This document shows positions 1 through 64,000 of a stretch of DNA of 64,000 bases, piece by piece. Made by a program: the position numbers and the translations under genes. A model generated the notes under the pieces. The model ran no database searches. It saw nothing but the letters and a program-made list of their open reading frames with translations, and had not been told where the DNA came from. This DNA is from Parcubacteria group bacterium GW2011_GWA2_47_26 (GTDB taxonomy: Bacteria > Patescibacteriota > Patescibacteriia > GWA2-47-26), in assembly GCA_001001705.1 (NCBI GenBank), contig LCOG01000001.1, positions 22,449 through 86,448 of the forward strand, in the 5' to 3' direction. Position 1 is the stretch's first letter. Every line of letters starts with the position of its first letter.

Positions 1-1164
1 GGCAGCAGCATGAAACACAATATCCGGTCTATACTGCCGAAACACCATATTGATTCGATCAGTATCCCGCGTATCACCTACCAGAAATCGCAGACGCTTT
101 ACCATCTCCGGCGTTTCTCGACGCAAGATTATTTCGGTATGATAGAGTTCGGTCTCATCGATTTCAAAAAGGATTACCTGCCTCGGATTAAACTGACACA
201 CTTGCCGCACGATCTCAAATCCAATTGACCCCGCCCCTCCTGTAACCAGTACTGTCTTGCCCTCAAGGGTAGCTCCTATTTCTTTATAATCAATACGGAC
301 CAACTGCCGGCCAATAAGGTCTTCGATTTTAATATCTTCCAGCTCTTGTACACGTATTTCCGGTCGATGAAATTCGTAAATCCGCGGCATGATTTTAATC
401 TCCTTAGCACCTGCCTCTTTCGCCTGCTTGTAGATTTGCTTAAGGCGTACGTGACCAAGCGCAGGAATGGCGATGATCACCGCTGAAACTTGATACCTCT
501 TTATAAGCGAGGCAAGGTTATCAATCGTTCCCATAACTTTCACACCATGGAGATAGGTATTGATTCTATTTACATCATCATCGAGAAATGCAATCGGCGT
601 ATAGTCATGAAATTTCCCTCTTTGCATATCCCGCAGAATCATCTCACCCGTATTTCCAGCGCCTACAATAATAGTATATTTAGTGCTCTGTACCCGTGAT
701 CCTCGTACAATCTCAAAATACACTCGTTTTGAGATGCGCAAAAACGCCACTAAAAACAAAGTTGCAAACGCATCAATGATGATAATCCTCCGTGGAAAGC
801 CTTGAAACAAAGAGAAACGAAAAAAATATATCCCTATCATCAACGCTCCGCTTGAAAAGATTATTGCCTTCAAGATATTAAAAATCTCTTTCAGGCTTAC
901 AAATCTCCAGCTCAAGCGATACAGTTTAAAATACACAAAACTCATGATCTTGATTACCAAAAACGAGGGGGTTGCAGAGTACATGAGATAACGGTATGGA
1001 TCAGGCAGTTGAAAATCCAGGTGCAGTAAAAATGAGATGTAAAGCGAGAAGAGTATAATAAAGATGTCAAATCCAAAAAAGAACGCAAAGCGCTTCCCTG
1101 GCGTAGGATACAACAACCGTCCCCTCCATGACGTGCTTTTGTTCTGCTGACTGACAACTGCCAT
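1..1164 (-). CDS. CapD/PglF/WbpM-family polysaccharide biosynthesis protein (membrane N-terminus + nucleotide-sugar 4,6-dehydratase-type SDR); 3' end cut by window edge
   Basis: Absent from the ORF track because there is no stop inside the window. My own translation of the minus strand from ATG 1164 gives MAVVSQQNKS... It has hydrophobic segments FAFFFGFDIFIILFSLYISFLL and IIFSSGALMIGIYFF, then YTIIVGAGNTGEMILRDM and GKTVLVTGGAGSIGFEIVRQV...IVFHAAA. The frame runs exactly to base 1. Confidence 0.85.
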   Translation of the reverse strand, partial: MAVVSQQNKSTSWRGRLLYPTPGKRFAFFFGFDIFIILFSLYISFLLHLDFQLPDPYRYLMYSATPSFLVIKIMSFVYFKLYRLSWRFVSLKEIFNILKAIIFSSGALMIGIYFFRFSLFQGFPRRIIIIDAFATLFLVAFLRISKRVYFEIVRGSRVQSTKYTIIVGAGNTGEMILRDMQRGKFHDYTPIAFLDDDVNRINTYLHGVKVMGTIDNLASLIKRYQVSAVIIAIPALGHVRLKQIYKQAKEAGAKEIKIMPRIYEFHRPEIRVQELEDIKIEDLIGRQLVRIDYKEIGATLEGKTVLVTGGAGSIGFEIVRQVCQFNPRQVILFEIDETELYHTEIILRRETPEMVKRLRFLVGDTRDTDRINMVFRQYRPDIVFHAAA

Positions 1165-1190
1165 ATAAATGCAGTCCTCATTATATAATG

Positions 1191-1213
1191 ATAAAACCCC
1201 TTATACAAGGGGG
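1191..1213 (-). terminator. Short hairpin + T-tract spanning the stop of the WecA-like gene (weak terminator or attenuator, or a mini copy of the repeat core)
   Basis: Minus strand ccccttgtataagggg (6-bp stem) followed by ttttat. A TATAAT sits 15 nt before the next ATG. Confidence 0.25.
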
Positions 1214-2238
1214 AACCGGACTCTCTTCTGAATTAACCACCACAACCACGAGAGCAATACAAAAGAAACTCCAAATGCGGGCAGTAAAAACCTCGGCCAG
1301 TAGAAACTCACAAACGCGCCAGCTGCGACAATAAGATTCAACCCAATGACTCGGAGGGTTACTTGAGAATGAGTCAACCCAAACTTAAGAGCCTGGTGAT
1401 ATCCGAATGTACGATGCGCTTCAAACCATTTTTCTCCCTTAAGTGCTCGCCGAAGAGTGCTCAAACCCGCATCAACAAGTACGACTAAAAGCAATGTAGA
1501 CCAAACAAAAACAGGAACCGCATCCGCACGCTCTGAAACGAACGCGAGAGTTGCAAAACTGAATCCAATAAGCACGCTACCCACATCTCCCATAAAAATT
1601 TTTGCCGGATGCCAATTCCACACTAAAAAACCTGCAGCACCTGCAGCGAGAATCCATGTAACAACTGCAAGTTCTGGACGTCCCGCAAGCATAAGCAGAA
1701 TACCTGCAACCGCTCCAATCGCAACCGTTTCCGACCCCAATAGCCCATCAATGCCATCCATAAAATTATACAAATTACTCAAACCCACAATCCAAACAAA
1801 TCCGAGCACACTTCCAGCAACCCCCAGAGAAAGTGTGGTAAACCCAATATTCAGACTTTGAGGCCCCCCCAGGACCCAGAGTACCCAAATAGCGGCTAGC
1901 GCGTGCACTAAAATACGCACACGAGCGTTAAGTGCACGCCGACCGTCAATCCAGCTTATGAGCGCCACCATGCTTCCTCCCCCCGCAAGCGCCAGGCCAA
2001 CCGATGCCTCAACCACACCGATGATACCGAGTGCAACCACGCTTGCCAGAAACACGACTGCGATTGCAAGACCGCCGCCAGTCGGGGTGGGCACTGTATG
2101 TGAACTCCGCTCATTGGGAATTGCTAGCCAACCGCGCTTGCGCGCGTGGCAAAAAATCAACCAAGTGAACAGTACAGAGGCGAGAAAGACGAGAACGAGG
2201 AATACTGCTGTTAATACTAGGGTGAAAAATTCAGACAT
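1201..2238 (-). CDS. Polyprenyl-phosphate HexNAc-1-phosphate transferase (WecA/WbpL/MraY superfamily), likely initiating enzyme
   Basis: 345 aa, hydrophobic throughout (about 10 TM segments). Motifs NLYNFMDGIDGL and KIFMGDVGS. Confidence 0.9.
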   Translation of the reverse strand: MSEFFTLVLTAVFLVLVFLASVLFTWLIFCHARKRGWLAIPNERSSHTVPTPTGGGLAIAVVFLASVVALGIIGVVEASVGLALAGGGSMVALISWIDGRRALNARVRILVHALAAIWVLWVLGGPQSLNIGFTTLSLGVAGSVLGFVWIVGLSNLYNFMDGIDGLLGSETVAIGAVAGILLMLAGRPELAVVTWILAAGAAGFLVWNWHPAKIFMGDVGSVLIGFSFATLAFVSERADAVPVFVWSTLLLVVLVDAGLSTLRRALKGEKWFEAHRTFGYHQALKFGLTHSQVTLRVIGLNLIVAAGAFVSFYWPRFLLPAFGVSFVLLSWLWWLIQKRVRFPLV

Positions 2239-2259
2239 TAACTTTTAAAAATTTTCAAC

Positions 2260-2715
2260 TTATCGTTCCTCAATAGCCCATATATCCCAATACCGCGCGT
2301 CGTAGCGATAATCGTCCCCCTTGGTTTCCTCAAGCGAGGCAGTGGAAAAATAAATGATTTTAGTGCCCGGCGTAAGCGTCATCGCCCCATTGGCAAAACC
2401 GGCGGGAATGAAAAGCACCGCGGGTTTTTTGCCCGAAAGTACAAAACGATGCACCTTGACGTTTTCATCAGGAGCTTCAAAATTGTCGATTTTCACCGCG
2501 CCGACAAGCGCGGCTCCGGAAACTACCAACACATACTTGGCCTCTTTTTTGTGGGCGTGCCAGGCGCGAATAAAGCCCGGACGATGATTGGAAATAGTAT
2601 AGAACCGCTTCACTCCGACAAAATTAAATCCATTTACGTGCGCAACTTCACCTCGATCATCAACACCGAAACCGCCTTCAATAAGCAACGGCTCTTCTCT
2701 ATATACCCCTTCCAT
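2260..2715 (-). CDS. RmlC-like cupin sugar epimerase/ketoisomerase (FdtA/WxcM type)
   Basis: 151 aa. DDRGEV...VKRFYTISN...IRAWHAHKKEAKYVLVVSG forms a cupin core. One nt downstream of the SDR gene. Confidence 0.6.
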   Translation of the reverse strand: MEGVYREEPLLIEGGFGVDDRGEVAHVNGFNFVGVKRFYTISNHRPGFIRAWHAHKKEAKYVLVVSGAALVGAVKIDNFEAPDENVKVHRFVLSGKKPAVLFIPAGFANGAMTLTPGTKIIYFSTASLEETKGDDYRYDARYWDIWAIEER

Positions 2716-2716
2716 A

Positions 2717-3652
2717 TTAGATAATGGGATTAGCTTTTAAAAATGCTTCATTACTATACCTCGGATTGCGTATATCCTTCAAGCGGCCCTCTAAGATAAA
2801 CGCTTGTATTTCCTTTATGCCATCTTCCACCGTACGGGAAGGCTTAAATCCCAGCACACTCCGAGCTTTTTCACTGCCCATACGGTAATCGCCTGTATCC
2901 GTAAGGGCGGCTTCTTTTATCTCAATGGTCGCGTCAGGAATATGCGCTTGAATTTTCTTAGACAGTTCAATAATTTTCATATTCTCGGCATGCAAATTAA
3001 AAATTCCTGTTGGCTTTGTATCTACATTATCTACCATGACTTGCGCAACATCACGCACATGGACAAAAGGACGCGATTGTTCTCCTCCAAATACGATCAT
3101 GCGCTTCTCCATAAGTGCGCGCGCGGTTAAGAGATTAACCACCAGATCAAGACGGGGGCGCGAAAATGAATCGCCAACTCCAAACACCGTGCTTAATCTC
3201 ACAATCAACGCATTTTTATCTTTAAGATATTCCTCTGCGATAAATTTGGTTTTCGTGTATATACTGGAGGGATCTTTGGCGGAGTCCTCATCAAGTACTC
3301 CGTTCTTAATTGCATACATCAGACATGTTGAAGGAAAAATAATGCGACCATCAAAATGTTCGGCCAACCATCCAACCGATGTTTGATTAAATTCAACGGC
3401 AAGTTCCGGATACAGCGCGCACGATCCGTCTGCAACGAGCGCCGCAAGCCAAATCACCGCATCGGACCATTGCAATTGTTTTGCAAGCTTGACCCGATCG
3501 CGAATATCGGCACGCATAAAGTCAATCGGTTTTCTGTAGTGTTCTTCATAAAGAAGCGCGTCATATACTCGCACCGTATGAGAAGTTTTCATCAAAAGAT
3601 CCGTCACAGCTCCTCCAATATAGCCAGCACCTCCAACCACAAGTATGTTCAT
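2717..3652 (-). CDS. NAD-dependent nucleotide-sugar epimerase/dehydratase (SDR)
   Basis: ATG at 3652 (MNILVVGGAGYIGGAV) makes an ATGA overlap with the upstream stop; the track start 3658 is TTG. Catalytic YTKTK. Paralogue of 19489-20466. Confidence 0.85.
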   Translation of the reverse strand: MNILVVGGAGYIGGAVTDLLMKTSHTVRVYDALLYEEHYRKPIDFMRADIRDRVKLAKQLQWSDAVIWLAALVADGSCALYPELAVEFNQTSVGWLAEHFDGRIIFPSTCLMYAIKNGVLDEDSAKDPSSIYTKTKFIAEEYLKDKNALIVRLSTVFGVGDSFSRPRLDLVVNLLTARALMEKRMIVFGGEQSRPFVHVRDVAQVMVDNVDTKPTGIFNLHAENMKIIELSKKIQAHIPDATIEIKEAALTDTGDYRMGSEKARSVLGFKPSRTVEDGIKEIQAFILEGRLKDIRNPRYSNEAFLKANPII

Positions 3653-4866
3653 ACGCAAATCAATCGCTCAAGCGCGTTTATGCACGCTTGTTTGGAAAAA
3701 TGTTTAGTCACGTAATCGTACCCATTGCGCCCCAACTCGTCAAGCTGTCCCCTGTTCTTAAACACATCGCAAATAAGATGGGCTGCGCGCTCCACATCAT
3801 CTGGTATTATCGCATAGCCGCATTGCGCATCGTTAATAATCCGATGCCCCTCACTTTCTTTATTCAAAAACGCGACAACCGGAAGCGAAGCGGCCATATA
3901 GCTAAGCAGTTTTCCGGGAACTGCTGCAGTTTTGTTATCTCCACCTAAAGATAAAAGGCCTACATTAACCTCTTTAACCAACAGAGGATACTCTTCCGAG
4001 GACACAAATGGCTGAAATATCACATTGCGAAGCCCATGTGCTCGCACTTGCTCTTGAAGCCGAATTTTGTCCGTACCATCTCCCACAAAAAGAAAACACA
4101 TCTCATGTATCCCCGATACTCGTTTCGCGATCGCCACAATAAAGTCCAGATTTTGCGCAGGGCCAAAAACACCGGGAAACAGGAAAATAAACTTCCCTGC
4201 GAGTCCATAGCGCGCGCGAAATATACCGCTTGCGCGCATGCGAAGGTAAGGACCTACATCAATCCAATTTTCCACTACCTTTATTTTGTGAGAGGGTACC
4301 CCTTTACGCTCAATTAAAAATTGACGCCCCCCTACTGTATGGGTGGTAATAGCATCCGCCTCACTGTAGGCCTTACGCTCCATCCGCTCAAAAAATTTAA
4401 TTATCAATCTGTTTTTTAGAATTCCAAGATCTACTGCATTTTGAGGAAATATATCTTGGATATTTAAAAGATAGCGAACACCGTACATTCGTTTTATACG
4501 CGCCCCAACCTGCGCCAAAGGAAGGTGAGGAGAATAAACGACTACAGCGTCAACTTTATCTTTCACTAACTTCTTAAATGAACGCATAAAGAAAAAAGGC
4601 AAAGTAATCTGCGCCACTCCGCGCAACAAATAATTGACTTTGTGATGAGGGAGGGTCTTTATTCTAATCACGCGCACTCCATTCTCCATTGAATCGGCAT
4701 TAAACCTCTTGCCTTCGGCTTCACCGCTCAAATTATATTTTGGCCAGGAAGTCAATACCGTTACCTGATGCCCGCGCTTAACCAATTCCTCCGCCAGCTC
4801 TTTAGTCATGGTGGAAATGGAACGAATCTCTGGAGGGTAGGCAATGGTGACTAGAATAATATTCAT
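3649..4866 (-). CDS. Glycosyltransferase family 4 (GT-B, WbuB-like)
   Basis: 405 aa. FLFVGDGTDK and AAVPGKLLSYMAASLPVVAF. Confidence 0.85.
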   Translation of the reverse strand: MNIILVTIAYPPEIRSISTMTKELAEELVKRGHQVTVLTSWPKYNLSGEAEGKRFNADSMENGVRVIRIKTLPHHKVNYLLRGVAQITLPFFFMRSFKKLVKDKVDAVVVYSPHLPLAQVGARIKRMYGVRYLLNIQDIFPQNAVDLGILKNRLIIKFFERMERKAYSEADAITTHTVGGRQFLIERKGVPSHKIKVVENWIDVGPYLRMRASGIFRARYGLAGKFIFLFPGVFGPAQNLDFIVAIAKRVSGIHEMCFLFVGDGTDKIRLQEQVRAHGLRNVIFQPFVSSEEYPLLVKEVNVGLLSLGGDNKTAAVPGKLLSYMAASLPVVAFLNKESEGHRIINDAQCGYAIIPDDVERAAHLICDVFKNRGQLDELGRNGYDYVTKHFSKQACINALERLICV

Positions 4867-4873
4867 AGAAACA

Positions 4874-5998
4874 TTAAAGCATGAAAACCTTTACTAATTT
4901 CCTTGCGGTTTTATCCCAAGTGAAGAATTCCGCATGAGTAAGTCCATTTTGGACAAGCCGTTCACGCAAGGGGCTATCGCTAAGCACGCGCTCAATCTTA
5001 TTGGCAATATCTTCAGGGTCATTTGGATCACAATACAGTGCGGAATTTTCACAAATCTCCGGCATCGGCGGCGTATTTGAAGTCACAATCGGCACGCCGC
5101 ATGCCATCGCTTCAATGAGAGTATGGGGGCAGGATTCAAGTGTCGAAGGAAATACGAATAATGATGCTCCACTCATAAGTTCAAGCAAGCGATCATGAGA
5201 TACCAAGCCAAGAAACCCTACACGCCCCGTAAGCTTATTGTTCTCAACATATGCTCTCACTTTATCAAAATATTTCGCATCGTGTACACCACCCGCAAAC
5301 CATAAAGGCGGCGTTTCGGACCTACGCTTAACCAGCTCCGCATATCCCCGCAATAGATTGAGCTGATTGGAATAGGCCACGAATTTTGAGGCAGTGAGGA
5401 TATAATCTTCACCCTTCCCTCTCCCAATAGGATAGGGTGCTTCGACCGCAATCGGAACAGGTGAAGGCACCGGGTTTCCGTTGTACACCACCGTAATTTT
5501 TTTCTCCGCGTCAGGGATCCGCGCGATTATACGATCTTTTACCGCCTGCGACACAGCCACAACATGGTCTGCTTTGCGCACCGACCATTTAGTGAGCACC
5601 AACTTTATCCATAAAACTGCATTGAGCTTCCAATCATTTTTATACTCTTGGTATGCAAGCGGTTCCATATTGCGCAAAGAAATCACAGTTTTACATGATG
5701 CTAAAAACACATTGAGATTTTTTGCTGTAAACAGCACATCCACCTTATATTCTTTGAGTTTGAACGGGAGAATTAACTGTTCCCATAGAAATCGCTTGAG
5801 GGCAGATTGATTATTTTTTATGCATTCATGAAATATAAAATTCTCCTTGTACATCCTCGTAATCAACGAATGCCCTTGCGGCACAAACAAATGGTATTCG
5901 TTTTCCCGGTCAACCACCCCAAGTGCGGGAATTAAGTTATTAAAATATGTCACCCCACCGTAGCCAATACCTGAAAGTAACGTCATAGCAATCTTCAT
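4874..5998 (-). CDS. Glycosyltransferase family 4
   Basis: ATG 5998 is in an ATGA overlap with the asnB stop. FVFPSTLESCPHTLIEAMACGVPIVTSN is an E-x7-E type motif. Confidence 0.85.
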   Translation of the reverse strand: MKIAMTLLSGIGYGGVTYFNNLIPALGVVDRENEYHLFVPQGHSLITRMYKENFIFHECIKNNQSALKRFLWEQLILPFKLKEYKVDVLFTAKNLNVFLASCKTVISLRNMEPLAYQEYKNDWKLNAVLWIKLVLTKWSVRKADHVVAVSQAVKDRIIARIPDAEKKITVVYNGNPVPSPVPIAVEAPYPIGRGKGEDYILTASKFVAYSNQLNLLRGYAELVKRRSETPPLWFAGGVHDAKYFDKVRAYVENNKLTGRVGFLGLVSHDRLLELMSGASLFVFPSTLESCPHTLIEAMACGVPIVTSNTPPMPEICENSALYCDPNDPEDIANKIERVLSDSPLRERLVQNGLTHAEFFTWDKTARKLVKVFML

Positions 5999-7941
5999 AC
6001 CAAAAGATGCACACGGGACCAGCGCAAAAGCACATATAATCCCCACATACGCGACCAAGTTATGCCGCCTCTACGCTCCAGAAATTGCCGCCACACATTT
6101 TGACACGCCCTAATATTCAATCCGACTGCGTGAGCGGCCTGCACATCATTGAATACTGCATCAACCTGTCCTCGCAAACGACCACGTAGCCACAGCTCCC
6201 ATGGAAATGTAAATCCCATTTTCTTGCGCGCCCAGATTTCGCACGGCATTTCATCACGCACTGTATTTAAGAGTAATGACTTGGGAATATTACGCGCCAT
6301 CTTTTCACGCTCTGGAATAAACATGACCTGTTCCACTAGCACATGGTCCAGATACGGCACGCGCACCTCCAAACCATGCGCCATGCTCATCACATCTCCG
6401 TCGCGCAAAAGCATATTGGCAAGATAGCCGCGAAGCTCAAGAAGGAAAATTTTGTTAAACATGTCCACGCCTGCAATGTCATTCCCGCGGAAGCGGAAAT
6501 CCACGATTCCCTGATCGATTGTGGATCCCCGACCACGATCGGGGATAACAATTGTTGCTACCGCGTCTTGACTAAACAACTGCCTTGCAATCCCATAAAA
6601 CGTCGACACCTCCCCATCTGACATCAAATATTGCGCCAGCTTTGATCGTGCCACACTACCCTCACCAATAATTCGCGCCAACATTGCCCGCTTCCAACGT
6701 GGTAGCAAATGCAACATTTTCCACCACCGCACCATCCGCGGAATTCGCCGAAAGGTCGGATACCCGCCAAACACTTCGTCTCCGCCTTGGCCGGAAAGCA
6801 CCACTTTAATTCCAACATCTCGCACGGCTTTAGAAATAACATAAGCATTAACTCCGTCAATGGTGGGCTGATCTTGCGCATCAAGCGCGGCCGGCAACAA
6901 CTTTTCTAAATCGCTATCACCCACTTTCAGTTCATGATGCCGCGCACAAAACTTTTCACCGATCATACGCGCATAATGGCCCTCGGCATATTCTTCTTCC
7001 TCAAATGTTACAGAAAACGAATCCAACGTTTTGCCTGCCACACGATGCGCAAGAATTGCCAGCGCGCTGGAATCCACTCCCCCGCTTAAAAAAAGTCCAA
7101 CCGGCACATCGGAAACAAAGTGATGGCGAACTGTATCCTCGAGCACCTCTCGTAGCCCCTCCTGACCTCCCCTTAACCTAAGGGGAGGGACGCTGCTGGA
7201 ATCCCCCCCTCTTAAGTTAAAAGGGGGCTGGGGGGAGTTATGAACGGAACCCGGACTCCAATAAGCCCCACTCTCCACCTTCCCGCTCTCCATCTCATAT
7301 ACAAGATATTGCGCAGGTAACATCGCCTGCACGCCCTTTACAATGGTCAAAGGCGCTTGCACTGCGCCAAATGCTAAAAATGACTGCACTGCCTCGAAAT
7401 TAACCTTGCGCGGTACAATTTCACTTGCAAGTAATGCCTTCACTTCAGAAGAAAATGCAAACAAATTTTCGCTCTTAAAATAATAAAGCGGCTTAATACC
7501 AAACCTGTCCACCGCAAGAAACAATTTTTGCGCTCGCGCGTCAAAAAGCGCAAACGCAAACATCCCGCGCAATTTCTCCACACACTTCACGCCATACTCG
7601 GCATACGCTTTGAGAATCACCTCGGTATCACTTTGCGAGCGAAACGCATGCCCCTTTTTTTCAAGCTCAATCTTAACCGCTTTGAAATTATAAATCTCCC
7701 CATTAAAAACGATCCAATTATCAGTTGTCTCGTCGCGCATGGGCTGATGCCCCGCCGGAGACAAATCAATAATCGCCAGCCGCCGATGCACCAGGCCAAC
7801 TACGCGCCCGCCATCCCCCACTGGCACAATCTCAATCCCCTCATCATCCGGCCCGCGATGCGCAAGCGAAGCCGCAATTTTTTTCAAAAGCGGCTTTTGT
7901 ACTAACTGTTCTGTGCCTATGATCCCGGCTATTCCACACAT
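5995..7941 (-). CDS. asnB: Asparagine synthase (glutamine-hydrolysing) family amidotransferase (AsnB/WbpS-like), with a repeat-derived insertion in the interdomain linker
   Basis: Start set at MCGIAGI, giving the Cys2 nucleophile. PP-loop SDVPVGLFLSGGVDSS. The track ORF extension 7942-8028 is read-through of repeat copy B. Confidence 0.9.
   Translation of the reverse strand: MCGIAGIIGTEQLVQKPLLKKIAASLAHRGPDDEGIEIVPVGDGGRVVGLVHRRLAIIDLSPAGHQPMRDETTDNWIVFNGEIYNFKAVKIELEKKGHAFRSQSDTEVILKAYAEYGVKCVEKLRGMFAFALFDARAQKLFLAVDRFGIKPLYYFKSENLFAFSSEVKALLASEIVPRKVNFEAVQSFLAFGAVQAPLTIVKGVQAMLPAQYLVYEMESGKVESGAYWSPGSVHNSPQPPFNLRGGDSSSVPPLRLRGGQEGLREVLEDTVRHHFVSDVPVGLFLSGGVDSSALAILAHRVAGKTLDSFSVTFEEEEYAEGHYARMIGEKFCARHHELKVGDSDLEKLLPAALDAQDQPTIDGVNAYVISKAVRDVGIKVVLSGQGGDEVFGGYPTFRRIPRMVRWWKMLHLLPRWKRAMLARIIGEGSVARSKLAQYLMSDGEVSTFYGIARQLFSQDAVATIVIPDRGRGSTIDQGIVDFRFRGNDIAGVDMFNKIFLLELRGYLANMLLRDGDVMSMAHGLEVRVPYLDHVLVEQVMFIPEREKMARNIPKSLLLNTVRDEMPCEIWARKKMGFTFPWELWLRGRLRGQVDAVFNDVQAAHAVGLNIRACQNVWRQFLERRGGITWSRMWGLYVLLRWSRVHLLV
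7155..7245. repeat. GC-rich nested-hairpin repeat, copy A (inside asnB, in frame)
   Basis: Hairpin cctccccttaacctaaggggagg at 7166-7188. A second hairpin pairs ccccct with aggggg within 7203-7227. Flanks are cccctcc and ggggggagttatg. Translated as SVHNSPQPPFNLRGGDSSSVPPLRLRGGQEGL. Confidence 0.85.
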
Positions 7942-7953
7942 ACCTTTCTCAAT

Positions 7954-8067
7954 CTCCTCCCCTTTCCGCCCGAGGCGGATCCGCCTTTGGAGGAAAGATA
8001 AGGGGAGGCGGGGAGGGGTTATGATCAACTCGCAACTCCCCTTAATCCCCTCTTACTCTAAGAGGGG
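7954..8067. repeat. Nested-hairpin repeat, copy B (intergenic, upstream of asnB)
   Basis: ctcctcccctttcc...ggaaagataaggggaggcggggaggggttatgatcaactcgcaac...cccctcttactctaagagggg aligns by eye with copy E. Its first loop holds the perfect palindrome aggcggatccgcct (7973-7986). Confidence 0.85.
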
Positions 8068-8083
8068 AAACATCGGCCATCAT

Positions 8084-8110
8084 AACAAAAACCCCGCCTT
8101 TTGGCGAGGG
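8084..8110 (-). terminator. Intrinsic (Rho-independent) terminator after the methyltransferase gene
   Basis: The minus-strand RNA just after the TGA reads CCCUCGCC-AAAA-GGCGGGG, a 7-bp GC-rich stem with one GU pair. It is followed by UUUUUGUU. Confidence 0.6.
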
Positions 8111-8112
8111 TG

Positions 8113-8931
8113 TCATGACTTTCTCCCCCTTCCAATAATCCCATTTGGCCCATAGCGCACCTCCGCATTCTTAAGTCCGGCTTGCTTAAACCACTTCCTT
8201 ACCGCGCGGAGCGTTTGCGGATTGTCGTAGCGCGGGGAGTACATATCAAAAGTATCCAGCACCGACCATTCTTTGTGTATGCGATACGGCAGGCCAAGCG
8301 TCGGGTAACTGGCAATAGGAAATAATCTAGTTCCGATTGATCCTAAAAATTTATGCGCAATGACCGCAAATGGAAGGAGCAATGCAACAACCGCGCGTAC
8401 GAGCAAATAAAGCACGCGCGACGGAATCCACCGCGTAAACGGACGCAAAAAATACTTCCACTGCAAACGCGAAAAAATTGTTTTCTTGTACACATCAATT
8501 ACAATCTCCCCGCCCGGTTTTACAAATTTTGTGAGCTCCAGGAATGCGCGTTTTGGATCTGGCGTATGCTGGATTACTCCCAAACAAAGTACTTTATCAA
8601 ATGTCCCAATATTTTTTGGAATATCAAAAATATCCGCACGGAAAAGGTGCAAATTTTTATGATGCCCGTTGTTCGCGCGATTGGCCTCAACCGCCTCGCT
8701 CGAATCAAATGACCAAACCTCCGCACCAGTTGAAAGCAACACTTCCGTAAACCGTCCCGCGCCAGATCCGGCCTCTAAAATTCGCTGACCCTCCATACGC
8801 TCCGGCCAACTCGTCACTAAAAAAAGTCGTTTACGCGATATCGGAAGTCCGACGAAGCTATCCAGCTGGGTTTTGGCATGCTTGAGCCACTGAAATCCGA
8901 AAGAGGTGGTGTAGTTTGCGGTGTTATTCAT
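8113..8931 (-). CDS. Class I SAM-dependent methyltransferase
   Basis: ILEAGSGAGRFTEVLL (motif I) and VLCLGVIQH. Followed directly by an intrinsic terminator. Confidence 0.8.
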   Translation of the reverse strand: MNNTANYTTSFGFQWLKHAKTQLDSFVGLPISRKRLFLVTSWPERMEGQRILEAGSGAGRFTEVLLSTGAEVWSFDSSEAVEANRANNGHHKNLHLFRADIFDIPKNIGTFDKVLCLGVIQHTPDPKRAFLELTKFVKPGGEIVIDVYKKTIFSRLQWKYFLRPFTRWIPSRVLYLLVRAVVALLLPFAVIAHKFLGSIGTRLFPIASYPTLGLPYRIHKEWSVLDTFDMYSPRYDNPQTLRAVRKWFKQAGLKNAEVRYGPNGIIGRGRKS

Positions 8932-8960
8932 AAATCTGTGTACGAATTACTAATCTTGTC

Positions 8961-9004
8961 CGAATATTACGAATAAATTGTTCAATCCAAATTCGTAGTA
9001 TTCG
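8961..9004. promoter_or_regulatory. 14-nt inverted repeat straddling the stop codon of the DUF2079-like gene
   Basis: cgaatattacgaat (8961-8974) and attcgtagtattcg (8991-9004) match at 13 of 14 positions as complements, 16 nt apart. Further attcgta-like words lie nearby at 8942 and 9012. Confidence 0.3.
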
Positions 9005-10673
9005 CAACGCCATTCGTTGATTCATACACATTACGATAAAGCTCATAGCCATCCTCCTCTGCCACGCGCTCCCATACTTCATTTGCCACCACTGCGTCAA
9101 TCTCTTCCTTACTCATGTGCGCGGGACTTTCTGACCTCAATCCATTATTGGTACGATCCACAAACACATAGTCCGCCTGATATTGCCCGTCTTTACTGAC
9201 AATCTGGGGGAATGGCATTGCGCCGCGTTTCTTAAACAGGCGTGGTTGGAGAAATTCTTGCGCTGACACAATCGCATCCTCTGGAATCATCTCCACGAAT
9301 TTATTAGCCGCGCGGTGATGGTCTGTAACACGATACACGGACCAATGAAAATCCTGTGTCCGAAACGGCGCAGGCTGGATATTTTTAAGCCAGAATTGCA
9401 GAGAAATTGGCGAGGGACCGAAAAAGATGTTGGAGACAAGCACTGCGGCAAGCAGAGCATTCATGAACGCCCCCTCACCCCTCACCCCTGCCTGCGCAGG
9501 CAGGCCAACTCTCTCCCAAAGGGAGAGGGAGACGAAACGAGGCCAGGCCTTAAGCAGAGCGTAAAAAATAAATGGCACGCTGGGCGCGATATAATAAAGC
9601 ATATATGAAGTATGAATCGTGCCCTCGCTCAAAAGCCCAATCCCGATATTCGCCGCCGCGCCGATAAGAACGAGCGGCGCTAAAAGCGGAACAAACAGCA
9701 CGGGCAACCCCAACATGAAAATGTTGGCAAGTTTTGTTGGATCAAGGATAACGGTCAGCGCCGCAATGGGATGGCGTATTACACTGCTCACGATTTCAAG
9801 CGGGCTCGTACCAAATTGAGCAAACGATCCGGCGGCAACATGCTTAAACTGTTCCGCGCTACTAAAGGCCGGCATAACCACACTCGTTATCAGCACAAAT
9901 CCCACGAGCCCAAGTGTGAGCGCAGACAATCCTTCCTTACGCCGCTTCGCAAAAACCCACGCATACACGCCAAACATCGCCACGGTCAATCCAACCTCCT
10001 CGCGCACCAAAATCGCGAGTATTACAAAAATTAGATACGGAACCATACGCCGTGTTTCAAAAAAATACAGCATCCATAGCAGAAGCGGAATACTAAACCG
10101 CAACATTTCAAATTCATACAAAGTAATGTATTGAAATGTGGGATACCAAAGCAAAAGTACAACTACAAAAAATCCGGACATCTTCCTACCATCTTTCCAT
10201 AACCCCTCCTCGCCTCCCCTTATCTTAAGGGGAGGAACATAGTGGAGAAGCGCCAGTTTATACAGTGGAATCGCCGCGGAAAGCATGGCGAGCGCATTGA
10301 ACACCATCAGTGTTTCCGGCCGCGGGATGAGCTTAAAAGGAATCGCGAACAAGTAAATCAAGGGTATGAAGTGAACGGAAAAATAATTTAGCGTTCCGGG
10401 AATTATAAATTCATGACTTAATATTTCTGGCCAGCCCTTTATGGTAATGTTCCGAAGTATTTGCAACCAGTGCGAAAAATCAGTAAAAAAATGGAGATTC
10501 TGATATTTCAAATATTGCGCAAAAAAAATGTACGCGGATAATCCCATCAGCGCGTACAACAACCATAAAGGAATCTTCCACCCCAAACGACGGCTCGTTA
10601 CATATGTCAAAACACTCCCGACGATCACCGCAAACGCGCCGATAAGATAAAAAATGACCAGCGAGGCATTCAT
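8982..10673 (-). CDS. Polytopic membrane protein, DUF2079/GT-C-like
   Basis: Start at MNASLV (ATG 10673), 2 nt after the stop of the small upstream ORF. Many hydrophobic segments. The NYFSVHFIPLIYLF region and the size recall DUF2079. Two repeat insertions give PPLKIRGGEEGLW and SLSLWERVGLPAQAGVRGEGA. Confidence 0.55.
   Translation of the reverse strand: MNASLVIFYLIGAFAVIVGSVLTYVTSRRLGWKIPLWLLYALMGLSAYIFFAQYLKYQNLHFFTDFSHWLQILRNITIKGWPEILSHEFIIPGTLNYFSVHFIPLIYLFAIPFKLIPRPETLMVFNALAMLSAAIPLYKLALLHYVPPLKIRGGEEGLWKDGRKMSGFFVVVLLLWYPTFQYITLYEFEMLRFSIPLLLWMLYFFETRRMVPYLIFVILAILVREEVGLTVAMFGVYAWVFAKRRKEGLSALTLGLVGFVLITSVVMPAFSSAEQFKHVAAGSFAQFGTSPLEIVSSVIRHPIAALTVILDPTKLANIFMLGLPVLFVPLLAPLVLIGAAANIGIGLLSEGTIHTSYMLYYIAPSVPFIFYALLKAWPRFVSLSLWERVGLPAQAGVRGEGAFMNALLAAVLVSNIFFGPSPISLQFWLKNIQPAPFRTQDFHWSVYRVTDHHRAANKFVEMIPEDAIVSAQEFLQPRLFKKRGAMPFPQIVSKDGQYQADYVFVDRTNNGLRSESPAHMSKEEIDAVVANEVWERVAEEDGYELYRNVYESTNGVANTTNLD
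9469..9532. repeat. Hairpin repeat, copy C (ccctcacc / tgcctgcgcaggca / ctctccc-nnn-gggagag type), in frame in the membrane protein
   Basis: ccccctcacccctcacccctgcctgcgcaggcaggccaactctctcccaaagggagaggga. Same module order as copies F and G. Confidence 0.8.
10198..10240. repeat. Hairpin repeat, copy D (in frame in the membrane protein)
   Basis: cataacccctcctcgcctccccttatcttaaggggagg. The reverse complement matches aagataaggggaggcggggaggggttatg of copy B. Confidence 0.8.
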
Positions 10674-10675
10674 AC

Positions 10676-10900
10676 TTATTTCTCTTTTTTCGCATCTCGT
10701 TTCCAATGTGCTTTTATCCATCTTGAAATTTGCTTCCAGAAAAAGAGTATCGGACTTAAAACAAACGCCAACGCGGCGATCCCAATAAGATACACCGCTT
10801 GAAAAAGCTGACCGGCAAGGCCAAGATCAATGTAGGCCTGCGCCTGATTTGGAACAAACACAATAATCAAAAGGGTCATTAGAGCTAAACATTTTCTCAT
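10676..10900 (-). CDS. Small secreted/membrane protein (signal peptide + one TM)
   Basis: 74 aa. MRKCLALMTLLIIVFVPNQAQA, then a hydrophobic helix and a basic tail. Fits the gap between neighbours exactly. Confidence 0.35.
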   Translation of the reverse strand: MRKCLALMTLLIIVFVPNQAQAYIDLGLAGQLFQAVYLIGIAALAFVLSPILFFWKQISRWIKAHWKRDAKKEK

Positions 10901-10916
10901 ATGTTATTGGCTACAA

Positions 10917-13196
10917 TTAAAAATGTTCAAAATTTCTTATGGCTCTCGTTTTCTCAATCCTCTCGCGTACTAATTTCATAAGCTCATCCCTCACTTCAGT
11001 TTTCTTTTGGGCAATATTATTATCTTCATTCGGGTCAAGTTTCAAATTGAATAATTCCACCTGCGGATAGCGCTCAAGAAAACGCTGCGCGCTTTCCGGC
11101 GGCTCTACTTCTTCAAAACGACGATTCGCGTAAAAACGATAGATCAATTTGTAATCACCTTTATACACCAAAAATGTAATTGACTGCGTTGCAGCATCGA
11201 TTTTTGCGAATGACAAACCTTCCGGTATGGCTTGGGAAAATGTCGTGCGCTCAATTGGTTTGTCGCGTTCCTGCTCAATATACTTCCAAAGCGACTCGCC
11301 CTCCATCCAACCCGGTACTGGCATACCAAGCGTATCAAGGATCGTTGGCATTAAATCCACATGCGAGGCAAGGGTTTTAATTCTCCGGCCCTCCGTCTGT
11401 CCGGGCATATGAATTAAGAGCGGAATTCGCGCGGTTTGCTCATACATGACACCAGTGAGATGAAACATATCTCCTTTTTCAAAGGCCTGACCATGATCGG
11501 TACTAATGATCAGCATGGAATTATCAAACAGCCCATCGCTTTTAAGAATTTCTAAAAATCTGCCCAGCGCCACGTCTGCCCCGGCAATATATTCCTCGGA
11601 CATCAGTCGCAGTTTACGCGCCAAGGGCTCGTACTTTGGATTAAGCGGCGGCCCATTCCACACCAACTCCTGCATTACATTTTCATATTTGTAATCGCCG
11701 GGTTCATCAAGAAACTGTTCGTCAGCACGAATATACGGTTGATGCGGCGCCCACTGATGCATCCACAGGAAAGCGGGTTGGTCTTTATTTTCCAAATAAT
11801 CCAGCGTGGGAGCATACTTGTCGCTTCCCGGCCCTGCGACACGCTCTGGAGGAGAGTACGTTTCGCTTGATATGCTTGATATTTTGACTAATCGCCCAAA
11901 CCACGAAATGTACTTGGAAAAATAATCGTTGTGCAACGCCGCTATCCATCCCGGAGCAATAGGATATCCTCGTCCGGAAATACTCAAAAAATACTCCTGC
12001 AGTTGAGTGCCATACACATTCTTTCTCAAGCGCTCGGGCAAATCATTGTACGCGGAAAGAAAGGTAAAAATCTTTCCGCGTCCTAAGTGCAAATTAGGCC
12101 CATATAAGACATATACACTATCCCAACCCAATTTATCAAACACGCGCGGCATATAACCCACCACATTGCCAGCGGCAAGATTTACCCCATACTGGGAAGA
12201 CCTTACACCGTAATAATGCATTCCCGTAATCATGGCAGTCACACTTTGCGTGGTATTGTCCGCTTCAGCATGCATATTTTCAAACACATAACTGGTTTTT
12301 GCTAGCTCATCCATTACCGGCGTGGTCGGCCGCTCGTTGCCATAAAGCGACATGCGGTTTGCGCTCAAACCGTCAAAAGTAACCATGATAATATTCTGTA
12401 CTTCTCCTTTTTTCCGGGCTTGATCTTGTACGGAAGTAATTTCTATTTCTGTAACTGGATTTAAGCCAACAAATGCATACGCGGTGCCAGCAATGCTGAC
12501 AAACAAAATTATTGTCGCAGGAACAACAAACAAACGAAAACGGCTTAACACAGTATGAATCTTTTTCCTATACAAAACGTAATATACCAAAAACATGCCG
12601 AGGCCGTATTTTTGAAAAAAAGCGGTTTTATCCGGATGATGTTCAATCACAATACTTAAAAGAATACTGCTGACAATCAGTGGTGCAAAAGAGAACACAA
12701 GGATTCCTATTGTTTTTGGCAGATCATCCTCAATAGATTTGCGCAAAACAAAATAGTGTAAGATTAAGAAAATGACAAAGATACCCAAGAGCACAGCCAA
12801 ACTTATAATCCGCGCGTCACGATCAAAATGCTGGGCTGGTATAGTATTGCGAATCCACAACCGCAAAAATATAAAATTAATTTGTAAGACAAAAACGAAG
12901 ATGGTAAACTGCAATATCTTAACAATCCACGGAGTCAATCGGATGCTAATCCTCTGTACCAACACAGTAATACTAGAAAACAAAATACTAATTATGCCTG
13001 CGGCGACAAAGAAAAACAAACCAAGCATGAATGCGGTATTAATGATTCTGCGGATATCTATCTGATACACCAGCGAATTCCACCTAAAAAGCAAATCCAG
13101 CGTCACAAAATATACGAGCGCCAAAAAAATCTGCGCGGCAAATAAGAGAAACAGTCTGCGGATCTTAATTTTTGTCGAAGTTTCACTACCGGGCAT
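10917..13196 (-). CDS. Membrane-anchored alkaline-phosphatase/sulfatase-fold enzyme (LtaS/EptA-like phosphotransferase more likely than a sulfatase)
   Basis: About 8 N-terminal TM segments. NIIMVTFDGLSANRMS; ADNTTQSVTAMITG, with Thr where sulfatases have CxPxR; ISTDHGQAF; FNLKLDPNEDNNIA. The start is ambiguous: ATG 13196 or 13244, and the track start 13262 is TTG. Confidence 0.8.
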   Translation of the reverse strand: MPGSETSTKIKIRRLFLLFAAQIFLALVYFVTLDLLFRWNSLVYQIDIRRIINTAFMLGLFFFVAAGIISILFSSITVLVQRISIRLTPWIVKILQFTIFVFVLQINFIFLRLWIRNTIPAQHFDRDARIISLAVLLGIFVIFLILHYFVLRKSIEDDLPKTIGILVFSFAPLIVSSILLSIVIEHHPDKTAFFQKYGLGMFLVYYVLYRKKIHTVLSRFRLFVVPATIILFVSIAGTAYAFVGLNPVTEIEITSVQDQARKKGEVQNIIMVTFDGLSANRMSLYGNERPTTPVMDELAKTSYVFENMHAEADNTTQSVTAMITGMHYYGVRSSQYGVNLAAGNVVGYMPRVFDKLGWDSVYVLYGPNLHLGRGKIFTFLSAYNDLPERLRKNVYGTQLQEYFLSISGRGYPIAPGWIAALHNDYFSKYISWFGRLVKISSISSETYSPPERVAGPGSDKYAPTLDYLENKDQPAFLWMHQWAPHQPYIRADEQFLDEPGDYKYENVMQELVWNGPPLNPKYEPLARKLRLMSEEYIAGADVALGRFLEILKSDGLFDNSMLIISTDHGQAFEKGDMFHLTGVMYEQTARIPLLIHMPGQTEGRRIKTLASHVDLMPTILDTLGMPVPGWMEGESLWKYIEQERDKPIERTTFSQAIPEGLSFAKIDAATQSITFLVYKGDYKLIYRFYANRRFEEVEPPESAQRFLERYPQVELFNLKLDPNEDNNIAQKKTEVRDELMKLVRERIEKTRAIRNFEHF

Positions 13197-14616
13197 AGAG
13201 TATAAATTGTCTTGTCGGAGTATGCGGGGGGTAATATACAACATCCTTGTATCGCGAATCAAGCAGTAGTTTCAATTCATCAAATGAATACCCAGAATGG
13301 TCGCGATGGCTGTTGGCTATCAATTTTTTTACTTTTGGATCTTCAGGTGAAACCCATTCCAAAAGTACGTGGCCATTTGAAAACGCATCCAGCACATCAA
13401 GCACGCGCGCAAAACCTTGTCGACTGGTGATTGCCAAATGGTGAATAAGCGCAAAGGCAAATACCATATCCGCTTGAAAACGCTCGGACGCTGAAGGAAA
13501 CTGTTTTGCAAGCCATCCAAATCTTGGGGACGGATTCAACACGTCAAGCACGAGAGGCAGAATATCGGCACTTCTTTGTTTTGCGTCACTATAAAGTTTT
13601 GACACGCTTGGCTCGTCAGTGTCAACCGCAATTACCCGCGCACCAACGGACGCCGCAAGCAGTGCATACACCCCTGTATTGCAACCCGCGTCAAATACTG
13701 ATGATGGTTTATAGCGATGTAAAACATCATACACTGTTTTTTCTTTTTGAACAAACTCCCGCTCTCCGTACGAACACATTTCCTTTTTATCTTCATAATA
13801 CGCTCGCCAATGAGATCTTTCACTGGATATTTTTATTGCCTCTACTTCTTTGATTAATGCCTTGAAAAAAGTTTTTCGTCCCCGCGCCACATTCGCACTT
13901 TTTCGCTGATATGACTTTTTAATAAATCCGCGCATTTTTTCTTCCAACTTCAATCGGCGAATAACATTGGCCAAATGAAAATTTGAAGCGTGCTTGGCAT
14001 AATGAAACGGGTAGCGCGTCTTAAGCGAAAATGGCGCGAGCCGGAAAAACTGCTCGGCTGGTAATCCACCGAGATATTCAAAAAGAAACCGCCGTGCTGC
14101 ATCAAAAAGACCTACGGAATAAAGATACAGGGGAAACAAAAAGAAATTGCAAAATTGTTCATACGGTGCCCAAAGCACGTCAGAACGCGCCGGAACAAAT
14201 GAACCAAAATCTATAAAAACCGGCTTGGTGCCTTCAAAAAAGATATTCCAAGGATACGCATCCTGCAAGGTCAAATTCTCGTCTGAAATTTCAAGGCAAA
14301 TATTGAGTGTAAGAAGTGCCGCATCTTTGAGCATTTGCGGAGTCCACTCTATGCAGTAGCTCGGGTATTGAACGCGTCGGTGCTCAATTAAAAACCCAAA
14401 CCCATCCGCAGTCTCTTGTGGTATTTGAGTATCAATCACTTTCCCCTGTTCCTGTAATCGTTTAATCGTCGCGTTTTCCATCAGTCGTTTCACGTGTTCA
14501 ACGCTATCAAGGGATATACCACGGAAGATCCGCCCGTTCCATAAAAAAACACGACCGTATGGATCCACATACGACGAGAGGTCAAAATGGATTTCTTCTG
14601 CTAAAATTTTCGTCAT
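13186..14616 (-). CDS. Two-domain protein: unrecognised N-terminal domain + class I SAM methyltransferase
   Basis: VFDAGCNTGVYALLAASVGARVIAVDTD and MVFAFALIHHL in the C-terminal third. The N-terminal ~270 aa match no family I recognise. Confidence 0.7.
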   Translation of the reverse strand: MTKILAEEIHFDLSSYVDPYGRVFLWNGRIFRGISLDSVEHVKRLMENATIKRLQEQGKVIDTQIPQETADGFGFLIEHRRVQYPSYCIEWTPQMLKDAALLTLNICLEISDENLTLQDAYPWNIFFEGTKPVFIDFGSFVPARSDVLWAPYEQFCNFFLFPLYLYSVGLFDAARRFLFEYLGGLPAEQFFRLAPFSLKTRYPFHYAKHASNFHLANVIRRLKLEEKMRGFIKKSYQRKSANVARGRKTFFKALIKEVEAIKISSERSHWRAYYEDKKEMCSYGEREFVQKEKTVYDVLHRYKPSSVFDAGCNTGVYALLAASVGARVIAVDTDEPSVSKLYSDAKQRSADILPLVLDVLNPSPRFGWLAKQFPSASERFQADMVFAFALIHHLAITSRQGFARVLDVLDAFSNGHVLLEWVSPEDPKVKKLIANSHRDHSGYSFDELKLLLDSRYKDVVYYPPHTPTRQFILYAR

Positions 14617-14619
14617 GAG

Positions 14620-15822
14620 CTATATCGTTAATCCATCCTCCCGATACGACCGCTCAATCCAAAGATGGTGGTCCTCGGGCTTATGCATCCGGAAAGCGTC
14701 ATTATCAAGCCGCCATAATAAATCCTGCGCAATTCTTTCAGACGCCTTGCCGTCGCCTAATCCATGATGCCATGTTTTACCATACAGACCTTCAAATTTT
14801 TTAAACACCCCCTCTGCAGGATACTTTTCCGGAGCGGCCGGGTCAAATTTTACTGAAGAGCCTACATCGTACACTTGCGGACGCTCGGTCGCTTTGCGCA
14901 TCTGCAGTGAAGGTACTTGCAGTACACAAGTTTCCTCCACAATAGTTCCGGAATCGGTAATGACCCCGCGGCTGTTTACTATAAGCGCGACAATTTCCAT
15001 ATAGCCGATCGGATCTACCATAATCACATTTGGGGGAAGCGCAAGCCCATACTCTTTAAGCACTTTTTGCGTACGATAACTTAATGGCAAATAAATCTTC
15101 CGATCCGTTGAGCCAATCAGTTTGAGAATCGCCTCAAACGAAGAACGGATATGCACATTCTCACGGCGATGCCAAGTCATCAAGTAATATTCTCCTTTCT
15201 CAATGCCGCGTTCCTTAAAAAACTCCTGCGTAGCAATCGCGTCAAATTTCTCTTTTTGATTAAAATAATAAGTATCTAAGATTTCCACGATAGGATTGCC
15301 ATATGTTACAACAATATTCTTGGGATTGAGTCCTGCTAACATCCCTTGATACTTATATTCCGGGAAATAGGTATAGACCACATCAGACAACTGATCTATC
15401 AGGTTGCGATATTTCGTTTCCGGCATGCGCCAGTCGTATGCGCTCCAGCATCCTTCAAAATGCACAATAGGAATATTTAACTGCGCCGCGGCAATAGACC
15501 CTACTATTGTATTGGTATCGCCCAAAAACATCACCGCCTCCGGCTTCAACTCTTCGAGTACGGGATAGAGTTTTCGCATCACATCAGAAACAACCTCGGC
15601 ATCATTGTCGCCGGTTGCTCCCAGCTCAAGCGAAGGCCGCGGCACATCCAGTTCCTGAAAAAATACTTCTTTCAAATTATCCGAATAATGCTGGCCGGAC
15701 CAAATAAATACGATCTCATGTTTATCCTGCGCAAATAGTTGTTTAAGCACAAGCGAAGCACGGATGATATCCGGACGAATCCCAAGTACAATGGCGAGTT
15801 TCTTTTTCATAATATGTTTCAT
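14620..15822 (-). CDS. UDP-N-acetylglucosamine 2-epimerase family (WecB/Epimerase_2)
   Basis: LAIVLGIRPDIIRASLV, WSGQHYS, FLGDTNT, PIVHFEGC, MPETKYRN. Confidence 0.8.
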   Translation of the reverse strand: MKHIMKKKLAIVLGIRPDIIRASLVLKQLFAQDKHEIVFIWSGQHYSDNLKEVFFQELDVPRPSLELGATGDNDAEVVSDVMRKLYPVLEELKPEAVMFLGDTNTIVGSIAAAQLNIPIVHFEGCWSAYDWRMPETKYRNLIDQLSDVVYTYFPEYKYQGMLAGLNPKNIVVTYGNPIVEILDTYYFNQKEKFDAIATQEFFKERGIEKGEYYLMTWHRRENVHIRSSFEAILKLIGSTDRKIYLPLSYRTQKVLKEYGLALPPNVIMVDPIGYMEIVALIVNSRGVITDSGTIVEETCVLQVPSLQMRKATERPQVYDVGSSVKFDPAAPEKYPAEGVFKKFEGLYGKTWHHGLGDGKASERIAQDLLWRLDNDAFRMHKPEDHHLWIERSYREDGLTI

Positions 15823-15910
15823 TCTCTCCTCCCCTTAATGTAAGGTGAGGCTGGGATGGGTTATGGATGACTCGTAACCCCCTCTATATCCCCCTTAACC
15901 TAAGGGGGAG
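15823..15910. repeat. Nested-hairpin repeat, copy E (intergenic; overlaps the stop of the RmlD-like gene and abuts the start of the 2-epimerase gene)
   Basis: ctcctccccttaatgtaaggtgaggctgggatgggttatggatgactcgtaaccccctctatatcccccttaacctaagggggag. Confidence 0.85.
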
Positions 15911-16757
15911 AAAATTGATTAAGTTGTTTCAATGCTTCCTCCATGTTATTTCCGTGTGAAAATAATCTTTCTAACCACTCGTACTTGGTCTTAAGCACGC
16001 GCTCAACACTACCCCGCGGGTCTTCCGTCGGTTCCACACTGATATTCTTTTTGAACACTTTTTTAAACAACACCAGCAACTCATACTTTGTCATCGGTCC
16101 ATTTGGCGCAAAATGAAACACGGATGATTCTTTCCGCAGCGCATTAAACGCGCCGGTCTTGATGATTTTCTCACATAACTGCGCAAATTGTAAGGTAGTA
16201 ACTCCGTTCCAGATATGATTGGTAAAACCCTTAACCACCCAGCCGTCGGGCTGGGACAAAAACCATTCCAGCAGTCCTTTCTTCTTGTTGGGACTGGAAC
16301 CAATAATAGAAGTACGGATATTGATCACATTGGGCGCATTCACTTCCCCTTCAAGCTTACTTTTTCCATACGCATCAGTCGAATCCGCCGGCGAATCTTC
16401 ATCGTAGCCCTCACCCGGCCTACGACCACCCTCTCCCTTAGGGAGAGGGTGGGGTGAGGGGCGACCGGAAAATACCCCGTCGGTAGACATATTTATAATT
16501 TTCGCGCTTGTTGCTTTTGCTAACCGATGAGGAAACTCTGCATTCACCGCTTGCATCTGCGCCTCATCACTCCCGGAAAGTACGCCAATGCAGTTAATTA
16601 CATACTCATACACGGAGACATCTTGCTGCGTAAATGTTTCTACATCAAAATTTCTAGAATCCACTCCCTTGACTTCCCATTCTTTCTCTTGCGCAAGCGC
16701 CTTCAATACCATGTGCCCTAGCATGCCGGTGCTTCCGAGTACAAGAATCTTTTTCAT
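15900..16757 (-). CDS. RmlD-like NAD(P)-dependent sugar reductase, with an in-frame repeat insertion
   Basis: MKKILVLGSTGMLGHMV. STDGVFSG[RPSPHPLPKGEGGRRPGEG]YDEDSPADSTDAYGKSKLEGE, where the bracketed part is repeat copy F. The last codons SPP-TAG lie in repeat copy E. Confidence 0.7.
   Translation of the reverse strand: MKKILVLGSTGMLGHMVLKALAQEKEWEVKGVDSRNFDVETFTQQDVSVYEYVINCIGVLSGSDEAQMQAVNAEFPHRLAKATSAKIINMSTDGVFSGRPSPHPLPKGEGGRRPGEGYDEDSPADSTDAYGKSKLEGEVNAPNVINIRTSIIGSSPNKKKGLLEWFLSQPDGWVVKGFTNHIWNGVTTLQFAQLCEKIIKTGAFNALRKESSVFHFAPNGPMTKYELLVLFKKVFKKNISVEPTEDPRGSVERVLKTKYEWLERLFSHGNNMEEALKQLNQFSPP
16408..16460. repeat. Hairpin repeat, copy F (in frame in the RmlD-like gene)
   Basis: Perfect 11-bp-stem hairpin caccctctcccttagggagagggtg at 16427-16451. 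It is nested in the outer arms ccctcacc and ggtgaggg. Confidence 0.85.
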
Positions 16758-16762
16758 GGATA

Positions 16763-18052
16763 TTACGAAACAATAGTTACCTTAGGAAGCGGCACGATAA
16801 ATTTTCCACCTTTGTCGGTGTAATCCGTGCGCTTCTTTAAAACTTCATTCATAAAACTCCAGGCAAATAAAAGCGCGTAGTCGGGAGATTTTCCTGTTTT
16901 CGTATGTTCCCAGGGGAAAATTTGTACATGTGTTCCTGGGGTATAAAAACCATGCTTGGCTGGCGCATCATCCACCACATAATCAAGATATTCATTATCA
17001 ATGCCACAATAATTCATAATCATTGTTCCTCGCCCAGAGGCGCCATAACCGATAATTGTTTTGCCATCTGCCTTAAGTTGCGCAAGAAGATCCATTAATT
17101 GTACTTTTGTTCCGGCAATTTTTTCCCCGTACTGCATAAACGTTTCAGTCCGGCCATATCCTTTAGCCTGTTCATCCATTTCCATCTGCCGCACCGCTTC
17201 GGTAACCGCACGACCTCCGCCTTTTTTCTGCGCGTAAAAACGTGCGGCGCCGGAACGCACTCCCGGAGTATAAGTAACGTCAAAAATCTCCATTCCATGC
17301 CGTCCGAGAAAATTTTGCAAAGCTTTAAGTGAATAATAATTGCAATGTTCATGATAAATCATGTCGTATTGCATCTCTTCCATGAGCGTCCCTAGATAAT
17401 ACACTTCAAACACAAATACACCGTCATCTTTAAGGAGCTCGGCTACTCCCTTGCCCACACTCACCATATTATCAATATGGGCGAACGAATAACTGGAGGT
17501 AATAGCATCAAATTGCCCGTGCTCCGCGCGTATACGCTTGGCAACTTCTTCATTAAAAAAATCGTTCACAATGGTAAAACCTTCTTGCTTGACCGAGTTC
17601 ACCACATTGGTTGCCGGATCAACCCCCACTGCCTTCACCCCTAACGCGGCAAACGGTTTTAACATGACGCCATCATTACAACCGATTTCAAATACCGACG
17701 GGTTCGGACGATCTTTCAAAAACCGCTCGTGTGTCTCACGCGCCCATTCACTGCAATGTTCCACAAGTGTTTTGATCGCGGAGGAAAAATAAAAATAATC
17801 CTTAAATAGTGTCTCGGGAGGAATTGCTTGCGGAACTTGCACAAGCGTGCAATCTTTGCAGAATGATACACAGAGCGGGTACAGCTTTTCTTGTGGGATT
17901 TGATCTTTGCGCAAAAATCCGCCCGCCAGCGGCATCAATCCAAAATCCATGACTTTTAGAAGATTGGATCCTTCACAACAGCGGCAAGTGGTGTGATGAA
18001 TAAATGCTCCTATATTATTATTATTATTATTATTATTATTTTGGTCTCCCAT
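16763..18052 (-). CDS. NDP-hexose C-methyltransferase family (TylCIII/EvaC-like: Zn ribbon + MTase + C-terminal domain)
   Basis: CRCCEG...CKDCTLVQ, VFEIGCNDGVML, C-terminal IIGYGASGRG. The N-terminus MGDQ(N)9 is encoded by (AAT)9. Confidence 0.75.
   Translation of the reverse strand: MGDQNNNNNNNNNIGAFIHHTTCRCCEGSNLLKVMDFGLMPLAGGFLRKDQIPQEKLYPLCVSFCKDCTLVQVPQAIPPETLFKDYFYFSSAIKTLVEHCSEWARETHERFLKDRPNPSVFEIGCNDGVMLKPFAALGVKAVGVDPATNVVNSVKQEGFTIVNDFFNEEVAKRIRAEHGQFDAITSSYSFAHIDNMVSVGKGVAELLKDDGVFVFEVYYLGTLMEEMQYDMIYHEHCNYYSLKALQNFLGRHGMEIFDVTYTPGVRSGAARFYAQKKGGGRAVTEAVRQMEMDEQAKGYGRTETFMQYGEKIAGTKVQLMDLLAQLKADGKTIIGYGASGRGTMIMNYCGIDNEYLDYVVDDAPAKHGFYTPGTHVQIFPWEHTKTGKSPDYALLFAWSFMNEVLKKRTDYTDKGGKFIVPLPKVTIVS
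18014..18040. repeat. Trinucleotide microsatellite (ATT)9, which is (AAT)9 on the coding strand
   Basis: 27 nt of uninterrupted att. It is read as Asn9 at the C-methyltransferase N-terminus. In the GT2 frame it begins with that gene's TAA stop. Confidence 0.95.
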
Positions 18053-18776
18053 AAAAAAATGCGATTAATGCATAACATAAATAAGTTACCATAGTGCGCA
18101 AGGTATAGGGGAAATGCGTATCGCCTTGCCCTGCTTTACGATCCGTAAGAATATAAGGGACTTCACAGAATGAACGGGCCAGACGTTTTGCTTGACACAA
18201 TTCTTCCATAATAATAGGGAATCCGTTCTCTTTTAAGTGCAATTGCTTGAGTATCTCTGCTTTCACTGCTCGAAATCCGTTGGTAACATCCGTGAGCGGC
18301 AATTGAAAAAGAAATCCGCCCACCATATTACCAATCCGTGAAAACATCCTGCGCTTAAAGGCAACTCCTTCCATACCGCCGCCTTTTGTATACCGTGTGG
18401 CTTTAATGTACTCGCAACCTTGGGTCATCTTATCGTAAAACAACGTAAGATATTTAGGATGGTTTGTCAAATCGCTATCCATAAATAACGCGTAGTCATA
18501 CCCGTTATCTATCGCGTAGCGCATGCCTGTACGTAGCCCAGCGCCATACCCTTGATTACGATTATGCGACACCATAGTGAACCGCGACTTATCACCAACT
18601 TTGTCAACCATAACACGAACAATCTCGACTGTTCTATCTTTTGAACCGTCGTTTACAATCAGAAGAGTAGTGGAATATGGGAGCGTTTCAAGATAAGGGA
18701 GAATGGTTTCAATACTGGACTTCGCAATCGCTTCCTCGTTATACATAGGAATAATAATGCACACTTTCAAAACCAT
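18036..18776 (-). CDS. GT2 polyprenol-phosphate glycosyltransferase (DPM1/ArnC/GtrB-like)
   Basis: ATG 18776 (MVLKVCIIIPMYNEE); the track start 18818 is TTG. LIVNDGSKDRT, FMDSDL, and a C-terminal hydrophobic tail. Confidence 0.8.
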   Translation of the reverse strand: MVLKVCIIIPMYNEEAIAKSSIETILPYLETLPYSTTLLIVNDGSKDRTVEIVRVMVDKVGDKSRFTMVSHNRNQGYGAGLRTGMRYAIDNGYDYALFMDSDLTNHPKYLTLFYDKMTQGCEYIKATRYTKGGGMEGVAFKRRMFSRIGNMVGGFLFQLPLTDVTNGFRAVKAEILKQLHLKENGFPIIMEELCQAKRLARSFCEVPYILTDRKAGQGDTHFPYTLRTMVTYLCYALIAFFYGRPK

Positions 18777-19492
18777 AAAATTCCTAAACGATGTCCAAAT
18801 CCGCGCGCAAGAATCCAAAGATATCCTAGACCTTCTCGCACAAGATTGAAATCTTTATTAAGGGGTGACGGTTTCATTACCGATGAGACATAGCCCACCT
18901 TTCCCTTTGCTAACAGCGCCTTTAACGTAATTTCCGGACAAATGCTGTAACCATTTTGGGTGAGGCCAAGCGCCTGGATAAACGCCCGGTCAAACATCTT
19001 AAACCCATAGGTGGAATCAGTGATATCCTGGCGCAATAATGCCCGCGTGAGTGTACGATAGATCACCTGATACACTTTAAACTTGAACGGCATACCGCGC
19101 GCGTCTTCCGGTTTGGTATAGCGAGTCGCCTGTACCACTTGCGCGCCTTGACGAATTTTTAAAAGCATCTTTGGGATAATACTTAAATCATCCTCGCCAT
19201 AGGGAGAAACAATAGCTGCATATCGGCTTGCGGAGTGTGCGATGCCAAAACGGGTAAGCGCGCCAAACAATGCATCACGGCTGCTACGCTGAAGCATGGT
19301 CATTTTAAGCCAAGGGTAGTTTTTACGCGCATACTCAACTATCATCTCGGGATTCTTTGCGCTAGGATTCGCAACCACTATAAGATCAACATCGCTCGGA
19401 TTGACCATTAAATACCGAGCGAGTTCGTCAATAAATTTTGGCAATGTTTCAATAGTTGAAACACAGGGAACAACAATGGACAACTCATTCAT
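18767..19492 (-). CDS. Divergent GT2-like protein (nucleotide-binding Asp motif degenerate)
   Basis: LSIVVPCVSTIETL and DLIVVANPSAKN, where GT2 enzymes normally have VDDGS. Retains SPYGEDDL. Confidence 0.55.
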   Translation of the reverse strand: MNELSIVVPCVSTIETLPKFIDELARYLMVNPSDVDLIVVANPSAKNPEMIVEYARKNYPWLKMTMLQRSSRDALFGALTRFGIAHSASRYAAIVSPYGEDDLSIIPKMLLKIRQGAQVVQATRYTKPEDARGMPFKFKVYQVIYRTLTRALLRQDITDSTYGFKMFDRAFIQALGLTQNGYSICPEITLKALLAKGKVGYVSSVMKPSPLNKDFNLVREGLGYLWILARGFGHRLGILWF

Positions 19493-20466
19493 AAGTTATG
19501 CTTGATCACCCGCCCCAGTGGCGACTCATATTCAGAAAGCAATGGCCTTAAATAAAGATAATTGGAAAAACGCGTCGTAAACGAATCTTTAATACGGCCT
19601 TCTTCGAGCAATTGTTTCAATTCTCTGATTCCGTCATCCACAGTTAATTTTGGATCAAATCCCAGCTCAACTTTGGCCTTATCAGATGAGACACGATAAT
19701 CCCGATCATCTTGAAATTTATCCGATGTAATTTCAACTTCCACATCGGTAAAGTAAGCTTTGATTCGTTCCGCTATCTGTAGGATAGTAACATTTTCGGA
19801 GTGAAGATTGTAAATACCGGTCTGCGTTTTATCAAGCACATGTGCCACCGTTGCCGCCGCATCGCGTACATGCAAAAGTGGACGGTACTGCGCTCCACCA
19901 AATACGCTGATTTTTTTATGCAGCGCAGCGCGCATCGCCAATGTGTTCACCACTAAATCAAACCGGACCCGTGAAAATGTGTCGCTGACCCCAAAAAGCG
20001 TGCCTAACCGGAAAATCAGCGCGCCAGGATGCGCCGCTAGGATTTCCTCTCCCCAAAGCTTCGTCTTAGCGTATAAGGAAAGCGGATTCAATGCCGATAT
20101 TTCCGTCAGCACGCTTTCGCTTGCGCCATATACAGAACAGGATGACATGAAAATAATACGGCCACGAAAATGGTCTTTTAAATATTCCAATGAACGCTTA
20201 TTCACGTCAAACGTAAGCTCCTCATTTAGCGCACACGCAGGATCACCCACTAACGCCGCAAGCCACACTACTGCATCAGCCCAATCCAAATGCTTTTGTA
20301 ATTTCTCATAATCCCGCACATCTCCGCGCACAAACGGAATCTGCTTGCGATATGATTCTTCATATAATAAAAGGTCGTACACAAGAATCTCGTGGGGCGA
20401 CTGCATTAAAATATCCGTAAGCGCGCCACCGAGATAACCCGCACCACCAACAATCAATATTTTCAT
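19489..20466 (-). CDS. NAD-dependent nucleotide-sugar epimerase/dehydratase (SDR), paralogue of 2717-3652
   Basis: ATG 20466 (MKILIVGGAGYLGGAL) in an ATGA overlap with the upstream stop. YAKTK. The 5' 180 nt of the track ORF overlaps the upstream gene. Confidence 0.85.
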   Translation of the reverse strand: MKILIVGGAGYLGGALTDILMQSPHEILVYDLLLYEESYRKQIPFVRGDVRDYEKLQKHLDWADAVVWLAALVGDPACALNEELTFDVNKRSLEYLKDHFRGRIIFMSSCSVYGASESVLTEISALNPLSLYAKTKLWGEEILAAHPGALIFRLGTLFGVSDTFSRVRFDLVVNTLAMRAALHKKISVFGGAQYRPLLHVRDAAATVAHVLDKTQTGIYNLHSENVTILQIAERIKAYFTDVEVEITSDKFQDDRDYRVSSDKAKVELGFDPKLTVDDGIRELKQLLEEGRIKDSFTTRFSNYLYLRPLLSEYESPLGRVIKHNL

Positions 20467-22139
20467 ACAGATTTTATCCGCATATTTTCTGTAGATTCGC
20501 CTTTCATTTGCTGATTCGCACCGTAATTTACATTGGTTGCCGCATAGGTCAGCGCGATAATAGTCCAAAGCCAAGGATGCACCCAAGTAATATCTGCCAT
20601 ATTCACCAGTCCCGCGACAGTTACCAGTAACGCAAACAAGAAACACAGGAGTTTTCTTTTTTCAGGATCAGAAGTGGTACGCAGAACATAAGCACTTTTA
20701 TAAATCACTGTTCCTAATATTCCCAAAAAAGCGAAAAGTCCGATCGCGCCGGTTTCTGCCCAAGCATTCAGATAAATATTATAAATACCAATGATCCCTG
20801 GACTAAACTCCGTATTACTTAAAACAATTTCGCGAAAAGGCAACCAAGCCAGATAATCTTTATCGAGCGATTTTACTCTAAGAGTTTTAGAATAATCATC
20901 TATTACGCGAGGCGTTTGTCCTGCGCCAATTCCTGTCCATGGGTTAGACCAGCCCATCAGCCATCCACTCATAAAGCCGCGCATTCTGACATCAACAGAT
21001 GACCCTCTCCCAAACAATCCTGCCCATCGCCGACTCACTTGATTTTCAGCACTATACTCATCAATGAGAAAAGTGGGTTTTTCTTTAAGAGGCGGAGATG
21101 GTTCCGGTGCTGGCGCTGGCGGAGATGGTTCCGGTGCTGGCGCTGGCGGAGATGGTTCCGGTGCTGGCGCTGGTGTAGCAGGAGCTGGTTCAGGAGCTGA
21201 AGGAGCTACAGCCACCTCTACTGGTTCAGGTTTAGGCGTTAATTTTTTTTCAAGCAATAGTGCCAGCTTTTGACTCTGTTTTTCACTTTCTTTAAGGTCC
21301 AGCGCGCCTCCAGTAATTGTATTATAAGCCAAAAGATATTTATTCTTTATTGGAACAATGTTTAATTGAAAAACTAAAAGAACAACAAAAAGAAATGTGA
21401 GTGTAAATGCTTTGAGGCGCTGACCAACCAGCATAACCATTAGCAATATCAGTAAAATTAGCGTTGCGATTTGATGAAGCTTGACTGCAGGCAGTATTGT
21501 TACCCACAGCCATAATGCCACAAAAAACCACAAAACATATCTTATTTTTTTATTTTTTTCACTAAAAAATACGTACACCAATCCAACTCCAAACATCAGC
21601 AACATATATGCAAAATAACCCGCGATATCATTGCCTAAAATAGTCGGCTGTTCTCGGGTCATAAAAATTCCACCCCGCATTATGTAAATCGCAAAGGAAT
21701 GCATTACCACAATCACTGCCGCCGCTCCCATCACAACCATTATGGCTCGTAACAAACTCTCCGAGCGTATCACATTAAAAAGGATAATCACCAATACGCT
21801 GTAACTGGCAACTGCTATTGCAACATCAAAACCAGCCTCCGGTATTGGTGAATTTACAACCGAAACAAACTGTATTGAAAACTGCAAAAGCAGAAACGCG
21901 TAGAACCACGGCGCTTTTTTTATTACAATCTGACCATTCAAATACGCACGCGTACCAAAAATAACCACGAACAAAAGCGCTATTTCTGTAAATTTAATCA
22001 CACGGCCATTTCGAAATAAATCTAACCCAAATACATTAAAAGGCAGAACAGCAATATATATAAGAATACTCAAATTGAGCCAAAAACTTTCCTTTTGACT
22101 AAGGGCGTATTTTATGTCTTGAAGAAAAGCAATTCTCAT
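20463..22139 (-). CDS. O-antigen ligase/polymerase family (Wzy_C) membrane protein with a Pro/Ala/Glu-rich repeat linker
   Basis: About 10 TM segments in the N-terminal half. WSNPWTGIGAGQ and NIYLNAWAETGAIGLFAFLGIL. Internal APEPSPPAPAPEPSPPAPAPEPSPP. Confidence 0.7.
   Translation of the reverse strand: MRIAFLQDIKYALSQKESFWLNLSILIYIAVLPFNVFGLDLFRNGRVIKFTEIALLFVVIFGTRAYLNGQIVIKKAPWFYAFLLLQFSIQFVSVVNSPIPEAGFDVAIAVASYSVLVIILFNVIRSESLLRAIMVVMGAAAVIVVMHSFAIYIMRGGIFMTREQPTILGNDIAGYFAYMLLMFGVGLVYVFFSEKNKKIRYVLWFFVALWLWVTILPAVKLHQIATLILLILLMVMLVGQRLKAFTLTFLFVVLLVFQLNIVPIKNKYLLAYNTITGGALDLKESEKQSQKLALLLEKKLTPKPEPVEVAVAPSAPEPAPATPAPAPEPSPPAPAPEPSPPAPAPEPSPPLKEKPTFLIDEYSAENQVSRRWAGLFGRGSSVDVRMRGFMSGWLMGWSNPWTGIGAGQTPRVIDDYSKTLRVKSLDKDYLAWLPFREIVLSNTEFSPGIIGIYNIYLNAWAETGAIGLFAFLGILGTVIYKSAYVLRTTSDPEKRKLLCFLFALLVTVAGLVNMADITWVHPWLWTIIALTYAATNVNYGANQQMKGESTENMRIKSV
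21092..21172. repeat. 27-bp tandem repeat, three exact copies (degenerate continuation to ~21210), inside the Wzy_C gene
   Basis: The unit ggcggagatggttccggtgctggcgct occurs three times head to tail. It encodes (PAPAPEPSP)n on the minus strand. Confidence 0.9.
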
Positions 22140-22147
22140 ATTGTCTG

Positions 22148-23299
22148 TCAGAAAATAAAAGATTGGTATAGTTTATCATACTTTTTTACTATGTCGCCAA
22201 TACTGAACTGTTTCACCATTGAAGACCGTGCCTCATTCCCTATACGTTCCGCCTCTTGAGGGTGTGTTATAATATGGGTAATCGCATAGGCAAGCGCGGG
22301 TGCATCATCAAGCGGAACCAGATAGCTATTCACTTTGTGTGTCGCCAGCGCCCGTATTCCCTCAATATCAGACCCTATAACAGGAAGCCCAGAACTCATC
22401 GCTTCAAGAAGAACGTTTGACAAACCCTCGGCGCGAGAAGGAAGTACAAAAAGATCCACAACTTGATAGTATATGCGCACATCTCTGACTGTGCCACAAA
22501 ACGTTATTTCGTCACCAAGGTTATGGGTAGCAACATATCGTTCGAATGACGGGCGCAGTGGTCCGTCTCCAACAATCCAAAGGTGTGTATTACATCTAAC
22601 GTTGCGCATTGCCTCCAGAAGCACGGGAATATTTTTTTGAGGATCAAACTTACCGACAAAAAGCGCGATCTTCTTATCAGGTGCGATTCCCATCTCTTTG
22701 CGCAACGCCGTCTTTTGCGCCGTATCGGACGGATAAAAGTGTTCGGTATCCACACCGTTAGGAATATCAACAATTGGGTGGAAACTCTCAACCACCATCT
22801 CTTTGCGTGTCTCTTCGCTTATAGCAATCCACTCATCCACTGCGCGCCGCATCATTTTCTTTATCCATAGTGATCCGGGAAGTATGTTGAGAAATTTAAC
22901 ATCACCGAATTCGCCTCCGCAGCAATTTTTTACAACTAATTTTTTTGAACGCAGGAATAATTTCGCAAAACCCGCCACAACTCCAGAGGTATAGAGTTGA
23001 TGGGCGTGTATAATATCGTACCGCTTTCGTAGAATAAAAAGCAACGCTAACACACCCAATCCATATAAGACTATATTAAGATATCGCGCACCTCCCACAA
23101 GTGGAATCCGGTATACTTGAAATCCTTCTTTTTTATCAACTATGCGCAGATGTTCTTTACTCATGTGCCCGAGATACGCGCAAGTAATAAAAAAAATCTC
23201 GTGTCCGTTTTTCCGTAGTCGCTTAGCAAGTTGCAATGCTTGCCGCTCCATTCCGCCAGTTTGAGAATCAAGATAAGTGAGCAGATACACAATTTCCAT
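22148..23299 (-). CDS. Glycosyltransferase family 4
   Basis: TGGMERQALQLAKRL, LFVGKFDPQKN, VLPSRAEGLSNVLLEAMSSGLPVIGS. Confidence 0.85.
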   Translation of the reverse strand: MEIVYLLTYLDSQTGGMERQALQLAKRLRKNGHEIFFITCAYLGHMSKEHLRIVDKKEGFQVYRIPLVGGARYLNIVLYGLGVLALLFILRKRYDIIHAHQLYTSGVVAGFAKLFLRSKKLVVKNCCGGEFGDVKFLNILPGSLWIKKMMRRAVDEWIAISEETRKEMVVESFHPIVDIPNGVDTEHFYPSDTAQKTALRKEMGIAPDKKIALFVGKFDPQKNIPVLLEAMRNVRCNTHLWIVGDGPLRPSFERYVATHNLGDEITFCGTVRDVRIYYQVVDLFVLPSRAEGLSNVLLEAMSSGLPVIGSDIEGIRALATHKVNSYLVPLDDAPALAYAITHIITHPQEAERIGNEARSSMVKQFSIGDIVKKYDKLYQSFIF

Positions 23300-24452
23300 A
23301 AAGTTCCTCGTATGGCCGGACTATCTTTTCCATTGCATAGTGCTCATCAATGATTACTCGCGAACGTCCGCCCATTTCTAGGCGTTCGCGTAGATGATCA
23401 ACCATATATTGCATAGCATCGCATAGAGTTTTGGAATTCTCTGGATCAATCAGAATTCCATTACCATTTACTAAATCGCTATTGCCTCCCCGATTGCTCA
23501 AAATAACCGGCAACCCATAAGCCATTGCTTCCAGCGCTGAATTGGAAAGTCCTTCAGTTGAAGAAGGTAGCACAAATACATCACTTTTTTTCAAATATTC
23601 ACCAACATCATCCACTGGCCCTTGAATATCCACAATATCTGTCAGATTATACTGCTTTACTGCATCCGTCAATGCTGCACGATCCGGGCCGTCACCAAGC
23701 AGGATCAACTTCATTTTGTCACGATAAGAAAGCGGCAGGGCATTAACCGCGTCAAGTAATAAAATAAGATTTTTTTTAAATGTGAAAGTGCCAGTAAAGA
23801 TAAATCGTACAAGTGAATTACCCTCACCTGCCTGCGCAGACAGCCCCTCTCCTCTCCCGATGGGAGAGAGTCTCCGATTGTAATTGGAGGGGTCCACCCC
23901 ATTGGGAATATACACTAACTTTTCCTCAGAAACATGGTTACGCACAAGATCATCATAAACCGCCCGGCTTGTCCATACAAATTTTGTGATGGTGCGCTTC
24001 ACATTCCATGCGGCCAATTGTCCGTAGATATGGGTTCTCCGCAACACCTCCAAGTCAAATCTTTCTCCGGAATTGCCGATTTTACATACAATTGGTTTAT
24101 TTCTTAGGGGTGCCGCGAGGGTGGCCGCAAAAGCCGGCCAAAGACATTGGTGCACATGCACCACATCATATCCCTGCGCAATTCTATACACCCGCCACCA
24201 CATAAAAAATGGTGCGAGATATCCAAGACCAATACGATATCCAAATGCGCGGATCACGGGATACCATACACGCTCAACTTCCACACCGTCAATCATTTCG
24301 TGTTTCTGTGTGTTTCGCGGATTCCGTACGGTAAGCACCTTGATACTGTGTCCATGCGCCTTGAGTGCCTTTGATAACTTTAAACACTGCCGCTCCGCGC
24401 CTCCAACAATCGGATGGAATTGGCCAATAACCATTAAAATCTTCATAGCCAT
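23268..24452 (-). CDS. Glycosyltransferase family 4 with an in-frame repeat insertion between the two Rossmann halves
   Basis: VGGAERQCLKLSKAL. NGVDPSNYNR[RLSPIGRGEGLSAQAGEGN]SLVRFIFTGTF, where the bracketed part is repeat copy G. VLPSSTEGLSNSALEAMAYGLPVILS. Confidence 0.85.
   Translation of the reverse strand: MAMKILMVIGQFHPIVGGAERQCLKLSKALKAHGHSIKVLTVRNPRNTQKHEMIDGVEVERVWYPVIRAFGYRIGLGYLAPFFMWWRVYRIAQGYDVVHVHQCLWPAFAATLAAPLRNKPIVCKIGNSGERFDLEVLRRTHIYGQLAAWNVKRTITKFVWTSRAVYDDLVRNHVSEEKLVYIPNGVDPSNYNRRLSPIGRGEGLSAQAGEGNSLVRFIFTGTFTFKKNLILLLDAVNALPLSYRDKMKLILLGDGPDRAALTDAVKQYNLTDIVDIQGPVDDVGEYLKKSDVFVLPSSTEGLSNSALEAMAYGLPVILSNRGGNSDLVNGNGILIDPENSKTLCDAMQYMVDHLRERLEMGGRSRVIIDEHYAMEKIVRPYEELYGNCVSAHLS
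23821..23875. repeat. Hairpin repeat, copy G (in frame in a GT4 gene)
   Basis: ccctcacctgcctgcgcagacagcccctctcctctcccgatgggagagagtctcc. Confidence 0.8.
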
Positions 24453-24458
24453 TCAAAA

Positions 24459-24487
24459 AGTATACTCACAAACACAAGGGAAAACAA
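24459..24487 (-). promoter_or_regulatory. Putative sigma70-type promoter giving a leaderless mRNA for the 24452-8113 gene block
   Basis: Minus strand TTGTTT (24487-24482), 17-nt spacer, TATACT (24464-24459). The A of ATG 24452 lies 7 nt after the -10 hexamer. Confidence 0.4.
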
Positions 24488-24544
24488 GGCCTGACTCTAA
24501 GATAAATGAAAAGCGAGGCGGAGAAAATTAAAACTCGTTCGGAC

Positions 24545-24573
24545 TTGACCAACATGGCTTGCCCCAGTATTAT
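24545..24573 (+). promoter_or_regulatory. Putative sigma70-type promoter for the single plus-strand gene
   Basis: TTGACC (24545-24550), 17-nt spacer, TATTAT (24568-24573). ATG 24601 is about 21 nt downstream of the predicted start site. Confidence 0.45.
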
Positions 24574-24600
24574 AATAATAGAATTATTGACCAAAATATT

Positions 24601-25503
24601 ATGACGGATATTGAATGGATTCTTTTTTCCAAAGATAGAACCCTGCAGGCCAAATCCTGCATACTTTCACTTACGGCGCTCTCTGATGTCGTGGCAGAAG
24701 ATATAACAGTACTCTATATTGATTCCGAAAACATAAGTTACGAGCCGCTCAAAAAAGAATTTCCCTGCCGTTTTGTAAAACAGACTAATTTCTACGAGAA
24801 TATTATGGAAATCCTGCGCAGCATTTCAAAACCGTTTGTTGCGTTTCTAGTGGATGATCTTATCTTCCGTGATCATTTTACCGCTGCCGAAATAAGCGCT
24901 CTCATGCGCCTATATCCGGAACTCGATAGTTTTTCGCTGCGTCTGGGGAGAAATATCAAAGACGGCCATCCGCCAAAATTTGAAGCAATAGGGAACGGCG
25001 TGCTGTCATGGAAAACAACTCCGGGCATGGGGAAGTCGTGGAACTATTTCTGGGAACTTACCGGGGCGATCTACCGCAGAGAAATGGCGCTTGATTACAT
25101 GAAACAATGCCCTGCCGACAAAATGACATTTCCTAACCCGATGGAATTTCTCTATTATGATATTGTACCGAATATTTTGGCAAGTTCACGCGGCGCATTC
25201 AGTATCCTAAAACATCCGAAGTATCTGCTCTGGAAACTTTTTCGTCAATCAGCGATGTCCAAGCGCATCGCCTGTTACGAGAAGTCGCGCGTCTTTACAC
25301 AAGGTGTGAACTTGGTGGCCAGCCGAGATATCAATTATGAGGCTTACATTACCCCCAAAAAGATGCACGAATTATTTTTAAAAGGATATCGTATAGATTT
25401 TGAATGCTTAAAAGATGTGCAAAATGTCAAACCCAATGCCGGACGACAATATTTCCGCTTAGTGGGTACTGGAGGAGAAATACACCCGCTGTCGGTTTTT
25501 TAA
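24601..25503 (+). CDS. Hypothetical protein, possible GT-A-type glycosyltransferase (DxD-like FLVDDLIF); the only plus-strand gene
   Basis: ATG 24601 (MTDIEWILFSKDRTLQ). The track start 24559 is TTG and lies inside the putative promoter. No family recognised with confidence. Confidence 0.45.
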   Translation: MTDIEWILFSKDRTLQAKSCILSLTALSDVVAEDITVLYIDSENISYEPLKKEFPCRFVKQTNFYENIMEILRSISKPFVAFLVDDLIFRDHFTAAEISALMRLYPELDSFSLRLGRNIKDGHPPKFEAIGNGVLSWKTTPGMGKSWNYFWELTGAIYRREMALDYMKQCPADKMTFPNPMEFLYYDIVPNILASSRGAFSILKHPKYLLWKLFRQSAMSKRIACYEKSRVFTQGVNLVASRDINYEAYITPKKMHELFLKGYRIDFECLKDVQNVKPNAGRQYFRLVGTGGEIHPLSVF

Positions 25504-26429
25504 TGCAGTGTTTCTAAAAACCACTCATACGTTTTCTCGAGACCATCTCTAAGACTAATCGTATGTCTCCATCCAAGCTGATGCAATAGAGAAACATCAA
25601 GCAATTTTTTGGGCATGCCATCTGGCTTGGTTGTATCAAAAACTAATGCCCCTCCATAACCCATAATATCTTTAATCATAGAAGCCAGTTCCTTTATTGA
25701 TATATCCTCCCCTGTCCCGACATTTAAAAATTGTTTCCCATCGTAATTCTGCATAAGAAAATAAATAGCGTCAGCCAGATCATCAACATGCAAAAATTCT
25801 CGCCTACTGTTGCCACTCCCCCAGATAACAACCTCTTTAGCACTATTCATTTTTGCCGCATGCATTCGCCTTATCAAGGCCGGGATAACATGGGAAGATT
25901 CTAAATCAAAATTATCATTTTTTCCATAGATATTGGTCGGCATACAGGAGATAAACTTCTTATTAAATTCCATATAGATATACTCACATAGCTTCATGCC
26001 GGCAATTTTAGCCAAAGCATAACTCTCGTTCGTGGACTCCGGCTTACCATCCATAAAATATTCTTCCTTCATCGGCTGGGGGCATTCTCGCGGATAAATA
26101 CAACTACTCCCTAAAAAGAGAAGTTTCTTGACACCTTGCTCATGTGCTAGCCAGATAATATTGTTTTGGATCATCAGATTTTCATACAGGAACTCCGCTG
26201 GATACGTTATGTTTGCCTTAATCCCTCCCACACGAGCCGCTGCCACAATAACGTAATCTGGTTTTTCTTGTAAAAAAGAGGGCCGAACGGCTTCCTGGTC
26301 CAGAAGATCTACCTCATCTCTTGTTTTTAAGATTAGATGCTCAAACCCATCCTTTTGCAACTTCCGCACAATTGCTGATCCCACCATGCCGGTATGTCCG
26401 GCAATATAAATTTTACTTTTCTTATCCAT
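25500..26429 (-). CDS. fcl: GDP-L-fucose synthase family (Fcl/WcaG; equally compatible with the GDP-colitose synthase ColC)
   Basis: KIYIAGHTGMVGSAIVRKL, LFLGSSCIYP, YALAKIAG, REFLHVDDLA. Confidence 0.9.
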   Translation of the reverse strand: MDKKSKIYIAGHTGMVGSAIVRKLQKDGFEHLILKTRDEVDLLDQEAVRPSFLQEKPDYVIVAAARVGGIKANITYPAEFLYENLMIQNNIIWLAHEQGVKKLLFLGSSCIYPRECPQPMKEEYFMDGKPESTNESYALAKIAGMKLCEYIYMEFNKKFISCMPTNIYGKNDNFDLESSHVIPALIRRMHAAKMNSAKEVVIWGSGNSRREFLHVDDLADAIYFLMQNYDGKQFLNVGTGEDISIKELASMIKDIMGYGGALVFDTTKPDGMPKKLLDVSLLHQLGWRHTISLRDGLEKTYEWFLETLH

Positions 26430-26455
26430 ACAATTATTTATTCTTTTTCTGCCAG

Positions 26456-27619
26456 CTACGGAAGAAGCAATGAATGTAAAATATCCACTTCTTCACCCGT
26501 CAATTCTGGATTATTACAGAAGTAAAATCCATTTTGATGAACAAAACGAGCATTCGTACAATGTTCTCCGGAAGAAACATATTTTCTGTAAAATGGCTGC
26601 TGCGTCATATCGCCAGCAATGATCGGACGGATCTCTACCCTATTATCTTCAAATCTTTTTTTGTATTTTTCAAGCACCTCCTTATCTTTACACACCACTG
26701 GCATAGCAAAATTCGATATACAATCCATATGCTGAACATGAAGCGGCAGTAAATCAGGATTATTTTCTGCGGCTTTTTGGAACTGCTGAAAATTCAAAGC
26801 GCGTTTTGCAACAATCTCGTCCCAATATTGAAGCTGTTCATTACCCAAAAATCCGCCGATCTCCGTTGGCCTTATATTAAAAGCTAAATCGTAAAACGTG
26901 TATCGCGCATAATGTTCACCAACATTGTGATCTTTCCGTAACGCTTGCTTTTTTGCCTCACCCAAATTCCTGTCCCAGCCGTGTGCTCGAACCATTTTCA
27001 GCATGTCCGCCAATTCCTCATCATCAGTACAAATCATTCCACCTTCGATTGTTGATAAATGATGTCCGACGAAAAAAGAAAACGTCGAAGCCATGCCAAA
27101 ATTACCCAACAACTTGCCATCCACCTTCGATCCAAGGGCTTCGCAATTGTCTTCCAACAGTAATATTTCGTTCTCATTACAAAACTCTTTCATGCGCACG
27201 ATATTATCGCTAAACCCCAACACATGGGTCAGAAAAACAGTCTTCACAGACGCAATCTGATCTTTAAGAGTTTTCCACGAAACATTCAGCGTATCCAGTC
27301 TGCAATCAATAGCCACAGGATGGAGGCCCAATTGTATGAGCGGCATCACATTGGTTGCCCATGTCAAGGCTGAAAATCCAATCGGGTCACCTTTTTTGAG
27401 CCGGCCGAGATTAAGTAAAGCTTGTATAAGGGCCAGATTGGCACTGCTCCCGCTATTGACAAAGACAGCGAATTTTCTACCCTGTTTTTTTGCAAACCCA
27501 TATTCGAACTTCGCGCACTCGGCGCTCATACTCAAAATTTCTGCTTTTGCCAAAAATGCAAGCAACTTTTTTTTGGTTTCTGGTTCGTTATAAAACGACG
27601 ATTTGACTAATTTAATCAT
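26456..27619 (-). CDS. DegT-fold PLP/PMP enzyme with His in place of the Schiff-base Lys: ColD-like GDP-4-keto-6-deoxymannose 3-dehydratase candidate
   Basis: 387 aa. FVNSGSSANLALIQAL; TFSFFVGHHLSTIEGGMICTDDEE, with HH where aminotransferases have K; VRAHGWDR. Sits between gmd and the fcl-like gene. Confidence 0.7.
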   Translation of the reverse strand: MIKLVKSSFYNEPETKKKLLAFLAKAEILSMSAECAKFEYGFAKKQGRKFAVFVNSGSSANLALIQALLNLGRLKKGDPIGFSALTWATNVMPLIQLGLHPVAIDCRLDTLNVSWKTLKDQIASVKTVFLTHVLGFSDNIVRMKEFCNENEILLLEDNCEALGSKVDGKLLGNFGMASTFSFFVGHHLSTIEGGMICTDDEELADMLKMVRAHGWDRNLGEAKKQALRKDHNVGEHYARYTFYDLAFNIRPTEIGGFLGNEQLQYWDEIVAKRALNFQQFQKAAENNPDLLPLHVQHMDCISNFAMPVVCKDKEVLEKYKKRFEDNRVEIRPIIAGDMTQQPFYRKYVSSGEHCTNARFVHQNGFYFCNNPELTGEEVDILHSLLLP

Positions 27620-27622
27620 ACG

Positions 27623-28672
27623 CTATCTATTTAAGTGCTTTTCGTTGGCAAAATCCGCATCGACCATGATTTTGACCAATTCATCAAACTTGACTTTGGG
27701 TTCCCAACCCAAAATCTTTTTCGCCTTTGAGAAATCACCAAGCAGTGCATCCACTTCAGCAGGTCGAAAATATCGCGGATCAATGCCAATAATTACCTTA
27801 TTTGCCTTTCGGTCAATTCCTTTTTCATTAATTCCATCTCCCTCCCAAACCAAATCAATTTCAAGCTGCTTGGCAGCGGCTTCTGTGAATTCACGCACGG
27901 AATGAGATTCCCCGGTTGCCAACACATAGTCATCGCCTGTAGGTTGTTGAAGCATAAGCCACATACCTTCCATAAAATCTTTGGCATACCCCCAATCCCG
28001 TTTTGAGTGTAAATTTCCAAGATACAATTTTTCATCCACACCCAATTTTATTCTGGATAATCCACGGGTAATTTTTCTGGTAACAAATGTTTCGCCGCGT
28101 CGAGGAGACTCATGATTAAATAATATCCCATTGGAAGCATGGATACCGTACGCTTCACGATAGTTTTTTGTGACCCAATAGGCAAACACTTTCGCGCAGC
28201 CATAGGGACTTCGAGGATAAAATGGCGTAGTCTCTTTTTGCGGAATTTCCAGAGCTTTCCCAAACATCTCCGATGACGACGCCTGATAGTATTTTGTTTT
28301 AATACCGCTTTCCTTAATGGCATCTAACATCCTAATTGCTCCCAATCCGTCAATATCAGCTGTATATTCCGGAATATCAAAACTGACCCGTACATGGCTC
28401 TGCGCGCCCAAATTATAAATTTCGTCAGGCTGGATTTTTTCGATCAATCGAGAAAGATTGCTGGCATCAGACAAATCGCCATAATGCAAAAAAAACTTCT
28501 TATTTTCTTCATGTAACTCTTGGAAAATATGATCAACACGCGAGGTATTAAAAGTACTGGCCCGCCTGATAATACCATGCACCTCATACCCCTTATCTAA
28601 CAGCAACTCGGCTAAATAACTGCCGTCTTGTCCGGTGATACCGGTAATAAGGGCTTTTTTCATACCGATCAT
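27623..28672 (-). CDS. gmd: GDP-mannose 4,6-dehydratase
   Basis: [72 protein letters not shown]. Confidence 0.95.
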
Positions 28673-28677
28673 ACAAT

Positions 28678-29763
28678 TTATGCTTTGATGATGTTAATAA
28701 AACGACGACAAAACTCCTCCTGCCCCTCATCAGTGCAAAGTACCCTCTTATACTCCTCCTGCGCGTTACGCGCCAATTCTATCATATCTTGCGGATGTTG
28801 TAAAGCATACTCCATCTGTTGCTCAAAATCTGAAAGATTCCAAACAAAGGGCAGATAGGTTTGCCCTGTAATCCAGAGATCCGGCCAGGTTTCAAGATGA
28901 TCCATATTTTGCTTGATCATGGCTGATCCGCAGATTATAATTTCAAAATCGCGATAACAAATCTCCCCAAATCCAAATGGAGAAATCGCAAAAATGGATT
29001 GGCATAGCTCTTTAAAATATTCTTTCTTCGGTAAACGGTCCATAACTATCTTACCGTTTAACAAACGCTTAATTTCGCGACGTGAACAACCAACCGTCTC
29101 TCTTGAGTAGGACATTCCAATGCGACCGCTGCATAAGACTGGCCTTTTAGCTGACGGCTTATGCCAGCGGTGGGGATAAAATCGGGGAAGCACACCAAAT
29201 TTATGCCAAATTTTTCCAAGTGCTTCACCATAATAACCGTAATTAGCTAATCCATAATTCCATCCGATACCTATTTTCTTTAAATCTTCTTCATTGGGGA
29301 TATGATTAAGATGCGGCGCGCCCGGGTCTTGATCGTTAATTTCAAATTGTTGATGATAAAAATCAGTAAAAATCCGTGAACCATAGTACTTTTTCTTATA
29401 TCCCTGCCGATCTTTCAGTACTTGATTTTTCGCGTAATAATCCACATACGGCAAGACCATAAATTTGGCAGACCCGGTACTGTCACCCGTATCAAACCAA
29501 ACCACCCGACCAACTTTCCGCTTCGCATCTTCAAGAAATTTAAAAAGATCTTCTCTTTTAGATTCTTCCCACCATGATTTGAAAAACTCACTGCCCAGGC
29601 AAAGCACATCACAATCAAAAAGTTTAGGAGAAATCGATGAATAAAATTCAAGTGTTACTCCATAATGTTTTAATCGCCCACGATTATACATCAATGGAAA
29701 TACAAATGCCTCGCCATTACGCGTGTAGTACTTTCCATCCTGCAGAACATAAACTTTTGTCAT
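28678..29763 (-). CDS. Hypothetical protein, possible CgeB/Glyco_trans_1_2-like glycosyltransferase
   Basis: 361 aa. Only the C-terminal [26 protein letters not shown] resembles a GT-B catalytic-half motif. Confidence 0.4.
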
Positions 29764-29785
29764 ACTTCATTGGAACTAATATACT

Positions 29786-31612
29786 CTACCGCTTCGCAGC
29801 ATAATCATGGCATAAAGAGATGCGTCGTTTATTCCATTGGTCAAAATGTAGCATTGTATACATAATATGCTGCACATGCCTTTTTGATAATCCTGAATAC
29901 AAATCAAAATCAAAAACAGACTTAATATGTGGAAACATAATTTCTTTTTCAAGATCAAACGCATCATACTCCGACCGTAATTCCTTTAACACTCCACTCG
30001 CTCCCCAAAGTCTGGCCAGGTCTGGCCAACTGCCGTAGGTGGCGATTGGATTTGAAGCGCACATTTCAAGCGGCGCTTTAAACATCCATCGGCGCGGTGG
30101 GAGATGTTTTGCAGTAATAATAATCTCATTCAGCCATGAAGACCTAAATAAAGGAAGTTGAGTCACCGCGTTTGGAATATGCGCTGTTTTTCTCAAAAAC
30201 GGCCACATTGCTTTATTAAATAATTTTCCGTTTATTTTTATTTTCTGTGAAGCAACGCGAGCAATCTCAATCACAGAACGATCTGTAAATACCTCAAAAG
30301 AAGAATAATTAAAAATATTTGTTGTTAAATTCGCATTATGCTGATTTCTTGAAAACGGCCACATCCAACTCCATTCCCAGGCCGATCCATCTTCTCTTAA
30401 GTTATTCCAATACTCCATGGTTTCTTTTCTTCTTTTTATCACTTCATCCAAAATATCCGGCTTAAATAAAAAAGAAAATCTTTTTATGTATTCTTTCCCT
30501 CCCCTAAGATATGTAGAATCTGTAGGATCAAATTTCTCAAGTGGGCCCAAATGCCTACCAAGAAAAATTTTTCCAGTTACATTTGCTTCATGCAGTTTTA
30601 AAAGTGTATCCGACATGTATCCCCCAAGCACCGCATCAAATCCATAGGATTTGATGCTATCCAAAAATCCTAAATGCACCGCGCGAGTGAATGTAGAATG
30701 CGGCCCTTCCAAACCAATATACGAACCCACTACATGAGGATAGTATTCGGGGTCTCTTAAAAAGAGCTCGTGTTCAAGACCATTTACTTTCGCAACCTCG
30801 CGGGCAATGCCGGATTCTGTATTTTCTACATCGGTTACAGTAATGCCTTTACCTTTAATTTCAAAATGTGCCATCAAACCGGCAAGAGCGCGGGAATCAA
30901 TTCCACCGCTCAAAAACAGCCCAACATTTTTTTTACCATCCAAAATACCTTCGCTTGCGTTTAAAATACCTTTACGCAGTTCTTGCGATAATCCTTGAAT
31001 ATCGCTTGACCCCTCATTGTTGCGGCAGGATGGCTGCCAATATTGAAACTCTGATGCAAATACTTCCCGATCATGTGTTATTCTTATGCAGGAAGCGTAA
31101 GAAACTTCTTTTATCCCAAGATATGCAGTATAAGGGTAGGTCATTGAAACATTTATCATATATTCAGCAATAGAGGTATAATCAACATCGTCATTCCTGC
31201 CAGTTATCAAAGCTAAACGATCAACATCAGTCGAAAAAGCGATCCCGCTTCCGTCGATAAATCGGCTTTGATAAAGATGAAAAGAATTGCCCAAATCCGT
31301 AATAATATGGCACTGCGAATTTGCGTCATCTTTCACTATTATAAAAAAATTTCCGGCAAGATAATTTCCCCATTTGTTACTATCCCGTTCTTTCAACAAT
31401 TCTTGCACCAATGGAGCAGATTTTTCATTTCCCTCCTCTTTAAACACCTCATCTTGGGCAATTCCGGAAATACTATTGCGCTGGTAAAGTCGCGGAGCGC
31501 CTTTGATATAGATCACTTTGTCTGCTTTGGTGCGGACATTACCATACCCAGAATAATGATTTTCAAGCTCAACCGCGCAATATTGATTTTTTACTGCCAC
31601 AAAGGAGTGCAT
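29786..31612 (-). CDS. Asparagine-synthase-family protein lacking the N-terminal Cys nucleophile
   Basis: 608 aa. Begins MHSFVAV at an ATG. LFLSGGIDSRALAGL PP-loop and an AsnB-type synthetase domain. Confidence 0.75.
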   Translation of the reverse strand: MHSFVAVKNQYCAVELENHYSGYGNVRTKADKVIYIKGAPRLYQRNSISGIAQDEVFKEEGNEKSAPLVQELLKERDSNKWGNYLAGNFFIIVKDDANSQCHIITDLGNSFHLYQSRFIDGSGIAFSTDVDRLALITGRNDDVDYTSIAEYMINVSMTYPYTAYLGIKEVSYASCIRITHDREVFASEFQYWQPSCRNNEGSSDIQGLSQELRKGILNASEGILDGKKNVGLFLSGGIDSRALAGLMAHFEIKGKGITVTDVENTESGIAREVAKVNGLEHELFLRDPEYYPHVVGSYIGLEGPHSTFTRAVHLGFLDSIKSYGFDAVLGGYMSDTLLKLHEANVTGKIFLGRHLGPLEKFDPTDSTYLRGGKEYIKRFSFLFKPDILDEVIKRRKETMEYWNNLREDGSAWEWSWMWPFSRNQHNANLTTNIFNYSSFEVFTDRSVIEIARVASQKIKINGKLFNKAMWPFLRKTAHIPNAVTQLPLFRSSWLNEIIITAKHLPPRRWMFKAPLEMCASNPIATYGSWPDLARLWGASGVLKELRSEYDAFDLEKEIMFPHIKSVFDFDLYSGLSKRHVQHIMYTMLHFDQWNKRRISLCHDYAAKR

Positions 31613-31621
31613 TGTAAAAAA

Positions 31622-32659
31622 TTACAAAATATCCTTAGGAGAAGGGTGACCGTTAAATGATCCCAGGCGAGGCATTGGCATTTTCCGGTTATTGAATACT
31701 ATTGACGGTTGATCATTCAGGATTCCCTTAAAATAATCCACGGTCTTTTTCATTCCTTCTATTACTGGAACAGTCGGCTGCCAATTCAGCTTTAATTTAG
31801 CCAGAGAAATATCCGGTCTGCGTTGCTTGGGATCATCAGCTGGGAGGGGTAAAAATTTAATCTGGCTCGTAGAACCGATAAGCCCTAAAATCTTCTTGGC
31901 ATAATTAAGAATTGTATACTCTTCTGGATTACCAATATTAACTGGCCCATAAAAATCCTTTACCTCCATCAATGCCGTCAAGCCAGCGATTAAATCGCTT
32001 ACATATTGAAAACTGCGCGTCTGCGTTCCATCTCCAAAAATAGTGATGTCCCTGCCTCTTAGCGCCTGAACAATAAAATTAGATACAACTCGTCCATCAT
32101 CAAATGCCATCCGTGGTCCGTAAGTGTTAAAAATCCGCGCCACGCGCACATCAACATTATATTGTCGCCGATAATCCCAGCAAATCGTTTCAGCGCATCT
32201 CTTTCCTTCATCATAACAAGCGCGCGGTGACAATACATTCACATTGCCGCGGTATTCTTCGATTTGTGGATGAACTGCCGGGTCACCATATACTTCAGAG
32301 GTAGAAGCGTGCACTACTCTGGCACCTAATCGCCGGGCCAGCTCCAGAACATTAATCATTCCCTGAACATTGGTCTTTACCGTCTGCACCGGATCAATCT
32401 GATAATAGTAAGGAGAGGCCGGACACGCAAGATGATAAATCTCATCTACCTCAAAAGACATTGGCATATTTACATCATGCCGAATCAATTCAAAGCGCTC
32501 GCTCCCCAGTAGGTGACGGATGTTGCTTTTTGAGCCGGTAAAAAAATTGTCAAGGCAAAGTACTTCGTGACCAACTTCATGAAGCGCATCGCATAAATGC
32601 GAACCAACAAAACCCGCACCACCGGTCACCAGAATTGTTTTCTTGAAAAAAGAAGCCAT
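31622..32659 (-). CDS. uxs: UDP-glucuronate decarboxylase (UDP-xylose synthase)
   Basis: Start at [22 protein letters not shown] (ATG 32659). [39 protein letters not shown]. Confidence 0.9.
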
Positions 32660-32759
32660 AGGTATATTGAAAACGTTCACGATCGGATAATTTATCTTAC
32701 AACATAGTGTGCGGGGTATCAATCTGCCGCACGCGCTCTACCGGAACTCCTTTAAAATT

Positions 32760-33338
32760 TCATACTTCAACCAACTTGCCTTCTTTAACTACATACCTGC
32801 TTTTGCAGTCTATACATATAAGCACATCATCCGTTTGGAGCGGCACGCCGCATTTACATACCCACCCCGCTTGTCTTGCAGGAACTCCGCGCACCAATGC
32901 ATAATCCGGCACATCCCTAGTTACAACTGCTCCGGCACCAATAAGAGCATACCGTCCGATTGTAACCCCACACAAAATCGTCGCATTCGCACCAATCGTC
33001 GCACCATGCCGAACTCGCGTAGGACGAAATTTATCTTTTCGCTCAATAAACGCCCGAGGAGTGATTACATTGGTAAACACGCATGAGGGACCGCAAAAGA
33101 CTTCATCTTCCAGCATAGTTCCTTTGTAAAGGGAAACATTATTTTGGATTTTACAACGATTTCCTATCGTCACATCCGGCCCAATCATAACATTTTGTCC
33201 GATCACACATGATTTTCCAATTACACTTCCCCCAAGTATATGCGAAAAGTGCCAAATCTTCGTACCCTCTCCTATAGTCACCAATTCATCTACATAGGAA
33301 GATCCGTGTACGAAAAATGGTGAAACGGTATTTGTCAT
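32760..33338 (-). CDS. Left-handed beta-helix N-acetyltransferase (WbpD/WlbB-like)
   Basis: Hexapeptide repeats throughout, e.g. IGEGTKIWHFSHI, IGQNVMIGPDVTIGNRCKIQNNVSLY and IGANATILCGVTIGRYALIGAGAVV. Confidence 0.85.
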   Translation of the reverse strand: MTNTVSPFFVHGSSYVDELVTIGEGTKIWHFSHILGGSVIGKSCVIGQNVMIGPDVTIGNRCKIQNNVSLYKGTMLEDEVFCGPSCVFTNVITPRAFIERKDKFRPTRVRHGATIGANATILCGVTIGRYALIGAGAVVTRDVPDYALVRGVPARQAGWVCKCGVPLQTDDVLICIDCKSRYVVKEGKLVEV

Positions 33339-33341
33339 AGA

Positions 33342-34316
33342 TTATGAAATAAGTGACTCTTGGGCACGTTGAAGAACGCGCAACACCCGCAATCCTTCCT
33401 CTCCATCAGTTCGAGGCAGTTTGCGTTCACGCACGCATTCAAGAAAATGGGTTAACTCTTCTTTGAGGGGTTCGGCATCATTAAATTCAATTACCCGATG
33501 TTCTGCTTTATGAGCAATGGGAATAAAACCGTTTTTCATCTCAATGGTATGCGGATAAAGGCAAAGTTTGTTCTCTGCACAATCATCAAATACTGCCATC
33601 GCTTTGGACCCCACCACCACAAACCGTTGCTCTTTATAAGGATGCAGCCAACTGACAAACACGTGGCCCTTTATACTATTTTGAAATGAAATGAGCGTCA
33701 ATGTAGTATCATGTATTGCTTCACTAACATACGCGCCGCCCCAGGCATGCACTTCCTTCGGCTCCTCGCCGACCATAGAGAGCATGATTGAGATGTCATG
33801 CGGAGCAAAACTCCAAAGCACATTTTCTTCTGTGCGAAGCTTTCCAATATTGAGACGATTGGAATACAAATAACGGAGATTACCAAGTTCACCACTGCGC
33901 GCCAGGGTATATAATGCGCGCATTGCCGGATGATATTGCAAAAGATGTCCAACCATCAAAATTTTATTTCGCGCGCGAGCAATTTGTACAAGAGATTCTC
34001 CCTCCTCCACCCGCAGTGCGAGGGGCTTTTCAACAAAAACGTCTTTACCTGCCTCCAGCGCCTGACGCGCAAACGCATAATGCATAACAGCGGGAGCGGC
34101 AATTGCAATGGCCTCAATTTCGGGATCATTAAAAAGATCCTCTGGCTTTTTTGTATAGCGCACGTCGGGGGCCTCTGCGATTCTCTGTGCAATAATCTCA
34201 TCCGAGGTGTCACAGGCATATTTTAAAACTCCCAATTCAATAAAATTGCGCAAAAGATTTTTTCCCCAATATCCCAGACCAATAAGACCTACTTGCGGTG
34301 CGTCTAATTTCGACAT
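33342..34316 (-). CDS. Gfo/Idh/MocA oxidoreductase (WbpB-like 3-dehydrogenase)
   Basis: Start at MSKLDAPQVGLIGLGYWGKNL (ATG 34316). VFVEKPLA. Confidence 0.85.
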   Translation of the reverse strand: MSKLDAPQVGLIGLGYWGKNLLRNFIELGVLKYACDTSDEIIAQRIAEAPDVRYTKKPEDLFNDPEIEAIAIAAPAVMHYAFARQALEAGKDVFVEKPLALRVEEGESLVQIARARNKILMVGHLLQYHPAMRALYTLARSGELGNLRYLYSNRLNIGKLRTEENVLWSFAPHDISIMLSMVGEEPKEVHAWGGAYVSEAIHDTTLTLISFQNSIKGHVFVSWLHPYKEQRFVVVGSKAMAVFDDCAENKLCLYPHTIEMKNGFIPIAHKAEHRVIEFNDAEPLKEELTHFLECVRERKLPRTDGEEGLRVLRVLQRAQESLIS

Positions 34317-35539
34317 ATATTCTCTAACAATGTCCACTCCCGCGCAATGCGTGATTTCCAACTCTCTAAAATAGTATTGCTTAATACCTTGGTGCGCCGC
34401 GCACACTCTTGGATGCGTTCAGGGTGATTTAATAAATCCGCAATTTTGACCGCCAGATCTTCTGCAATGCGCATGCGATCTACTCGCAACACTATATCTT
34501 CCGGTAGGAGCTCATCCGTATCAGTGTCAACTATCCTATCACCTTTAAGCACAATTGTACATATTCCGGCGACTAATGCCTCCAGCACGGTATTGCTCAA
34601 ATTGCCAAGCGTATTTAGTGATACATAGATATCCGAATTATTATAAAAACGCTGTGTCTCGCTATGGGAAGCGTGTCCAGCAAGTATAACTGCCCCATTC
34701 AAACCATAACGCGCAAGGCGACTCTTCACCTCTCCTTCAAGCACTCCCGTTCCAACCATAGTGACGGTGAACCTGACAGACGTCCGTCTCTCGCGCATTA
34801 ATCGCAATGCTTCAATAAATTCCAAACACCCTTTATCAGAATCAAGGCGCCCCACAAAAAGAATGCGCACCGGATCGTGTAAAATATGATCTACATCGGC
34901 CCGCGAAATCTCATCTACACCATTGAGTAACATAACATGCGGCACCTTTTTATTTAAAAATGCTTTCAGCACATATGAAACCGGACTACCATCTTTTGAA
35001 CAGATAACATAAGAAAACGGTGCGCGTATGGCGAAATATTGAATCGGGTGAAGGATTGCGTTTCTGCAACGCTCATACAACTCTCCCAAACGCGCAACTC
35101 CAAGCATCCGTACTACCACCTTGAAATGCGTACCCCATGCAAAGATTGCGCCCAATCCCAAATGTGCGCGATCACAATAGACAAGGCTCGGTCGTAGTTT
35201 ATAAACGCGCCATACCGCAATAATGGAATGGATGAAATTTGTAACCAGCGCGTCAATTCTTAAAACGCCAGTTAAAGAGTAAAATGGGATGATCACGAAA
35301 GTAATCGCTGACAATGCGTTAATCCTATGCTCCATGACGCGACGTATCTCTGCGCTCTCCCTAGGTGTTTTACAGAACAGCAACACGGTACTCTCTTTTC
35401 CCTGCCGCGCGGCATGTTCTAAGAGTTTATAAATCGCGGGTACACCCTGCGGATTCCATATTCCATTTTTTACAGAACGCAACCCGCTAAAAAAACGGAA
35501 TATAAAAACGAATTGTCTACTTGAGGATTGATTCTCCAT
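34304..35539 (-). CDS. Glycosyltransferase family 4
   Basis: ILFVGRLDSDKGCLEFIEAL and GNLSNTVLEALVAGICTIV. Confidence 0.75.
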   Translation of the reverse strand: MENQSSSRQFVFIFRFFSGLRSVKNGIWNPQGVPAIYKLLEHAARQGKESTVLLFCKTPRESAEIRRVMEHRINALSAITFVIIPFYSLTGVLRIDALVTNFIHSIIAVWRVYKLRPSLVYCDRAHLGLGAIFAWGTHFKVVVRMLGVARLGELYERCRNAILHPIQYFAIRAPFSYVICSKDGSPVSYVLKAFLNKKVPHVMLLNGVDEISRADVDHILHDPVRILFVGRLDSDKGCLEFIEALRLMRERRTSVRFTVTMVGTGVLEGEVKSRLARYGLNGAVILAGHASHSETQRFYNNSDIYVSLNTLGNLSNTVLEALVAGICTIVLKGDRIVDTDTDELLPEDIVLRVDRMRIAEDLAVKIADLLNHPERIQECARRTKVLSNTILESWKSRIAREWTLLENICRN

Positions 35540-35564
35540 ATGTTGGCAATAATTACATCCGACA

Positions 35565-36710
35565 TCATGGCTCCTGTGTAATCGCCTGAGCTACTGTCGT
35601 ACATTCCTCCAGAGTTAGAAATGGACCCATGGGCAAATTGAGAACATGCGTTGCAGCTTCCTCAGCGTGAACAAGACTACCCCCGACTCTACTACGCCCA
35701 GCTCCAAAAACCACCATGGTGTGTAGTGGCTTTGGATAATAAACATTGGTAGAGATTCCATGCGCCAACAAACGCTCGCAGAGTTGGCTACGGTTGTCTG
35801 GATTAACTTTGATTGTGTATTGATGAAAAACATGATGAGCACCCTCTGCTTGGTATGGAATCTCCGTCCCGGAGACTGATTGCAAGGTTGCATCATACCA
35901 TTTCGCAACTGCACGGCGTTTTTCATTAAATACATCCACATGGGGTAATTTCGCAAGCAGGATTGCTGCCTGCAAGGTATCTAATCGCGCATTATATCCA
36001 ATGTGCTCCGGATTATATTTATCTTTTCCCCCATGCTGTAAAAGCATGCGTACATATTCCGCCAAAATTTTATCATCAGTTGCGATCATTCCAGCATCAC
36101 CGCAAGCGCCCAGATTTTTGGAAGGGAAAAAACTGAACGCTCCCATTGTCCCGATGGTGCCAACTTTTTGATTGCGCCATCGTGCTCCAAATGCTTGCGC
36201 CGTATCTTCTAGAACAAAACATTTGTATGTATTTGCCACTTCCATAATTGCATCCATATTGCACGGCTGTCCGTACAGATGCACCGGAACGATTCCCACC
36301 ACCTGTCCTGCAGGACTACGCTCGAGATAACTACGGATCGCTGCCGGATCAATATTAAATGTGCGTGGGTCGATATCCACAAATACCGGCGTAGCGCCCG
36401 CACGGAGAATTGCATCGCTCGTGGCGATAAATGTAAATGGTGTGGTAATAATTTCATCAGATGAATCAAAAAATTCCTTGCCTTTTAATTTCAAGGCTAA
36501 AGCTCGTAAACTGAGCACCAACGCATCGGTACCAGACGAAATTCCAATACAATGTGTTGACCCTAAATAATGTGAAGCTGCTTTTTCAAACTCTTCAACC
36601 TCCTTACCAAGAATCCAGTGCTGATGGACAAAACAACGCTGGACTGCCGTATCAATATCTTCTTTCATGCATTCGTACTCTCGCGATAAATTAAGCATTG
36701 GAATTTGCAT
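35565..36710 (-). CDS. DegT/DnrJ/EryC1 sugar aminotransferase (WbpE-like)
   Basis: ATG 36710 (MQIPMLNLSREY), 1 nt after the upstream stop. GISSGTDALVLSL and FSFFPSKNLGACGDAGM, with the PLP Lys present. Confidence 0.9.
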   Translation of the reverse strand: MQIPMLNLSREYECMKEDIDTAVQRCFVHQHWILGKEVEEFEKAASHYLGSTHCIGISSGTDALVLSLRALALKLKGKEFFDSSDEIITTPFTFIATSDAILRAGATPVFVDIDPRTFNIDPAAIRSYLERSPAGQVVGIVPVHLYGQPCNMDAIMEVANTYKCFVLEDTAQAFGARWRNQKVGTIGTMGAFSFFPSKNLGACGDAGMIATDDKILAEYVRMLLQHGGKDKYNPEHIGYNARLDTLQAAILLAKLPHVDVFNEKRRAVAKWYDATLQSVSGTEIPYQAEGAHHVFHQYTIKVNPDNRSQLCERLLAHGISTNVYYPKPLHTMVVFGAGRSRVGGSLVHAEEAATHVLNLPMGPFLTLEECTTVAQAITQEP

Positions 36711-36711
36711 A

Positions 36712-37536
36712 TTAATCAAAATAATTTTTACACAATGCAATGTACTCATGTCCGGGCACGACAAAAAATGTTTCCGCGTACCGCGCTTGATTTGTTTTTA
36801 AAAATCGGCAATTAAACGCGTTAAGTCCTTTAATATAATGCGCCCAATCTCTACTTCTTTTTTGACTCTCCCAAATGTTTATTAACTCTATTTTTTGGTC
36901 CATCACGTCAGTAATATCTACAACTACATTCGGCAGTACTGTGGAATAAACCTGATAAGCCCACACTTCAAACTTGGAAGACCTTTCACCTTTAAAAGCT
37001 TCGTAGAACAATTTACTGCACTCTCTATGATCTATGTGATCATCAGCTAAAAATGGAATAAAAACCGCCTCCGGCTGGAATGTTTTTACAGCGCTTCTAA
37101 ATTTTTGCAATATTTTTTCGTCTAACGGTATTGATTTTTTGTCATACCTCCAGAATTCCACATTAGTTCCAAATTGTCGCGCTACTCTCATAGTCTCGTC
37201 CTCTAATACCTGCCGATCAGAATCCTGGCTATTAGGATTTGTCCCGGATGTTATGTAGATTACTTTTATATTAACGCCCTGCTTAATACACTTGAGCAAT
37301 ACTCCTCCGGAAGATAGCACATCATCATCTGGATGTGGAGAAAAAACTAAAATCTTTTTTGCATCTGGCCGATCCATCAGAATTGGCTCAAGATTTTGCG
37401 AAAAACGCTTTGATTCTAAAACCCCTGCCAGCGCGTCTAAATCACGCAAGCCCATCCAGTCTCTTAAAACAAACTTATAATTTGCTTTTGTTGGGTTTCT
37501 CATGAGGAGGGTTTTAAATTTTGAAATTATTTTCAT
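36712..37536 (-). CDS. PIG-L/LmbE-family N-deacetylase
   Basis: ILVFSPHPDDDVLSSGGVLLK and DDHIDHRE. Confidence 0.85.
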   Translation of the reverse strand: MKIISKFKTLLMRNPTKANYKFVLRDWMGLRDLDALAGVLESKRFSQNLEPILMDRPDAKKILVFSPHPDDDVLSSGGVLLKCIKQGVNIKVIYITSGTNPNSQDSDRQVLEDETMRVARQFGTNVEFWRYDKKSIPLDEKILQKFRSAVKTFQPEAVFIPFLADDHIDHRECSKLFYEAFKGERSSKFEVWAYQVYSTVLPNVVVDITDVMDQKIELINIWESQKRSRDWAHYIKGLNAFNCRFLKTNQARYAETFFVVPGHEYIALCKNYFD

Positions 37537-38168
37537 AATACTATATTATACCCTTTCCCAGATAACACAACCGTAACACCTTTTCTTGCATCTTGGTTTA
37601 CAAAATTAAGAGCACCTACACGCCGTACAGTATATGCAAAAAAAATTTTAAATCCCGCCGAATTAATCCCGGCTTGTGAAGCAATATTATCGTTAGTACA
37701 GTCAATATATACCTGTTCAACGCCTTGTTGAGCACACAAAGCTTTCGCTCTCAACAATCCTTTCTTATATAAATCCCGCCGCCTGTACTGGGGTGCAGTA
37801 AAGCAATCCCATATATATGCGGTGCAAGGTTTAACAACTAATTTTGTCTTGAATACCCAGGGTACTAATATTGAAGTGCTTTCCGGATATGAAATCCACA
37901 TATAAAATACTACTGCATTGTCCTGATCAAAAAATCCATAACAATAATGATGCCCATCTTTTAAGCGATTATAAAATTTCTCTATTCTATTCTTTTCATC
38001 AAATATAGGATCTTTTGCAAACAGTTCTTTTGGTATTTGTTTAAAAACATAATTATTATTTTGAATTAACAATTCTGAAGTCACCTCAGATCTAAAAAAA
38101 ATCCCATGGCGAGCTTGTATTGTAATAAACCGATTGATAATATCCTTCATACTAAATAATCCTTCCAT
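37533..38168 (-). CDS. GNAT-family acyltransferase (probable)
   Basis: YIWDCFTAPQYRRRDLYKKGLLRAKALCAQQGVEQVYIDC...ASQAGINSAGFK. The start is either ATG 38168 or ATG 38150. Confidence 0.55.
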   Translation of the reverse strand: MEGLFSMKDIINRFITIQARHGIFFRSEVTSELLIQNNNYVFKQIPKELFAKDPIFDEKNRIEKFYNRLKDGHHYCYGFFDQDNAVVFYMWISYPESTSILVPWVFKTKLVVKPCTAYIWDCFTAPQYRRRDLYKKGLLRAKALCAQQGVEQVYIDCTNDNIASQAGINSAGFKIFFAYTVRRVGALNFVNQDARKGVTVVLSGKGYNIVL

Positions 38169-39168
38169 GTTTTTTCCGCCATACTCCTACTTTCCTCCTC
38201 AAAAATAAGGGGCCTCGCGCGATACCCACAGCCGCTACAGCATCAAAAATCTTTGCGAGACAAAAACTTTTTTCTTTTATATTCTGCCTAAGTGGCGTGT
38301 AGTAATACAGTTCTCGCGGAATGCCTCCAAAATTAACCTTTGATTGATATACACCGCTTCCTTCTCGCGATTCTCCCATATCCAATATTGAGATTCCGTT
38401 TTTAATACAGAGCTTCATTGTCTCCCAAATAAGAAATTGAGTCGGGGCGTACTGTTCTGTACCAGTGCGATAAGCCTGAAAAGGGTAAATCGCGCAATCT
38501 TTGTTTAAGAGATTTAATATCCCTCCAATTACTTCGTTGCTAGATTTTGCCACAATTAGTTCAACTCGATCAGCTAATTGCTCAGTAAGATTTTTAAAAA
38601 ACTCATAGGAATGGATTGAGATGCCTTTTCCAAGCATCCGCTGCCTGTATATCTTATAAAATTCCCGTAAGTTTTGCAATCCGTACTCGGCAATGAGGCC
38701 TGATTTTATCGCTTTCCGTATCATGTTGCGCGTCTTGTTGCTCAAGGCGCGCCAGGCCTCTTCTTCAGAAGAGGCAAGTCCCATACAGACTGTTTTTTTA
38801 CTATATCCTTCAATACTAGTCGCCACTCGCGTGTAGCCGGAACTAATTACCGCCGCAGTGGCTCCTTGCGCTTTACACCATGGTATTAAAAAGGTAAACA
38901 ATTCATTAACGCTTGCATTATCGGCAATCAATCCAAATCGCAGTGAATAGAATACTCTCCCTCCCGGCGTCTTTGCAAAGTAGCCAGGGCATACCCCGCA
39001 AATCTCTCCAGCGCTGTTTTCTGCGAATATAAAAAAAGTGTCTACCCCATAACTTTTTTTAAGAATCTCCTTCCAGACATAATAATTCATCGATGGTTGT
39101 GCCGAATATCTATCAAGATACGCATCCCATCGGCCACGATCATCATTAGTTGCGAAATATACTGCCAT
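38152..39168 (-). CDS. FemAB/Acetyltransf_6-like (aminoacyl- or acyl-transferase fold)
   Basis: 338 aa. SNKTRNMIRKAIKSGL, LREFYKIYRQRMLGKGI, VIGGILNLL, LIWETMKLCIKNGISILDMGES, YQSKVNFGG. Confidence 0.6.
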   Translation of the reverse strand: MAVYFATNDDRGRWDAYLDRYSAQPSMNYYVWKEILKKSYGVDTFFIFAENSAGEICGVCPGYFAKTPGGRVFYSLRFGLIADNASVNELFTFLIPWCKAQGATAAVISSGYTRVATSIEGYSKKTVCMGLASSEEEAWRALSNKTRNMIRKAIKSGLIAEYGLQNLREFYKIYRQRMLGKGISIHSYEFFKNLTEQLADRVELIVAKSSNEVIGGILNLLNKDCAIYPFQAYRTGTEQYAPTQFLIWETMKLCIKNGISILDMGESREGSGVYQSKVNFGGIPRELYYYTPLRQNIKEKSFCLAKIFDAVAAVGIARGPLFLRRKVGVWRKKHGRII

Positions 39169-39174
39169 AATCCT

Positions 39175-40968
39175 TTAAATTTGTTGTGATACGGACATTT
39201 GATGAAACTTGCTATTACGATTCTCATATAGATTTTTAAAAGTGCCTTCCTCAAGCACGTGCCCTTGATCAATTACATAAAGATAATCCGCGTTTTTAAT
39301 CGTTGACAAACGATGCGCAATAAGAATTATCGTCTTGGTGCCTTTAATGGCATCCAAACTTTTCTGAATATATTGTTCGGACTCCGTATCCAGCGCGCTT
39401 GTCGCCTCGTCAAACACAATAATATCTGGGCCGCGATAGAGTTCACGAGCAATGGCCACTCGCTGGCGCTGGCCTACTGAAAGATTGATGCCGCGATCAC
39501 CAACCATTGTGTCATACCGAAATGGTAAGCGTTCAATAAAGTCAGTGCAATATGCCTTTCTACATTGCTCCTCGACCCGCCGCATCACGTCTTCCTTCGG
39601 TCGGTCATCCCAAAATGAAATGTTATCTGCGATCGTACCATTAAACATAGTAATTTCCTGTGTTACATAACCGATATGCTGACGCAACCAGCTCACATCA
39701 AGATTCTGATACGGAATCCTATCAAACATAATTTCACCCGTAGTTGGTTTCAGGATGCCGCTTACCAAATCAACAATGGTTGATTTTCCAACCCCCGAGG
39801 CGCCCACAAGTGCGACCACGGTATTTTTTTTAAACTCCATACTGATCGAAGATAGAATTAACTTCGTGTCGTAGGAAAAACTCACGTTATGAAACCTGAT
39901 TGCGTTATCCAGTTTATCTTTCTTGATTATCCCGCCTTGTTCTTTGAGCTTGGCAATTTTTTCAAGAGCCTCCGGAATCACCTTGAGCGCGCCACTGCCG
40001 CTCAAAAACTTTTGCCAGCTTGACTGCAGCGTCACGACACGCATGAACGTACGATAAAACAGCAGGATGAGTACAGCAATGAGTGAAAATTCCTTACCAA
40101 AAAATGCAATTTCAACATAAAGCAACAGTGAAACAAGAATCACTGCAAGTGATTCAGGCAGATTTGCAAGGAATCCACCAATGATCGCAATCTTGAAACG
40201 CAAATGAGTAGCACGATGGATAATGTCTTCCAAATACTGTCCCGTAGTGGAAATACGACTCGTGGATTTCAAATATTTATAAAACTGCATGAATTCTACC
40301 AATCCGCCTTGTAAGCGTTCATCTTCTTTGACTACGCGAAGTGAATATTGCTTGGTTAGTGTCATAAACCTCCGAAAAAGAATAAATACCACCATTCCAG
40401 CCCCAACTGCGCTCAGGGTAATTCTCCAATCAAGAAGCACAGAAAATCCTAGATACACCGTAATAAAGATAAGGCTCACGAGCACCCCACCGTAATTCTG
40501 AAATGCGCCTAAAAATGTCCAGAGTACGGAAGCAAGAATGTTCATAAAGTACCCTGTAGAGGTTTGAAGATAGAGCAGCCGGTAATCAGCGTTGGCCCAT
40601 CCCCTAATGATACGACTCGACACGGTTCTATAAAGGTCTCGTGTAATACGTTGGGCAATAATATCCTGGATAAATGTAAAGAAGAATTTGAATATAAAAA
40701 CAAGACTTATGAGAAGTAGGATTCCCGTAAGAGTGTCCATGTGCAATGCACGAAGCACTGATGAAAATAATTCCAAAAATGCGCTCCCATTCGTCTCTTC
40801 CCCGATTTGCAAACGCGCCAAAAGAGGAAAAAACAGGACAATTCCAACACCCTCAAAAAGACCGGCAACAAACATTAAAAATGGCAAGAGGAGGAATTTC
40901 CATTTTGCCAAATCTAAAAATACCCTAAAATACGAAAAAAAAGATTTTGCCCGCGGAGGAGAATTCAT
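39175..40968 (-). CDS. ABC exporter, fused TMD-NBD half-transporter (MsbA/PglK type; candidate lipid-linked glycan flippase)
   Basis: Six N-terminal TM segments. Walker A GASGVGKST, signature LSVGQRQR, Walker B IIVFDEATSALD. Confidence 0.9.
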   Translation of the reverse strand: MNSPPRAKSFFSYFRVFLDLAKWKFLLLPFLMFVAGLFEGVGIVLFFPLLARLQIGEETNGSAFLELFSSVLRALHMDTLTGILLLISLVFIFKFFFTFIQDIIAQRITRDLYRTVSSRIIRGWANADYRLLYLQTSTGYFMNILASVLWTFLGAFQNYGGVLVSLIFITVYLGFSVLLDWRITLSAVGAGMVVFILFRRFMTLTKQYSLRVVKEDERLQGGLVEFMQFYKYLKSTSRISTTGQYLEDIIHRATHLRFKIAIIGGFLANLPESLAVILVSLLLYVEIAFFGKEFSLIAVLILLFYRTFMRVVTLQSSWQKFLSGSGALKVIPEALEKIAKLKEQGGIIKKDKLDNAIRFHNVSFSYDTKLILSSISMEFKKNTVVALVGASGVGKSTIVDLVSGILKPTTGEIMFDRIPYQNLDVSWLRQHIGYVTQEITMFNGTIADNISFWDDRPKEDVMRRVEEQCRKAYCTDFIERLPFRYDTMVGDRGINLSVGQRQRVAIARELYRGPDIIVFDEATSALDTESEQYIQKSLDAIKGTKTIILIAHRLSTIKNADYLYVIDQGHVLEEGTFKNLYENRNSKFHQMSVSQQI

Positions 40969-40970
40969 TT

Positions 40971-42473
40971 TTAATGATTTAATGATCCAATAAACGATCC
41001 ATATATTACCTCAACTTCTCTTTTAGTCGCGGGTTCTCTATCTTTGGAAGCGTAATCACTCCAATGCAAATCTATCGACGAGGCTTTGAGTGCAGCAAGA
41101 TACCTCTTACCGTCTTCTTGCCGTCGCTTTTTGTTCTCCTCTGTATCTTCACTACAGCATATGTTAAACAAAAGGGGTCTTAATTCTTTCCATGACTCAA
41201 CCACATGCACTGATGGCAAAAAATTAAAGTTATTATGAATACCAAACGAGATAACGGGTATACCCAGTATGACTGCCTCGGTGCCCACTGTGCTGGCAAT
41301 GACTATTACACATCGTGCATTCCTTGCTATATCGAGCGCATAAGATGAAGGCGAAACCATTACTATATTAGGAATACCCAAAATAGTTGAATAAAAATCC
41401 CTCGGCCTCCTACTTATACCTCCAAGATGATCTTTGACAACAAGAATTGTGCCCGCCGGCAGATTCTTCGCTATAAGTTCAATAAGAGCCAATTGCTCAT
41501 TAAATTCAGGACTTAACAAACTCAAAGCCGTCTCTGGCTCAATGTGCAAAGGATAAAAAACATACGACATGCCGCGTAGTCCCTTATGATCTATAAATGT
41601 ATCACTTCCCAAATTTCTTACAGCTCTATACGTTCTATATGCAGATTTAATTTTCTCAAATAATTTATAATTGCTCATCGTGACTATTTTTTTATATTTC
41701 CGGCTGGCATGAATTCTCAATTGTAACAAAATTTCTTCTACAAAAGCAATGGTTGAGCCAGCGCGTTTGAACCTCTGATAGTTTTTATCTGACCAGGGAA
41801 GCCTTTTTAGATCACGAATTTCTTCAGCATTCACAAGTCGGTCGGGATCTTCAATTATCTTAAACTTCTGTTTGATTTCCGGAAATGAATAATATTCGTC
41901 AGTCCCCCAATGAAAATATGACTGATACTTAGCAAAGGTAAAAGCGCGAATCGGAATGCCACGTCCCCTTGCTACCACTGAACAAGTTTTTCCTACAACT
42001 CCGGAAGATATTCCGATAATTAAGTCCGGGTTGATCTTGTCAAAACAGTCCTCCCAAAAACGAATAGCTTTGTTAAACATGTTTACCGATTTTATATATG
42101 TTGCGTTATTGCTTAATTCAGATTTAGGATGCCCTATTCCGCCAGCAGAACAACCACGCCCCAGATGCCTATCGCTTTGTAGCGTATCCATAACGAGCGT
42201 CTTGTATCTATGCTCATATTCTCTTGCTTCTTTATATATTTCCTCAACTTCGTTAGAACAATCATTATATTCGGAGGGGAAGAAATCAAGAGTAATAAAA
42301 GTATCTATCGTCCCCATGCGATCCTGTTTTTTCCAATATGCAATATCTTTGGGAGTATTACAAATGAAATGAATCTTCGCTTCCAATTGTTTCTTTATCT
42401 CCTCGGCAAGAGGAACCCATAACCAATTATAATTTGACAGTCCCCAAATAACGACATTTTTTATTGCTTGCAT
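40971..42473 (-). CDS. Capsule_synth (KpsS/KpsC-like) family protein
   Basis: 500 aa. FYPLHIEPETAL, ILVVKDHLGG and IASTVGTEAVILGIPVISFG resemble the KpsS/KpsC pattern. Confidence 0.6.
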   Translation of the reverse strand: MQAIKNVVIWGLSNYNWLWVPLAEEIKKQLEAKIHFICNTPKDIAYWKKQDRMGTIDTFITLDFFPSEYNDCSNEVEEIYKEAREYEHRYKTLVMDTLQSDRHLGRGCSAGGIGHPKSELSNNATYIKSVNMFNKAIRFWEDCFDKINPDLIIGISSGVVGKTCSVVARGRGIPIRAFTFAKYQSYFHWGTDEYYSFPEIKQKFKIIEDPDRLVNAEEIRDLKRLPWSDKNYQRFKRAGSTIAFVEEILLQLRIHASRKYKKIVTMSNYKLFEKIKSAYRTYRAVRNLGSDTFIDHKGLRGMSYVFYPLHIEPETALSLLSPEFNEQLALIELIAKNLPAGTILVVKDHLGGISRRPRDFYSTILGIPNIVMVSPSSYALDIARNARCVIVIASTVGTEAVILGIPVISFGIHNNFNFLPSVHVVESWKELRPLLFNICCSEDTEENKKRRQEDGKRYLAALKASSIDLHWSDYASKDREPATKREVEVIYGSFIGSLNH

Positions 42474-42488
42474 AAAGGATCCGGTTTC

Positions 42489-43445
42489 TTACATTTTGTA
42501 ATCAAAATAATCCAATATTGGTTTTAAATGCTTTCCAATAAAGGATATTTCACTCTCATTCAGTACTTGTATTTTTCTACTAAGAACTGATCTGCCCACT
42601 CCTGTTAATTGCTCAAAAGAACTACCGTATCCATGGGGCTGCCCACATAATGTAGGCTTTAACAGATTGTCGGTAAATTCAATACCTACGTGATCAGCGA
42701 TATCTCTCATCGTTTTTTCCGGCTCTGCCACTAAATCTTCAAATCTTATAAGCACTGTCCGCTCATCCACTATCTCGGATCGGTTATTCCAAAAAAAATA
42801 ATAATCCTTAATAACCTCGGCAAAATTAATCGGATGCAACGTTTTACTTTTCCTGTTTGTTCTGTCAAGTAACGAGTCTCTACTAAACATTCGGGCTTTC
42901 TTAAGAGAGTCAAGTGCATGATAAGGGTTTCTTATAAAAAAAATACATCTACAATTTTTAAGGTTAACTTTTTTTGTAGACAGTATGCTCCTTCCCATAT
43001 CTCCTATAAACATATACGCCGTGTCACGCTCGGAATAATCTGTAGGGAAGGAGTGCGCATAAGCGTTAACTAAACAATTCCAAATCTCGGGAATGCTCGT
43101 GCATCTCTTTAAACCAGCTAAATGATCAAGGAACACTTCCTTTTTAAAGTGAAGATCTACCTCATATTTTACAGGAGCAATTCCGCGAATGACTCCACCG
43201 AGCCAAGGTAATATATCACGGTCAATAAAAGACTCCATTAAATCATCTCTACCAAAGTGCTTAAATGCATCAATAAATAAAGACTCCTGACCTCTTTCTT
43301 GATAATTATATACATGCTCCCAAAAAAAAGCCTCATCAATAAAATGAATAATACCGGGCTGAGAATCAAATAAACGAGTAAGTAGCGTCCCTCCGGATCT
43401 TTTAGGTCCAGAAACAATTATTGTCTTATCAATAGACTTACTCAT
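42489..43445 (-). CDS. Sulfotransferase
   Basis: IIVSGPKRSGGTLLTRLF is a 5'-PSB-like loop. FFIRNPYHALDS is a 3'-PB-like motif. Confidence 0.75.
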   Translation of the reverse strand: MSKSIDKTIIVSGPKRSGGTLLTRLFDSQPGIIHFIDEAFFWEHVYNYQERGQESLFIDAFKHFGRDDLMESFIDRDILPWLGGVIRGIAPVKYEVDLHFKKEVFLDHLAGLKRCTSIPEIWNCLVNAYAHSFPTDYSERDTAYMFIGDMGRSILSTKKVNLKNCRCIFFIRNPYHALDSLKKARMFSRDSLLDRTNRKSKTLHPINFAEVIKDYYFFWNNRSEIVDERTVLIRFEDLVAEPEKTMRDIADHVGIEFTDNLLKPTLCGQPHGYGSSFEQLTGVGRSVLSRKIQVLNESEISFIGKHLKPILDYFDYKM

Positions 43446-44176
43446 ACTTTAATTTCATTTCTAAGTATAGCTCTTCCCATTAAAAGCTCCGCGAATGAAA
43501 AATCTATCTCTTCATCAATATCAATAGATCGTTCCTTCGGCATTACATATAGCGCTGTTTGTTTTGTGATTATGGCGTTCTCTTTAAATAAAGTATCTCT
43601 CGTTGTGGCGTAGATGCCACCATTGGGAATGAAAAGCCTCTCATAAAATTTCCGAACGGTCCTTTTACCTTGAATTGTGCCGAAAAGGTATGGCTCTGCG
43701 TAATTACCCTTTTTAAGTCGGAACATCCATTCAGGTCTCTCACGAATTTCTACTGCCGAAAAGGTCGATGAGAGTGCTTTGCCCTTCATGAGAAGTGATA
43801 TGCATGCGTCAATATCTGCACCGCGACAAAACGGAGAAGTCGGCTGGAGAGTAACAACGATGTCAACCCTCTTTCCTTCCTCCTTCTCAATGGATCTGAT
43901 AACGTGCTGAATAACGACGATAGATGTTGCATTGCTGCCGGAAATTCTTTTTGGTCGTTCATACGGGACCTCGGCTCCATATTGCAAAGAAATCTTTTTT
44001 ATTTCAGGATGATCAGTAGAAACAATAACTCTCCGTAAATATTTGCTTTGGAGAGCGGCGGAGATAATATAGGATATTAACGGTTTCCCTGCTAACAGTT
44101 TTATATTTTTAAGGGGGACCCTTACCGACCCGCCTCTCGCGGGAATAATTCCTATAATATTTAAAGGCATCTTCAT
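43442..44176 (-). CDS. CMP-nonulosonic acid synthetase (acylneuraminate cytidylyltransferase family; NeuA/LegF-like)
   Basis: IIGIIPARGGSVRVPLKNIKLLAGKPLISYII and VTLQPTSPF. Confidence 0.9.
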   Translation of the reverse strand: MKMPLNIIGIIPARGGSVRVPLKNIKLLAGKPLISYIISAALQSKYLRRVIVSTDHPEIKKISLQYGAEVPYERPKRISGSNATSIVVIQHVIRSIEKEEGKRVDIVVTLQPTSPFCRGADIDACISLLMKGKALSSTFSAVEIRERPEWMFRLKKGNYAEPYLFGTIQGKRTVRKFYERLFIPNGGIYATTRDTLFKENAIITKQTALYVMPKERSIDIDEEIDFSFAELLMGRAILRNEIKV

Positions 44177-45249
44177 AAGTTAAACCCTTTTACGGTTTCT
44201 CCGTAAGATTCCCACTGACCAATATCAGACCATGATTTTTCACTTACAGGATAAACACCCACTTTTCCCCCTCTTTCTCTTATCATTTTAATTAGATGGG
44301 GGATATCACATAACTCTTTTATGGGGAGATATTGCAAAACTATTTTTTCCAAAACATACATTCCGGTATTAGCTATAAAATCATACGCGGGTTTCTCTTC
44401 CAACGCGCTTAATTCTCCTCCTGAATTTATTTTCACAACACCATATGGAATAACCGTCTGCTGCATTGATCCTACGATGGTAAGGTCGTTCATATTCTCC
44501 TTATGAAAAGTATATATCTCATCATACCGCGCTTTAATAATCGTATCGCAATTTGAAAGAAAAAAAGTATCCGGAAAGTCTTTAGGAAGGAATTGCAGTC
44601 CTCCTACTGTGCCAAGCGGATCTTCGCCCTCGTCAATATATTTAATTCTATAATTAAAAGAATTATTATCAAAATATGATTTAATCATCTCCCTTTTATG
44701 ATTTAAAATAAGATAGATATCCCCGGCAATGTATTGTAAAAAATTATCAATTATCACTTCCACCGCTGGTTTATCGCCTATTGGTATTAATGCCTTGGGG
44801 AGAATCTTTGTAAATGGGTCTAAACGGCTACCCTTTCCTCCGGCCATAATAATAACGGGCACGTTGAGCGCGGAATATTTTTTATTTATCTCTTCAATAT
44901 TTTCTTCCGCAACGTCTTCCCAAAATATTACCTTCATAATTCGCTTATCCCCATCCACCACCGGAAGTGAGTGAACGCCCGTCTCAAGCATTCTTTTTCT
45001 AACATCTTTTTTTGAAATACCATCTTCAATATACACCGGCTCCTTGTTGTATATCTTATCAACTCTCTCGCGCAAATCACCATCCATAAGTATCCATCTT
45101 CTTATATCGCCGTCGGTAATAGTTCCGAGGAGTCGACAATCTTCATCAGCAACAAAAAGAATCTTTTTGGCTGTCTTGTCCATCTGCTTCATGGCCCCTT
45201 TAATCGTCGAGTCCTCACCCACAAATAAACTGTTCAAATCATCTATCAT
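44173..45249 (-). CDS. CBS-pair + sugar-phosphate nucleotidyltransferase (PtmE-like)
   Basis: GTITDGDIRRW and SLPVVDGDKRIMKVI (CBS), then VIIMAGGKGSRLDPFTKILPKALIPIG. Confidence 0.85.
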   Translation of the reverse strand: MIDDLNSLFVGEDSTIKGAMKQMDKTAKKILFVADEDCRLLGTITDGDIRRWILMDGDLRERVDKIYNKEPVYIEDGISKKDVRKRMLETGVHSLPVVDGDKRIMKVIFWEDVAEENIEEINKKYSALNVPVIIMAGGKGSRLDPFTKILPKALIPIGDKPAVEVIIDNFLQYIAGDIYLILNHKREMIKSYFDNNSFNYRIKYIDEGEDPLGTVGGLQFLPKDFPDTFFLSNCDTIIKARYDEIYTFHKENMNDLTIVGSMQQTVIPYGVVKINSGGELSALEEKPAYDFIANTGMYVLEKIVLQYLPIKELCDIPHLIKMIRERGGKVGVYPVSEKSWSDIGQWESYGETVKGFNL

Positions 45250-45256
45250 ATAAATG

Positions 45257-46476
<1,220 letters not shown>

Positions 46477-46480
<4 letters not shown>

Positions 46481-47112
46481 ATTCTCTTTGCCAAATTTCT
46501 ATAAATCTCGAGGCCATATTGGCCGCTGCATTCCGGATGGAATTGAAAAGCCAAAATATTATCAAACTGAAAACTCGAACAAAACTTATTTGGCCCATAC
46601 TGCGTTATTGAAGAGACAACGTCCTCCTTTTCGAGCTTAACATAATATGAGTGTACAAAATACATTGCCGCGCCATTAGATAACCCGTCCAGCAGCGTCC
46701 CCTTCCACTCAATATCCTTATCTGCCTGTATTTGGTTCCAGCCCACATGCGGCACTTTCACCCCGGGCGCTGTTTGCAATTTCATTACTGTACCTGGAAC
46801 AATGTTCAACCCGGCATGTCGTCCGAATTCAAAGCTCTCCGTCATAAGAATCTGCATGCCCAGACAAATTCCCACAAGCGGCTTGTCTGATAAAGCGTAC
46901 TCGCGCAACACATCCACAAGGCCTTTTTCTGTCAAATGTTCCATCGCAGTTCCGAATGCGCCAACACCAGTCAAAATGACCCCCGCTGACCGCAAAATAT
47001 CATCCCGCGAAGCAGTAATAATAGCACGAATGCCAACTGCTTTACAGGCCTGCTGAACACTGAATAAATTCCCTAGTCCATAATCAATAATTGCAACAAA
47101 TTTGGCATTCAT
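46477..47112 (-). CDS. HisH-like glutamine amidotransferase subunit (polysaccharide-cluster paralogue)
   Basis: VAIIDYGLGNLFSV, GICLGMQIL, FQFHPECS. Confidence 0.9.
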
Positions 47113-48005
47113 ACAGCCGCCACCGGTGTCATCTCGTGTTTAAGACACTGAACGCCGCGATTATTTAAATAATCTTTCAACTCTGGTAAGTCAATACCGT
47201 CCACTCGGGAATACCCTAAATTGCCACGAAGGAAATTCGTGTTTCCTTCACTAAATGATTTTTCTCTATATTTATATTTTTTCAGAAAACTATAATGCAG
47301 AAGGGATGCCATACTCACCGCGTCTACCCTTCCCTTAATAATAATGTCGCATACATGACTCGCGGACCCTGCTCCTCCACCAGCTATCACGGGTATGGAG
47401 ACCGATTCAGTAACTTGTCGAGTCAATTCTATGTCAAATCCTTTTCCAGTGCCTTCATTATCAATTGAAGTAACGAGAATTTCCCCGGCACCCAACTCCG
47501 CTGCCCGCCGAGCCCATTCTATCGCGTCCACACCGGTTTTCTCTCTGCCGTTATCAGTATAACATTCGTATTTTCCGTCCGGCCGCCTCATCGCCTCTAT
47601 AGAAACTACGATGGTAGAAGAACCAAACTCTTGAGACGCTTCCCGAATAAACTCTGGCCTTCTTAATGCAGCCGTATTAATCGCCACTTTATCTGCGCCC
47701 GCCCGTAGAATAGTACGTATATCGTCAATGTTTCGTAAACCGCCGCCGACTGTAAGGGGAATAAAAATTTCACTTGCGGTTTTTTCCACAATATGCAACA
47801 GGTTGTTTCGTCCATAAAGGCTAGCTACAATATCTATATATAATAATTCATCCGCGCCACTCTCGTAATAGTAACGGGCAAAATCTTCTGGCTTGCCAAG
47901 AACACGCAACCCTTCCAGGTGAATACCTTTTACCAGATTTGATCCTTTGATATCCAGGCGCGGGATAATCCGGATGTTAGCCATAGTTTTAGATTGGAAA
48001 TACAT
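47109..48005 (-). CDS. HisF-like cyclase subunit (polysaccharide-cluster paralogue)
   Basis: RIIPRLDIKG, ADELLYIDI, PLTVGGGL, IPVIAGGGAG. The true start is possibly ATG 47984 (MANIRII). Confidence 0.9.
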   Translation of the reverse strand: MYFQSKTMANIRIIPRLDIKGSNLVKGIHLEGLRVLGKPEDFARYYYESGADELLYIDIVASLYGRNNLLHIVEKTASEIFIPLTVGGGLRNIDDIRTILRAGADKVAINTAALRRPEFIREASQEFGSSTIVVSIEAMRRPDGKYECYTDNGREKTGVDAIEWARRAAELGAGEILVTSIDNEGTGKGFDIELTRQVTESVSIPVIAGGGAGSASHVCDIIIKGRVDAVSMASLLHYSFLKKYKYREKSFSEGNTNFLRGNLGYSRVDGIDLPELKDYLNNRGVQCLKHEMTPVAAV

Positions 48006-49183
48006 TATACCGGAGAAGGTGATGTCCGCAAAATATCGTGGAACCGCTTTGGTATCAGTCCCTCAAGCTTAACCTCCGCCAGAACGGCAACGATTCGCTC
48101 ACTCGACTTACCATCGCCATAGGAATTAACAAGATTCTGAAGTGAGGACTGAAAAGACTGGGAAATCGCCTTCTCAATGCCCGCCTTAATCCTTTCTGCG
48201 GAATATCCCACATCAATCACATTAGCGCTGCGCACACGGCCCTCTTCTCGTGTCCCGATATTCACAACCGGCAGTTTAAGTGAAGCTGCTTCAACAATAC
48301 CGCTGGAAGAATTTCCAACCATTGCAGCTGCGTGTCCCATCATGCTAATATACCCTTTATGGCCAAAATTCTTTACGATATATGCGTTGCGATGGTTGCG
48401 GGCGTACGACTCAATTTTTTCAATAATGATCGCGCTCCCCGCATCTTCATTTGGGTAAGTAAACACGACATGATATTCTGAGAAATGCGCAAGCGCATTA
48501 AGTAGATTTATAATATATTTTTTAGTATATTCGTACTCCATGGTTACCGGATGAAAAGTCACCAGTAAGGTTGGCTTTGAAAGATTAACGCCGTAGGCTG
48601 TTGCAAGTTCACTTTTTGAAAAACGCGGCATATTCATTATGTCATCAAGTCCGGGAGCGCCCGAAACCGTAACACGCCACGGTTCTTCTCCCATTTGTTT
48701 AATACGATTCGCATATATCTCGCTGCTGGCAAAATGTAAATGGCTGAATTTAGTCAAGGAATGTCGAAAATAATCATCCAATGCGCCATAAGTGAGCTCC
48801 CCGCCATGAATATGGGCTATGGGAATTCGATAGGGAATCGCTGCTACGGCGGCGGCATGCATCTCATATCGATCTCCAAGCACAACGAGGATGTCCGGGG
48901 CATGGTTACGAAATACCTGCGCAAAATTTTGCGTCCCTACTCCCATGGAACGCGCGATATCAAAAGGCGTATCGCCTTTTGATATCATAGGAATTTTCGC
49001 CGCAATCGGAAAACCATCTTCCTCTATCGCCTTGATTGTATTCCCAAATTTCTCCACCAGATGAGCGCCACTGACATACAGCAAAAGTTCAAGATTGTTA
49101 TGGGCTACTATCTTACGCAGGATCGGGAGATAAACGCCATAATCTGAACGCGCCACTGTCACAATACCAATTTTTCGTTTCAT
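48005..49183 (-). CDS. neuC: Hydrolysing UDP/GDP-HexNAc 2-epimerase (NeuC/LegG family)
   Basis: IGIVTVARSDYGVYLPILRKI, VVLGDRYEMHAAAVAA, IAHIHGGE, GNSSSGIVEAASLKLPVVNIG. Confidence 0.9.
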   Translation of the reverse strand: MKRKIGIVTVARSDYGVYLPILRKIVAHNNLELLLYVSGAHLVEKFGNTIKAIEEDGFPIAAKIPMISKGDTPFDIARSMGVGTQNFAQVFRNHAPDILVVLGDRYEMHAAAVAAIPYRIPIAHIHGGELTYGALDDYFRHSLTKFSHLHFASSEIYANRIKQMGEEPWRVTVSGAPGLDDIMNMPRFSKSELATAYGVNLSKPTLLVTFHPVTMEYEYTKKYIINLLNALAHFSEYHVVFTYPNEDAGSAIIIEKIESYARNHRNAYIVKNFGHKGYISMMGHAAAMVGNSSSGIVEAASLKLPVVNIGTREEGRVRSANVIDVGYSAERIKAGIEKAISQSFQSSLQNLVNSYGDGKSSERIVAVLAEVKLEGLIPKRFHDILRTSPSPV

Positions 49184-50181
49184 AGTGTTATCATTTCATC
49201 CTTAGTAAAATTTCGTGTGGCAATTTTACCAATTACCTTATCCCATGCCATCGGGCTTAATCCTGTCCCCGGTCGTTTTGTTGTAACATTCTCTTGAGTA
49301 AAAACTTCTCCCGCCTGTATATCGCGCTCAGCGATAATACTCTTGCGCGCGATAGCCATAATCTCACGTTCCACCACCGTAGGTCTTTTTACTCCATCGC
49401 CCAGCGCTTTTTCAATATTACGGATAGCGGCCACCATCGCTTTTAGTTCATGCGGTTCAAGTGATGCCTTATGGTCTGGGCCTGACATAGATCTATCCAA
49501 TGTAAAGTGTTTCTCAATCACCCTTGCCCCCAATGCAACCGCCGCGACGGGCACCTCTATCCCAAGCGTATGATCGGAATACCCAACCTGAACGCCTAAT
49601 ACATCTCTCATCGTGCACATAGCGCGTAAATTTACATCTTCCATGGCCGTAGGATAATCGGTATGACAATGAAGAATAACAATGTCATCTTTTGGTGTTC
49701 CTGATTCTATTAAAATATTTAAAGCGGCCCTTACTTCATCCATTTCCGCCATCCCAGTTGACATGATCAATCGCTTTTTAAGCGCACCAAGTTTACGAAG
49801 GTAGGGAAGATTAGTAATTTCCCCGGATGGAATTTTAATGGTTTCTAAACCAAATTTACACAACAAGTCAATGCTCTCCAAGTCAAATGGCGCAGACATG
49901 AAAATAATATTCCGTTCTTTGCAATGAGCAATGAGCTCTTGATGGAACTCTATAGATAACTCTAACTTTTTTAGCATCTCGGCTTGCGATTCATTCGATC
50001 CTGTATTCGCAACCTGGTAATTCGCTTTTATCGCATTAGCAGTTACAACTTTATCGGTCTTGAATGTCTGAAATTTTACCACGTCAGCCCCTGAAGCCGT
50101 CGCGACATCAATAAGTTTTTTAGCAATGATAATATCGCCGTTATGATTTGGCCCTGCTTCTGCAATAATTAAAGTATGCAT
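49180..50181 (-). CDS. neuB: Nonulosonic acid synthase (NeuB/LegI family)
   Basis: IIAEAGPNHNGD, ADVVKFQTF, IKIPSGEITN, YSDHTLG, and a C-terminal SAF-like domain IQAGEVFTQENVTTKRPGTG. Confidence 0.9.
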   Translation of the reverse strand: MHTLIIAEAGPNHNGDIIIAKKLIDVATASGADVVKFQTFKTDKVVTANAIKANYQVANTGSNESQAEMLKKLELSIEFHQELIAHCKERNIIFMSAPFDLESIDLLCKFGLETIKIPSGEITNLPYLRKLGALKKRLIMSTGMAEMDEVRAALNILIESGTPKDDIVILHCHTDYPTAMEDVNLRAMCTMRDVLGVQVGYSDHTLGIEVPVAAVALGARVIEKHFTLDRSMSGPDHKASLEPHELKAMVAAIRNIEKALGDGVKRPTVVEREIMAIARKSIIAERDIQAGEVFTQENVTTKRPGTGLSPMAWDKVIGKIATRNFTKDEMITL

Positions 50182-50194
50182 AAAATATTCTCCT

Positions 50195-51235
50195 TCAAAA
50201 CCAAGATTGTATGTTGCCTTTTGGAAAAGGTTCTTTTAATTCTTGCGCGTTTACTCCGTCAATAAATACATCCTCCTTATAACTAATAGCTAAGCCCTTT
50301 CTTATAGCCGGCGCAGTGATCGTCTCCCCAAGATAGTAATTACGGAGCACCATCTCCGGTTCATTAAAGCCAAAGTGAGCACGGACCGATGTTGTTCCAG
50401 AAAAACGCGCATTAAATTCAAATGGCACTGGGCCATCCTTACCGATCATCAACTGAACATTGAGCGACCCCAAACTCGACAACATTGCTCCAATTTGCCG
50501 CATAAGCACATGGAGTTCAGGAAGCTCCACTACCTCAACAATCCATGAACTTCCGGAACGCAATACTCGCCGCGCAGTAAAAGGACCAAAAAGCTTACCA
50601 TCCTTACACCGAAATATACTGCAAGTATATTCACTGCCAAGCTCCGCCTTAGGCATAGCAATACATTTTTGCAAAAGAGGATTTGATACAGTGGGAAACA
50701 ATCGCGCTAACTCTCCTTCATTATGAAGGATGTGCAATCCACGTGAAGATGTTCCTGATCTGGGTTTTAGTATTACTGGATACCCCCACTCATTTGCTTT
50801 TACAATCGCATCTTCCGCGCTCTTAGGAAGATATGATGGGGCGCAGGGCAATCCATGTTCGCGTAAAAATTCTGCCGTAAGCCATTTATCATCAGCGATA
50901 CGTACCGTTTCAAGCGGTGAAACCACAACCAGCGCGCCCGTTTCCTTTTCAATCTCTTGTTTATATTCGGCAAAAAACATCAAATCAAATTCAGAACCAA
51001 CCATTACTACCTGAATATGTTTCTCTTTTAGCGCATTCATAATCTTCTCCAAAGATCCATCTTCTTCCACTTTTGGGACAATCACCGCCTCATCCGCGCG
51101 ATATAATCCCGCATTCAAGGGGTGGATATCGGCGGCAACGATGATAACTGGCAACGAAGAAATCCGCAAAGATTTCATAATCCCTTGTCCCACAATGCTT
51201 CCTGCTCCCGTAACGAGGACTCTTATCTTTTCCAT
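50195..51235 (-). CDS. ATP-grasp ligase
   Basis: IRVLVTGAGSIVGQGIMKSL, YPVILKPRSGTSSRGL, FEFNARFSGT. Confidence 0.75.
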   Translation of the reverse strand: MEKIRVLVTGAGSIVGQGIMKSLRISSLPVIIVAADIHPLNAGLYRADEAVIVPKVEEDGSLEKIMNALKEKHIQVVMVGSEFDLMFFAEYKQEIEKETGALVVVSPLETVRIADDKWLTAEFLREHGLPCAPSYLPKSAEDAIVKANEWGYPVILKPRSGTSSRGLHILHNEGELARLFPTVSNPLLQKCIAMPKAELGSEYTCSIFRCKDGKLFGPFTARRVLRSGSSWIVEVVELPELHVLMRQIGAMLSSLGSLNVQLMIGKDGPVPFEFNARFSGTTSVRAHFGFNEPEMVLRNYYLGETITAPAIRKGLAISYKEDVFIDGVNAQELKEPFPKGNIQSWF

Positions 51236-51948
51236 ATAGCTTTTTTACCTTCTAAGATTCTTACAACATTGCCCACTTCTTCAAAGTTGTGCGCATCAGA
51301 CCCAAGAGAAATCCTTGCCCCCATCTCGCGGCACCATTTTATAAATTTCCACGGATCTGGATGATAGTATGCATTAATCTCAAAGGCAACGCCGGTTTTT
51401 GCCGCCTTTTTAATCAGCTCCCTAATACTTGCTTCTGAAGGAATTACATCATAACGCTTATAACACATGCCAAATGGATGGGCAAGCACTTGCACGCAAG
51501 GGTTATCTAATGCCGCCATTGCTAACCGAAGCTCAATTTCTTCAGCTTCCTTTTTTGAAACCTCTTCAAAGGAACGCACCCCTCCCTTTCCGTCTGGAAA
51601 TCGATGAACGCTTGCAAGAACAAGCTCGCATTGAGAAAAAACGCTTTTTACACAATCTAGGGTCCCGTCAAAATCCTTTATTCTCGTTTCTACTCCAACC
51701 AACGCTCGGCATTTTTCTTTAGGCAGCGCGTGAACTTCTTCGGCAAATTTATAAAACCAGCTTTCGCTCACTGCGCGCGCATGTTCGCTAAAAAGTACTT
51801 GGGTAAGTCCTCGCGCAATCGCTGCCTCATGTATCGTATTCACACTGTGCGCGCCATCTGTCCACTTTGTATGCATGTGATAATCTGTTCGCGGCACATT
51901 GTGCTTAGTAAAATCCTCTTGGAGTTTGGACAAAGAATCAAGGTTCAT
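51223..51948 (-). CDS. PHP-family phosphoesterase (histidinol-phosphatase-like)
   Basis: DYHMHTKWTDGAHS, FSEHA, ASVHRF, LAHPF, LGSDAH. Confidence 0.75.
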   Translation of the reverse strand: MNLDSLSKLQEDFTKHNVPRTDYHMHTKWTDGAHSVNTIHEAAIARGLTQVLFSEHARAVSESWFYKFAEEVHALPKEKCRALVGVETRIKDFDGTLDCVKSVFSQCELVLASVHRFPDGKGGVRSFEEVSKKEAEEIELRLAMAALDNPCVQVLAHPFGMCYKRYDVIPSEASIRELIKKAAKTGVAFEINAYYHPDPWKFIKWCREMGARISLGSDAHNFEEVGNVVRILEGKKAIWKR

Positions 51949-53063
51949 ACCGGCAGATTTAGTATATTTTTGATCTTCCCTTTGAATCCTCTTTCAACAT
52001 ATTCATTCCTTATAGTATTGTAAAACGCTACCGGAATAATCAAAACAGTATTGTAATGAGACAAATCGATCTCGACTAAAGGACGCACAATCTGCCCGCA
52101 ATATGTCTTCCCATGTTTGGTTTCATCGTTGTCAACGAGGGTAAAATCAAACGGTTTATGCATCCATGCCAACATATTATTCAAAGAATTGTTAGCTCCG
52201 TGGACAAGAATATTTCCTTGCTCCAATAGTCGGTCCACCTTCTGCAATACACGCTTGAGTTTGGCCTCATAATCGTCATATACAATAAAAGGGGCCGGTT
52301 TCATAGCATTACTACCATTCACTCGCGCTCTTACGTCCAAACTGTCATTCGTAGTTGAGCACTCTAACACCTCAAACCCGTTGTTCTGCAGCAAGTAAAA
52401 AGCTGAATGCTGGGTATAGTAATGAACATGCTCATGCAGGAACAATCCCGGATCACCATCCTCTAAGCGGGGCTGGGCGTTAGGAACAGTAAAAAATATT
52501 TCACCTTCCTCTTTTAAATTATTTCTGCAAAAACGAATAATACTGTTAATGTCTTCTGTGTGCTCAAAAACCGAATTCGAAAAAATAAGATCGTGTTTTT
52601 GTGGAAGCTTTAATTTTTCATCTGCAAATTCTTTCAAAAACAAAATGCCGTCTCTTTCTTCGGTTTTGCTGATTGAGGGTTCGATCCCCACTAATTTCTT
52701 TAGACCTTTGTCTTTCAAACACCGTAATAGGTATCCATCGGCACATCCAATTTCAACCACTGATGCATAATTTTTTACATCTATTTTGTCAAGAAAGATT
52801 TGGGCTCTTTTTAGCCCCCAATTTCCGACGCCGGTAGGAGTTGAGGCCTGCGCATGATTTGATAAATATATTTCGTTCAAAATCCTTCTTAGATTCTCAT
52901 CGACGGACTGGTACACGTGCCCGCAAACTTGGCACTGATGAAGAATACATGCGTATGCTCTTCTCTCCTTCTTTTCTTCATCGCTTGCCCCGGTCCAAAT
53001 ACAACCATCTTTCTTGTTCAGTACTTCTATATATTTTTTACTACCACATAAATAACAGCTCAT
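51945..53063 (-). CDS. Zn-ribbon SAM-dependent methyltransferase (C-methyltransferase-like architecture)
   Basis: CYLCGS...CQVCGH, VVEIGCADGYLLRCL, DLIFSNSVFEH. Confidence 0.75.
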   Translation of the reverse strand: MSCYLCGSKKYIEVLNKKDGCIWTGASDEEKKERRAYACILHQCQVCGHVYQSVDENLRRILNEIYLSNHAQASTPTGVGNWGLKRAQIFLDKIDVKNYASVVEIGCADGYLLRCLKDKGLKKLVGIEPSISKTEERDGILFLKEFADEKLKLPQKHDLIFSNSVFEHTEDINSIIRFCRNNLKEEGEIFFTVPNAQPRLEDGDPGLFLHEHVHYYTQHSAFYLLQNNGFEVLECSTTNDSLDVRARVNGSNAMKPAPFIVYDDYEAKLKRVLQKVDRLLEQGNILVHGANNSLNNMLAWMHKPFDFTLVDNDETKHGKTYCGQIVRPLVEIDLSHYNTVLIIPVAFYNTIRNEYVERGFKGKIKNILNLPV

Positions 53064-53073
53064 AATAAGTTCC

Positions 53074-54180
53074 TCATTCAGTGAGCGCTCTTATCGTCAT
53101 ACAAACGTACTGTATATCATCTTCGGAATTCAATGTAGAGCTGGGTAAACATAGTCCCCTTTCGTAAATAGAATAAGAATTCCGGCACTCTGTGCGCTTA
53201 TATTTTTTGTAGGGCGGAAATTCAACAAGAGGTATAAAAATTCTTCTTGTTGGAATTCCTTTTGCTTTCAGCGTACTTTGGAGGGTTGGTATATTTATTT
53301 TCCTGTTAAAAATTATACACGATAACCAATAGGCGCTGTGTGCATTCTCATATTCTTCTTGAAAATGAATAGACGTGATATTTCTAAGTTTTTTGCGATA
53401 TATGCTGTTGTATAGCCTTTTTTTATCTAAAAATTTGTTCAACTTCTCCATTTGCGCGAGCCCCAAAGCCGCTTCAATATTCGTCATCCTATAGTTAAAC
53501 CCCATCTCGGAATGGTAACACCCCCTCGATTTAGATTCATCTTTTGCTTGATTTATTAAAAATTTTATATGTTGTAATCTTTTCGTGTTACGTCCTACTA
53601 TTGCTCCTCCGCCGCCAGTAGTGATAATTTTATTTCCATTAAAACTAAAACACCCAAAATCGCCAAAAGTACCAGTATGTTGACTTTTATACCTTGCTCC
53701 TAAGCTTTCCGTAGCGTCTTCTATAACTTTAAGATCGTATTTTTTTGCGATAGCCATAATTTCTACCATATTACAAGGATTGCCATAAAGGTGCACTGGT
53801 ATTATAGCTTTTGTTTTGTTGGTTATGACTTGCGCTATCTTTTTGGTATCAATATTCCAAGTCGCTAAATCTACATCCACAAATACAGGTTTGGCTCCGG
53901 CATAAATAATCGGATTCACTGTGGCTACAAATGTCAAGGCAGGAACAATCACTTCATCTCCTTTTCCTATACCTAACTCATATAAAGACATGTAAAGTGC
54001 TGCTGTTCCGCTTTGTATTGCAACAGCCCTTTTAACACCTAAATATGCAGAAAATTTATTTTCAAATTCTGTTATAAAAGGACCAACAGATGAGACATAG
54101 TTACTATCTATCGCCCTATTCAGATATTTTTTCTCCAATACTCCGACATTCGGAGCGTCTAGTTGTATTTTTTTAGACAT
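53074..54180 (-). CDS. DegT-family sugar aminotransferase (LegC/PglE-like)
   Basis: AIQSGTAALYMSL and FSFNGNKIITTGGGGAI, with the PLP Lys present. Confidence 0.9.
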   Translation of the reverse strand: MSKKIQLDAPNVGVLEKKYLNRAIDSNYVSSVGPFITEFENKFSAYLGVKRAVAIQSGTAALYMSLYELGIGKGDEVIVPALTFVATVNPIIYAGAKPVFVDVDLATWNIDTKKIAQVITNKTKAIIPVHLYGNPCNMVEIMAIAKKYDLKVIEDATESLGARYKSQHTGTFGDFGCFSFNGNKIITTGGGGAIVGRNTKRLQHIKFLINQAKDESKSRGCYHSEMGFNYRMTNIEAALGLAQMEKLNKFLDKKRLYNSIYRKKLRNITSIHFQEEYENAHSAYWLSCIIFNRKINIPTLQSTLKAKGIPTRRIFIPLVEFPPYKKYKRTECRNSYSIYERGLCLPSSTLNSEDDIQYVCMTIRALTE

Positions 54181-55171
54181 TATAAATATTTGATTTATAA
54201 AATTTTAAATTGTCCTTATGCTTAAACCACTCTATGGTTTCCTCAATACCCTCATCAAAAGAATATTCTTGTTTCCAATCAGTTAATCCAATAATTTTTT
54301 TATTACTCCCCAAAAGCCGCATTACTTCTGATTTTTCTGGCCTGACTCTTTGTTGATCTAATAATACCTTCGCCGTTGGGTTTATTTTTTTGATAATTCT
54401 ATTTGCCAGCTCTTCCATTCTAATCTCCTGACCGCTTGCTATATTTATTTCTTCTCCCACAGTCTTATCTGAGTTAGCTATAGCCATAAAACCGCCACAC
54501 ACATCTTTTACGTAATTGAAATCCCTCGTTGGCTCTAATGACCCCAGCTTTATCTCTTCTTGACCATTTAACAATTGAGTTATAATTGTTGGTATTACTG
54601 CTCTTGCTGATTGCCTTGGGCCATAGGTGTTAAAAGGTCGCGCGATAATCACTGGCGTGCCAAAGGAGCGATAAAATGACTCCGCGATACGATCCGCGCC
54701 TATTTTAGAGGCAGAATATGGCGATTGACCTTGAAAAGGATGTTTTTCATCTATGGGTATATACTGCGCGGTGCCGTATACTTCCGAAGTAGAAGCAACG
54801 ATGACCCGTTGCGCTCCGTACTCCCGAACCGCTTGCAAAACATTAAGCATACCTTTAATGTTCGTGTCCACATATGTATCCGGACTACGGTAGGAAAAAG
54901 GAATCGCAATCAGTGCGGCAAGATGAAACACTACATCTATATCTTTGACAGCGCTCCGCACCCCATATGAATCCCGTACATCGCCCGCAATCACTTCAAC
55001 CTGTTGGAGGACTTCCTTTGGAAGCGTATCAAGCCAGCCCCAGGAGTTGAACGAATTATAAAATACAAAAGCTCGTACCCGGCAATTATTTTTCAATAAT
55101 CGCTCTACAAGATGGCTACCTATAAAACCATCCGCGCCTGTAACAAGAACTTTTTTTGCCTGTAGATCCAT
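54173..55171 (-). CDS. NAD-dependent nucleotide-sugar 4,6-dehydratase (LegB-like SDR)
   Basis: [36 protein letters not shown]. Confidence 0.85.
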   Translation of the reverse strand: MDLQAKKVLVTGADGFIGSHLVERLLKNNCRVRAFVFYNSFNSWGWLDTLPKEVLQQVEVIAGDVRDSYGVRSAVKDIDVVFHLAALIAIPFSYRSPDTYVDTNIKGMLNVLQAVREYGAQRVIVASTSEVYGTAQYIPIDEKHPFQGQSPYSASKIGADRIAESFYRSFGTPVIIARPFNTYGPRQSARAVIPTIITQLLNGQEEIKLGSLEPTRDFNYVKDVCGGFMAIANSDKTVGEEINIASGQEIRMEELANRIIKKINPTAKVLLDQQRVRPEKSEVMRLLGSNKKIIGLTDWKQEYSFDEGIEETIEWFKHKDNLKFYKSNIYNV

Positions 55172-55178
55172 AGCGGTC

Positions 55179-55871
55179 TCATTCTTTATGGGCGCAAATA
55201 ATGAATTCCTGAATCTCGCTGTGAAGATACTTATGCGCGCTATATCCTACATCATCGATATTAAAGTAAGGCCTAATTAATTCAGCAAAGGTTCGCGCAT
55301 CAGGCGGGCAGTATGAGCGGTGTGCTACTGTATCCCCCGGCTCGCGGGTTTCATATACATTGTCTCCGATCGACTTGGCGTATCGAGCAAAATCACTCTG
55401 GGGGCCGTTAATATCAACAATAATTTTAGCACCGGGTTTCATTACACGTAAAAATTCTTTCAACAAATACTCGGCTCGTTCTTTCGAGCCCAGAAGAGAT
55501 AATACACTCAAACAATTCACATAATCAAATTGTGCATCTGGGTAAGGAAGTACAGTGGCCCCGACAGGAAGATGGGTTAATGTGACATGTGATTGTAATT
55601 CTGGTCGCCTCTGCAATTTTCGCTCCACCAGTTGTTTTGCACCTAGCGATGCATCGATAGCCTTAATGGTATAGCCGCATTCGAGTAAATGAATCAGATT
55701 TTCTCCGCATCCAAATGCATATTCCAAAAGTAACCCCGGCTGGCTTTTAAAAAACCATTTTTCGAGTCGGACAAGATCAAGATTGGGATATTTTTTATCC
55801 GAACCGGCAGCATAATTCGCATCCCATTTTTTTACTGTATCCGGATCAACGAGTATCATAGACTCCTTCAT
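55179..55871 (-). CDS. Class I SAM-dependent methyltransferase
   Basis: ATG 55871; the track start 55877 is TTG. LLEYAFGCGENLIHLL and FDYVNCLSVLSLL. Confidence 0.75.
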   Translation of the reverse strand: MKESMILVDPDTVKKWDANYAAGSDKKYPNLDLVRLEKWFFKSQPGLLLEYAFGCGENLIHLLECGYTIKAIDASLGAKQLVERKLQRRPELQSHVTLTHLPVGATVLPYPDAQFDYVNCLSVLSLLGSKERAEYLLKEFLRVMKPGAKIIVDINGPQSDFARYAKSIGDNVYETREPGDTVAHRSYCPPDARTFAELIRPYFNIDDVGYSAHKYLHSEIQEFIICAHKE

Positions 55872-55884
55872 AATCAATATAACA

Positions 55885-56865
55885 TTAATACCCTAATTTC
55901 TTATTAACTACATTGATGAGCGGAAATCCTTTGACAAACCGTTCGATGTTCTGGCGAATGAGCTCCGCGGAACGTTCTCGATTATTATCTGACGGTCCGG
56001 CAATATGAGGAGTAATGACGACATTCTCCATATTAAGGAGAGGATGATCAACTGGCAACGGTTCGGGATCAGTTACATCCAACCCGGCGGATTTAATCCG
56101 CCCTTGCTTGAGCGCTTCTGTCAAAGCTTCCGTATCCACAATCGCTCCTCGACACACATTCACAAAATACGCCGATGGTTTCATTAAGGCAAACTCTTTT
56201 GCGCCAAACATTTTTTTAGTACGACTCGTTACCGGAACGGAAAGGATCACTACATCAGCCAAAGAAAGTACTTCGGATAAACATTCCGGTACATACCATC
56301 TATCAATCGATCGAATCATTGGTATACATTCCTGATCCACTCCATATACCGTCATACCAAACGCGTGTAATCGCTCGGCGATCAACATTCCAATCCCTCC
56401 CGCCCCCACCACAATCGCAAGCTTATTTCGCAGTTCAACCGGTCGCGGCATCATCTTATCCGATGGACGCGCTATTGTAGTACCTATCGTTCCCCGTAAT
56501 ACGAAATGGATATTCCGAGTGAGTGTAAGAAGTAACGCCAGGGCATGGTCGGCTACCTCGGGACCTTGAATCACCCGTCCATTAGTGAGAACTACATCAC
56601 TTTCGATAAGCTCTGGAATAAGAAACTCCTCACATCCGGCTCCAGGGACATGAATCCAGCGCAGGCTATTTCCGGCAAGTTCCAATAATTCTTTTGAGAA
56701 GAATGGGCGTGGACACCCAATAAGTGCCTGCGTATGAGGCATGGCATTACGCATAGCCTCAAGGGTATCATCAACAATAATACACTCAACTTCGGGTAGG
56801 GCCTGAGTTATTTCTTCAATTTTCTCTCTGGGTAGTCCAGTAGATGCAGTAAGAAGTATGCGCAT
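55885..56865 (-). CDS. D-isomer-specific 2-hydroxyacid dehydrogenase (glycerate/phosphoglycerate dehydrogenase-like)
   Basis: VVGAGGIGMLIAERLHAFGMTVYGVD, FVNVCRGAIVD, DVTDPEPLP, ITPHIAG. Confidence 0.85.
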   Translation of the reverse strand: MRILLTASTGLPREKIEEITQALPEVECIIVDDTLEAMRNAMPHTQALIGCPRPFFSKELLELAGNSLRWIHVPGAGCEEFLIPELIESDVVLTNGRVIQGPEVADHALALLLTLTRNIHFVLRGTIGTTIARPSDKMMPRPVELRNKLAIVVGAGGIGMLIAERLHAFGMTVYGVDQECIPMIRSIDRWYVPECLSEVLSLADVVILSVPVTSRTKKMFGAKEFALMKPSAYFVNVCRGAIVDTEALTEALKQGRIKSAGLDVTDPEPLPVDHPLLNMENVVITPHIAGPSDNNRERSAELIRQNIERFVKGFPLINVVNKKLGY

Positions 56866-56891
56866 ACGAATCGACAGCGGGTTTCATCATA

Positions 56892-58487
56892 TCATGGATA
56901 CATAAATTGTTCAACAAACTCCATATTAGGCATTGCTGGCGTAGCGGCGAGGGCCGAAAGTAGATCTTCCTCGCCAAAAATAAGGCGGTTGTGTTCATCA
57001 AAATTCATATACACTATCCGACAACGTTTTTCTAACCGCTCTCGAACATCAATATCCAAACGTGCCTGATCATCTCGCACTAAAAATCCAATCACTGGCT
57101 TATTGGTGCATAAAGCAATGGCAAAGGCGGTGGTTCTAATGTTACCAAATATACACGCACCCGAATCCGTGAGAGCTTGCTCAAAATCACCCGTAGCAAT
57201 TGTAGCGACCGTATCGAAAATTCCTTTTATCTCTCTCATCCGGTCAGGATGCGGCTTATATACCACCTGATATCCAACCTTACGGAGAACATCAATAAGC
57301 CGCAGTTCTAAATCAAGCTGCATTAACGAAAACCGAGCATTTCCAAGATTTTTTCTCCATGGATTATGACAATCGCCAACAACCAGTATTTTTTTAATGC
57401 GGGTTGGGAGCGATTCTTTAGAAAATTTTTGGCGCATCTTCAGATACATATCACTTCCACCGGAGATAATCTTGAGTGGACGCTCTGGAAACAGCCGGTG
57501 GCGGACATACATTCTTTCAAATAATTTAGCGCTGCCCCGGGTATATGCCACAAATTCGTCAGAAATAGCAAATTCGGAAAATGTATAGGTAGGGCTATCG
57601 AACATTGCCATAGCGCCTCCGTGTGTCAAGCTGGTTACTTTTCCACCGGCGTCTCGTACTGCAATTGCCATGGCGCTCAACAGTGGATCCCGAATATGTT
57701 GGGTTATCAAATGGAGTTGCTTCCTTGATTTAACATAACGACGTACCGAGGTTAGCAGTATCGCGGCATCTTCAAGGTGCGATTTGGTAAAGTAAAGAAG
57801 ATAGTGGAGATGCTTAGGCGTGAGGATAATTTGATGACGTGCGGCGACCGCTTGAACTTCTTCTATAATAGATTGGGAAAGTGTTGACAAAATATCTTTA
57901 AACTCTGATGATATATCGCGTCTGCGCATCCAATCTTCTTTGCAATAGGCAATCGACACTGCATAGGGAAGCGAGCGTATATAAGTCTTTATAAACTCAT
58001 TGGGGGCTCCGTACGTAATTCCCTTTTTTCGGCCGAAAAAAAGAGACAAGAATTTTTCTGGTCGCCAATTGTGTTGCAGATTTCGAAGCAACCTCCGCAG
58101 CTGAATCTTCATCATTTTCATTCTGCCCGTGGATGCGTATGTAGTATTGATCAATCGCTTGTCAAGCGTATCGCGAATGATGTCGCAATACCACAGTGAT
58201 TTTTCAGTATAAAGTGGGGCACTGTTTCTTCGAGAAATTTCAAGAATAACTTTCTGCGCATGTAAAAAATGATAATACTCAACTAAGAGTATACTGGCTT
58301 TAATAAGCAATGTATCACGATTTGTTTTTGATTCCATGGCAATACGCCTAGCCATGCACGCTTCAAGGTCGGCACACAATGCAAAAAAATCATTATCCGA
58401 AACCGGCCAAAAGAATTCCTTTTGCCAACGGGCAACTCCGTATTTCTTGACGGCATTGATATCAACAGGAAAAAAAATATCATTCAT
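56892..58487 (-). CDS. Hypothetical protein; the C-terminal half looks like a GT-B domain with an HP motif (candidate nonulosonic acid or capsule transferase)
   Basis: 531 aa. ILVVGDCHNPW, VVYKPHPDR, IRTTAFAIALCTNKPVIGF. The N-terminal ~330 aa are unrecognised. Confidence 0.4.
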   Translation of the reverse strand: MNDIFFPVDINAVKKYGVARWQKEFFWPVSDNDFFALCADLEACMARRIAMESKTNRDTLLIKASILLVEYYHFLHAQKVILEISRRNSAPLYTEKSLWYCDIIRDTLDKRLINTTYASTGRMKMMKIQLRRLLRNLQHNWRPEKFLSLFFGRKKGITYGAPNEFIKTYIRSLPYAVSIAYCKEDWMRRRDISSEFKDILSTLSQSIIEEVQAVAARHQIILTPKHLHYLLYFTKSHLEDAAILLTSVRRYVKSRKQLHLITQHIRDPLLSAMAIAVRDAGGKVTSLTHGGAMAMFDSPTYTFSEFAISDEFVAYTRGSAKLFERMYVRHRLFPERPLKIISGGSDMYLKMRQKFSKESLPTRIKKILVVGDCHNPWRKNLGNARFSLMQLDLELRLIDVLRKVGYQVVYKPHPDRMREIKGIFDTVATIATGDFEQALTDSGACIFGNIRTTAFAIALCTNKPVIGFLVRDDQARLDIDVRERLEKRCRIVYMNFDEHNRLIFGEEDLLSALAATPAMPNMEFVEQFMYP

Positions 58488-59032
58488 GTTAAATCGGGGT
58501 TCAATTTACCAAATAGTAATTCGTCAATATACGAATCTCGAAATCGAACATGCTGCTTTTTCCTTCCCTCTTCAAAAAATCCTAGCTTGAGAAAGGCTTT
58601 TATTGAACCGATGTTATTTTCGTAGGCACCGGCCGTCACCTTATGAAGATGCAGCGTACCAAACGCGTATTCCACAAGAAGTCGGATCGCTTGAGTGGCA
58701 AATCCTCTCCCCCAAGAATTTTGATCTCCAATCATAATGCCGATACTTCCCACGCTATGATGAGGATCAATCGGCCCCAACTTGATATTGCCAATATGCT
58801 CATTGGTGTCTTTTTTCACAATCGCGAACAAATACACCGCGGGGTCTTTTATAACTTTCTCAATATAAGCCCGAACACTCTCTTTCGTATGTACTATAAA
58901 TCTACTCTCAAGAAATTGATTCACCTCCGGAATATTAAGCCAATGCACATATGTATCCGTAGCGTCGGCCGGCTGAATCGGACTAAGATAGATGGTCTCG
59001 CCCTCGAGGCGTAATTGACTATTATCGTGCAT
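58484..59032 (-). CDS. GNAT N-acetyltransferase (RimJ/RimL-like)
   Basis: Start taken at ATG 59032 (MHDNSQLRLEGETIYLSPIQ). ATG 59047 is also possible, and the track start 59086 is GTG. IGIMIGDQNSWGRGFATQAIRLLVEYAF. Confidence 0.75.
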   Translation of the reverse strand: MHDNSQLRLEGETIYLSPIQPADATDTYVHWLNIPEVNQFLESRFIVHTKESVRAYIEKVIKDPAVYLFAIVKKDTNEHIGNIKLGPIDPHHSVGSIGIMIGDQNSWGRGFATQAIRLLVEYAFGTLHLHKVTAGAYENNIGSIKAFLKLGFFEEGRKKQHVRFRDSYIDELLFGKLNPDLT

Positions 59033-60209
59033 AAGGCAAAAGCGCATCGTATACTTGCTTGAATAGAAAATTCTTTTCCTTATCACTTAGTGATATATCT
59101 GTATGAGAAGGGGTAAGTATTTTTTTTCTCAACAACTCGCGCTCATACTCTGTTTCCCAAGTATCGTAGTTATTTCTCCATCCTACCGCTCGCGCATCAT
59201 CTTCTTTTAAAAACGACATCACCGCTTCAGTCGGTAGTCCCCCTTGATATTCCTTGGTTTCATATCCAAATAGGCGCATTTCCGGATCGCATACAAACTC
59301 AATGAATTCCACTGTTCCTTTTGGAAGATATTCTTTCCAAGCTTCAATGCTTTCGGTATACACTCCTTTTTCGGGAACTTTAAAATTACTGTGTACTTTC
59401 CATTCCGTACCTTTCAAGGGACGAAATTTATCCGTATCAAGCATGGCCTCATCATAGTCCACCCCAAGAAATACGCATAATTCCTTAATTATTCTTGCCG
59501 GATCGGATGCTAAATCTTCATATCGTAACAAATATATCCGGCCGTGGAGAGCTGGGTCCTGCGTAAGCATGTGCGCGAATGCCGCATGCTTTCTCCAGTG
59601 ACGAGCGAATGAATACATAAGCGGAACCTTTCCCGCTTTTGAGGGATCCCTTTCTCTTAACTTAAGAGATGAGGCCATGGCCGCACGCGGATCACGTATT
59701 ACGATAATACATTTTGAATTCGGAAATGCTCGAGCCAAAATCGGTAAAAATTCTATTACCCAATTATCATTGAACCCCACCCATGCAGCGCTCTCGGCTC
59801 CGTATGCTTTTTCCAAAATATGGAGACCGCTGGCAAATAACTGCTCGTAGGTAGCTCCTTGAAGTTCTTTCAAAAATGGAGTTACCTCTTGTGCCGCCAA
59901 ACTCATTCTTGCGGACAACTCCGGAACGAGGCGCTCCAATTCTCCGGAGGGAAGTGAAAACCTCAAATCACTGCATTGTATTGCCTTCATCATTGCGATC
60001 TTGTCATCCGAAAAGTAATAATCGTTTAATGGCTGCGCCACGCTAAAACCGGGGTCAATTTTATTTTGAAGGACTGCTGTACGAAAAGAACGAAACAACG
60101 GCAAAAAAGGATCACTCGCCATTTTCACTTCTACATTGATACTCAACATGCGAGCAAAAAAAGTGGTTCCACCTCTTGAAGTTCCCACTGAAAAAAGCGG
60201 ATTACTCAT
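59022..60209 (-). CDS. Sulfotransferase
   Basis: FSVGTSRGGTTFFARML (5'-PSB-like) and IIVIRDPRAAMAS (3'-PB-like). ATGA overlap with the cysC fusion. Confidence 0.75.
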   Translation of the reverse strand: MSNPLFSVGTSRGGTTFFARMLSINVEVKMASDPFLPLFRSFRTAVLQNKIDPGFSVAQPLNDYYFSDDKIAMMKAIQCSDLRFSLPSGELERLVPELSARMSLAAQEVTPFLKELQGATYEQLFASGLHILEKAYGAESAAWVGFNDNWVIEFLPILARAFPNSKCIIVIRDPRAAMASSLKLRERDPSKAGKVPLMYSFARHWRKHAAFAHMLTQDPALHGRIYLLRYEDLASDPARIIKELCVFLGVDYDEAMLDTDKFRPLKGTEWKVHSNFKVPEKGVYTESIEAWKEYLPKGTVEFIEFVCDPEMRLFGYETKEYQGGLPTEAVMSFLKEDDARAVGWRNNYDTWETEYERELLRKKILTPSHTDISLSDKEKNFLFKQVYDALLPYAR

Positions 60210-61006
60210 AGATGACTTTTAATAAATACGTACAGCGATGTTACCGCATCGTTTTGATTTTGTACAGCGGTATCAATTAAGAGATCGGGCGACGTTGGTG
60301 GCTCATAAGGATTGGTCGGGCTATACCCAATCATTGAATCAATCTCTCCGGCAACCGCTTTGGCGTACAATCCTTTTGTATCTCGTTCCATACACTTCTC
60401 AAGTGGACATCTTACATAGACTTCGGCGAAATCAGATCCAATAATGTGTTTAACCGCCTCTCGATCTTCTCGATACGGCGAGATGACCGGAACTAAAACA
60501 ATCTCAACTTCTTCTTTTTTTTCTTTCGCAAGTCGAGCAATCCCCAGATTATTTTCTCGAATATCTTCACGAGAAAATCCTAATTTCCGGTGAACCGTTT
60601 CTCTCACGGCATCACCATCAAGTACGATCACGCGTTTACCGTCTGCTTCAAGACAGTTTTTCACTGCATGGGCGAGAGTGGTTTTTCCCGATCCGGAAAG
60701 ACCCGTAAGCCATACTACTAAGCCATGACGATTTTTTTTAGCATGTTCAGATTTTATGATTCGTATGTAGAGAATAATACAAATAAACAAAAGTACAAGA
60801 GCTAACGCATATTTAATTTGCAGCGGCGGTTGCTGAATTCTTGTAGCGTATGCCAAAGCAATAATGTTGGCAAAAAAAGACAATAACAATAACAGAAAAC
60901 TCAGTCCTTTGACTGTTTTAGTCTTAATAGTCTTAACAATCTGGGGGATGAAGCAAACGGTAAATAAGAATGTTGCCATCCAACCGAGAATTTCAGTGAG
61001 GGACAT
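60206..61006 (-). CDS. cysC: Fusion: PQ-loop/SemiSWEET-like three-helix membrane domain + adenylylsulfate (APS) kinase
   Basis: N-terminal FLFTVCFIPQIVKTIKTKTVKGLSF plus two more helices. Then WLTGLSGSGKTT, LDGDAVR, ISPYREDR, KGLYAKAVAGEI. Confidence 0.85.
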   Translation of the reverse strand: MSLTEILGWMATFLFTVCFIPQIVKTIKTKTVKGLSFLLLLLSFFANIIALAYATRIQQPPLQIKYALALVLLFICIILYIRIIKSEHAKKNRHGLVVWLTGLSGSGKTTLAHAVKNCLEADGKRVIVLDGDAVRETVHRKLGFSREDIRENNLGIARLAKEKKEEVEIVLVPVISPYREDREAVKHIIGSDFAEVYVRCPLEKCMERDTKGLYAKAVAGEIDSMIGYSPTNPYEPPTSPDLLIDTAVQNQNDAVTSLYVFIKSHL

Positions 61007-61007
61007 A

Positions 61008-63263
61008 TTATTCTTTTACAAATACCTCCTCTCCTTGCTCAATCGCCTTTTTGATCATCTGCGCGATTTCCGGGCGAATGAACCACTCCGGCGGCAGCTC
61101 CCCGCTCTCAAATAATTTGCGTGCCTGCGTTCCGCTAATCTGAAGTCGATCTTCCGGCGGATGCGCCATCGCTTCCCATTCATGCATATGAGATCCGAGA
61201 TTCTCTGAGTAAAAAATTTGACCAAAACGAATTGGCGTGATTCCAAGATCAGGGAACCGGTCAAAGATTTCGTGCGACGCGGTCGGAGCATAAAAATCCC
61301 CGACACCGGTATGATCACGTCCGACTATAAAATGACTACAGCCAAAATTCTTCCGACAAATAGCCGTAAATAATGCCTCACGCGGGCCGGCATAGCGCGA
61401 GAAGGTTGCGAGCGTACCAAAAATCACTTTATTTTTTGGATAAAAATGCTGCATCATCAGTTCGTAACCGCGTATGATATAGGACGCTTGAAAATCCCCG
61501 GCCTTCTTTTTCCCAATAACCGGATGCACAAACAATCCGTCGCAAAAATTATCCTCCAAGGCTTTGAGCTGAATATATTCATGCGAGCGATGGATCACAT
61601 TGCGCGTATGGAACCCCACGACTTTGCGCCAGCCGCGCTCCGCAAACAATCGTCGCGTCTGTGCTGGCGTGAGTTCATAGGCTTTCGTGGACGTCTCTCG
61701 CCGAGAGAGTAAATCAATCGTACCGCCCAGAAGAACCGGTTTCATGTTCTTTACTCGTCGAACCCCGGGATGATCATTGCTAAGCGTGCCGTAGAGTTTT
61801 TCCGCAAAAAACTCTTTGTCGATCGTGAAGATATCCTCTAGGCGCAAAAAAGCCATCGGCAGATCCTGACGATCGGCGTATAGCCCGATCGTCTGCCCAA
61901 TTTTAAGATTTTTCGCCTGCTCTTGATTGACATCAAGTATCACTGGAATCGGCCAAATAACGCCGCTTGGCAGACGCATAGTATTAAGCACACTCTCAAC
62001 CTCGCCTCGGGTCATAAATCCTTGCAATGGACTAAACGTCCCGATGCCGATCTGTTCTACATCCATTTGCGCTAATTCATCCAATTGAATTCTTGACAGA
62101 GCTGAAAAATCGGTGTTGGGAATAGTTTTCAGCATGCGATCGACAAGGACTCCACCATGTGGTGGCACCAAAAGCGTGCCATATGAAGATATTGTCAGGT
62201 ACTCGTTCATCTTCAGATGGGCAACCAAATCTTGATCTCTCGTATTGAGAATTGGTTCCGGAACCGCATTGCCCACATGCGAAATAATTTTCTGTAGTGT
62301 CTGGACACAGTCAAATGGATATTTTCCGATTGCCGTTTCAGCAGCCAGGGCAAGTCCGCCTGCTCCGTCCAGGATGCAGCTGACAATATCATGCACCTCG
62401 GCCCGTGTTGGTTTTGGTTTATCTACCATTGTCTCGAGCAAGTTTGTCGCCACAAACACCTCTTTCCCGTGTTCTCTGGCCGCACTGATAATAATTTTTT
62501 GCAACAAAGGCACTTTTTCAATCGGTACTTCTTTACTCAAATCTCCTCGATCAATCAACAGATAATCTGACGCCTTGATGATCTCATCCAAGTTGTGGAG
62601 AGCGTCGACACATTCAATTTTTGAAATAATCTTCATCCGTCCTTGCGTTGCACGCCGCACCTCTTCCACGAATGCGCGCGAACGCATAAACGATGCTGCA
62701 ATCGTACTCACGCCTTTTTGTAAACCGATCTCAATGCCGCGATAATCTTTTTCTGTAAGGCAAGGCAAATTCCACCTACGGTGCGACGATGGATCAACTA
62801 TAACACCTTTATTACTTCCGAGCGCACCGGCAGAGATGGCCGTTGCCAACACACATCCACTATCACGCTTAGAAACATCAGTCACTTGCAATACGAGTGT
62901 TCCAAAATCCAGATGTAAAATATCTCCCAACTCGAGCTGAAAAACGATCGGGAAGGGACGAAGTGCCAGGGCATCGCCGCCACTGGTCACTTCATCGGCG
63001 CATAATCGTACCGTGCCCCCCTCTTCAATCTCAATCTTTTCACCCTGCACATTTCCACTGCGAATCTGTGACCCTTCTGTATCCAACACAAATGGAATCC
63101 CCACGTCTTTAGCAAGATCGATAAAATTCTCAAGATCTTCAAGACTCGAGTGAGACATGTTCACCCGCACAAATGATACGCCTTGATCTTTGAGTTTTTG
63201 CAGTGCCTCGCGGCTGCGTGTTGCGGGACCGAGAGTGACAATAATTGCAGGTTTGCGTTCCAT
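61008..63263 (-). CDS. sat: Fusion: pyruvate-kinase-like A/B-domain barrel + full ATP sulfurylase (sulfate adenylyltransferase)
   Basis: N-terminal half: IIVTLGPATRS, FVRVNMSHSS, VLDTEGSQIRSG, KIISKIECVDAL, LIDRGDLSKEVP, LALAAETAIGKYP. C-terminal half: LVPPHGG, GFHTRNVIHRSHE, VHPVIGKKKAGD, IVGRDHTGVG. Single uninterrupted 751-aa ORF. Confidence 0.85.
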   Translation of the reverse strand: MERKPAIIVTLGPATRSREALQKLKDQGVSFVRVNMSHSSLEDLENFIDLAKDVGIPFVLDTEGSQIRSGNVQGEKIEIEEGGTVRLCADEVTSGGDALALRPFPIVFQLELGDILHLDFGTLVLQVTDVSKRDSGCVLATAISAGALGSNKGVIVDPSSHRRWNLPCLTEKDYRGIEIGLQKGVSTIAASFMRSRAFVEEVRRATQGRMKIISKIECVDALHNLDEIIKASDYLLIDRGDLSKEVPIEKVPLLQKIIISAAREHGKEVFVATNLLETMVDKPKPTRAEVHDIVSCILDGAGGLALAAETAIGKYPFDCVQTLQKIISHVGNAVPEPILNTRDQDLVAHLKMNEYLTISSYGTLLVPPHGGVLVDRMLKTIPNTDFSALSRIQLDELAQMDVEQIGIGTFSPLQGFMTRGEVESVLNTMRLPSGVIWPIPVILDVNQEQAKNLKIGQTIGLYADRQDLPMAFLRLEDIFTIDKEFFAEKLYGTLSNDHPGVRRVKNMKPVLLGGTIDLLSRRETSTKAYELTPAQTRRLFAERGWRKVVGFHTRNVIHRSHEYIQLKALEDNFCDGLFVHPVIGKKKAGDFQASYIIRGYELMMQHFYPKNKVIFGTLATFSRYAGPREALFTAICRKNFGCSHFIVGRDHTGVGDFYAPTASHEIFDRFPDLGITPIRFGQIFYSENLGSHMHEWEAMAHPPEDRLQISGTQARKLFESGELPPEWFIRPEIAQMIKKAIEQGEEVFVKE

Positions 63264-63271
63264 ACTACCAT

Positions 63272-64000
63272 TTAATGATGCACTATGGTTCGGAGTCGCT
63301 GATCCATATTCCAGGGCCGAGCGTCTTTTTTGCGCACCAAACCATTTTTTTCCATTGATTGAAAATAGGGATAGATCTCATCGAATCGGCAGTTGAGTGC
63401 GCGGGCGATCTGAAGCACTGATGTGCTTCCATCTAATAAATGATAGACGATATTGAAATTCCGCACGTGTGATTCACGTTCATAAATCGCGTCTGCAAAT
63501 AAATCATACCGACTCATCCAAAATGGTACAGAATGTACAGATTCAAAAACCGCATCTTGCTCAAGCACATTCACCATATGCATTACAATCTCATGCGCCC
63601 GAGTCATATCTTGTTCTTGAATGCGATCAGGTGTGTCATTGCTTGTGTGATATTGTATAAACGGATATTTCATGAGCGCGAGCGATGAAATCCCCACTTG
63701 TACCGCATCAAAAATATATTCGTCATTCCCGGTCAAACTCCAAAATGGGCTGGTGCCAATGTCATTGAATACACGAGCGCATTCTGCTGCAACGGTATCC
63801 AAATAGCTCTCGCCTGTGCGCGTGGCTTTTAAGTACCACTTCTCCCCGTACCCCACTGAGTCTGAAAACAATGATCCAAAGACGTGCTTGATCTTTTCCG
63901 GATCAGAGGCAATGTAAACCGCAGAACCGATAGTTTCCGGAACAATGAGCAGTCGATAGGTATAGCGCCGCTTGGACTCTCGTGAGAGGGCCTGCATAAT
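63272..64000 (-). CDS. Aminopeptidase-like (M28-fold, DUF4910-type) protein with a C-terminal winged-helix domain; 5' end cut by window edge
   Basis: The frame stays open to base 64000. YRLLIVPETIGSAVYI, YHTSNDTPD, and C-terminal VLQIARALNCRFDEIYPYFQSMEKNGLVRKK. Confidence 0.55.
   Translation of the reverse strand: MMQALSRESKRRYTYRLLIVPETIGSAVYIASDPEKIKHVFGSLFSDSVGYGEKWYLKATRTGESYLDTVAAECARVFNDIGTSPFWSLTGNDEYIFDAVQVGISSLALMKYPFIQYHTSNDTPDRIQEQDMTRAHEIVMHMVNVLEQDAVFESVHSVPFWMSRYDLFADAIYERESHVRNFNIVYHLLDGSTSVLQIARALNCRFDEIYPYFQSMEKNGLVRKKDARPWNMDQRLRTIVHH

Follow-up and report, generated by a model that had tools for sequence, protein, structure and literature searches.

Why should an APS kinase (CysC), the enzyme of sulfate activation whose product PAPS is the activated sulfate donor of the cell, be built onto a membrane domain with the fold of a SemiSWEET transporter, and what does that domain do there? 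The question arises from one gene in the 64-kb stretch of Parcubacteria (CPR) DNA analysed here, hereafter the window. The gene belongs to an operon with the order PK-ATP sulfurylase, PQ-loop-APS kinase, sulfotransferase, which lies within a large surface-glycan cluster containing a Glycos_transf_4 initiating transferase, a Wzy-like protein and an ABC exporter. The 64-kb window yielded no gene from any known family of sulfate transporters.

The fused gene and its kinase

The fusion gene encodes a single polypeptide in which a very short basic linker connects an N-out/C-in SemiSWEET-fold bundle with an intact cytoplasmic APS kinase. The genes of the operon and the features of the kinase half are as follows.

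61008-63263, minus strand: upstream gene (751 aa) with a pyruvate-kinase (PK) barrel, PUA_2 and ATP sulfurylase (Pfam PK 1e-72, PUA_2 1e-42, ATP-sulfurylase 4e-77), referred to as PK-Sat
60206-61006, minus strand: fused PQ-loop/SemiSWEET-fold and APS kinase gene, a single 266-aa open reading frame with an ATG start (open reading frame list)
59022-60209, minus strand: downstream PAPS-dependent sulfotransferase (395 aa; Pfam Sulfotransfer_3 3e-20, Sulfotransfer_1 5e-13)
60272-60724 (aa 95-245 by Pfam), minus strand: APS kinase (CysC) domain, PF01583; the protein runs on to the stop at 60206
aa 99-110, minus strand: kinase motif WLTGLSGSGKTT, read from the translation
60680-60703 (aa 102-109), minus strand: P-loop GLSGSGKT, the CysC Walker-A motif
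aa 129-135, minus strand: kinase motif LDGDAVR in the translation
aa 175-182, minus strand: kinase motif ISPYREDR in the translation
aa 211-222, minus strand: kinase motif KGLYAKAVAGEI, read from the translation

The initial annotation had placed this reading frame and its motifs at 60206-61006, and all of them were found exactly there, on the minus strand. It had also described translational coupling on both sides, and both junctions can be seen in the sequence: a 1-nt gap upstream (TAA-T-ATG) and an ATGA overlap downstream. In three homologous loci (L036, L155 and L156), the PK-Sat gene likewise precedes the PQ-APS kinase gene, and in all fused clusters with visible context the fusion gene lies just downstream of PK-Sat. 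In the sulfotransferase, neither a hydrophobic segment at the N-terminus nor a sequence signal for export can be seen, and a motif resembling a PAPS-binding loop begins as early as aa 9. For these reasons, export of PAPS for extracellular sulfation was set aside.

A canonical CysC does follow the membrane domain, as had been recognised from its motifs. PF01583 matches with E=2.2e-50 (171 bits, cut-off 21.1) and TIGR00455 with 187.3 bits (cut-off 138.7), the kinase part of the protein spanning aa 95-266. All motifs are present, and GLSGSGKT, LDGD..R, NN, ISP and KGLY are invariant in an alignment with soluble CysC homologues. Judged by these conserved motifs, the kinase half is predicted to be catalytically intact. 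The accompanying remark that APS kinases are normally soluble needs qualifying, as fusions of the 2-TM domain DUF2061 with APS_kinase exist too. The present annotation of the fused protein reads "adenylyl-sulfate kinase" only and leaves the membrane domain unmentioned.

Could the membrane half be dispensable or even spurious? Translation from an internal Met that removes the helices had been named as a possible escape. Between aa 73 in TM3 and aa 115 past the P-loop, the fused frame contains no in-frame ATG, GTG or TTG, so an internal start cannot drop the helices yet leave a working kinase, and a soluble product of this origin was rejected. Alternatively, a frameshift or assembly error might have spuriously merged two neighbouring genes at a run of eight A residues, which sits exactly in the linker (60732-60739); in one related locus (L024), the PQ domain and the kinase are indeed separate, overlapping reading frames. 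However, the same 266-aa protein, 100% identical to the NCBI entry [quoted passage not shown], occurs on 9 contigs of independent origin, from several sources. A search for the PQ-loop plus APS_kinase architecture, a check that had been proposed, found the fusion in 8 protein clusters including this one, the other seven being 42-63% identical to it and joined through different linkers without the A8 sequence. The fusion is present, too, in two GTDB species representatives (L036 and L073). This recurrence effectively refutes an artefact, to which we assign almost no probability.

The 8 clusters should not be read as a census. A fused-only profile returned no full-length fused matches from 50%-clustered representatives, where fused proteins have apparently been collapsed under soluble CysC representatives, so the family cannot be counted by that search. 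The representative search did bring up the DUF2061-APS kinase proteins, as well as proteins that combine a CitMHS fragment with an APS kinase.

Fold, topology and pocket of the membrane domain

The features of the membrane half and of the linker are listed here.

60734-61006 (aa 1-91), minus strand: triple-helix-bundle membrane domain (Pfam, AlphaFold2, Foldseek, hhalign)
60920-61000 (aa 3-29), minus strand: TM1 (hydropathy and AlphaFold2)
aa 13-37, minus strand: PQ-helix motif FLFTVCFIPQIVKTIKTKTVKGLSF, in which PQ is P21-Q22
60941-60946, minus strand: PQ hinge P21-Q22 in TM1, invariant in 47 subfamily members and aligned with LbSemiSWEET P19-Q20
60836-60898 (aa 37-57), minus strand: TM2 (hydropathy and AlphaFold2)
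60809-60868, minus strand: remodelled pocket region with N47 (60866-60868), A50 (60857-60859), Y53 (60848-60850) and K65-Y66 (60809-60814), all invariant in the subfamily
60734-60829 (aa 60-91), minus strand: TM3 (hydropathy and AlphaFold2)
60725-60760 (aa 83-94), minus strand: basic juxtamembrane end of TM3 and very short linker IIKSEHAKKNRH (hydropathy and charge count, AlphaFold2 model)
60732-60739, minus strand: A8 homopolymer in the linker, on the coding strand (sequence)

Hydropathy and AlphaFold2 agree on three helices in the first ~90 aa with PQ in helix 1, as initially described. On the fused protein, the Pfam PQ-loop profile scores E=2.1e-13 (50.3 bits, cut-off 22) and MtN3_slv a borderline 24.8 bits against 23.7, so both profiles suggested as a check lie above their gathering cut-offs. 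Residues 1-95 alone match solved SemiSWEETs by sequence (phmmer; 4qnc E=1.1e-8), and hhalign aligns the domain with these structures without gaps at 98% probability. The AlphaFold2 model (pLDDT 85) fits crystal structures of SemiSWEETs, which take all of the first 13 Foldseek ranks (rmsd 1.0-2.9 Å), among them 4rng (TMq 0.85, TMt 0.93, rmsd 1.0 Å). The NCBIfam profile SemiSWEET_2 (NF037968) gives 37.4 bits, under its cut-off of 80. LAB_N (PF07578) matches weakly and below threshold (22.6 bits, cut-off 26.7), and we treat it as an analogy only.

Positive charges point to an N-out/C-in topology: five K/R residues follow TM3 and loop 1 has four, vs. 0-1 in the N-terminus and loop 2. This would place the kinase in the cytoplasm. 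In the model, TM3 extends to aa 91 and the kinase's first strand begins at aa 96. Across homologues, the linker ranges from 4 to >40 residues, which argues against tight mechanical coupling of the two halves.

The subfamily alignment separates what has been kept from what has been replaced. Sixteen residues are invariant across the bacterial and archaeal members among its 47 sequences, and the fused domain retains every one of them. Hinge and gate residues G8, P21-Q22, S36, Y53 and P61 are invariant and correspond to LbSemiSWEET Gly6, Pro19-Gln20, Ser34, Tyr51 and Pro59. By contrast, the LbSemiSWEET sugar pocket T13/W48/N64, as defined together with the other residue roles in that protein (PMC5972207), has become invariant F15/A50/Y66 (ungapped hhalign; phmmer to 4rng), and N47, Q59 and K65 appear as new invariant polar residues. 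The replaced residues are needed for sugar uptake in LbSemiSWEET and EcSemiSWEET (PMC5972207). Retention of hinge and gates with replacement of the sugar pocket fits a transport machinery that has been kept and a substrate that has changed. The initial likening to a SemiSWEET thus stands for fold, size and hinge but not for a canonical sugar SemiSWEET, given the replaced pocket and the low SemiSWEET_2 score. The domain is a PQ-loop/SemiSWEET triple-helix bundle rather than a generic anchor.

Relatives of the domain and their genomic neighbours

The PQ domain is one of a tight subfamily whose members come from CPR, Omnitrophota and DPANN, with free-standing orthologues 48-71% identical. Most members are free-standing proteins of ~90 aa. 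In 19 of 73 genome loci, a gene for Sat, APS kinase, a sulfotransferase, PAPS reductase or a sulfatase lies within 10 kb of the PQ gene. Among the 18 loci with PK, Sat or APS kinase, the PQ gene is within 100 nt of such a gene in 9 and within 1 kb in 12; all neighbour counts are approximate, as they come from a simple home-made gene caller that trimmed some starts. Gene order varies, and the loci come from bacteria as well as archaea: Sat, PQ, APS kinase (L024, L042, L081); APS kinase followed by PQ (L021, L051, L095, L096); and PAPS reductase directly upstream of PQ (L037, L048, L064). APS kinase and Sat were counted with domain-restricted HMMs, which excluded pick-up of the PQ and PK parts of fusion proteins. 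Sulfotransferases were counted with Pfam and local HMMs, the window's own being too divergent as a tblastn query (it missed that of L002).

In the PQ tree, fused members are found in the bacterial as well as the archaeal clade, surrounded by unfused ones that adjoin Sat or APS kinase. Since PQ and APS kinase also exist as separate neighbouring genes, the choice of fusion partner probably reflects operon adjacency. Genes for NeuB, CMP-sugar synthetase, epimerase/dehydratase, DegT and glycosyltransferases are also often within 10 kb. However, ranked by proximity, PAPS-synthesis genes come nearest, and epimerase and DegT genes are rarely within two genes. An MPDU1-like flippase for lipid-linked sugars is not favoured, as the PQ gene tracks PAPS-synthesis genes and not glycosyltransferase or Wzx genes. 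Several loci have PK or PPDK next to the PQ gene. In many DPANN loci the neighbours (Nre, GINS, LemA and ribosomal genes) seem unrelated to the pathway. In the reverse survey, 6 of 50 PK-Sat loci (12%) carried a PQ gene, which directly flanked PK-Sat or APS kinase in 5 of the 6. With the gene present in so few of these modules, and sulfur context in only about a quarter of subfamily loci, it is an accessory.

A second type of permease takes up the equivalent position elsewhere. In 68 PAPS-module loci, 6 had a PQ gene, 9 had a TauE/TSUP permease within 1 kb and none had both, an exclusivity with a naive P of about 0.02 that comes from small numbers and ignores phylogeny. TauE was likewise absent from the 73 PQ loci. 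It is possible that TauE/TSUP and the PQ gene replace each other functionally. TSUP includes the Corynebacterium glutamicum sulfate transporter CysZ, which is encoded within that organism's assimilatory sulfate operon (PMC5840216).

Candidate roles of the fused membrane domain

We tentatively propose, at somewhat less than even confidence, that the PQ domain carries a solute for sulfate activation, most likely taking up sulfate, and that it was fused to its operon neighbour to bring PAPS synthesis to the membrane. Since homodimers are the working form of SemiSWEETs and of APS kinases alike, two chains would make one pore with a kinase dimer tethered below. The membrane domain would be a functional carrier for small solutes, from a PQ-loop subfamily of its own, and would most likely admit sulfate. 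To that site the tethered kinase would recruit ATP sulfurylase, with which it usually works and which here carries a PK barrel that would regenerate ATP. Incoming sulfate would be adenylylated and then phosphorylated, yielding PAPS on the inner side of the membrane, within reach of cytoplasmic sulfotransferases that modify lipid-linked glycans. The fusion was probably born by loss of a stop codon between adjoining PQ and APS kinase genes, and it would set stoichiometry and location without adding new chemistry. The two initial ideas, that PAPS is made at the membrane and that kinase activity is linked to passage of a solute, can accordingly be kept as hypotheses, now with comparative support. 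Several points sit uneasily with a sulfate carrier: the low share of PK-Sat modules that have the gene, the lack of sulfur context within 10 kb in roughly three-quarters of subfamily loci, the seemingly unrelated DPANN neighbourhoods, and the identity of the fused enzyme, as ATP sulfurylase would be the more natural partner for an importer.

The domain might instead transport nothing, serving as an anchor or dimerisation scaffold that pins the kinase dimer, with Sat and the sulfotransferase, near lipid-linked glycan acceptors. The unrelated DUF2061 tethers APS kinase in three 50%-identity representatives (P0260, P0336 and P0285), so membrane tethering as such seems recurrent. The variable linker, the operon's place in a glycan cluster, the homodimeric nature of both halves and the weak match to LAB_N, a related 3-TM domain, would all suit a scaffold. 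Yet most members are free-standing and unable to anchor anything covalently, and invariance from bacteria to archaea would be unexpected for an anchor, especially as it includes the PQ hinge, the gates and Asn, Lys, Tyr and Gln residues in or at the mouth of the helices. Nor does anchoring account for the link to genes for PAPS reductase and sulfatases or for the lack of co-occurrence with TauE. We consider it unlikely, though still a serious contender.

Two further readings keep transport but change the cargo. The domain could carry a sugar or acidic sugar like ordinary SemiSWEETs, its link to PAPS genes being incidental packing within a glycan cluster. Fold and gates would fit, the sugar-nucleotide genes nearby would be natural company, Lys65 could bind a carboxylate or sulfate on a sugar, and other SemiSWEETs are also found in polysaccharide-synthesis operons (PMC5972207). 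Tyr66 and Asn47 could moreover stand in for Trp48 and Asn64, rebuilding an aromatic-plus-amide sugar site, a point that also counts against sulfate. However, all three uptake-pocket residues are replaced, SemiSWEET_2 reaches 37 bits of the required 80, and the closest neighbours are PAPS-synthesis rather than sugar-nucleotide genes, the PQ gene standing directly beside PK-Sat or APS kinase in most PK-Sat loci that have it; a sugar carrier thus seems improbable. More doubtful still is a carrier of PAPS, PAP or APS, or, tied to the PK domain, of pyruvate or PEP in the manner of the mitochondrial pyruvate carrier (MPC), which has the same fold. Many neighbours share PAPS or PAP as a ligand (APS kinase, sulfotransferase, PAPS reductase, CysQ-like Inositol_P and PHP phosphatases), the change of W48 to A widens the pocket, and PK or PPDK genes are sometimes adjacent. 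Still, the sulfotransferase looks cytoplasmic and would not need PAPS export, organisms with Sat and APS kinase supply themselves with PAPS, the six-helix pore of a SemiSWEET is small for an adenine nucleotide, MPC matches are far weaker than those to SemiSWEETs (TM 0.6-0.66, E>1), and 88% of PK-Sat modules lack the PQ gene.

The position of free-standing relatives beside sulfate-activation genes, seen in many bacteria and archaea of very small cell size, indicates that the subfamily may be a previously unrecognised type of sulfate-pathway transporter. A more ambitious version, which we hold with clear reservations, would make it a sixth prokaryotic sulfate-transporter family, built on the SemiSWEET fold and structurally unrelated to the others. 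In CPR and DPANN it would nucleate a membrane-bound assembly of pore, APS kinase, Sat and an ATP-regenerating PK barrel, from which PAPS passes directly to the sulfotransferases that modify the cell surface. If sulfate is indeed carried, a new fold would join the sulfate transporters, and the sulfate supply for cell-surface sulfation in these genome-reduced cells would be explained. Even as a mere anchor, the domain reveals PAPS synthesis organised at the membrane, in organisms that probably attach to hosts by way of their surface chemistry. Our searches found no published description of a PQ-loop/SemiSWEET protein with APS kinase or sulfate, and nothing relevant on natural PK-Sat fusions.

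Compared with known sulfate transporters, the PQ gene resembles C. glutamicum CysZ and Bacillus subtilis CysP (PiT) in being a small permease-type gene among sat, cysC and cysH; the B. subtilis order is cysH-cysP-sat-cysC. TauE/TSUP permeases take the PQ gene's position in other PK-Sat/APS kinase modules. The PQ domain has no sequence or fold kinship to either CysZ or CysP, and PQ-loop proteins stand outside the five recognised families (SulT, SulP, CysP/PiT, DASS and CysZ/TSUP), to none of which the fused protein has a Pfam or NCBIfam match. Our claim is therefore that it may work like a sulfate transporter, not that it belongs to one of these families. The kinase half is like CysC and Sat-APS kinase fusions, a canonical P-loop kinase with all motifs and the same pathway position, but the N-terminal partner is an integral membrane domain instead of ATP sulfurylase; PK-Sat-APS kinase fusions occur among relatives in the same loci. 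DUF2061 fusions also carry an N-terminal membrane domain on CysC, at about 250 aa in total, although theirs lacks a transporter fold.

Among membrane proteins, the bundle is most like the bacterial SemiSWEETs LbSemiSWEET (4QNC), TySemiSWEET (4RNG) and EcSemiSWEET (4X5M), sharing ~90 aa, three TM helices, PQ in TM1, N-out/C-in topology and the fold (TM-score 0.8-0.93). It differs from them in being fused to an enzyme and in a context of sulfate activation rather than sugar catabolism, and it occurs in CPR, Omnitrophota and DPANN, groups outside the coverage of the published surveys. Relatives in the MtN3-like clan CL0141 (MPC, cystinosin/PQLC2 and LAB_N) belong to the same helix-bundle superfamily, with weak similarity to the PQ domain (MPC by TM-score, cystinosin with E=2e-4 over TM1-TM2, LAB_N below threshold). 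In some proteins, LAB_N is followed by a soluble enzyme of lipid A biosynthesis, and MPC and cystinosin demonstrate transport of solutes other than sugars by this fold, one of them an anion (pyruvate). Most prokaryotic SemiSWEET/PQ-loop clusters have no known substrate (PMC5972207). Against that background, this subfamily provides an unusually specific substrate lead, through its fusion or adjacency to APS kinase, its PAPS operons in two domains of life, its remodelled pocket and its apparent alternation with TSUP.

The fused gene and its operon

The window encodes a single polypeptide in which a SemiSWEET-fold domain, inserted in the membrane, is followed by an intact, cytoplasmic APS kinase (APSK), within an operon that also encodes a sulfotransferase and PK-Sat, a fusion containing a pyruvate-kinase (PK) barrel and ATP sulfurylase (Sat). 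The initial annotation had described this 266-aa gene (PQ-APSK) as a three-helix PQ-loop domain followed by CysC. All motifs it quoted were found in the open reading frame, and searches bore out the architecture, with both the PQ-loop and MtN3 Pfam models scoring above cut-off. TIGR00455 apsK (NCBIfam) reached 187 bits against a cut-off of 138.7, and NCBIfam SemiSWEET_2 gave 37 bits, below its cut-off of 80. The close gene junctions on both sides, from which translational coupling had been proposed, were likewise present.

Genes of the operon and domains of PQ-APSK
61008-63263 (-): PK barrel without the PK C-terminal domain, PUA_2 and ATP sulfurylase (PK-Sat); upstream gene, ends 1 nt before the PQ-APSK ATG
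60206-61006 (-): PQ-APSK
aa 4-61: PQ-loop, Pfam E=2.1e-13, 50 bits (cut-off 22)
aa 6-83: MtN3_slv, Pfam 24.8 bits (cut-off 23.7)
aa 95-245: APS_kinase, Pfam E=2.2e-50
59022-60209 (-): sulfotransferase; downstream gene, ATGA overlap with PQ-APSK

An internal start that removes the helices had been considered. However, no in-frame ATG, GTG or TTG occurs between aa 73, in the third transmembrane helix (TM3), and aa 115, past the P-loop; an intact soluble kinase therefore cannot arise in this way. Lys+Arg counts (N-terminus 0, loop 1 4, loop 2 1, post-TM3 5) indicate an N-out/C-in topology, which would place the kinase in the cytoplasm. In the full AlphaFold2 model (pLDDT 82.6), helices span 3-29, 37-57 and 60-91 and the first kinase beta-strand spans 96-101, leaving almost no predicted linker; other fused members have linkers of up to ~40 residues.

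The PQ-loop + APS_kinase architecture recurred in seven further protein clusters (42-63% identity) with differing linkers and in two GTDB species representatives (L036, L073). An A8 homopolymer (coding strand, 60732-60739) lies in the linker, exactly at the domain junction, but these other fused proteins make an artefact of that run very unlikely. At another locus (L024) PQ and APSK are read in separate frames that overlap, and slippage at such runs could thus turn a fused PQ-APSK into a split form or the reverse. Other APS kinases carry different N-terminal extensions on APS_kinase: the uncharacterised 2-TM domain DUF2061 (P0260, P0336, P0285), a CitMHS N-terminal fragment (P0342) and a PK N-terminal fragment (P0204), the last two of which may be truncations or gene-call artefacts.

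Fold and pocket of the membrane domain

Sequence searches with the membrane domain matched solved SemiSWEETs (4qnc, E=1e-8; 4rng; 4x5m) and, more weakly, cystinosin. A second model, of the domain built from 47 homologues (pLDDT 85), recovered SemiSWEET crystal structures at Foldseek ranks 1-13 (4rng: TMq 0.85/TMt 0.93, rmsd 1.0 A), followed by a eukaryotic SWEET and the mitochondrial pyruvate carrier. Profile-profile alignment to three solved SemiSWEETs was ungapped at 98% probability, with each query residue equal to the LbSemiSWEET (4qnc) residue + 2.

With the domain alone as query, 75 clusters were found; almost all consist of free-standing 85-105-aa proteins at 48-71% identity. Sixteen residues were invariant in the alignment (G8, T12, L14, F15, P21, Q22, S36, N47, A50, Y53, I57, Q59, P61, L62, K65, Y66), and the fused proteins keep this whole signature. 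The SemiSWEET hinge and gates (Gly6, Pro19-Gln20, Ser34, Tyr51, Pro59; PMC5972207) are conserved as G8, P21-Q22, S36, Y53 and P61. By contrast, all three sugar-pocket positions (Thr13/Trp48/Asn64; PMC5972207) are replaced, by F15, A50 and Y66, with N47 and K65 as new invariant polar residues beside them. The domain therefore truly belongs to the PQ-loop/SemiSWEET fold superfamily, with the moving parts retained and the pocket changed, but lies outside the sugar-transporting SemiSWEET family, and it does not resemble an anchor left over by decay.

In a neighbour-joining tree, the subfamily formed its own clade relative to the solved SemiSWEETs. Its bacterial and its archaeal branches each contained fused forms, set among unfused members adjoining Sat/APSK, which suggests that neighbouring genes fused on more than one occasion.

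Genomic settings of PQ genes and PK-Sat modules

Scanning one genome per species for genes of this subfamily (PQ genes) gave 72 loci from Patescibacteria, Omnitrophota, a few other bacterial MAGs and many DPANN archaea. These samples are small and phylogenetically clustered, with approximate gene calls of our own, and each locus speaks only for its stretch of up to 20 kb; some MAG taxon labels look unreliable (e.g., 'Methanosarcinales' on DPANN-like contigs). Among 243 proteins from the two closest sizeable genes to either side, Pfam identified ATP-sulfurylase 9 times, PK 8, sulfotransferase 8, PAPS reductase 4, sulfatase 3, Inositol_P 3 and APS kinase 2; glycosyltransferases were common as well, and so were methyltransferases. 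With local HMMs restricted to domains, Sat, APSK, sulfotransferase, PAPS reductase or sulfatase lay within 10 kb of the PQ gene in 19/73 loci, and in 8/21 with full 20-kb coverage. Where PK, Sat or APSK was present (n=18), the PQ gene was within 100 nt in nine and within 1 kb in 12.

Arrangements of PQ genes and loci with PK-Sat
Sat, then PQ, then APSK, each a gene of its own: L024, L042, L081
Fused PQ-APSK: window, L036, L073, L155-L157
APSK, then PQ: L021, L051, L095, L096
PAPS reductase, then PQ; sulfatase and PHP phosphatase close by: L037, L048, L064
PK-Sat fusions: window, L001, L002, L011, L019, L021, L024, L034, L036, L042, L051, L072, L075-L136

One locus with a free-standing relative (L001) held PQ, PK-Sat and sulfotransferase genes inside 7 kb, and a Sungbacteria MAG (L002) had the order PQ, sulfotransferase, methyltransferase, PK-Sat-APSK (the fusion is sometimes so extended), CysQ-like phosphatase. 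Directly upstream of free-standing PQ genes in DPANN L037, L048 and L064, and also in L044, L060 and L061, was a PAPS reductase, alongside genes for sulfatase, type I phosphodiesterase and a phosphatase with a PHP domain, possibly acting on pAp; here the subfamily has a second kind of sulfur context, outside biosynthesis. Within 10 kb, PQ loci are surface-glycan clusters (epimerase/dehydratase, DegT, NeuB, CMP-sugar synthetase, GT1/GT2, Wzx). Many DPANN loci had unrelated neighbours (Nre, GINS, LemA, ribosomal genes), and in L027, L038 and L069 PQ sat between ribosomal protein L10e and pyruvate phosphate dikinase (PPDK). A Nitrosopumilus SemiSWEET also adjoins PPDK (PMC5972207), and this placement may reflect lineage synteny or a C3-acid link.

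When metagenomes were scanned for the PK-Sat junction, at least 574 relatives were recovered. Only 6/50 loci with a PK-Sat protein held a PQ gene, which is therefore an accessory rather than core part of the module; it directly flanked PK-Sat/APSK in five and came directly after the sulfotransferase in the sixth (L091). In PQ-less loci the recurrent neighbouring membrane protein was a ~240-aa TauE/SafE (TSUP) permease, at most 1 kb from the module (L112, L117, L122, L139, L140, L145, L146, L147, L153; three identified by Pfam, nine by HMM). No locus combined the two, TauE being present in 0/73 PQ loci (naive P ~0.02, phylogeny ignored). TSUP is one of five recognised sulfate-transporter families, a list without PQ-loop proteins (PMC5840216). 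The permeases found here are probably the sulfate carriers of their modules. In two related loci, L115 and L116, a PF00999 Na+/H+-exchanger-family protein abuts the APS kinase gene (0-nt gap) and may be yet another transporter partner.

PK-Sat carries variant PK motifs (IDRGDLSKE, AAETAIGKYP), and marine contigs L138-L154 have a stand-alone PK barrel directly beside APSK. In-vitro PAPS assays are supplied with PK and PEP, which regenerate ATP and lift the inhibition of APS kinase by ADP (PMC9885120); PK-Sat thus looks, by analogy, like a natural counterpart of such a system. We found no published description of PK-Sat.

The 64-kb window (43% GC) contained no recognisable sulfate transporter; its membrane proteins were Glycos_transf_4, DUF2079, a TM-anchored sulfatase-family protein, a Wzy-like protein and an ABC exporter. 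Almost all sizeable ORFs across 1201-63997 are on (-) and make up a single, very long glycan-biosynthesis cluster read in one direction (DegT aminotransferase, epimerase, methyltransferase, 2-hydroxyacid dehydrogenase, GNAT, Capsule_synth, Wzy-like, ABC exporter, Glycos_transf_4). It includes a 531-aa ORF without a Pfam match at E<=1e-3 (56892-58487, (-)) and, with the sulfation module, a 781-aa protein (10917-13262, (-); ~6 N-terminal TM helices plus Sulfatase/SGSH_C) that could be LtaS-like or a membrane sulfatase.

Candidate roles and known systems

We infer that the membrane domain would dimerise as SemiSWEETs do and carry one of the solutes of sulfate activation, the simplest case being sulfate uptake. 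The fusion, a likely product of operon adjacency, would keep the dimeric kinase at the entry site and close to membrane-bound glycan acceptors, and the kinase would in turn keep PK-Sat there. That the domain works as a carrier linked to the sulfate/PAPS pathway is the reading we favour with some confidence; that it takes up sulfate specifically is plausible at somewhat less than even chances.

The main rival, a pure anchor or scaffold, is supported by the existence of DUF2061-APSK fusions and by the variable linkers, yet most of the family is free-standing and polar residues are conserved in or at the mouth of the membrane helices; we consider it rather unlikely. A sugar or acidic-sugar carrier seems improbable, and a nucleotide or pyruvate carrier more improbable still.

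The sequence was already public, with nothing but the kinase in its annotation ('Adenylyl-sulfate kinase [Parcubacteria group bacterium GW2011_GWC2_45_7]', 100% identity, on 9 contigs), and full-text literature searches turned up no account of a protein that joins PQ-loop/SemiSWEET to APS kinase. Two SemiSWEET surveys (one PMC5972207) report fusions only between transporters and mention neither a sulfate context nor members from CPR or DPANN. PQ-APSK joins a known fold to a known enzyme in a new architecture, with a new subfamily and probably a new substrate class. DUF2061-APS_kinase proteins share an N-terminal membrane domain on CysC. The TauE/SafE permeases adjoining PK(-Sat)/APSK belong to the same TSUP family as C. 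glutamicum CysZ, which lies in an assimilatory sulfate operon (PMC5840216). With SemiSWEETs, the PQ subfamily has the fold, PQ hinge and gates in common but differs in its pocket residues.

What the first reader, a model, noticed from the sequence alone, without database searches (positions are those of the whole stretch)
61008..63263. Pyruvate-kinase-like barrel fused in one ORF to a complete ATP sulfurylase
The 751-aa ORF is uninterrupted. Residues ~1-340 carry the pyruvate kinase A/B-domain signatures: IIVTLGPATRS, FVRVNMSHSS, VLDTEGSQIRSG, KIISKIECVDAL, LIDRGDLSKEVP, VFVATNLLETM and KPTRAEVHDIVSCILDGAGGLALAAETAIGKYP. The PK C-terminal regulatory domain is replaced by a full-length sulfate adenylyltransferase (LVPPHGG, GFHTRNVIHRSHE, VHPVIGKKKAGD, IVGRDHTGVG). 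Sulfate adenylylation is energetically uphill. The next step, APS kinase, is encoded 1 nt downstream and releases ADP. A PEP-driven ADP-to-ATP domain in cis would therefore be a plausible way to pull PAPS synthesis, and I am not aware that it has been described. Alternatively, the PK-like barrel has been recruited for a different phosphoryl transfer.
Basis: partly seen in the sequence, partly recalled or inferred. Interest (0 to 1): 0.85.

Follow-up and report, generated by a model that had tools for sequence, protein, structure and literature searches.

The report
Pyruvate-kinase barrel fused to ATP sulfurylase
A real, widespread but apparently undescribed enzyme joins a pyruvate-kinase-type domain to the enzyme that activates sulfate. 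This probably lets cells use phosphoenolpyruvate to keep making PAPS, the universal sulfate donor, for sulfated surface sugars and antibiotics.

Summary
ORF 61008-63263 (minus strand, 751 aa) has a pyruvate kinase A+B barrel (aa 3-320), no PK C-domain, then PUA_2 and ATP-sulfurylase domains. A PQ-loop-APS kinase gene starts 1 nt downstream, followed by a sulfotransferase, inside a 64-kb glycan cluster.

It is not an assembly artefact. An identical protein occurs on independent assemblies, and the architecture recurs in at least 80 species-representative genomes: CPR bacteria, DPANN archaea, Chloroflexota, Acidobacteriota and others, plus the cultured monobactam producer Flexibacter sp. ATCC 35103.

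All canonical PK catalytic residues are invariant. The barrel is still a distinct subfamily (E114, Q117, D292, S297, N328), which also occurs fused directly to APS kinase, fused to CBS, or alone beside APS kinase or sulfotransferase genes. APS kinase is fused or linked in 56 of 80 loci. The sulfurylase half carries His in place of the sulfate-binding Gln.

Best explanation (about 0.6): a built-in PEP-driven ADP-to-ATP module that supplies ATP and removes inhibitory ADP during PAPS synthesis. This mirrors the PK/PEP system added to PAPS synthesis in vitro. No paper describing it was found.

The parts
61008..63263 (-). Whole PK-barrel/PUA_2/ATP-sulfurylase fusion ORF (751 aa)
   Evidence: It is 100% identical to deposited protein P0001, named 'Pyruvate kinase [Parcubacteria group bacterium GW2011_GWC2_45_7]'. 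AlphaFold2 model: pLDDT 88, pTM 0.86.
62304..63257 (-). Pyruvate kinase A (TIM barrel) plus B (lid) domains, aa 3-320. Catalytic residues are R33, N35, S37, H38, D61, T62, R68, K152, K215, E217, D241, T273, E309. The subfamily signature is E63, Q66, C218, D238, S243, N274.
   Evidence: Pfam PF00224 E 1e-72. PDB phmmer: best hit 2e28, E 1.7e-58. Residue conservation. Foldseek matches to PK chains cover only this half, TMq about 0.40.
62769..63056 (-). B (lid) domain, approximately aa 70-165, an all-beta insert carrying R68 and K152 at its borders
   Evidence: Beta strands 77-157 in the AF2 model and the alignment to PK structures. The borders are approximate.
62166..62303 (-). Linker, aa 321-366: the end of barrel helix 316-333, an extra helix 336-352, then a lower-confidence coil. 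It takes the place of the PK C-domain.
   Evidence: AF2 secondary structure, with pLDDT 52-78 for residues 331-380. Y355 and L365 are invariant and L356 nearly invariant in alignment A1.
61704..62165 (-). PUA_2 domain (ATP sulfurylase domain I), aa 367-520
   Evidence: Pfam PF14306 E 1e-42.
61047..61682 (-). ATP-sulfurylase catalytic domain, aa 528-739. Motifs: F-H552-T-R-N-V-I-H558-R-S-H561 (QXRNxxHxxH with Gln replaced by His), G584-K-K-K-x-G-D590, and G648-R-D-H-T652-G.
   Evidence: Pfam PF01747 E 4e-77. Best PDB hits: 8a8d E 3e-103 and 1v47. Foldseek TMt 0.91-0.93. Motif statistics.
60206..61006 (-). Downstream partner gene, 266 aa: PQ-loop/SemiSWEET-like 3-TM domain (aa 4-83, nt 60758-60997) fused to APS kinase (aa 95-245, nt 60272-60724). 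It starts 1 nt after the fusion's stop codon.
   Evidence: Pfam APS_kinase E 2e-50 and PQ-loop E 2e-13. TIGR00455 scores 187 against a cut-off of 139. Junction sequence.
59022..60209 (-). Sulfotransferase (395 aa), the PAPS consumer. Its start overlaps the end of the APS kinase gene by 4 nt.
   Evidence: Pfam Sulfotransfer_3 E 3e-20 and Sulfotransfer_1 E 5e-13.
42489..43445 (-). Second sulfotransferase (318 aa) in the same co-directional glycan cluster
   Evidence: Pfam Sulfotransfer_3 E 4e-14.

Best explanation
The gene encodes a PAPS-synthesis enzyme with a built-in ATP-regenerating module. The C-terminal Sat-type ATP sulfurylase makes APS and PPi from ATP and sulfate. The APS kinase, translationally coupled 1 nt downstream here and fused to the same chain in many relatives, converts APS plus ATP to PAPS plus ADP. 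The N-terminal pyruvate-kinase A/B barrel has lost its allosteric C-domain. It uses phosphoenolpyruvate to convert that ADP back to ATP on the spot. The net reaction becomes sulfate + ATP + PEP -> PAPS + PPi + pyruvate. The proposed benefit is that the strongly exergonic PK step keeps local ATP high and ADP low. That relieves the dead-end APS kinase-ADP-APS complex and so pulls the unfavourable sulfurylase equilibrium. The PAPS feeds sulfotransferases that decorate surface glycans. In this window that is a nonulosonic-acid/glycan cluster; in Flexibacter it is probably a monobactam antibiotic. What is shown: the domain architecture, conservation of the catalytic residues of both halves, the genomic linkage to APS kinase and sulfotransferases, and the recurrence across taxa. 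What is inferred: that the barrel catalyses the canonical PEP + ADP reaction, that the kinetic benefit is ADP removal and ATP supply, and that the proteins form a complex.
For: Architecture.

PK residues: R72, N74, S76, H77, R119, K206, K269, E271, D295 and E363 (rabbit numbering) are 120/120 conserved among the fusion homologues, and D112, T113 and T327 are 119/120. They are also kept in deeper clades.

ATPS motifs HxxH, GRDH and GxxKxxD are intact, and the NCBIfam sulfate adenylyltransferase models score above cut-off.

Rosetta-stone linkage: among 80 species-representative loci, APS kinase is fused in 23, lies within 100 nt in 22 and within 10 kb in 11. 24 of the 120 best homologues are 800-1000 aa, and those carry an APS-kinase Pfam domain.

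The same PK subfamily is fused directly to APS kinase (P0124, P0183) in glycan/sulfotransferase clusters with no ATPS annotated within 3-6 kb. It also occurs as a stand-alone barrel 3 nt upstream of a stand-alone APS kinase.

The neighbour census shows glycan biosynthesis and sulfotransferases among the recurrent families, with no sulfate-reduction genes among them. The window cluster has two sulfotransferases.

Biochemical precedent: PAPSS1 makes practically no PAPS in vitro without PK/PEP because of the dead-end enzyme-ADP-APS complex (PMC9885120). PK + PEP + pyrophosphatase are added to CysCDN for in-vitro sulfonation (PMC11143521).

The AF2 model is confident, with pTM 0.86, which is consistent with a defined inter-domain arrangement.
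Against: No enzymology exists for any member.

The barrel is not a typical PK. It has family-invariant substitutions next to the active site (K114E, E117Q, A292D, G297S, Q328N, N272C/S/T). These could change cation dependence or substrate.

The partner fused most often is ATP sulfurylase, which produces PPi rather than ADP. 24 of 80 loci show no APS kinase within 10 kb, 4 of them with truncated flanks.

Thermodynamically, a free cellular PK would give the same net pull, so the advantage of fusion must be kinetic or local, and that is unproven.

The sulfurylase's sulfate-binding Gln is replaced by His, in loops that PMC3779200 describes as strictly conserved. The anion chemistry may therefore also be non-standard.

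Whether these genomes also carry a separate canonical PK could not be tested.
Confidence: 0.6

Rival explanations
1. The PK-type barrel has been recruited for a different phosphoryl transfer. Its remodelled pocket (E114, Q117, D292, S297, N328) would then use a different acceptor or donor than ADP/PEP, for example another nucleotide of the PAPS cycle or another enol-phosphate. The chemistry would be new rather than simple ATP regeneration.
For: The substitutions are invariant or nearly so across the PK-ATPS, PK-APSK, PK-CBS and stand-alone forms, and they are absent from canonical 460-480-aa PKs. Position 292 precedes the Mg-ligand D295 and position 328 follows the proton donor T327. The 113/114/117 combination fits neither the K+-dependent nor the K+-independent covariation pattern described for PKs (PMC4374775; abstracts). 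The fused sulfurylase also has an altered sulfate pocket.
Against: Every residue known to bind PEP phosphate, Mg2+, K+ and the nucleotide phosphates, together with the proton donor, is retained. That is hard to explain unless enolpyruvate-phosphate-to-nucleotide chemistry is kept. APS kinase remains tightly associated, so the barrel does not replace it. Gln and other non-Glu/Lys residues at position 117 occur in archaeal PKs of a branch within the K+-independent cluster whose characterised members are active PKs.
Confidence: 0.2
2. The barrel is simply the organism's housekeeping glycolytic pyruvate kinase that happens to be fused to Sat, for example for co-expression or because the sulfurylase replaces the C-domain as an oligomerisation or regulatory module. 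It would have no specific role in PAPS synthesis.
For: CPR and DPANN genomes are minimal, and the archaeal PKs in one survey were single-copy genes (PMC4374775). No second PK is seen in the 64-kb window or within 10 kb in the 80 loci.
Against: The fusion is sporadic: 241 candidate loci among 185,579 species genomes, on a scan with narrow peptide patterns. It is scattered by horizontal transfer. It occurs in large-genome Chloroflexota (a 10.4-Mb contig), Acidobacteriota and a cultured Bacteroidota member, which are expected to have ordinary PKs (expected, not tested). It is embedded in glycan or natural-product clusters rather than glycolytic contexts. The same barrel subfamily is tied to APS kinase or sulfotransferase genes whatever its fusion state.
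Confidence: 0.06
3. The barrel is catalytically silent and acts as a PEP/ADP-sensing regulatory or scaffolding domain. This would be analogous to the inactive APS-kinase-like domain of fungal ATP sulfurylase or the inactive sulfurylase-like domain of some APS kinases.
For: Degenerate domains have been recruited as regulators or scaffolds repeatedly in this pathway (PMC13213808). Such degenerate sulfurylase-like domains are seen in neighbouring genes of Chloroflexota loci.
Against: In those precedents the catalytic motifs are lost. Here every catalytic residue is invariant over sequences only 38-63% identical overall, which indicates selection for catalysis.
Confidence: 0.05
4. The fusion is an assembly chimera or hides a frameshift between two separate genes.
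For: The window comes from a metagenome-assembled genome, and reads could not be mapped.
Against: An identical protein occurs on 9 contigs, with NCBI and JGI records shown. More than 120 homologues have the same order of domains. 80 species genomes carry it, including a complete chromosome (CP070780.1) and an isolate genome. Composition is smooth across the junction. The AF2 model is confident and continuous.
Confidence: 0.01

Closest known systems
Bifunctional and trifunctional PAPS synthases (animal PAPSS1/2 ATPS-APSK; Aquifex Sat-CysC, PDB 2gks; stramenopile APSK-ATPS-pyrophosphatase)
   Same: Sulfate-activation enzymes are joined on one chain, and in the stramenopile case a third domain removes an inhibitory by-product (PPi) (PMC13213808). 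23 of 80 relatives of the window protein are likewise ATPS-APSK on one chain.
   Different: The extra domain is a pyruvate-kinase barrel, not a pyrophosphatase. It would act on ADP/ATP rather than PPi. The domain order is PK-ATPS(-APSK). In the window itself the APS kinase is a separate gene. The PK module is not listed among the known architectures in that 2026 overview.
Canonical pyruvate kinase (EC 2.7.1.40; e.g. G. stearothermophilus 2e28, E. coli PykF, rabbit M1)
   Same: It has the A barrel and B lid, is about 33-38% identical, and retains all catalytic, Mg2+, K+ and nucleotide-phosphate ligands.
   Different: It has no C-terminal allosteric or tetramerisation domain. It carries the distinct invariant signature E114/Q117/D292/S297/N328. 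It scores below the TIGR01064 equivalog cut-off. Its genomic context is sulfation, not glycolysis.
Homodimeric Sat-type ATP sulfurylases (Methanothermococcus thermolithotrophicus 8a8d, Thermus thermophilus 1v47)
   Same: It has the same three-domain fold (Foldseek TMt 0.91-0.93), high sequence similarity (E 3e-103), and intact HxxH, GRDH and GxxKxxD loops.
   Different: It has an N-terminal PK extension. The Gln of QXRN that hydrogen-bonds the sulfate (PMC3779200) is His in all 120 close homologues and in 48 of 49 deeper representatives, and the Ala after GRDH is mostly Thr.
Laboratory PAPS-generating cascades (ATPS + APSK + pyrophosphatase + pyruvate kinase/PEP)
   Same: They use the same set of activities and the same logic: PK/PEP removes ADP and regenerates ATP so that APS kinase is not trapped (PMC9885120; PMC11143521).
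   Different: Those are mixtures of separate enzymes assembled by chemists. Here the combination is encoded naturally on one or two polypeptides.

Membership tests
Pyruvate kinase (PF00224 + PF02887; TIGR01064) | (beta/alpha)8 A domain with inserted B lid domain | tested here: met
   PF00224 covers profile positions 2-328 of 328, E 1e-72. PDB PKs align over aa 1-330. Foldseek matches PK chains.
Pyruvate kinase (PF00224 + PF02887; TIGR01064) | Catalytic and ligand residues R72, N74, S76, D112, T113, R119, K206, K269, E271, D295, T327, E363 (rabbit numbering) | tested here: met
   All are present in the window protein and 119-120/120 conserved in the fusion homologues.
Pyruvate kinase (PF00224 + PF02887; TIGR01064) | C-terminal alpha/beta (allosteric/tetramerisation) domain PK_C | tested here: not met
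   There is no PF02887 hit. Residues after 320 are a linker, PUA_2 and ATP-sulfurylase.
Pyruvate kinase (PF00224 + PF02887; TIGR01064) | Scores above the curated equivalog cut-off | tested here: not met
   TIGR01064 scores 292.2 bits against a cut-off of 306.4.
Pyruvate kinase (PF00224 + PF02887; TIGR01064) | One of the two described covarying K+-site signatures (T113/K114/E117/T120 or L113/Q114/K117/hydrophobic 120) | tested here: not met
   The window has T62/E63/Q66/S69, and the family has T/S113-E114-Q117. The patterns are taken from PMC4374775 and the PMC8835810 abstract.
Pyruvate kinase (PF00224 + PF02887; TIGR01064) | Catalyses PEP + ADP -> pyruvate + ATP | not testable with these tools
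   This needs an enzyme assay.
Sat-type ATP sulfurylase (PF14306 + PF01747; NF003166/TIGR00339) | PUA_2 plus catalytic domain, scoring above curated cut-offs | tested here: met
   NF003166 scores 428 against 387 and TIGR00339 scores 336.2 against 322.95. Pfam E-values are 1e-42 and 4e-77.
Sat-type ATP sulfurylase (PF14306 + PF01747; NF003166/TIGR00339) | HxxH, GRDH and GxxKxxD loops | tested here: met
   H558/H561, G648-R-D-H651 and G584..K587..D590 are invariant or nearly so.
Sat-type ATP sulfurylase (PF14306 + PF01747; NF003166/TIGR00339) | Gln of the QXRN loop that hydrogen-bonds the sulfate | tested here: not met
   The residue is His552. It is FHTRN in 120/120 close homologues and FH[TSG]RN in 48/49 deeper representatives. 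The role of the Gln comes from PMC3779200.
Sat-type ATP sulfurylase (PF14306 + PF01747; NF003166/TIGR00339) | Catalyses ATP + sulfate -> APS + PPi | not testable with these tools
   It is inferred from the motifs and from the linkage to APS kinase and sulfotransferases.
Multifunctional PAPS synthase (ATPS and APSK on one chain) | ATP sulfurylase and APS kinase domains in one polypeptide | tested here: not met
   In the window the APS kinase is a separate gene 1 nt downstream. The feature is met in 23 of 80 related loci and in 24 of the 120 best homologues.

The most novel reading that the evidence does not exclude
The sulfation-associated PK barrel and its partners form a self-contained, PEP-powered PAPS 'synthasome'. 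In it the adenine nucleotide is cycled between the PK, sulfurylase and APS-kinase sites without equilibrating with the cellular pool. PEP rather than ATP would then be the effective energy donor for sulfate activation. The family-specific remodelling of both active sites (E114/Q117/D292/N328 in the barrel; His for Gln in the sulfate pocket) would reflect this coupled or altered chemistry. It would be the first natural example of an ATP-regeneration module hard-wired to a biosynthetic enzyme, spread by horizontal transfer across Bacteria and Archaea and used in antibiotic (monobactam) and glycan sulfation.
Probability: 0.2. Interest if true: 0.8.

Novelty: new variant of a known kind. Interest (0 to 1): 0.65.

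Why it matters
Sulfate activation is thermodynamically uphill. The ways known to pull it are pyrophosphatase, APS kinase and, in CysDN, GTP hydrolysis. A natural PEP-driven ATP-regenerating domain would be a further solution.

It would also define a new functional subfamily of pyruvate kinase outside glycolysis. These proteins are currently named only 'pyruvate kinase' or 'sulfate adenylyltransferase' in the database entries that carry a name.

It would explain how energy-poor CPR and DPANN cells afford sulfated surface glycans. It links to monobactam N-sulfonation in a cultured strain.

In practical terms, PAPS supply limits enzymatic sulfation of heparin, chondroitin and peptides, where PK/PEP is added by hand. 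A single natural PK-ATPS-APSK polypeptide could serve as a ready-made PAPS generator.

Tried and rejected
- **Literature.** Ten full-text searches found no description of a PK-ATP sulfurylase fusion. Papers in subscription journals are not covered, so prior description cannot be fully excluded.
- **Viral contigs.** The scan found no relative.
- **Stand-alone barrels P0133, P0156, P0213, P0222.** Their contigs were too short to be informative. One looks like a fragmented fusion, one sits next to a Wzt ABC exporter, and one next to a sulfatase-family gene.
- **PHP-domain protein at 51223-51948 as the cluster's PAP phosphatase.** It only matches PolX PHP domains and YcdX, so there is no support for this idea.
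- **290-aa Flexibacter ORF as a sulfotransferase.** It has only a non-significant resemblance to heparan sulfate 2-O-sulfotransferase (E 0.066) and no Pfam or NCBIfam hit.
- **Distance between active sites.** It could not be measured because model coordinates are not exposed.
- **RNA genes.** The tRNA and Rfam scans of the window were empty.
- **Rejected functional ideas.** The barrel acting as a PEP-dependent APS 3'-kinase was rejected because APS kinase remains tightly linked. Reverse, dissimilatory operation of the sulfurylase was rejected because of the sulfotransferase/glycan context and the absence of APS reductase among the recurrent neighbours.
Full report
**1. Observation.**

The minus-strand ORF 61008..63263 is uninterrupted and encodes 751 aa.
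- Pfam places a complete pyruvate kinase barrel (PF00224, profile positions 2-328 of 328, E 1e-72) at aa 3-320.
- It places PUA_2 at aa 367-520 and the ATP-sulfurylase catalytic domain at aa 528-739. The PK C-terminal domain is absent.
- The NCBIfam sulfate adenylyltransferase models score above their cut-offs. The full-length PK equivalog falls just short (292 vs 306 bits), as expected when the C-domain is missing.

The next gene (60206..61006) starts 1 nt after the stop codon (GAA TAA T ATG). It is an APS kinase that carries an N-terminal PQ-loop/SemiSWEET-like membrane domain. A sulfotransferase follows it, overlapping by 4 nt.

**2. Not an artefact.**

- GC content is smooth across the junction.
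- The identical protein is deposited as 'Pyruvate kinase [Parcubacteria group bacterium GW2011_GWC2_45_7]'. It is carried on 9 contigs, with the NCBI and JGI records shown.
- All 120 best homologues (54-63% identity) have PK + PUA_2 + ATP-sulfurylase. 24 of them are 800-1000 aa and carry an added C-terminal APS kinase domain, and one has an N-terminal nucleotidyltransferase.
- A scan of one genome per species found 241 candidate loci. The best 80 nearly all cover the full 751 residues.

**3. Distribution.**

The 80 loci come from many lineages:
- CPR/Patescibacteria lineages;
- DPANN archaea (Woese-, Pace- and Nanoarchaeia);
- Chloroflexota (including a 10.4-Mb contig), Acidobacteriota, Actinomycetota, Gemmatimonadota, NC10, Planctomycetota, Myxococcota and Ignavibacteria;
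- a complete Omnitrophota chromosome;
- the cultured [Flexibacter] sp. ATCC 35103.

In a rough neighbour-joining tree the archaeal sequences fall in at least four places among bacterial ones, which indicates horizontal transfer. No viral copies were found.

An exhaustive search with the PK half against 1.84 billion cluster representatives listed the 150 best. 84 of them are PK+ATPS, with or without APSK. They include a deeper tier at 38-45% identity, so the family is old and large.

**4. The PK half.**

It is about 33-38% identical to solved PKs; the best sequence hit is 2e28, E 1.7e-58.
- Residues R72, N74, S76, H77, R119, K206, K269, E271, D295 and E363 (rabbit numbering) are 120/120 conserved in the fusion proteins. 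D112, T113 and T327 are 119/120.
- The barrel also carries its own invariant signature: K114E, P116S/A, E117Q, N272C/S/T, A292D, G297S and Q328N.
- This signature separates it cleanly from canonical 460-480-aa PKs in the same search.
- The 113/114/117 combination fits neither the K+-dependent nor the K+-independent covariation pattern. Non-Glu/Lys residues at position 117, Gln among them, occur in a crenarchaeal PK branch that lies within the K+-independent cluster (PMC4374775).

The AF2 model is confident (pLDDT 88, pTM 0.86). It shows a barrel, a beta lid, and two helices (316-333 and 336-352) leading into a lower-confidence coil before the PUA_2 domain. No PDB chain spans both halves; the maximum TMq is 0.47.

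**5. The sulfurylase half.**

It is closest to the homodimeric Methanothermococcus (8a8d, E 3e-103) and Thermus (1v47) enzymes. The HxxH, GRDH and GxxKxxD loops are intact.

The Gln of QXRN is replaced by His. In characterised enzymes this Gln hydrogen-bonds the sulfate, and the loop is described as strictly conserved (PMC3779200). The His is present in all 120 close homologues and in 48 of 49 deeper representatives. The Ala after GRDH is usually Thr. The meaning of this change is unknown.

**6. Context.**

The whole 64-kb window is one co-directional block on the minus strand. It encodes:
- nonulosonic-acid biosynthesis (NeuB, hydrolysing 2-epimerase, CMP-transferase, two DegT aminotransferases);
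- glycosyltransferases, methyl- and acetyltransferases and an ABC-type ATPase;
- two sulfotransferases.

Across the 80 loci, APS kinase is fused in 23, within 100 nt in 22 and within 10 kb in 11. The recurrent neighbours are epimerase/dehydratases (50 loci), DegT (28), CMP-transferases (19), flippases (14), sulfotransferases (at least 12) and NeuB (10). No sulfate-reduction genes appear among the recurrent families. The PAPS is therefore made for sulfation, not for sulfur assimilation.

**7. The barrel follows APS kinase and sulfotransferases, not only Sat.**

- Signature-type barrels are fused directly to APS kinase (P0124, P0183). These sit in glycan/sulfotransferase clusters with no sulfurylase annotated within 3-6 kb.
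- One is fused to CBS domains, with its start overlapping the end of a sulfotransferase gene.
- One occurs alone, 3 nt upstream of a stand-alone APS kinase.
- In Chloroflexota loci the neighbouring 'ATPS-APSK' gene has lost the QXRN/HxxH and GRDH motifs but keeps its kinase P-loop. That makes it an APS kinase with an inactive sulfurylase-like domain, as in Thiobacillus and Entamoeba.

**8. Mechanism.**

The barrel converts the ADP released by APS kinase back to ATP at the expense of PEP. The net reaction is sulfate + ATP + PEP -> PAPS + PPi + pyruvate.

The rationale has experimental precedent. With human PAPSS1, PAPS is practically absent unless PK/PEP is added, because APS kinase forms a dead-end enzyme-ADP-APS complex (PMC9885120). 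PK, PEP and pyrophosphatase are routinely added to PAPS-generating mixtures (PMC11143521).

The inferred steps are the canonical PK activity, the local kinetic benefit, and physical association with the kinase.

The main rival (about 0.2) is that the remodelled pocket has a changed substrate. The housekeeping-PK, silent-scaffold and artefact readings are unlikely, for the reasons given under the rival explanations.

**9. Cultured test case.**

In [Flexibacter] sp. ATCC 35103 the PK-ATPS-APSK triple fusion (925 aa) overlaps the end of a 290-aa ORF. That ORF follows a C-A-T-C-A-T-TE NRPS and an SbnA-family 2,3-diaminopropionate enzyme.

This strain is the described producer of the monobactam SQ 28,332, and a monobactam BGC (MIBiG BGC0001672) is identified in it (PMC9248904). 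From my own knowledge, monobactams are N-sulfonated and are built from L-Dap by an NRPS thioesterase after sulfonation with PAPS. The fusion is therefore probably the cluster's PAPS supply. I could not verify that this locus is BGC0001672.

**10. Novelty.**

A May 2026 overview of architectures in this pathway lists ATPS-APSK, the pyrophosphatase triple fusion, and the regulatory or inactive domains. It lists no PK fusion (PMC13213808). None of ten searches found one either.

The proteins exist in databases under generic automatic names. I rate it a new variant of a known kind: known catalytic families in an undescribed, widespread and mechanistically suggestive combination.

Noticed in passing
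window 60206-61006 (-); also L007:2391-3311 and small PQ-loop ORFs in L003, L004, L012, L020, L036, L044, L054, L061, L069, L073, L076: The APS kinase downstream of the fusion has an N-terminal PQ-loop/SemiSWEET-like 3-TM domain. A similar fusion, or a separate ~90-108-aa PQ-loop ORF, lies next to PK-ATPS in 12 of 80 related loci. It could be a membrane anchor for PAPS synthesis or a transporter (sulfate? pyruvate?). Its role is unexplained.
   Followed up: partly
L079 ([Flexibacter] sp. ATCC 35103, NZ_MTQF01000013.1) 815-12769: The PK-ATPS-APSK triple fusion lies directly after an SbnA-family enzyme, a C-A-T-C-A-T-TE NRPS and a 290-aa ORF without family hits. The strain is the known producer of the N-sulfonated monobactam SQ 28,332, so this is probably the monobactam cluster with its own PAPS supply.
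   Followed up: partly
L025:2828-4519, L030:14093-15787, L048:4494-6251, L049:9842-11605: In Chloroflexota loci the PK-ATPS gene is paired with an 'ATPS-APSK' protein. Its sulfurylase-like domain has lost the QXRNxxHxxH and GRDH motifs, while the kinase P-loop is intact. It is an inactive sulfurylase-like domain that might dock onto the active PK-ATPS.
   Followed up: partly
window 61047-61682 (-), residues H552 and T652: In the fused sulfurylase the sulfate-binding Gln of the 'strictly conserved' QXRN loop is His, and the Ala after GRDH is Thr, essentially throughout the family. This may alter anion affinity or selectivity.
   Followed up: partly
proteins P0247, P0249, P0007, P0141, P0232: Other architectures occur around C-domain-less PK barrels: Phosphodiest(NPP-type)-PK-PUA_2-ATPS (1151 aa), Phosphodiest-PK (786 aa), nucleotidyltransferase-PK-ATPS (1019 aa), PK-CBS (478 aa) and PK-PK-adenylate kinase (1051 aa). 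PK barrels may be used more generally as fused nucleotide-recycling modules.
   Followed up: partly
window 1-64000: About 55 genes, almost all on the minus strand and tightly packed, with no tRNA or Rfam hit. The annotated part (33-64 kb) is one very large surface-glycan locus, with NeuB, NeuC-like epimerase, CMP-transferase, HisF/HisH-like pair, two DegT, PIG-L deacetylase, FemAB-like protein, a GT1 glycosyltransferase, an ABC-type ATPase and an ATP-grasp protein.
   Followed up: partly
window 56892-58487 (-), 45257-46480 (-), 40971-42473 (-): Three sizeable ORFs (531, 407 and 500 aa) inside the glycan/sulfation cluster have no Pfam hit.
   Followed up: no
window 51223-51948 (-): A PHP-domain protein lies in the cluster. 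I considered it as a possible PAP phosphatase, but it only resembles PolX PHP domains and YcdX (E 7e-12 and 4e-6), so its role is unknown.
   Followed up: partly
L009:4687-7542 and 5 other loci: A ~950-aa protein combining cytidylyltransferase-like, PPDK_N and PEP-utilizer mobile domains recurs near PK-ATPS in 6 of 80 loci. It is another PEP-linked enzyme in these glycan clusters.
   Followed up: no
window 58484-59086 (-): The mechanical ORF for the GNAT gene (200 aa, GTG start) overlaps the sulfotransferase gene by 65 nt. The deposited annotation uses a shorter 182-aa product, so the true start is probably downstream of the one listed.
   Followed up: no
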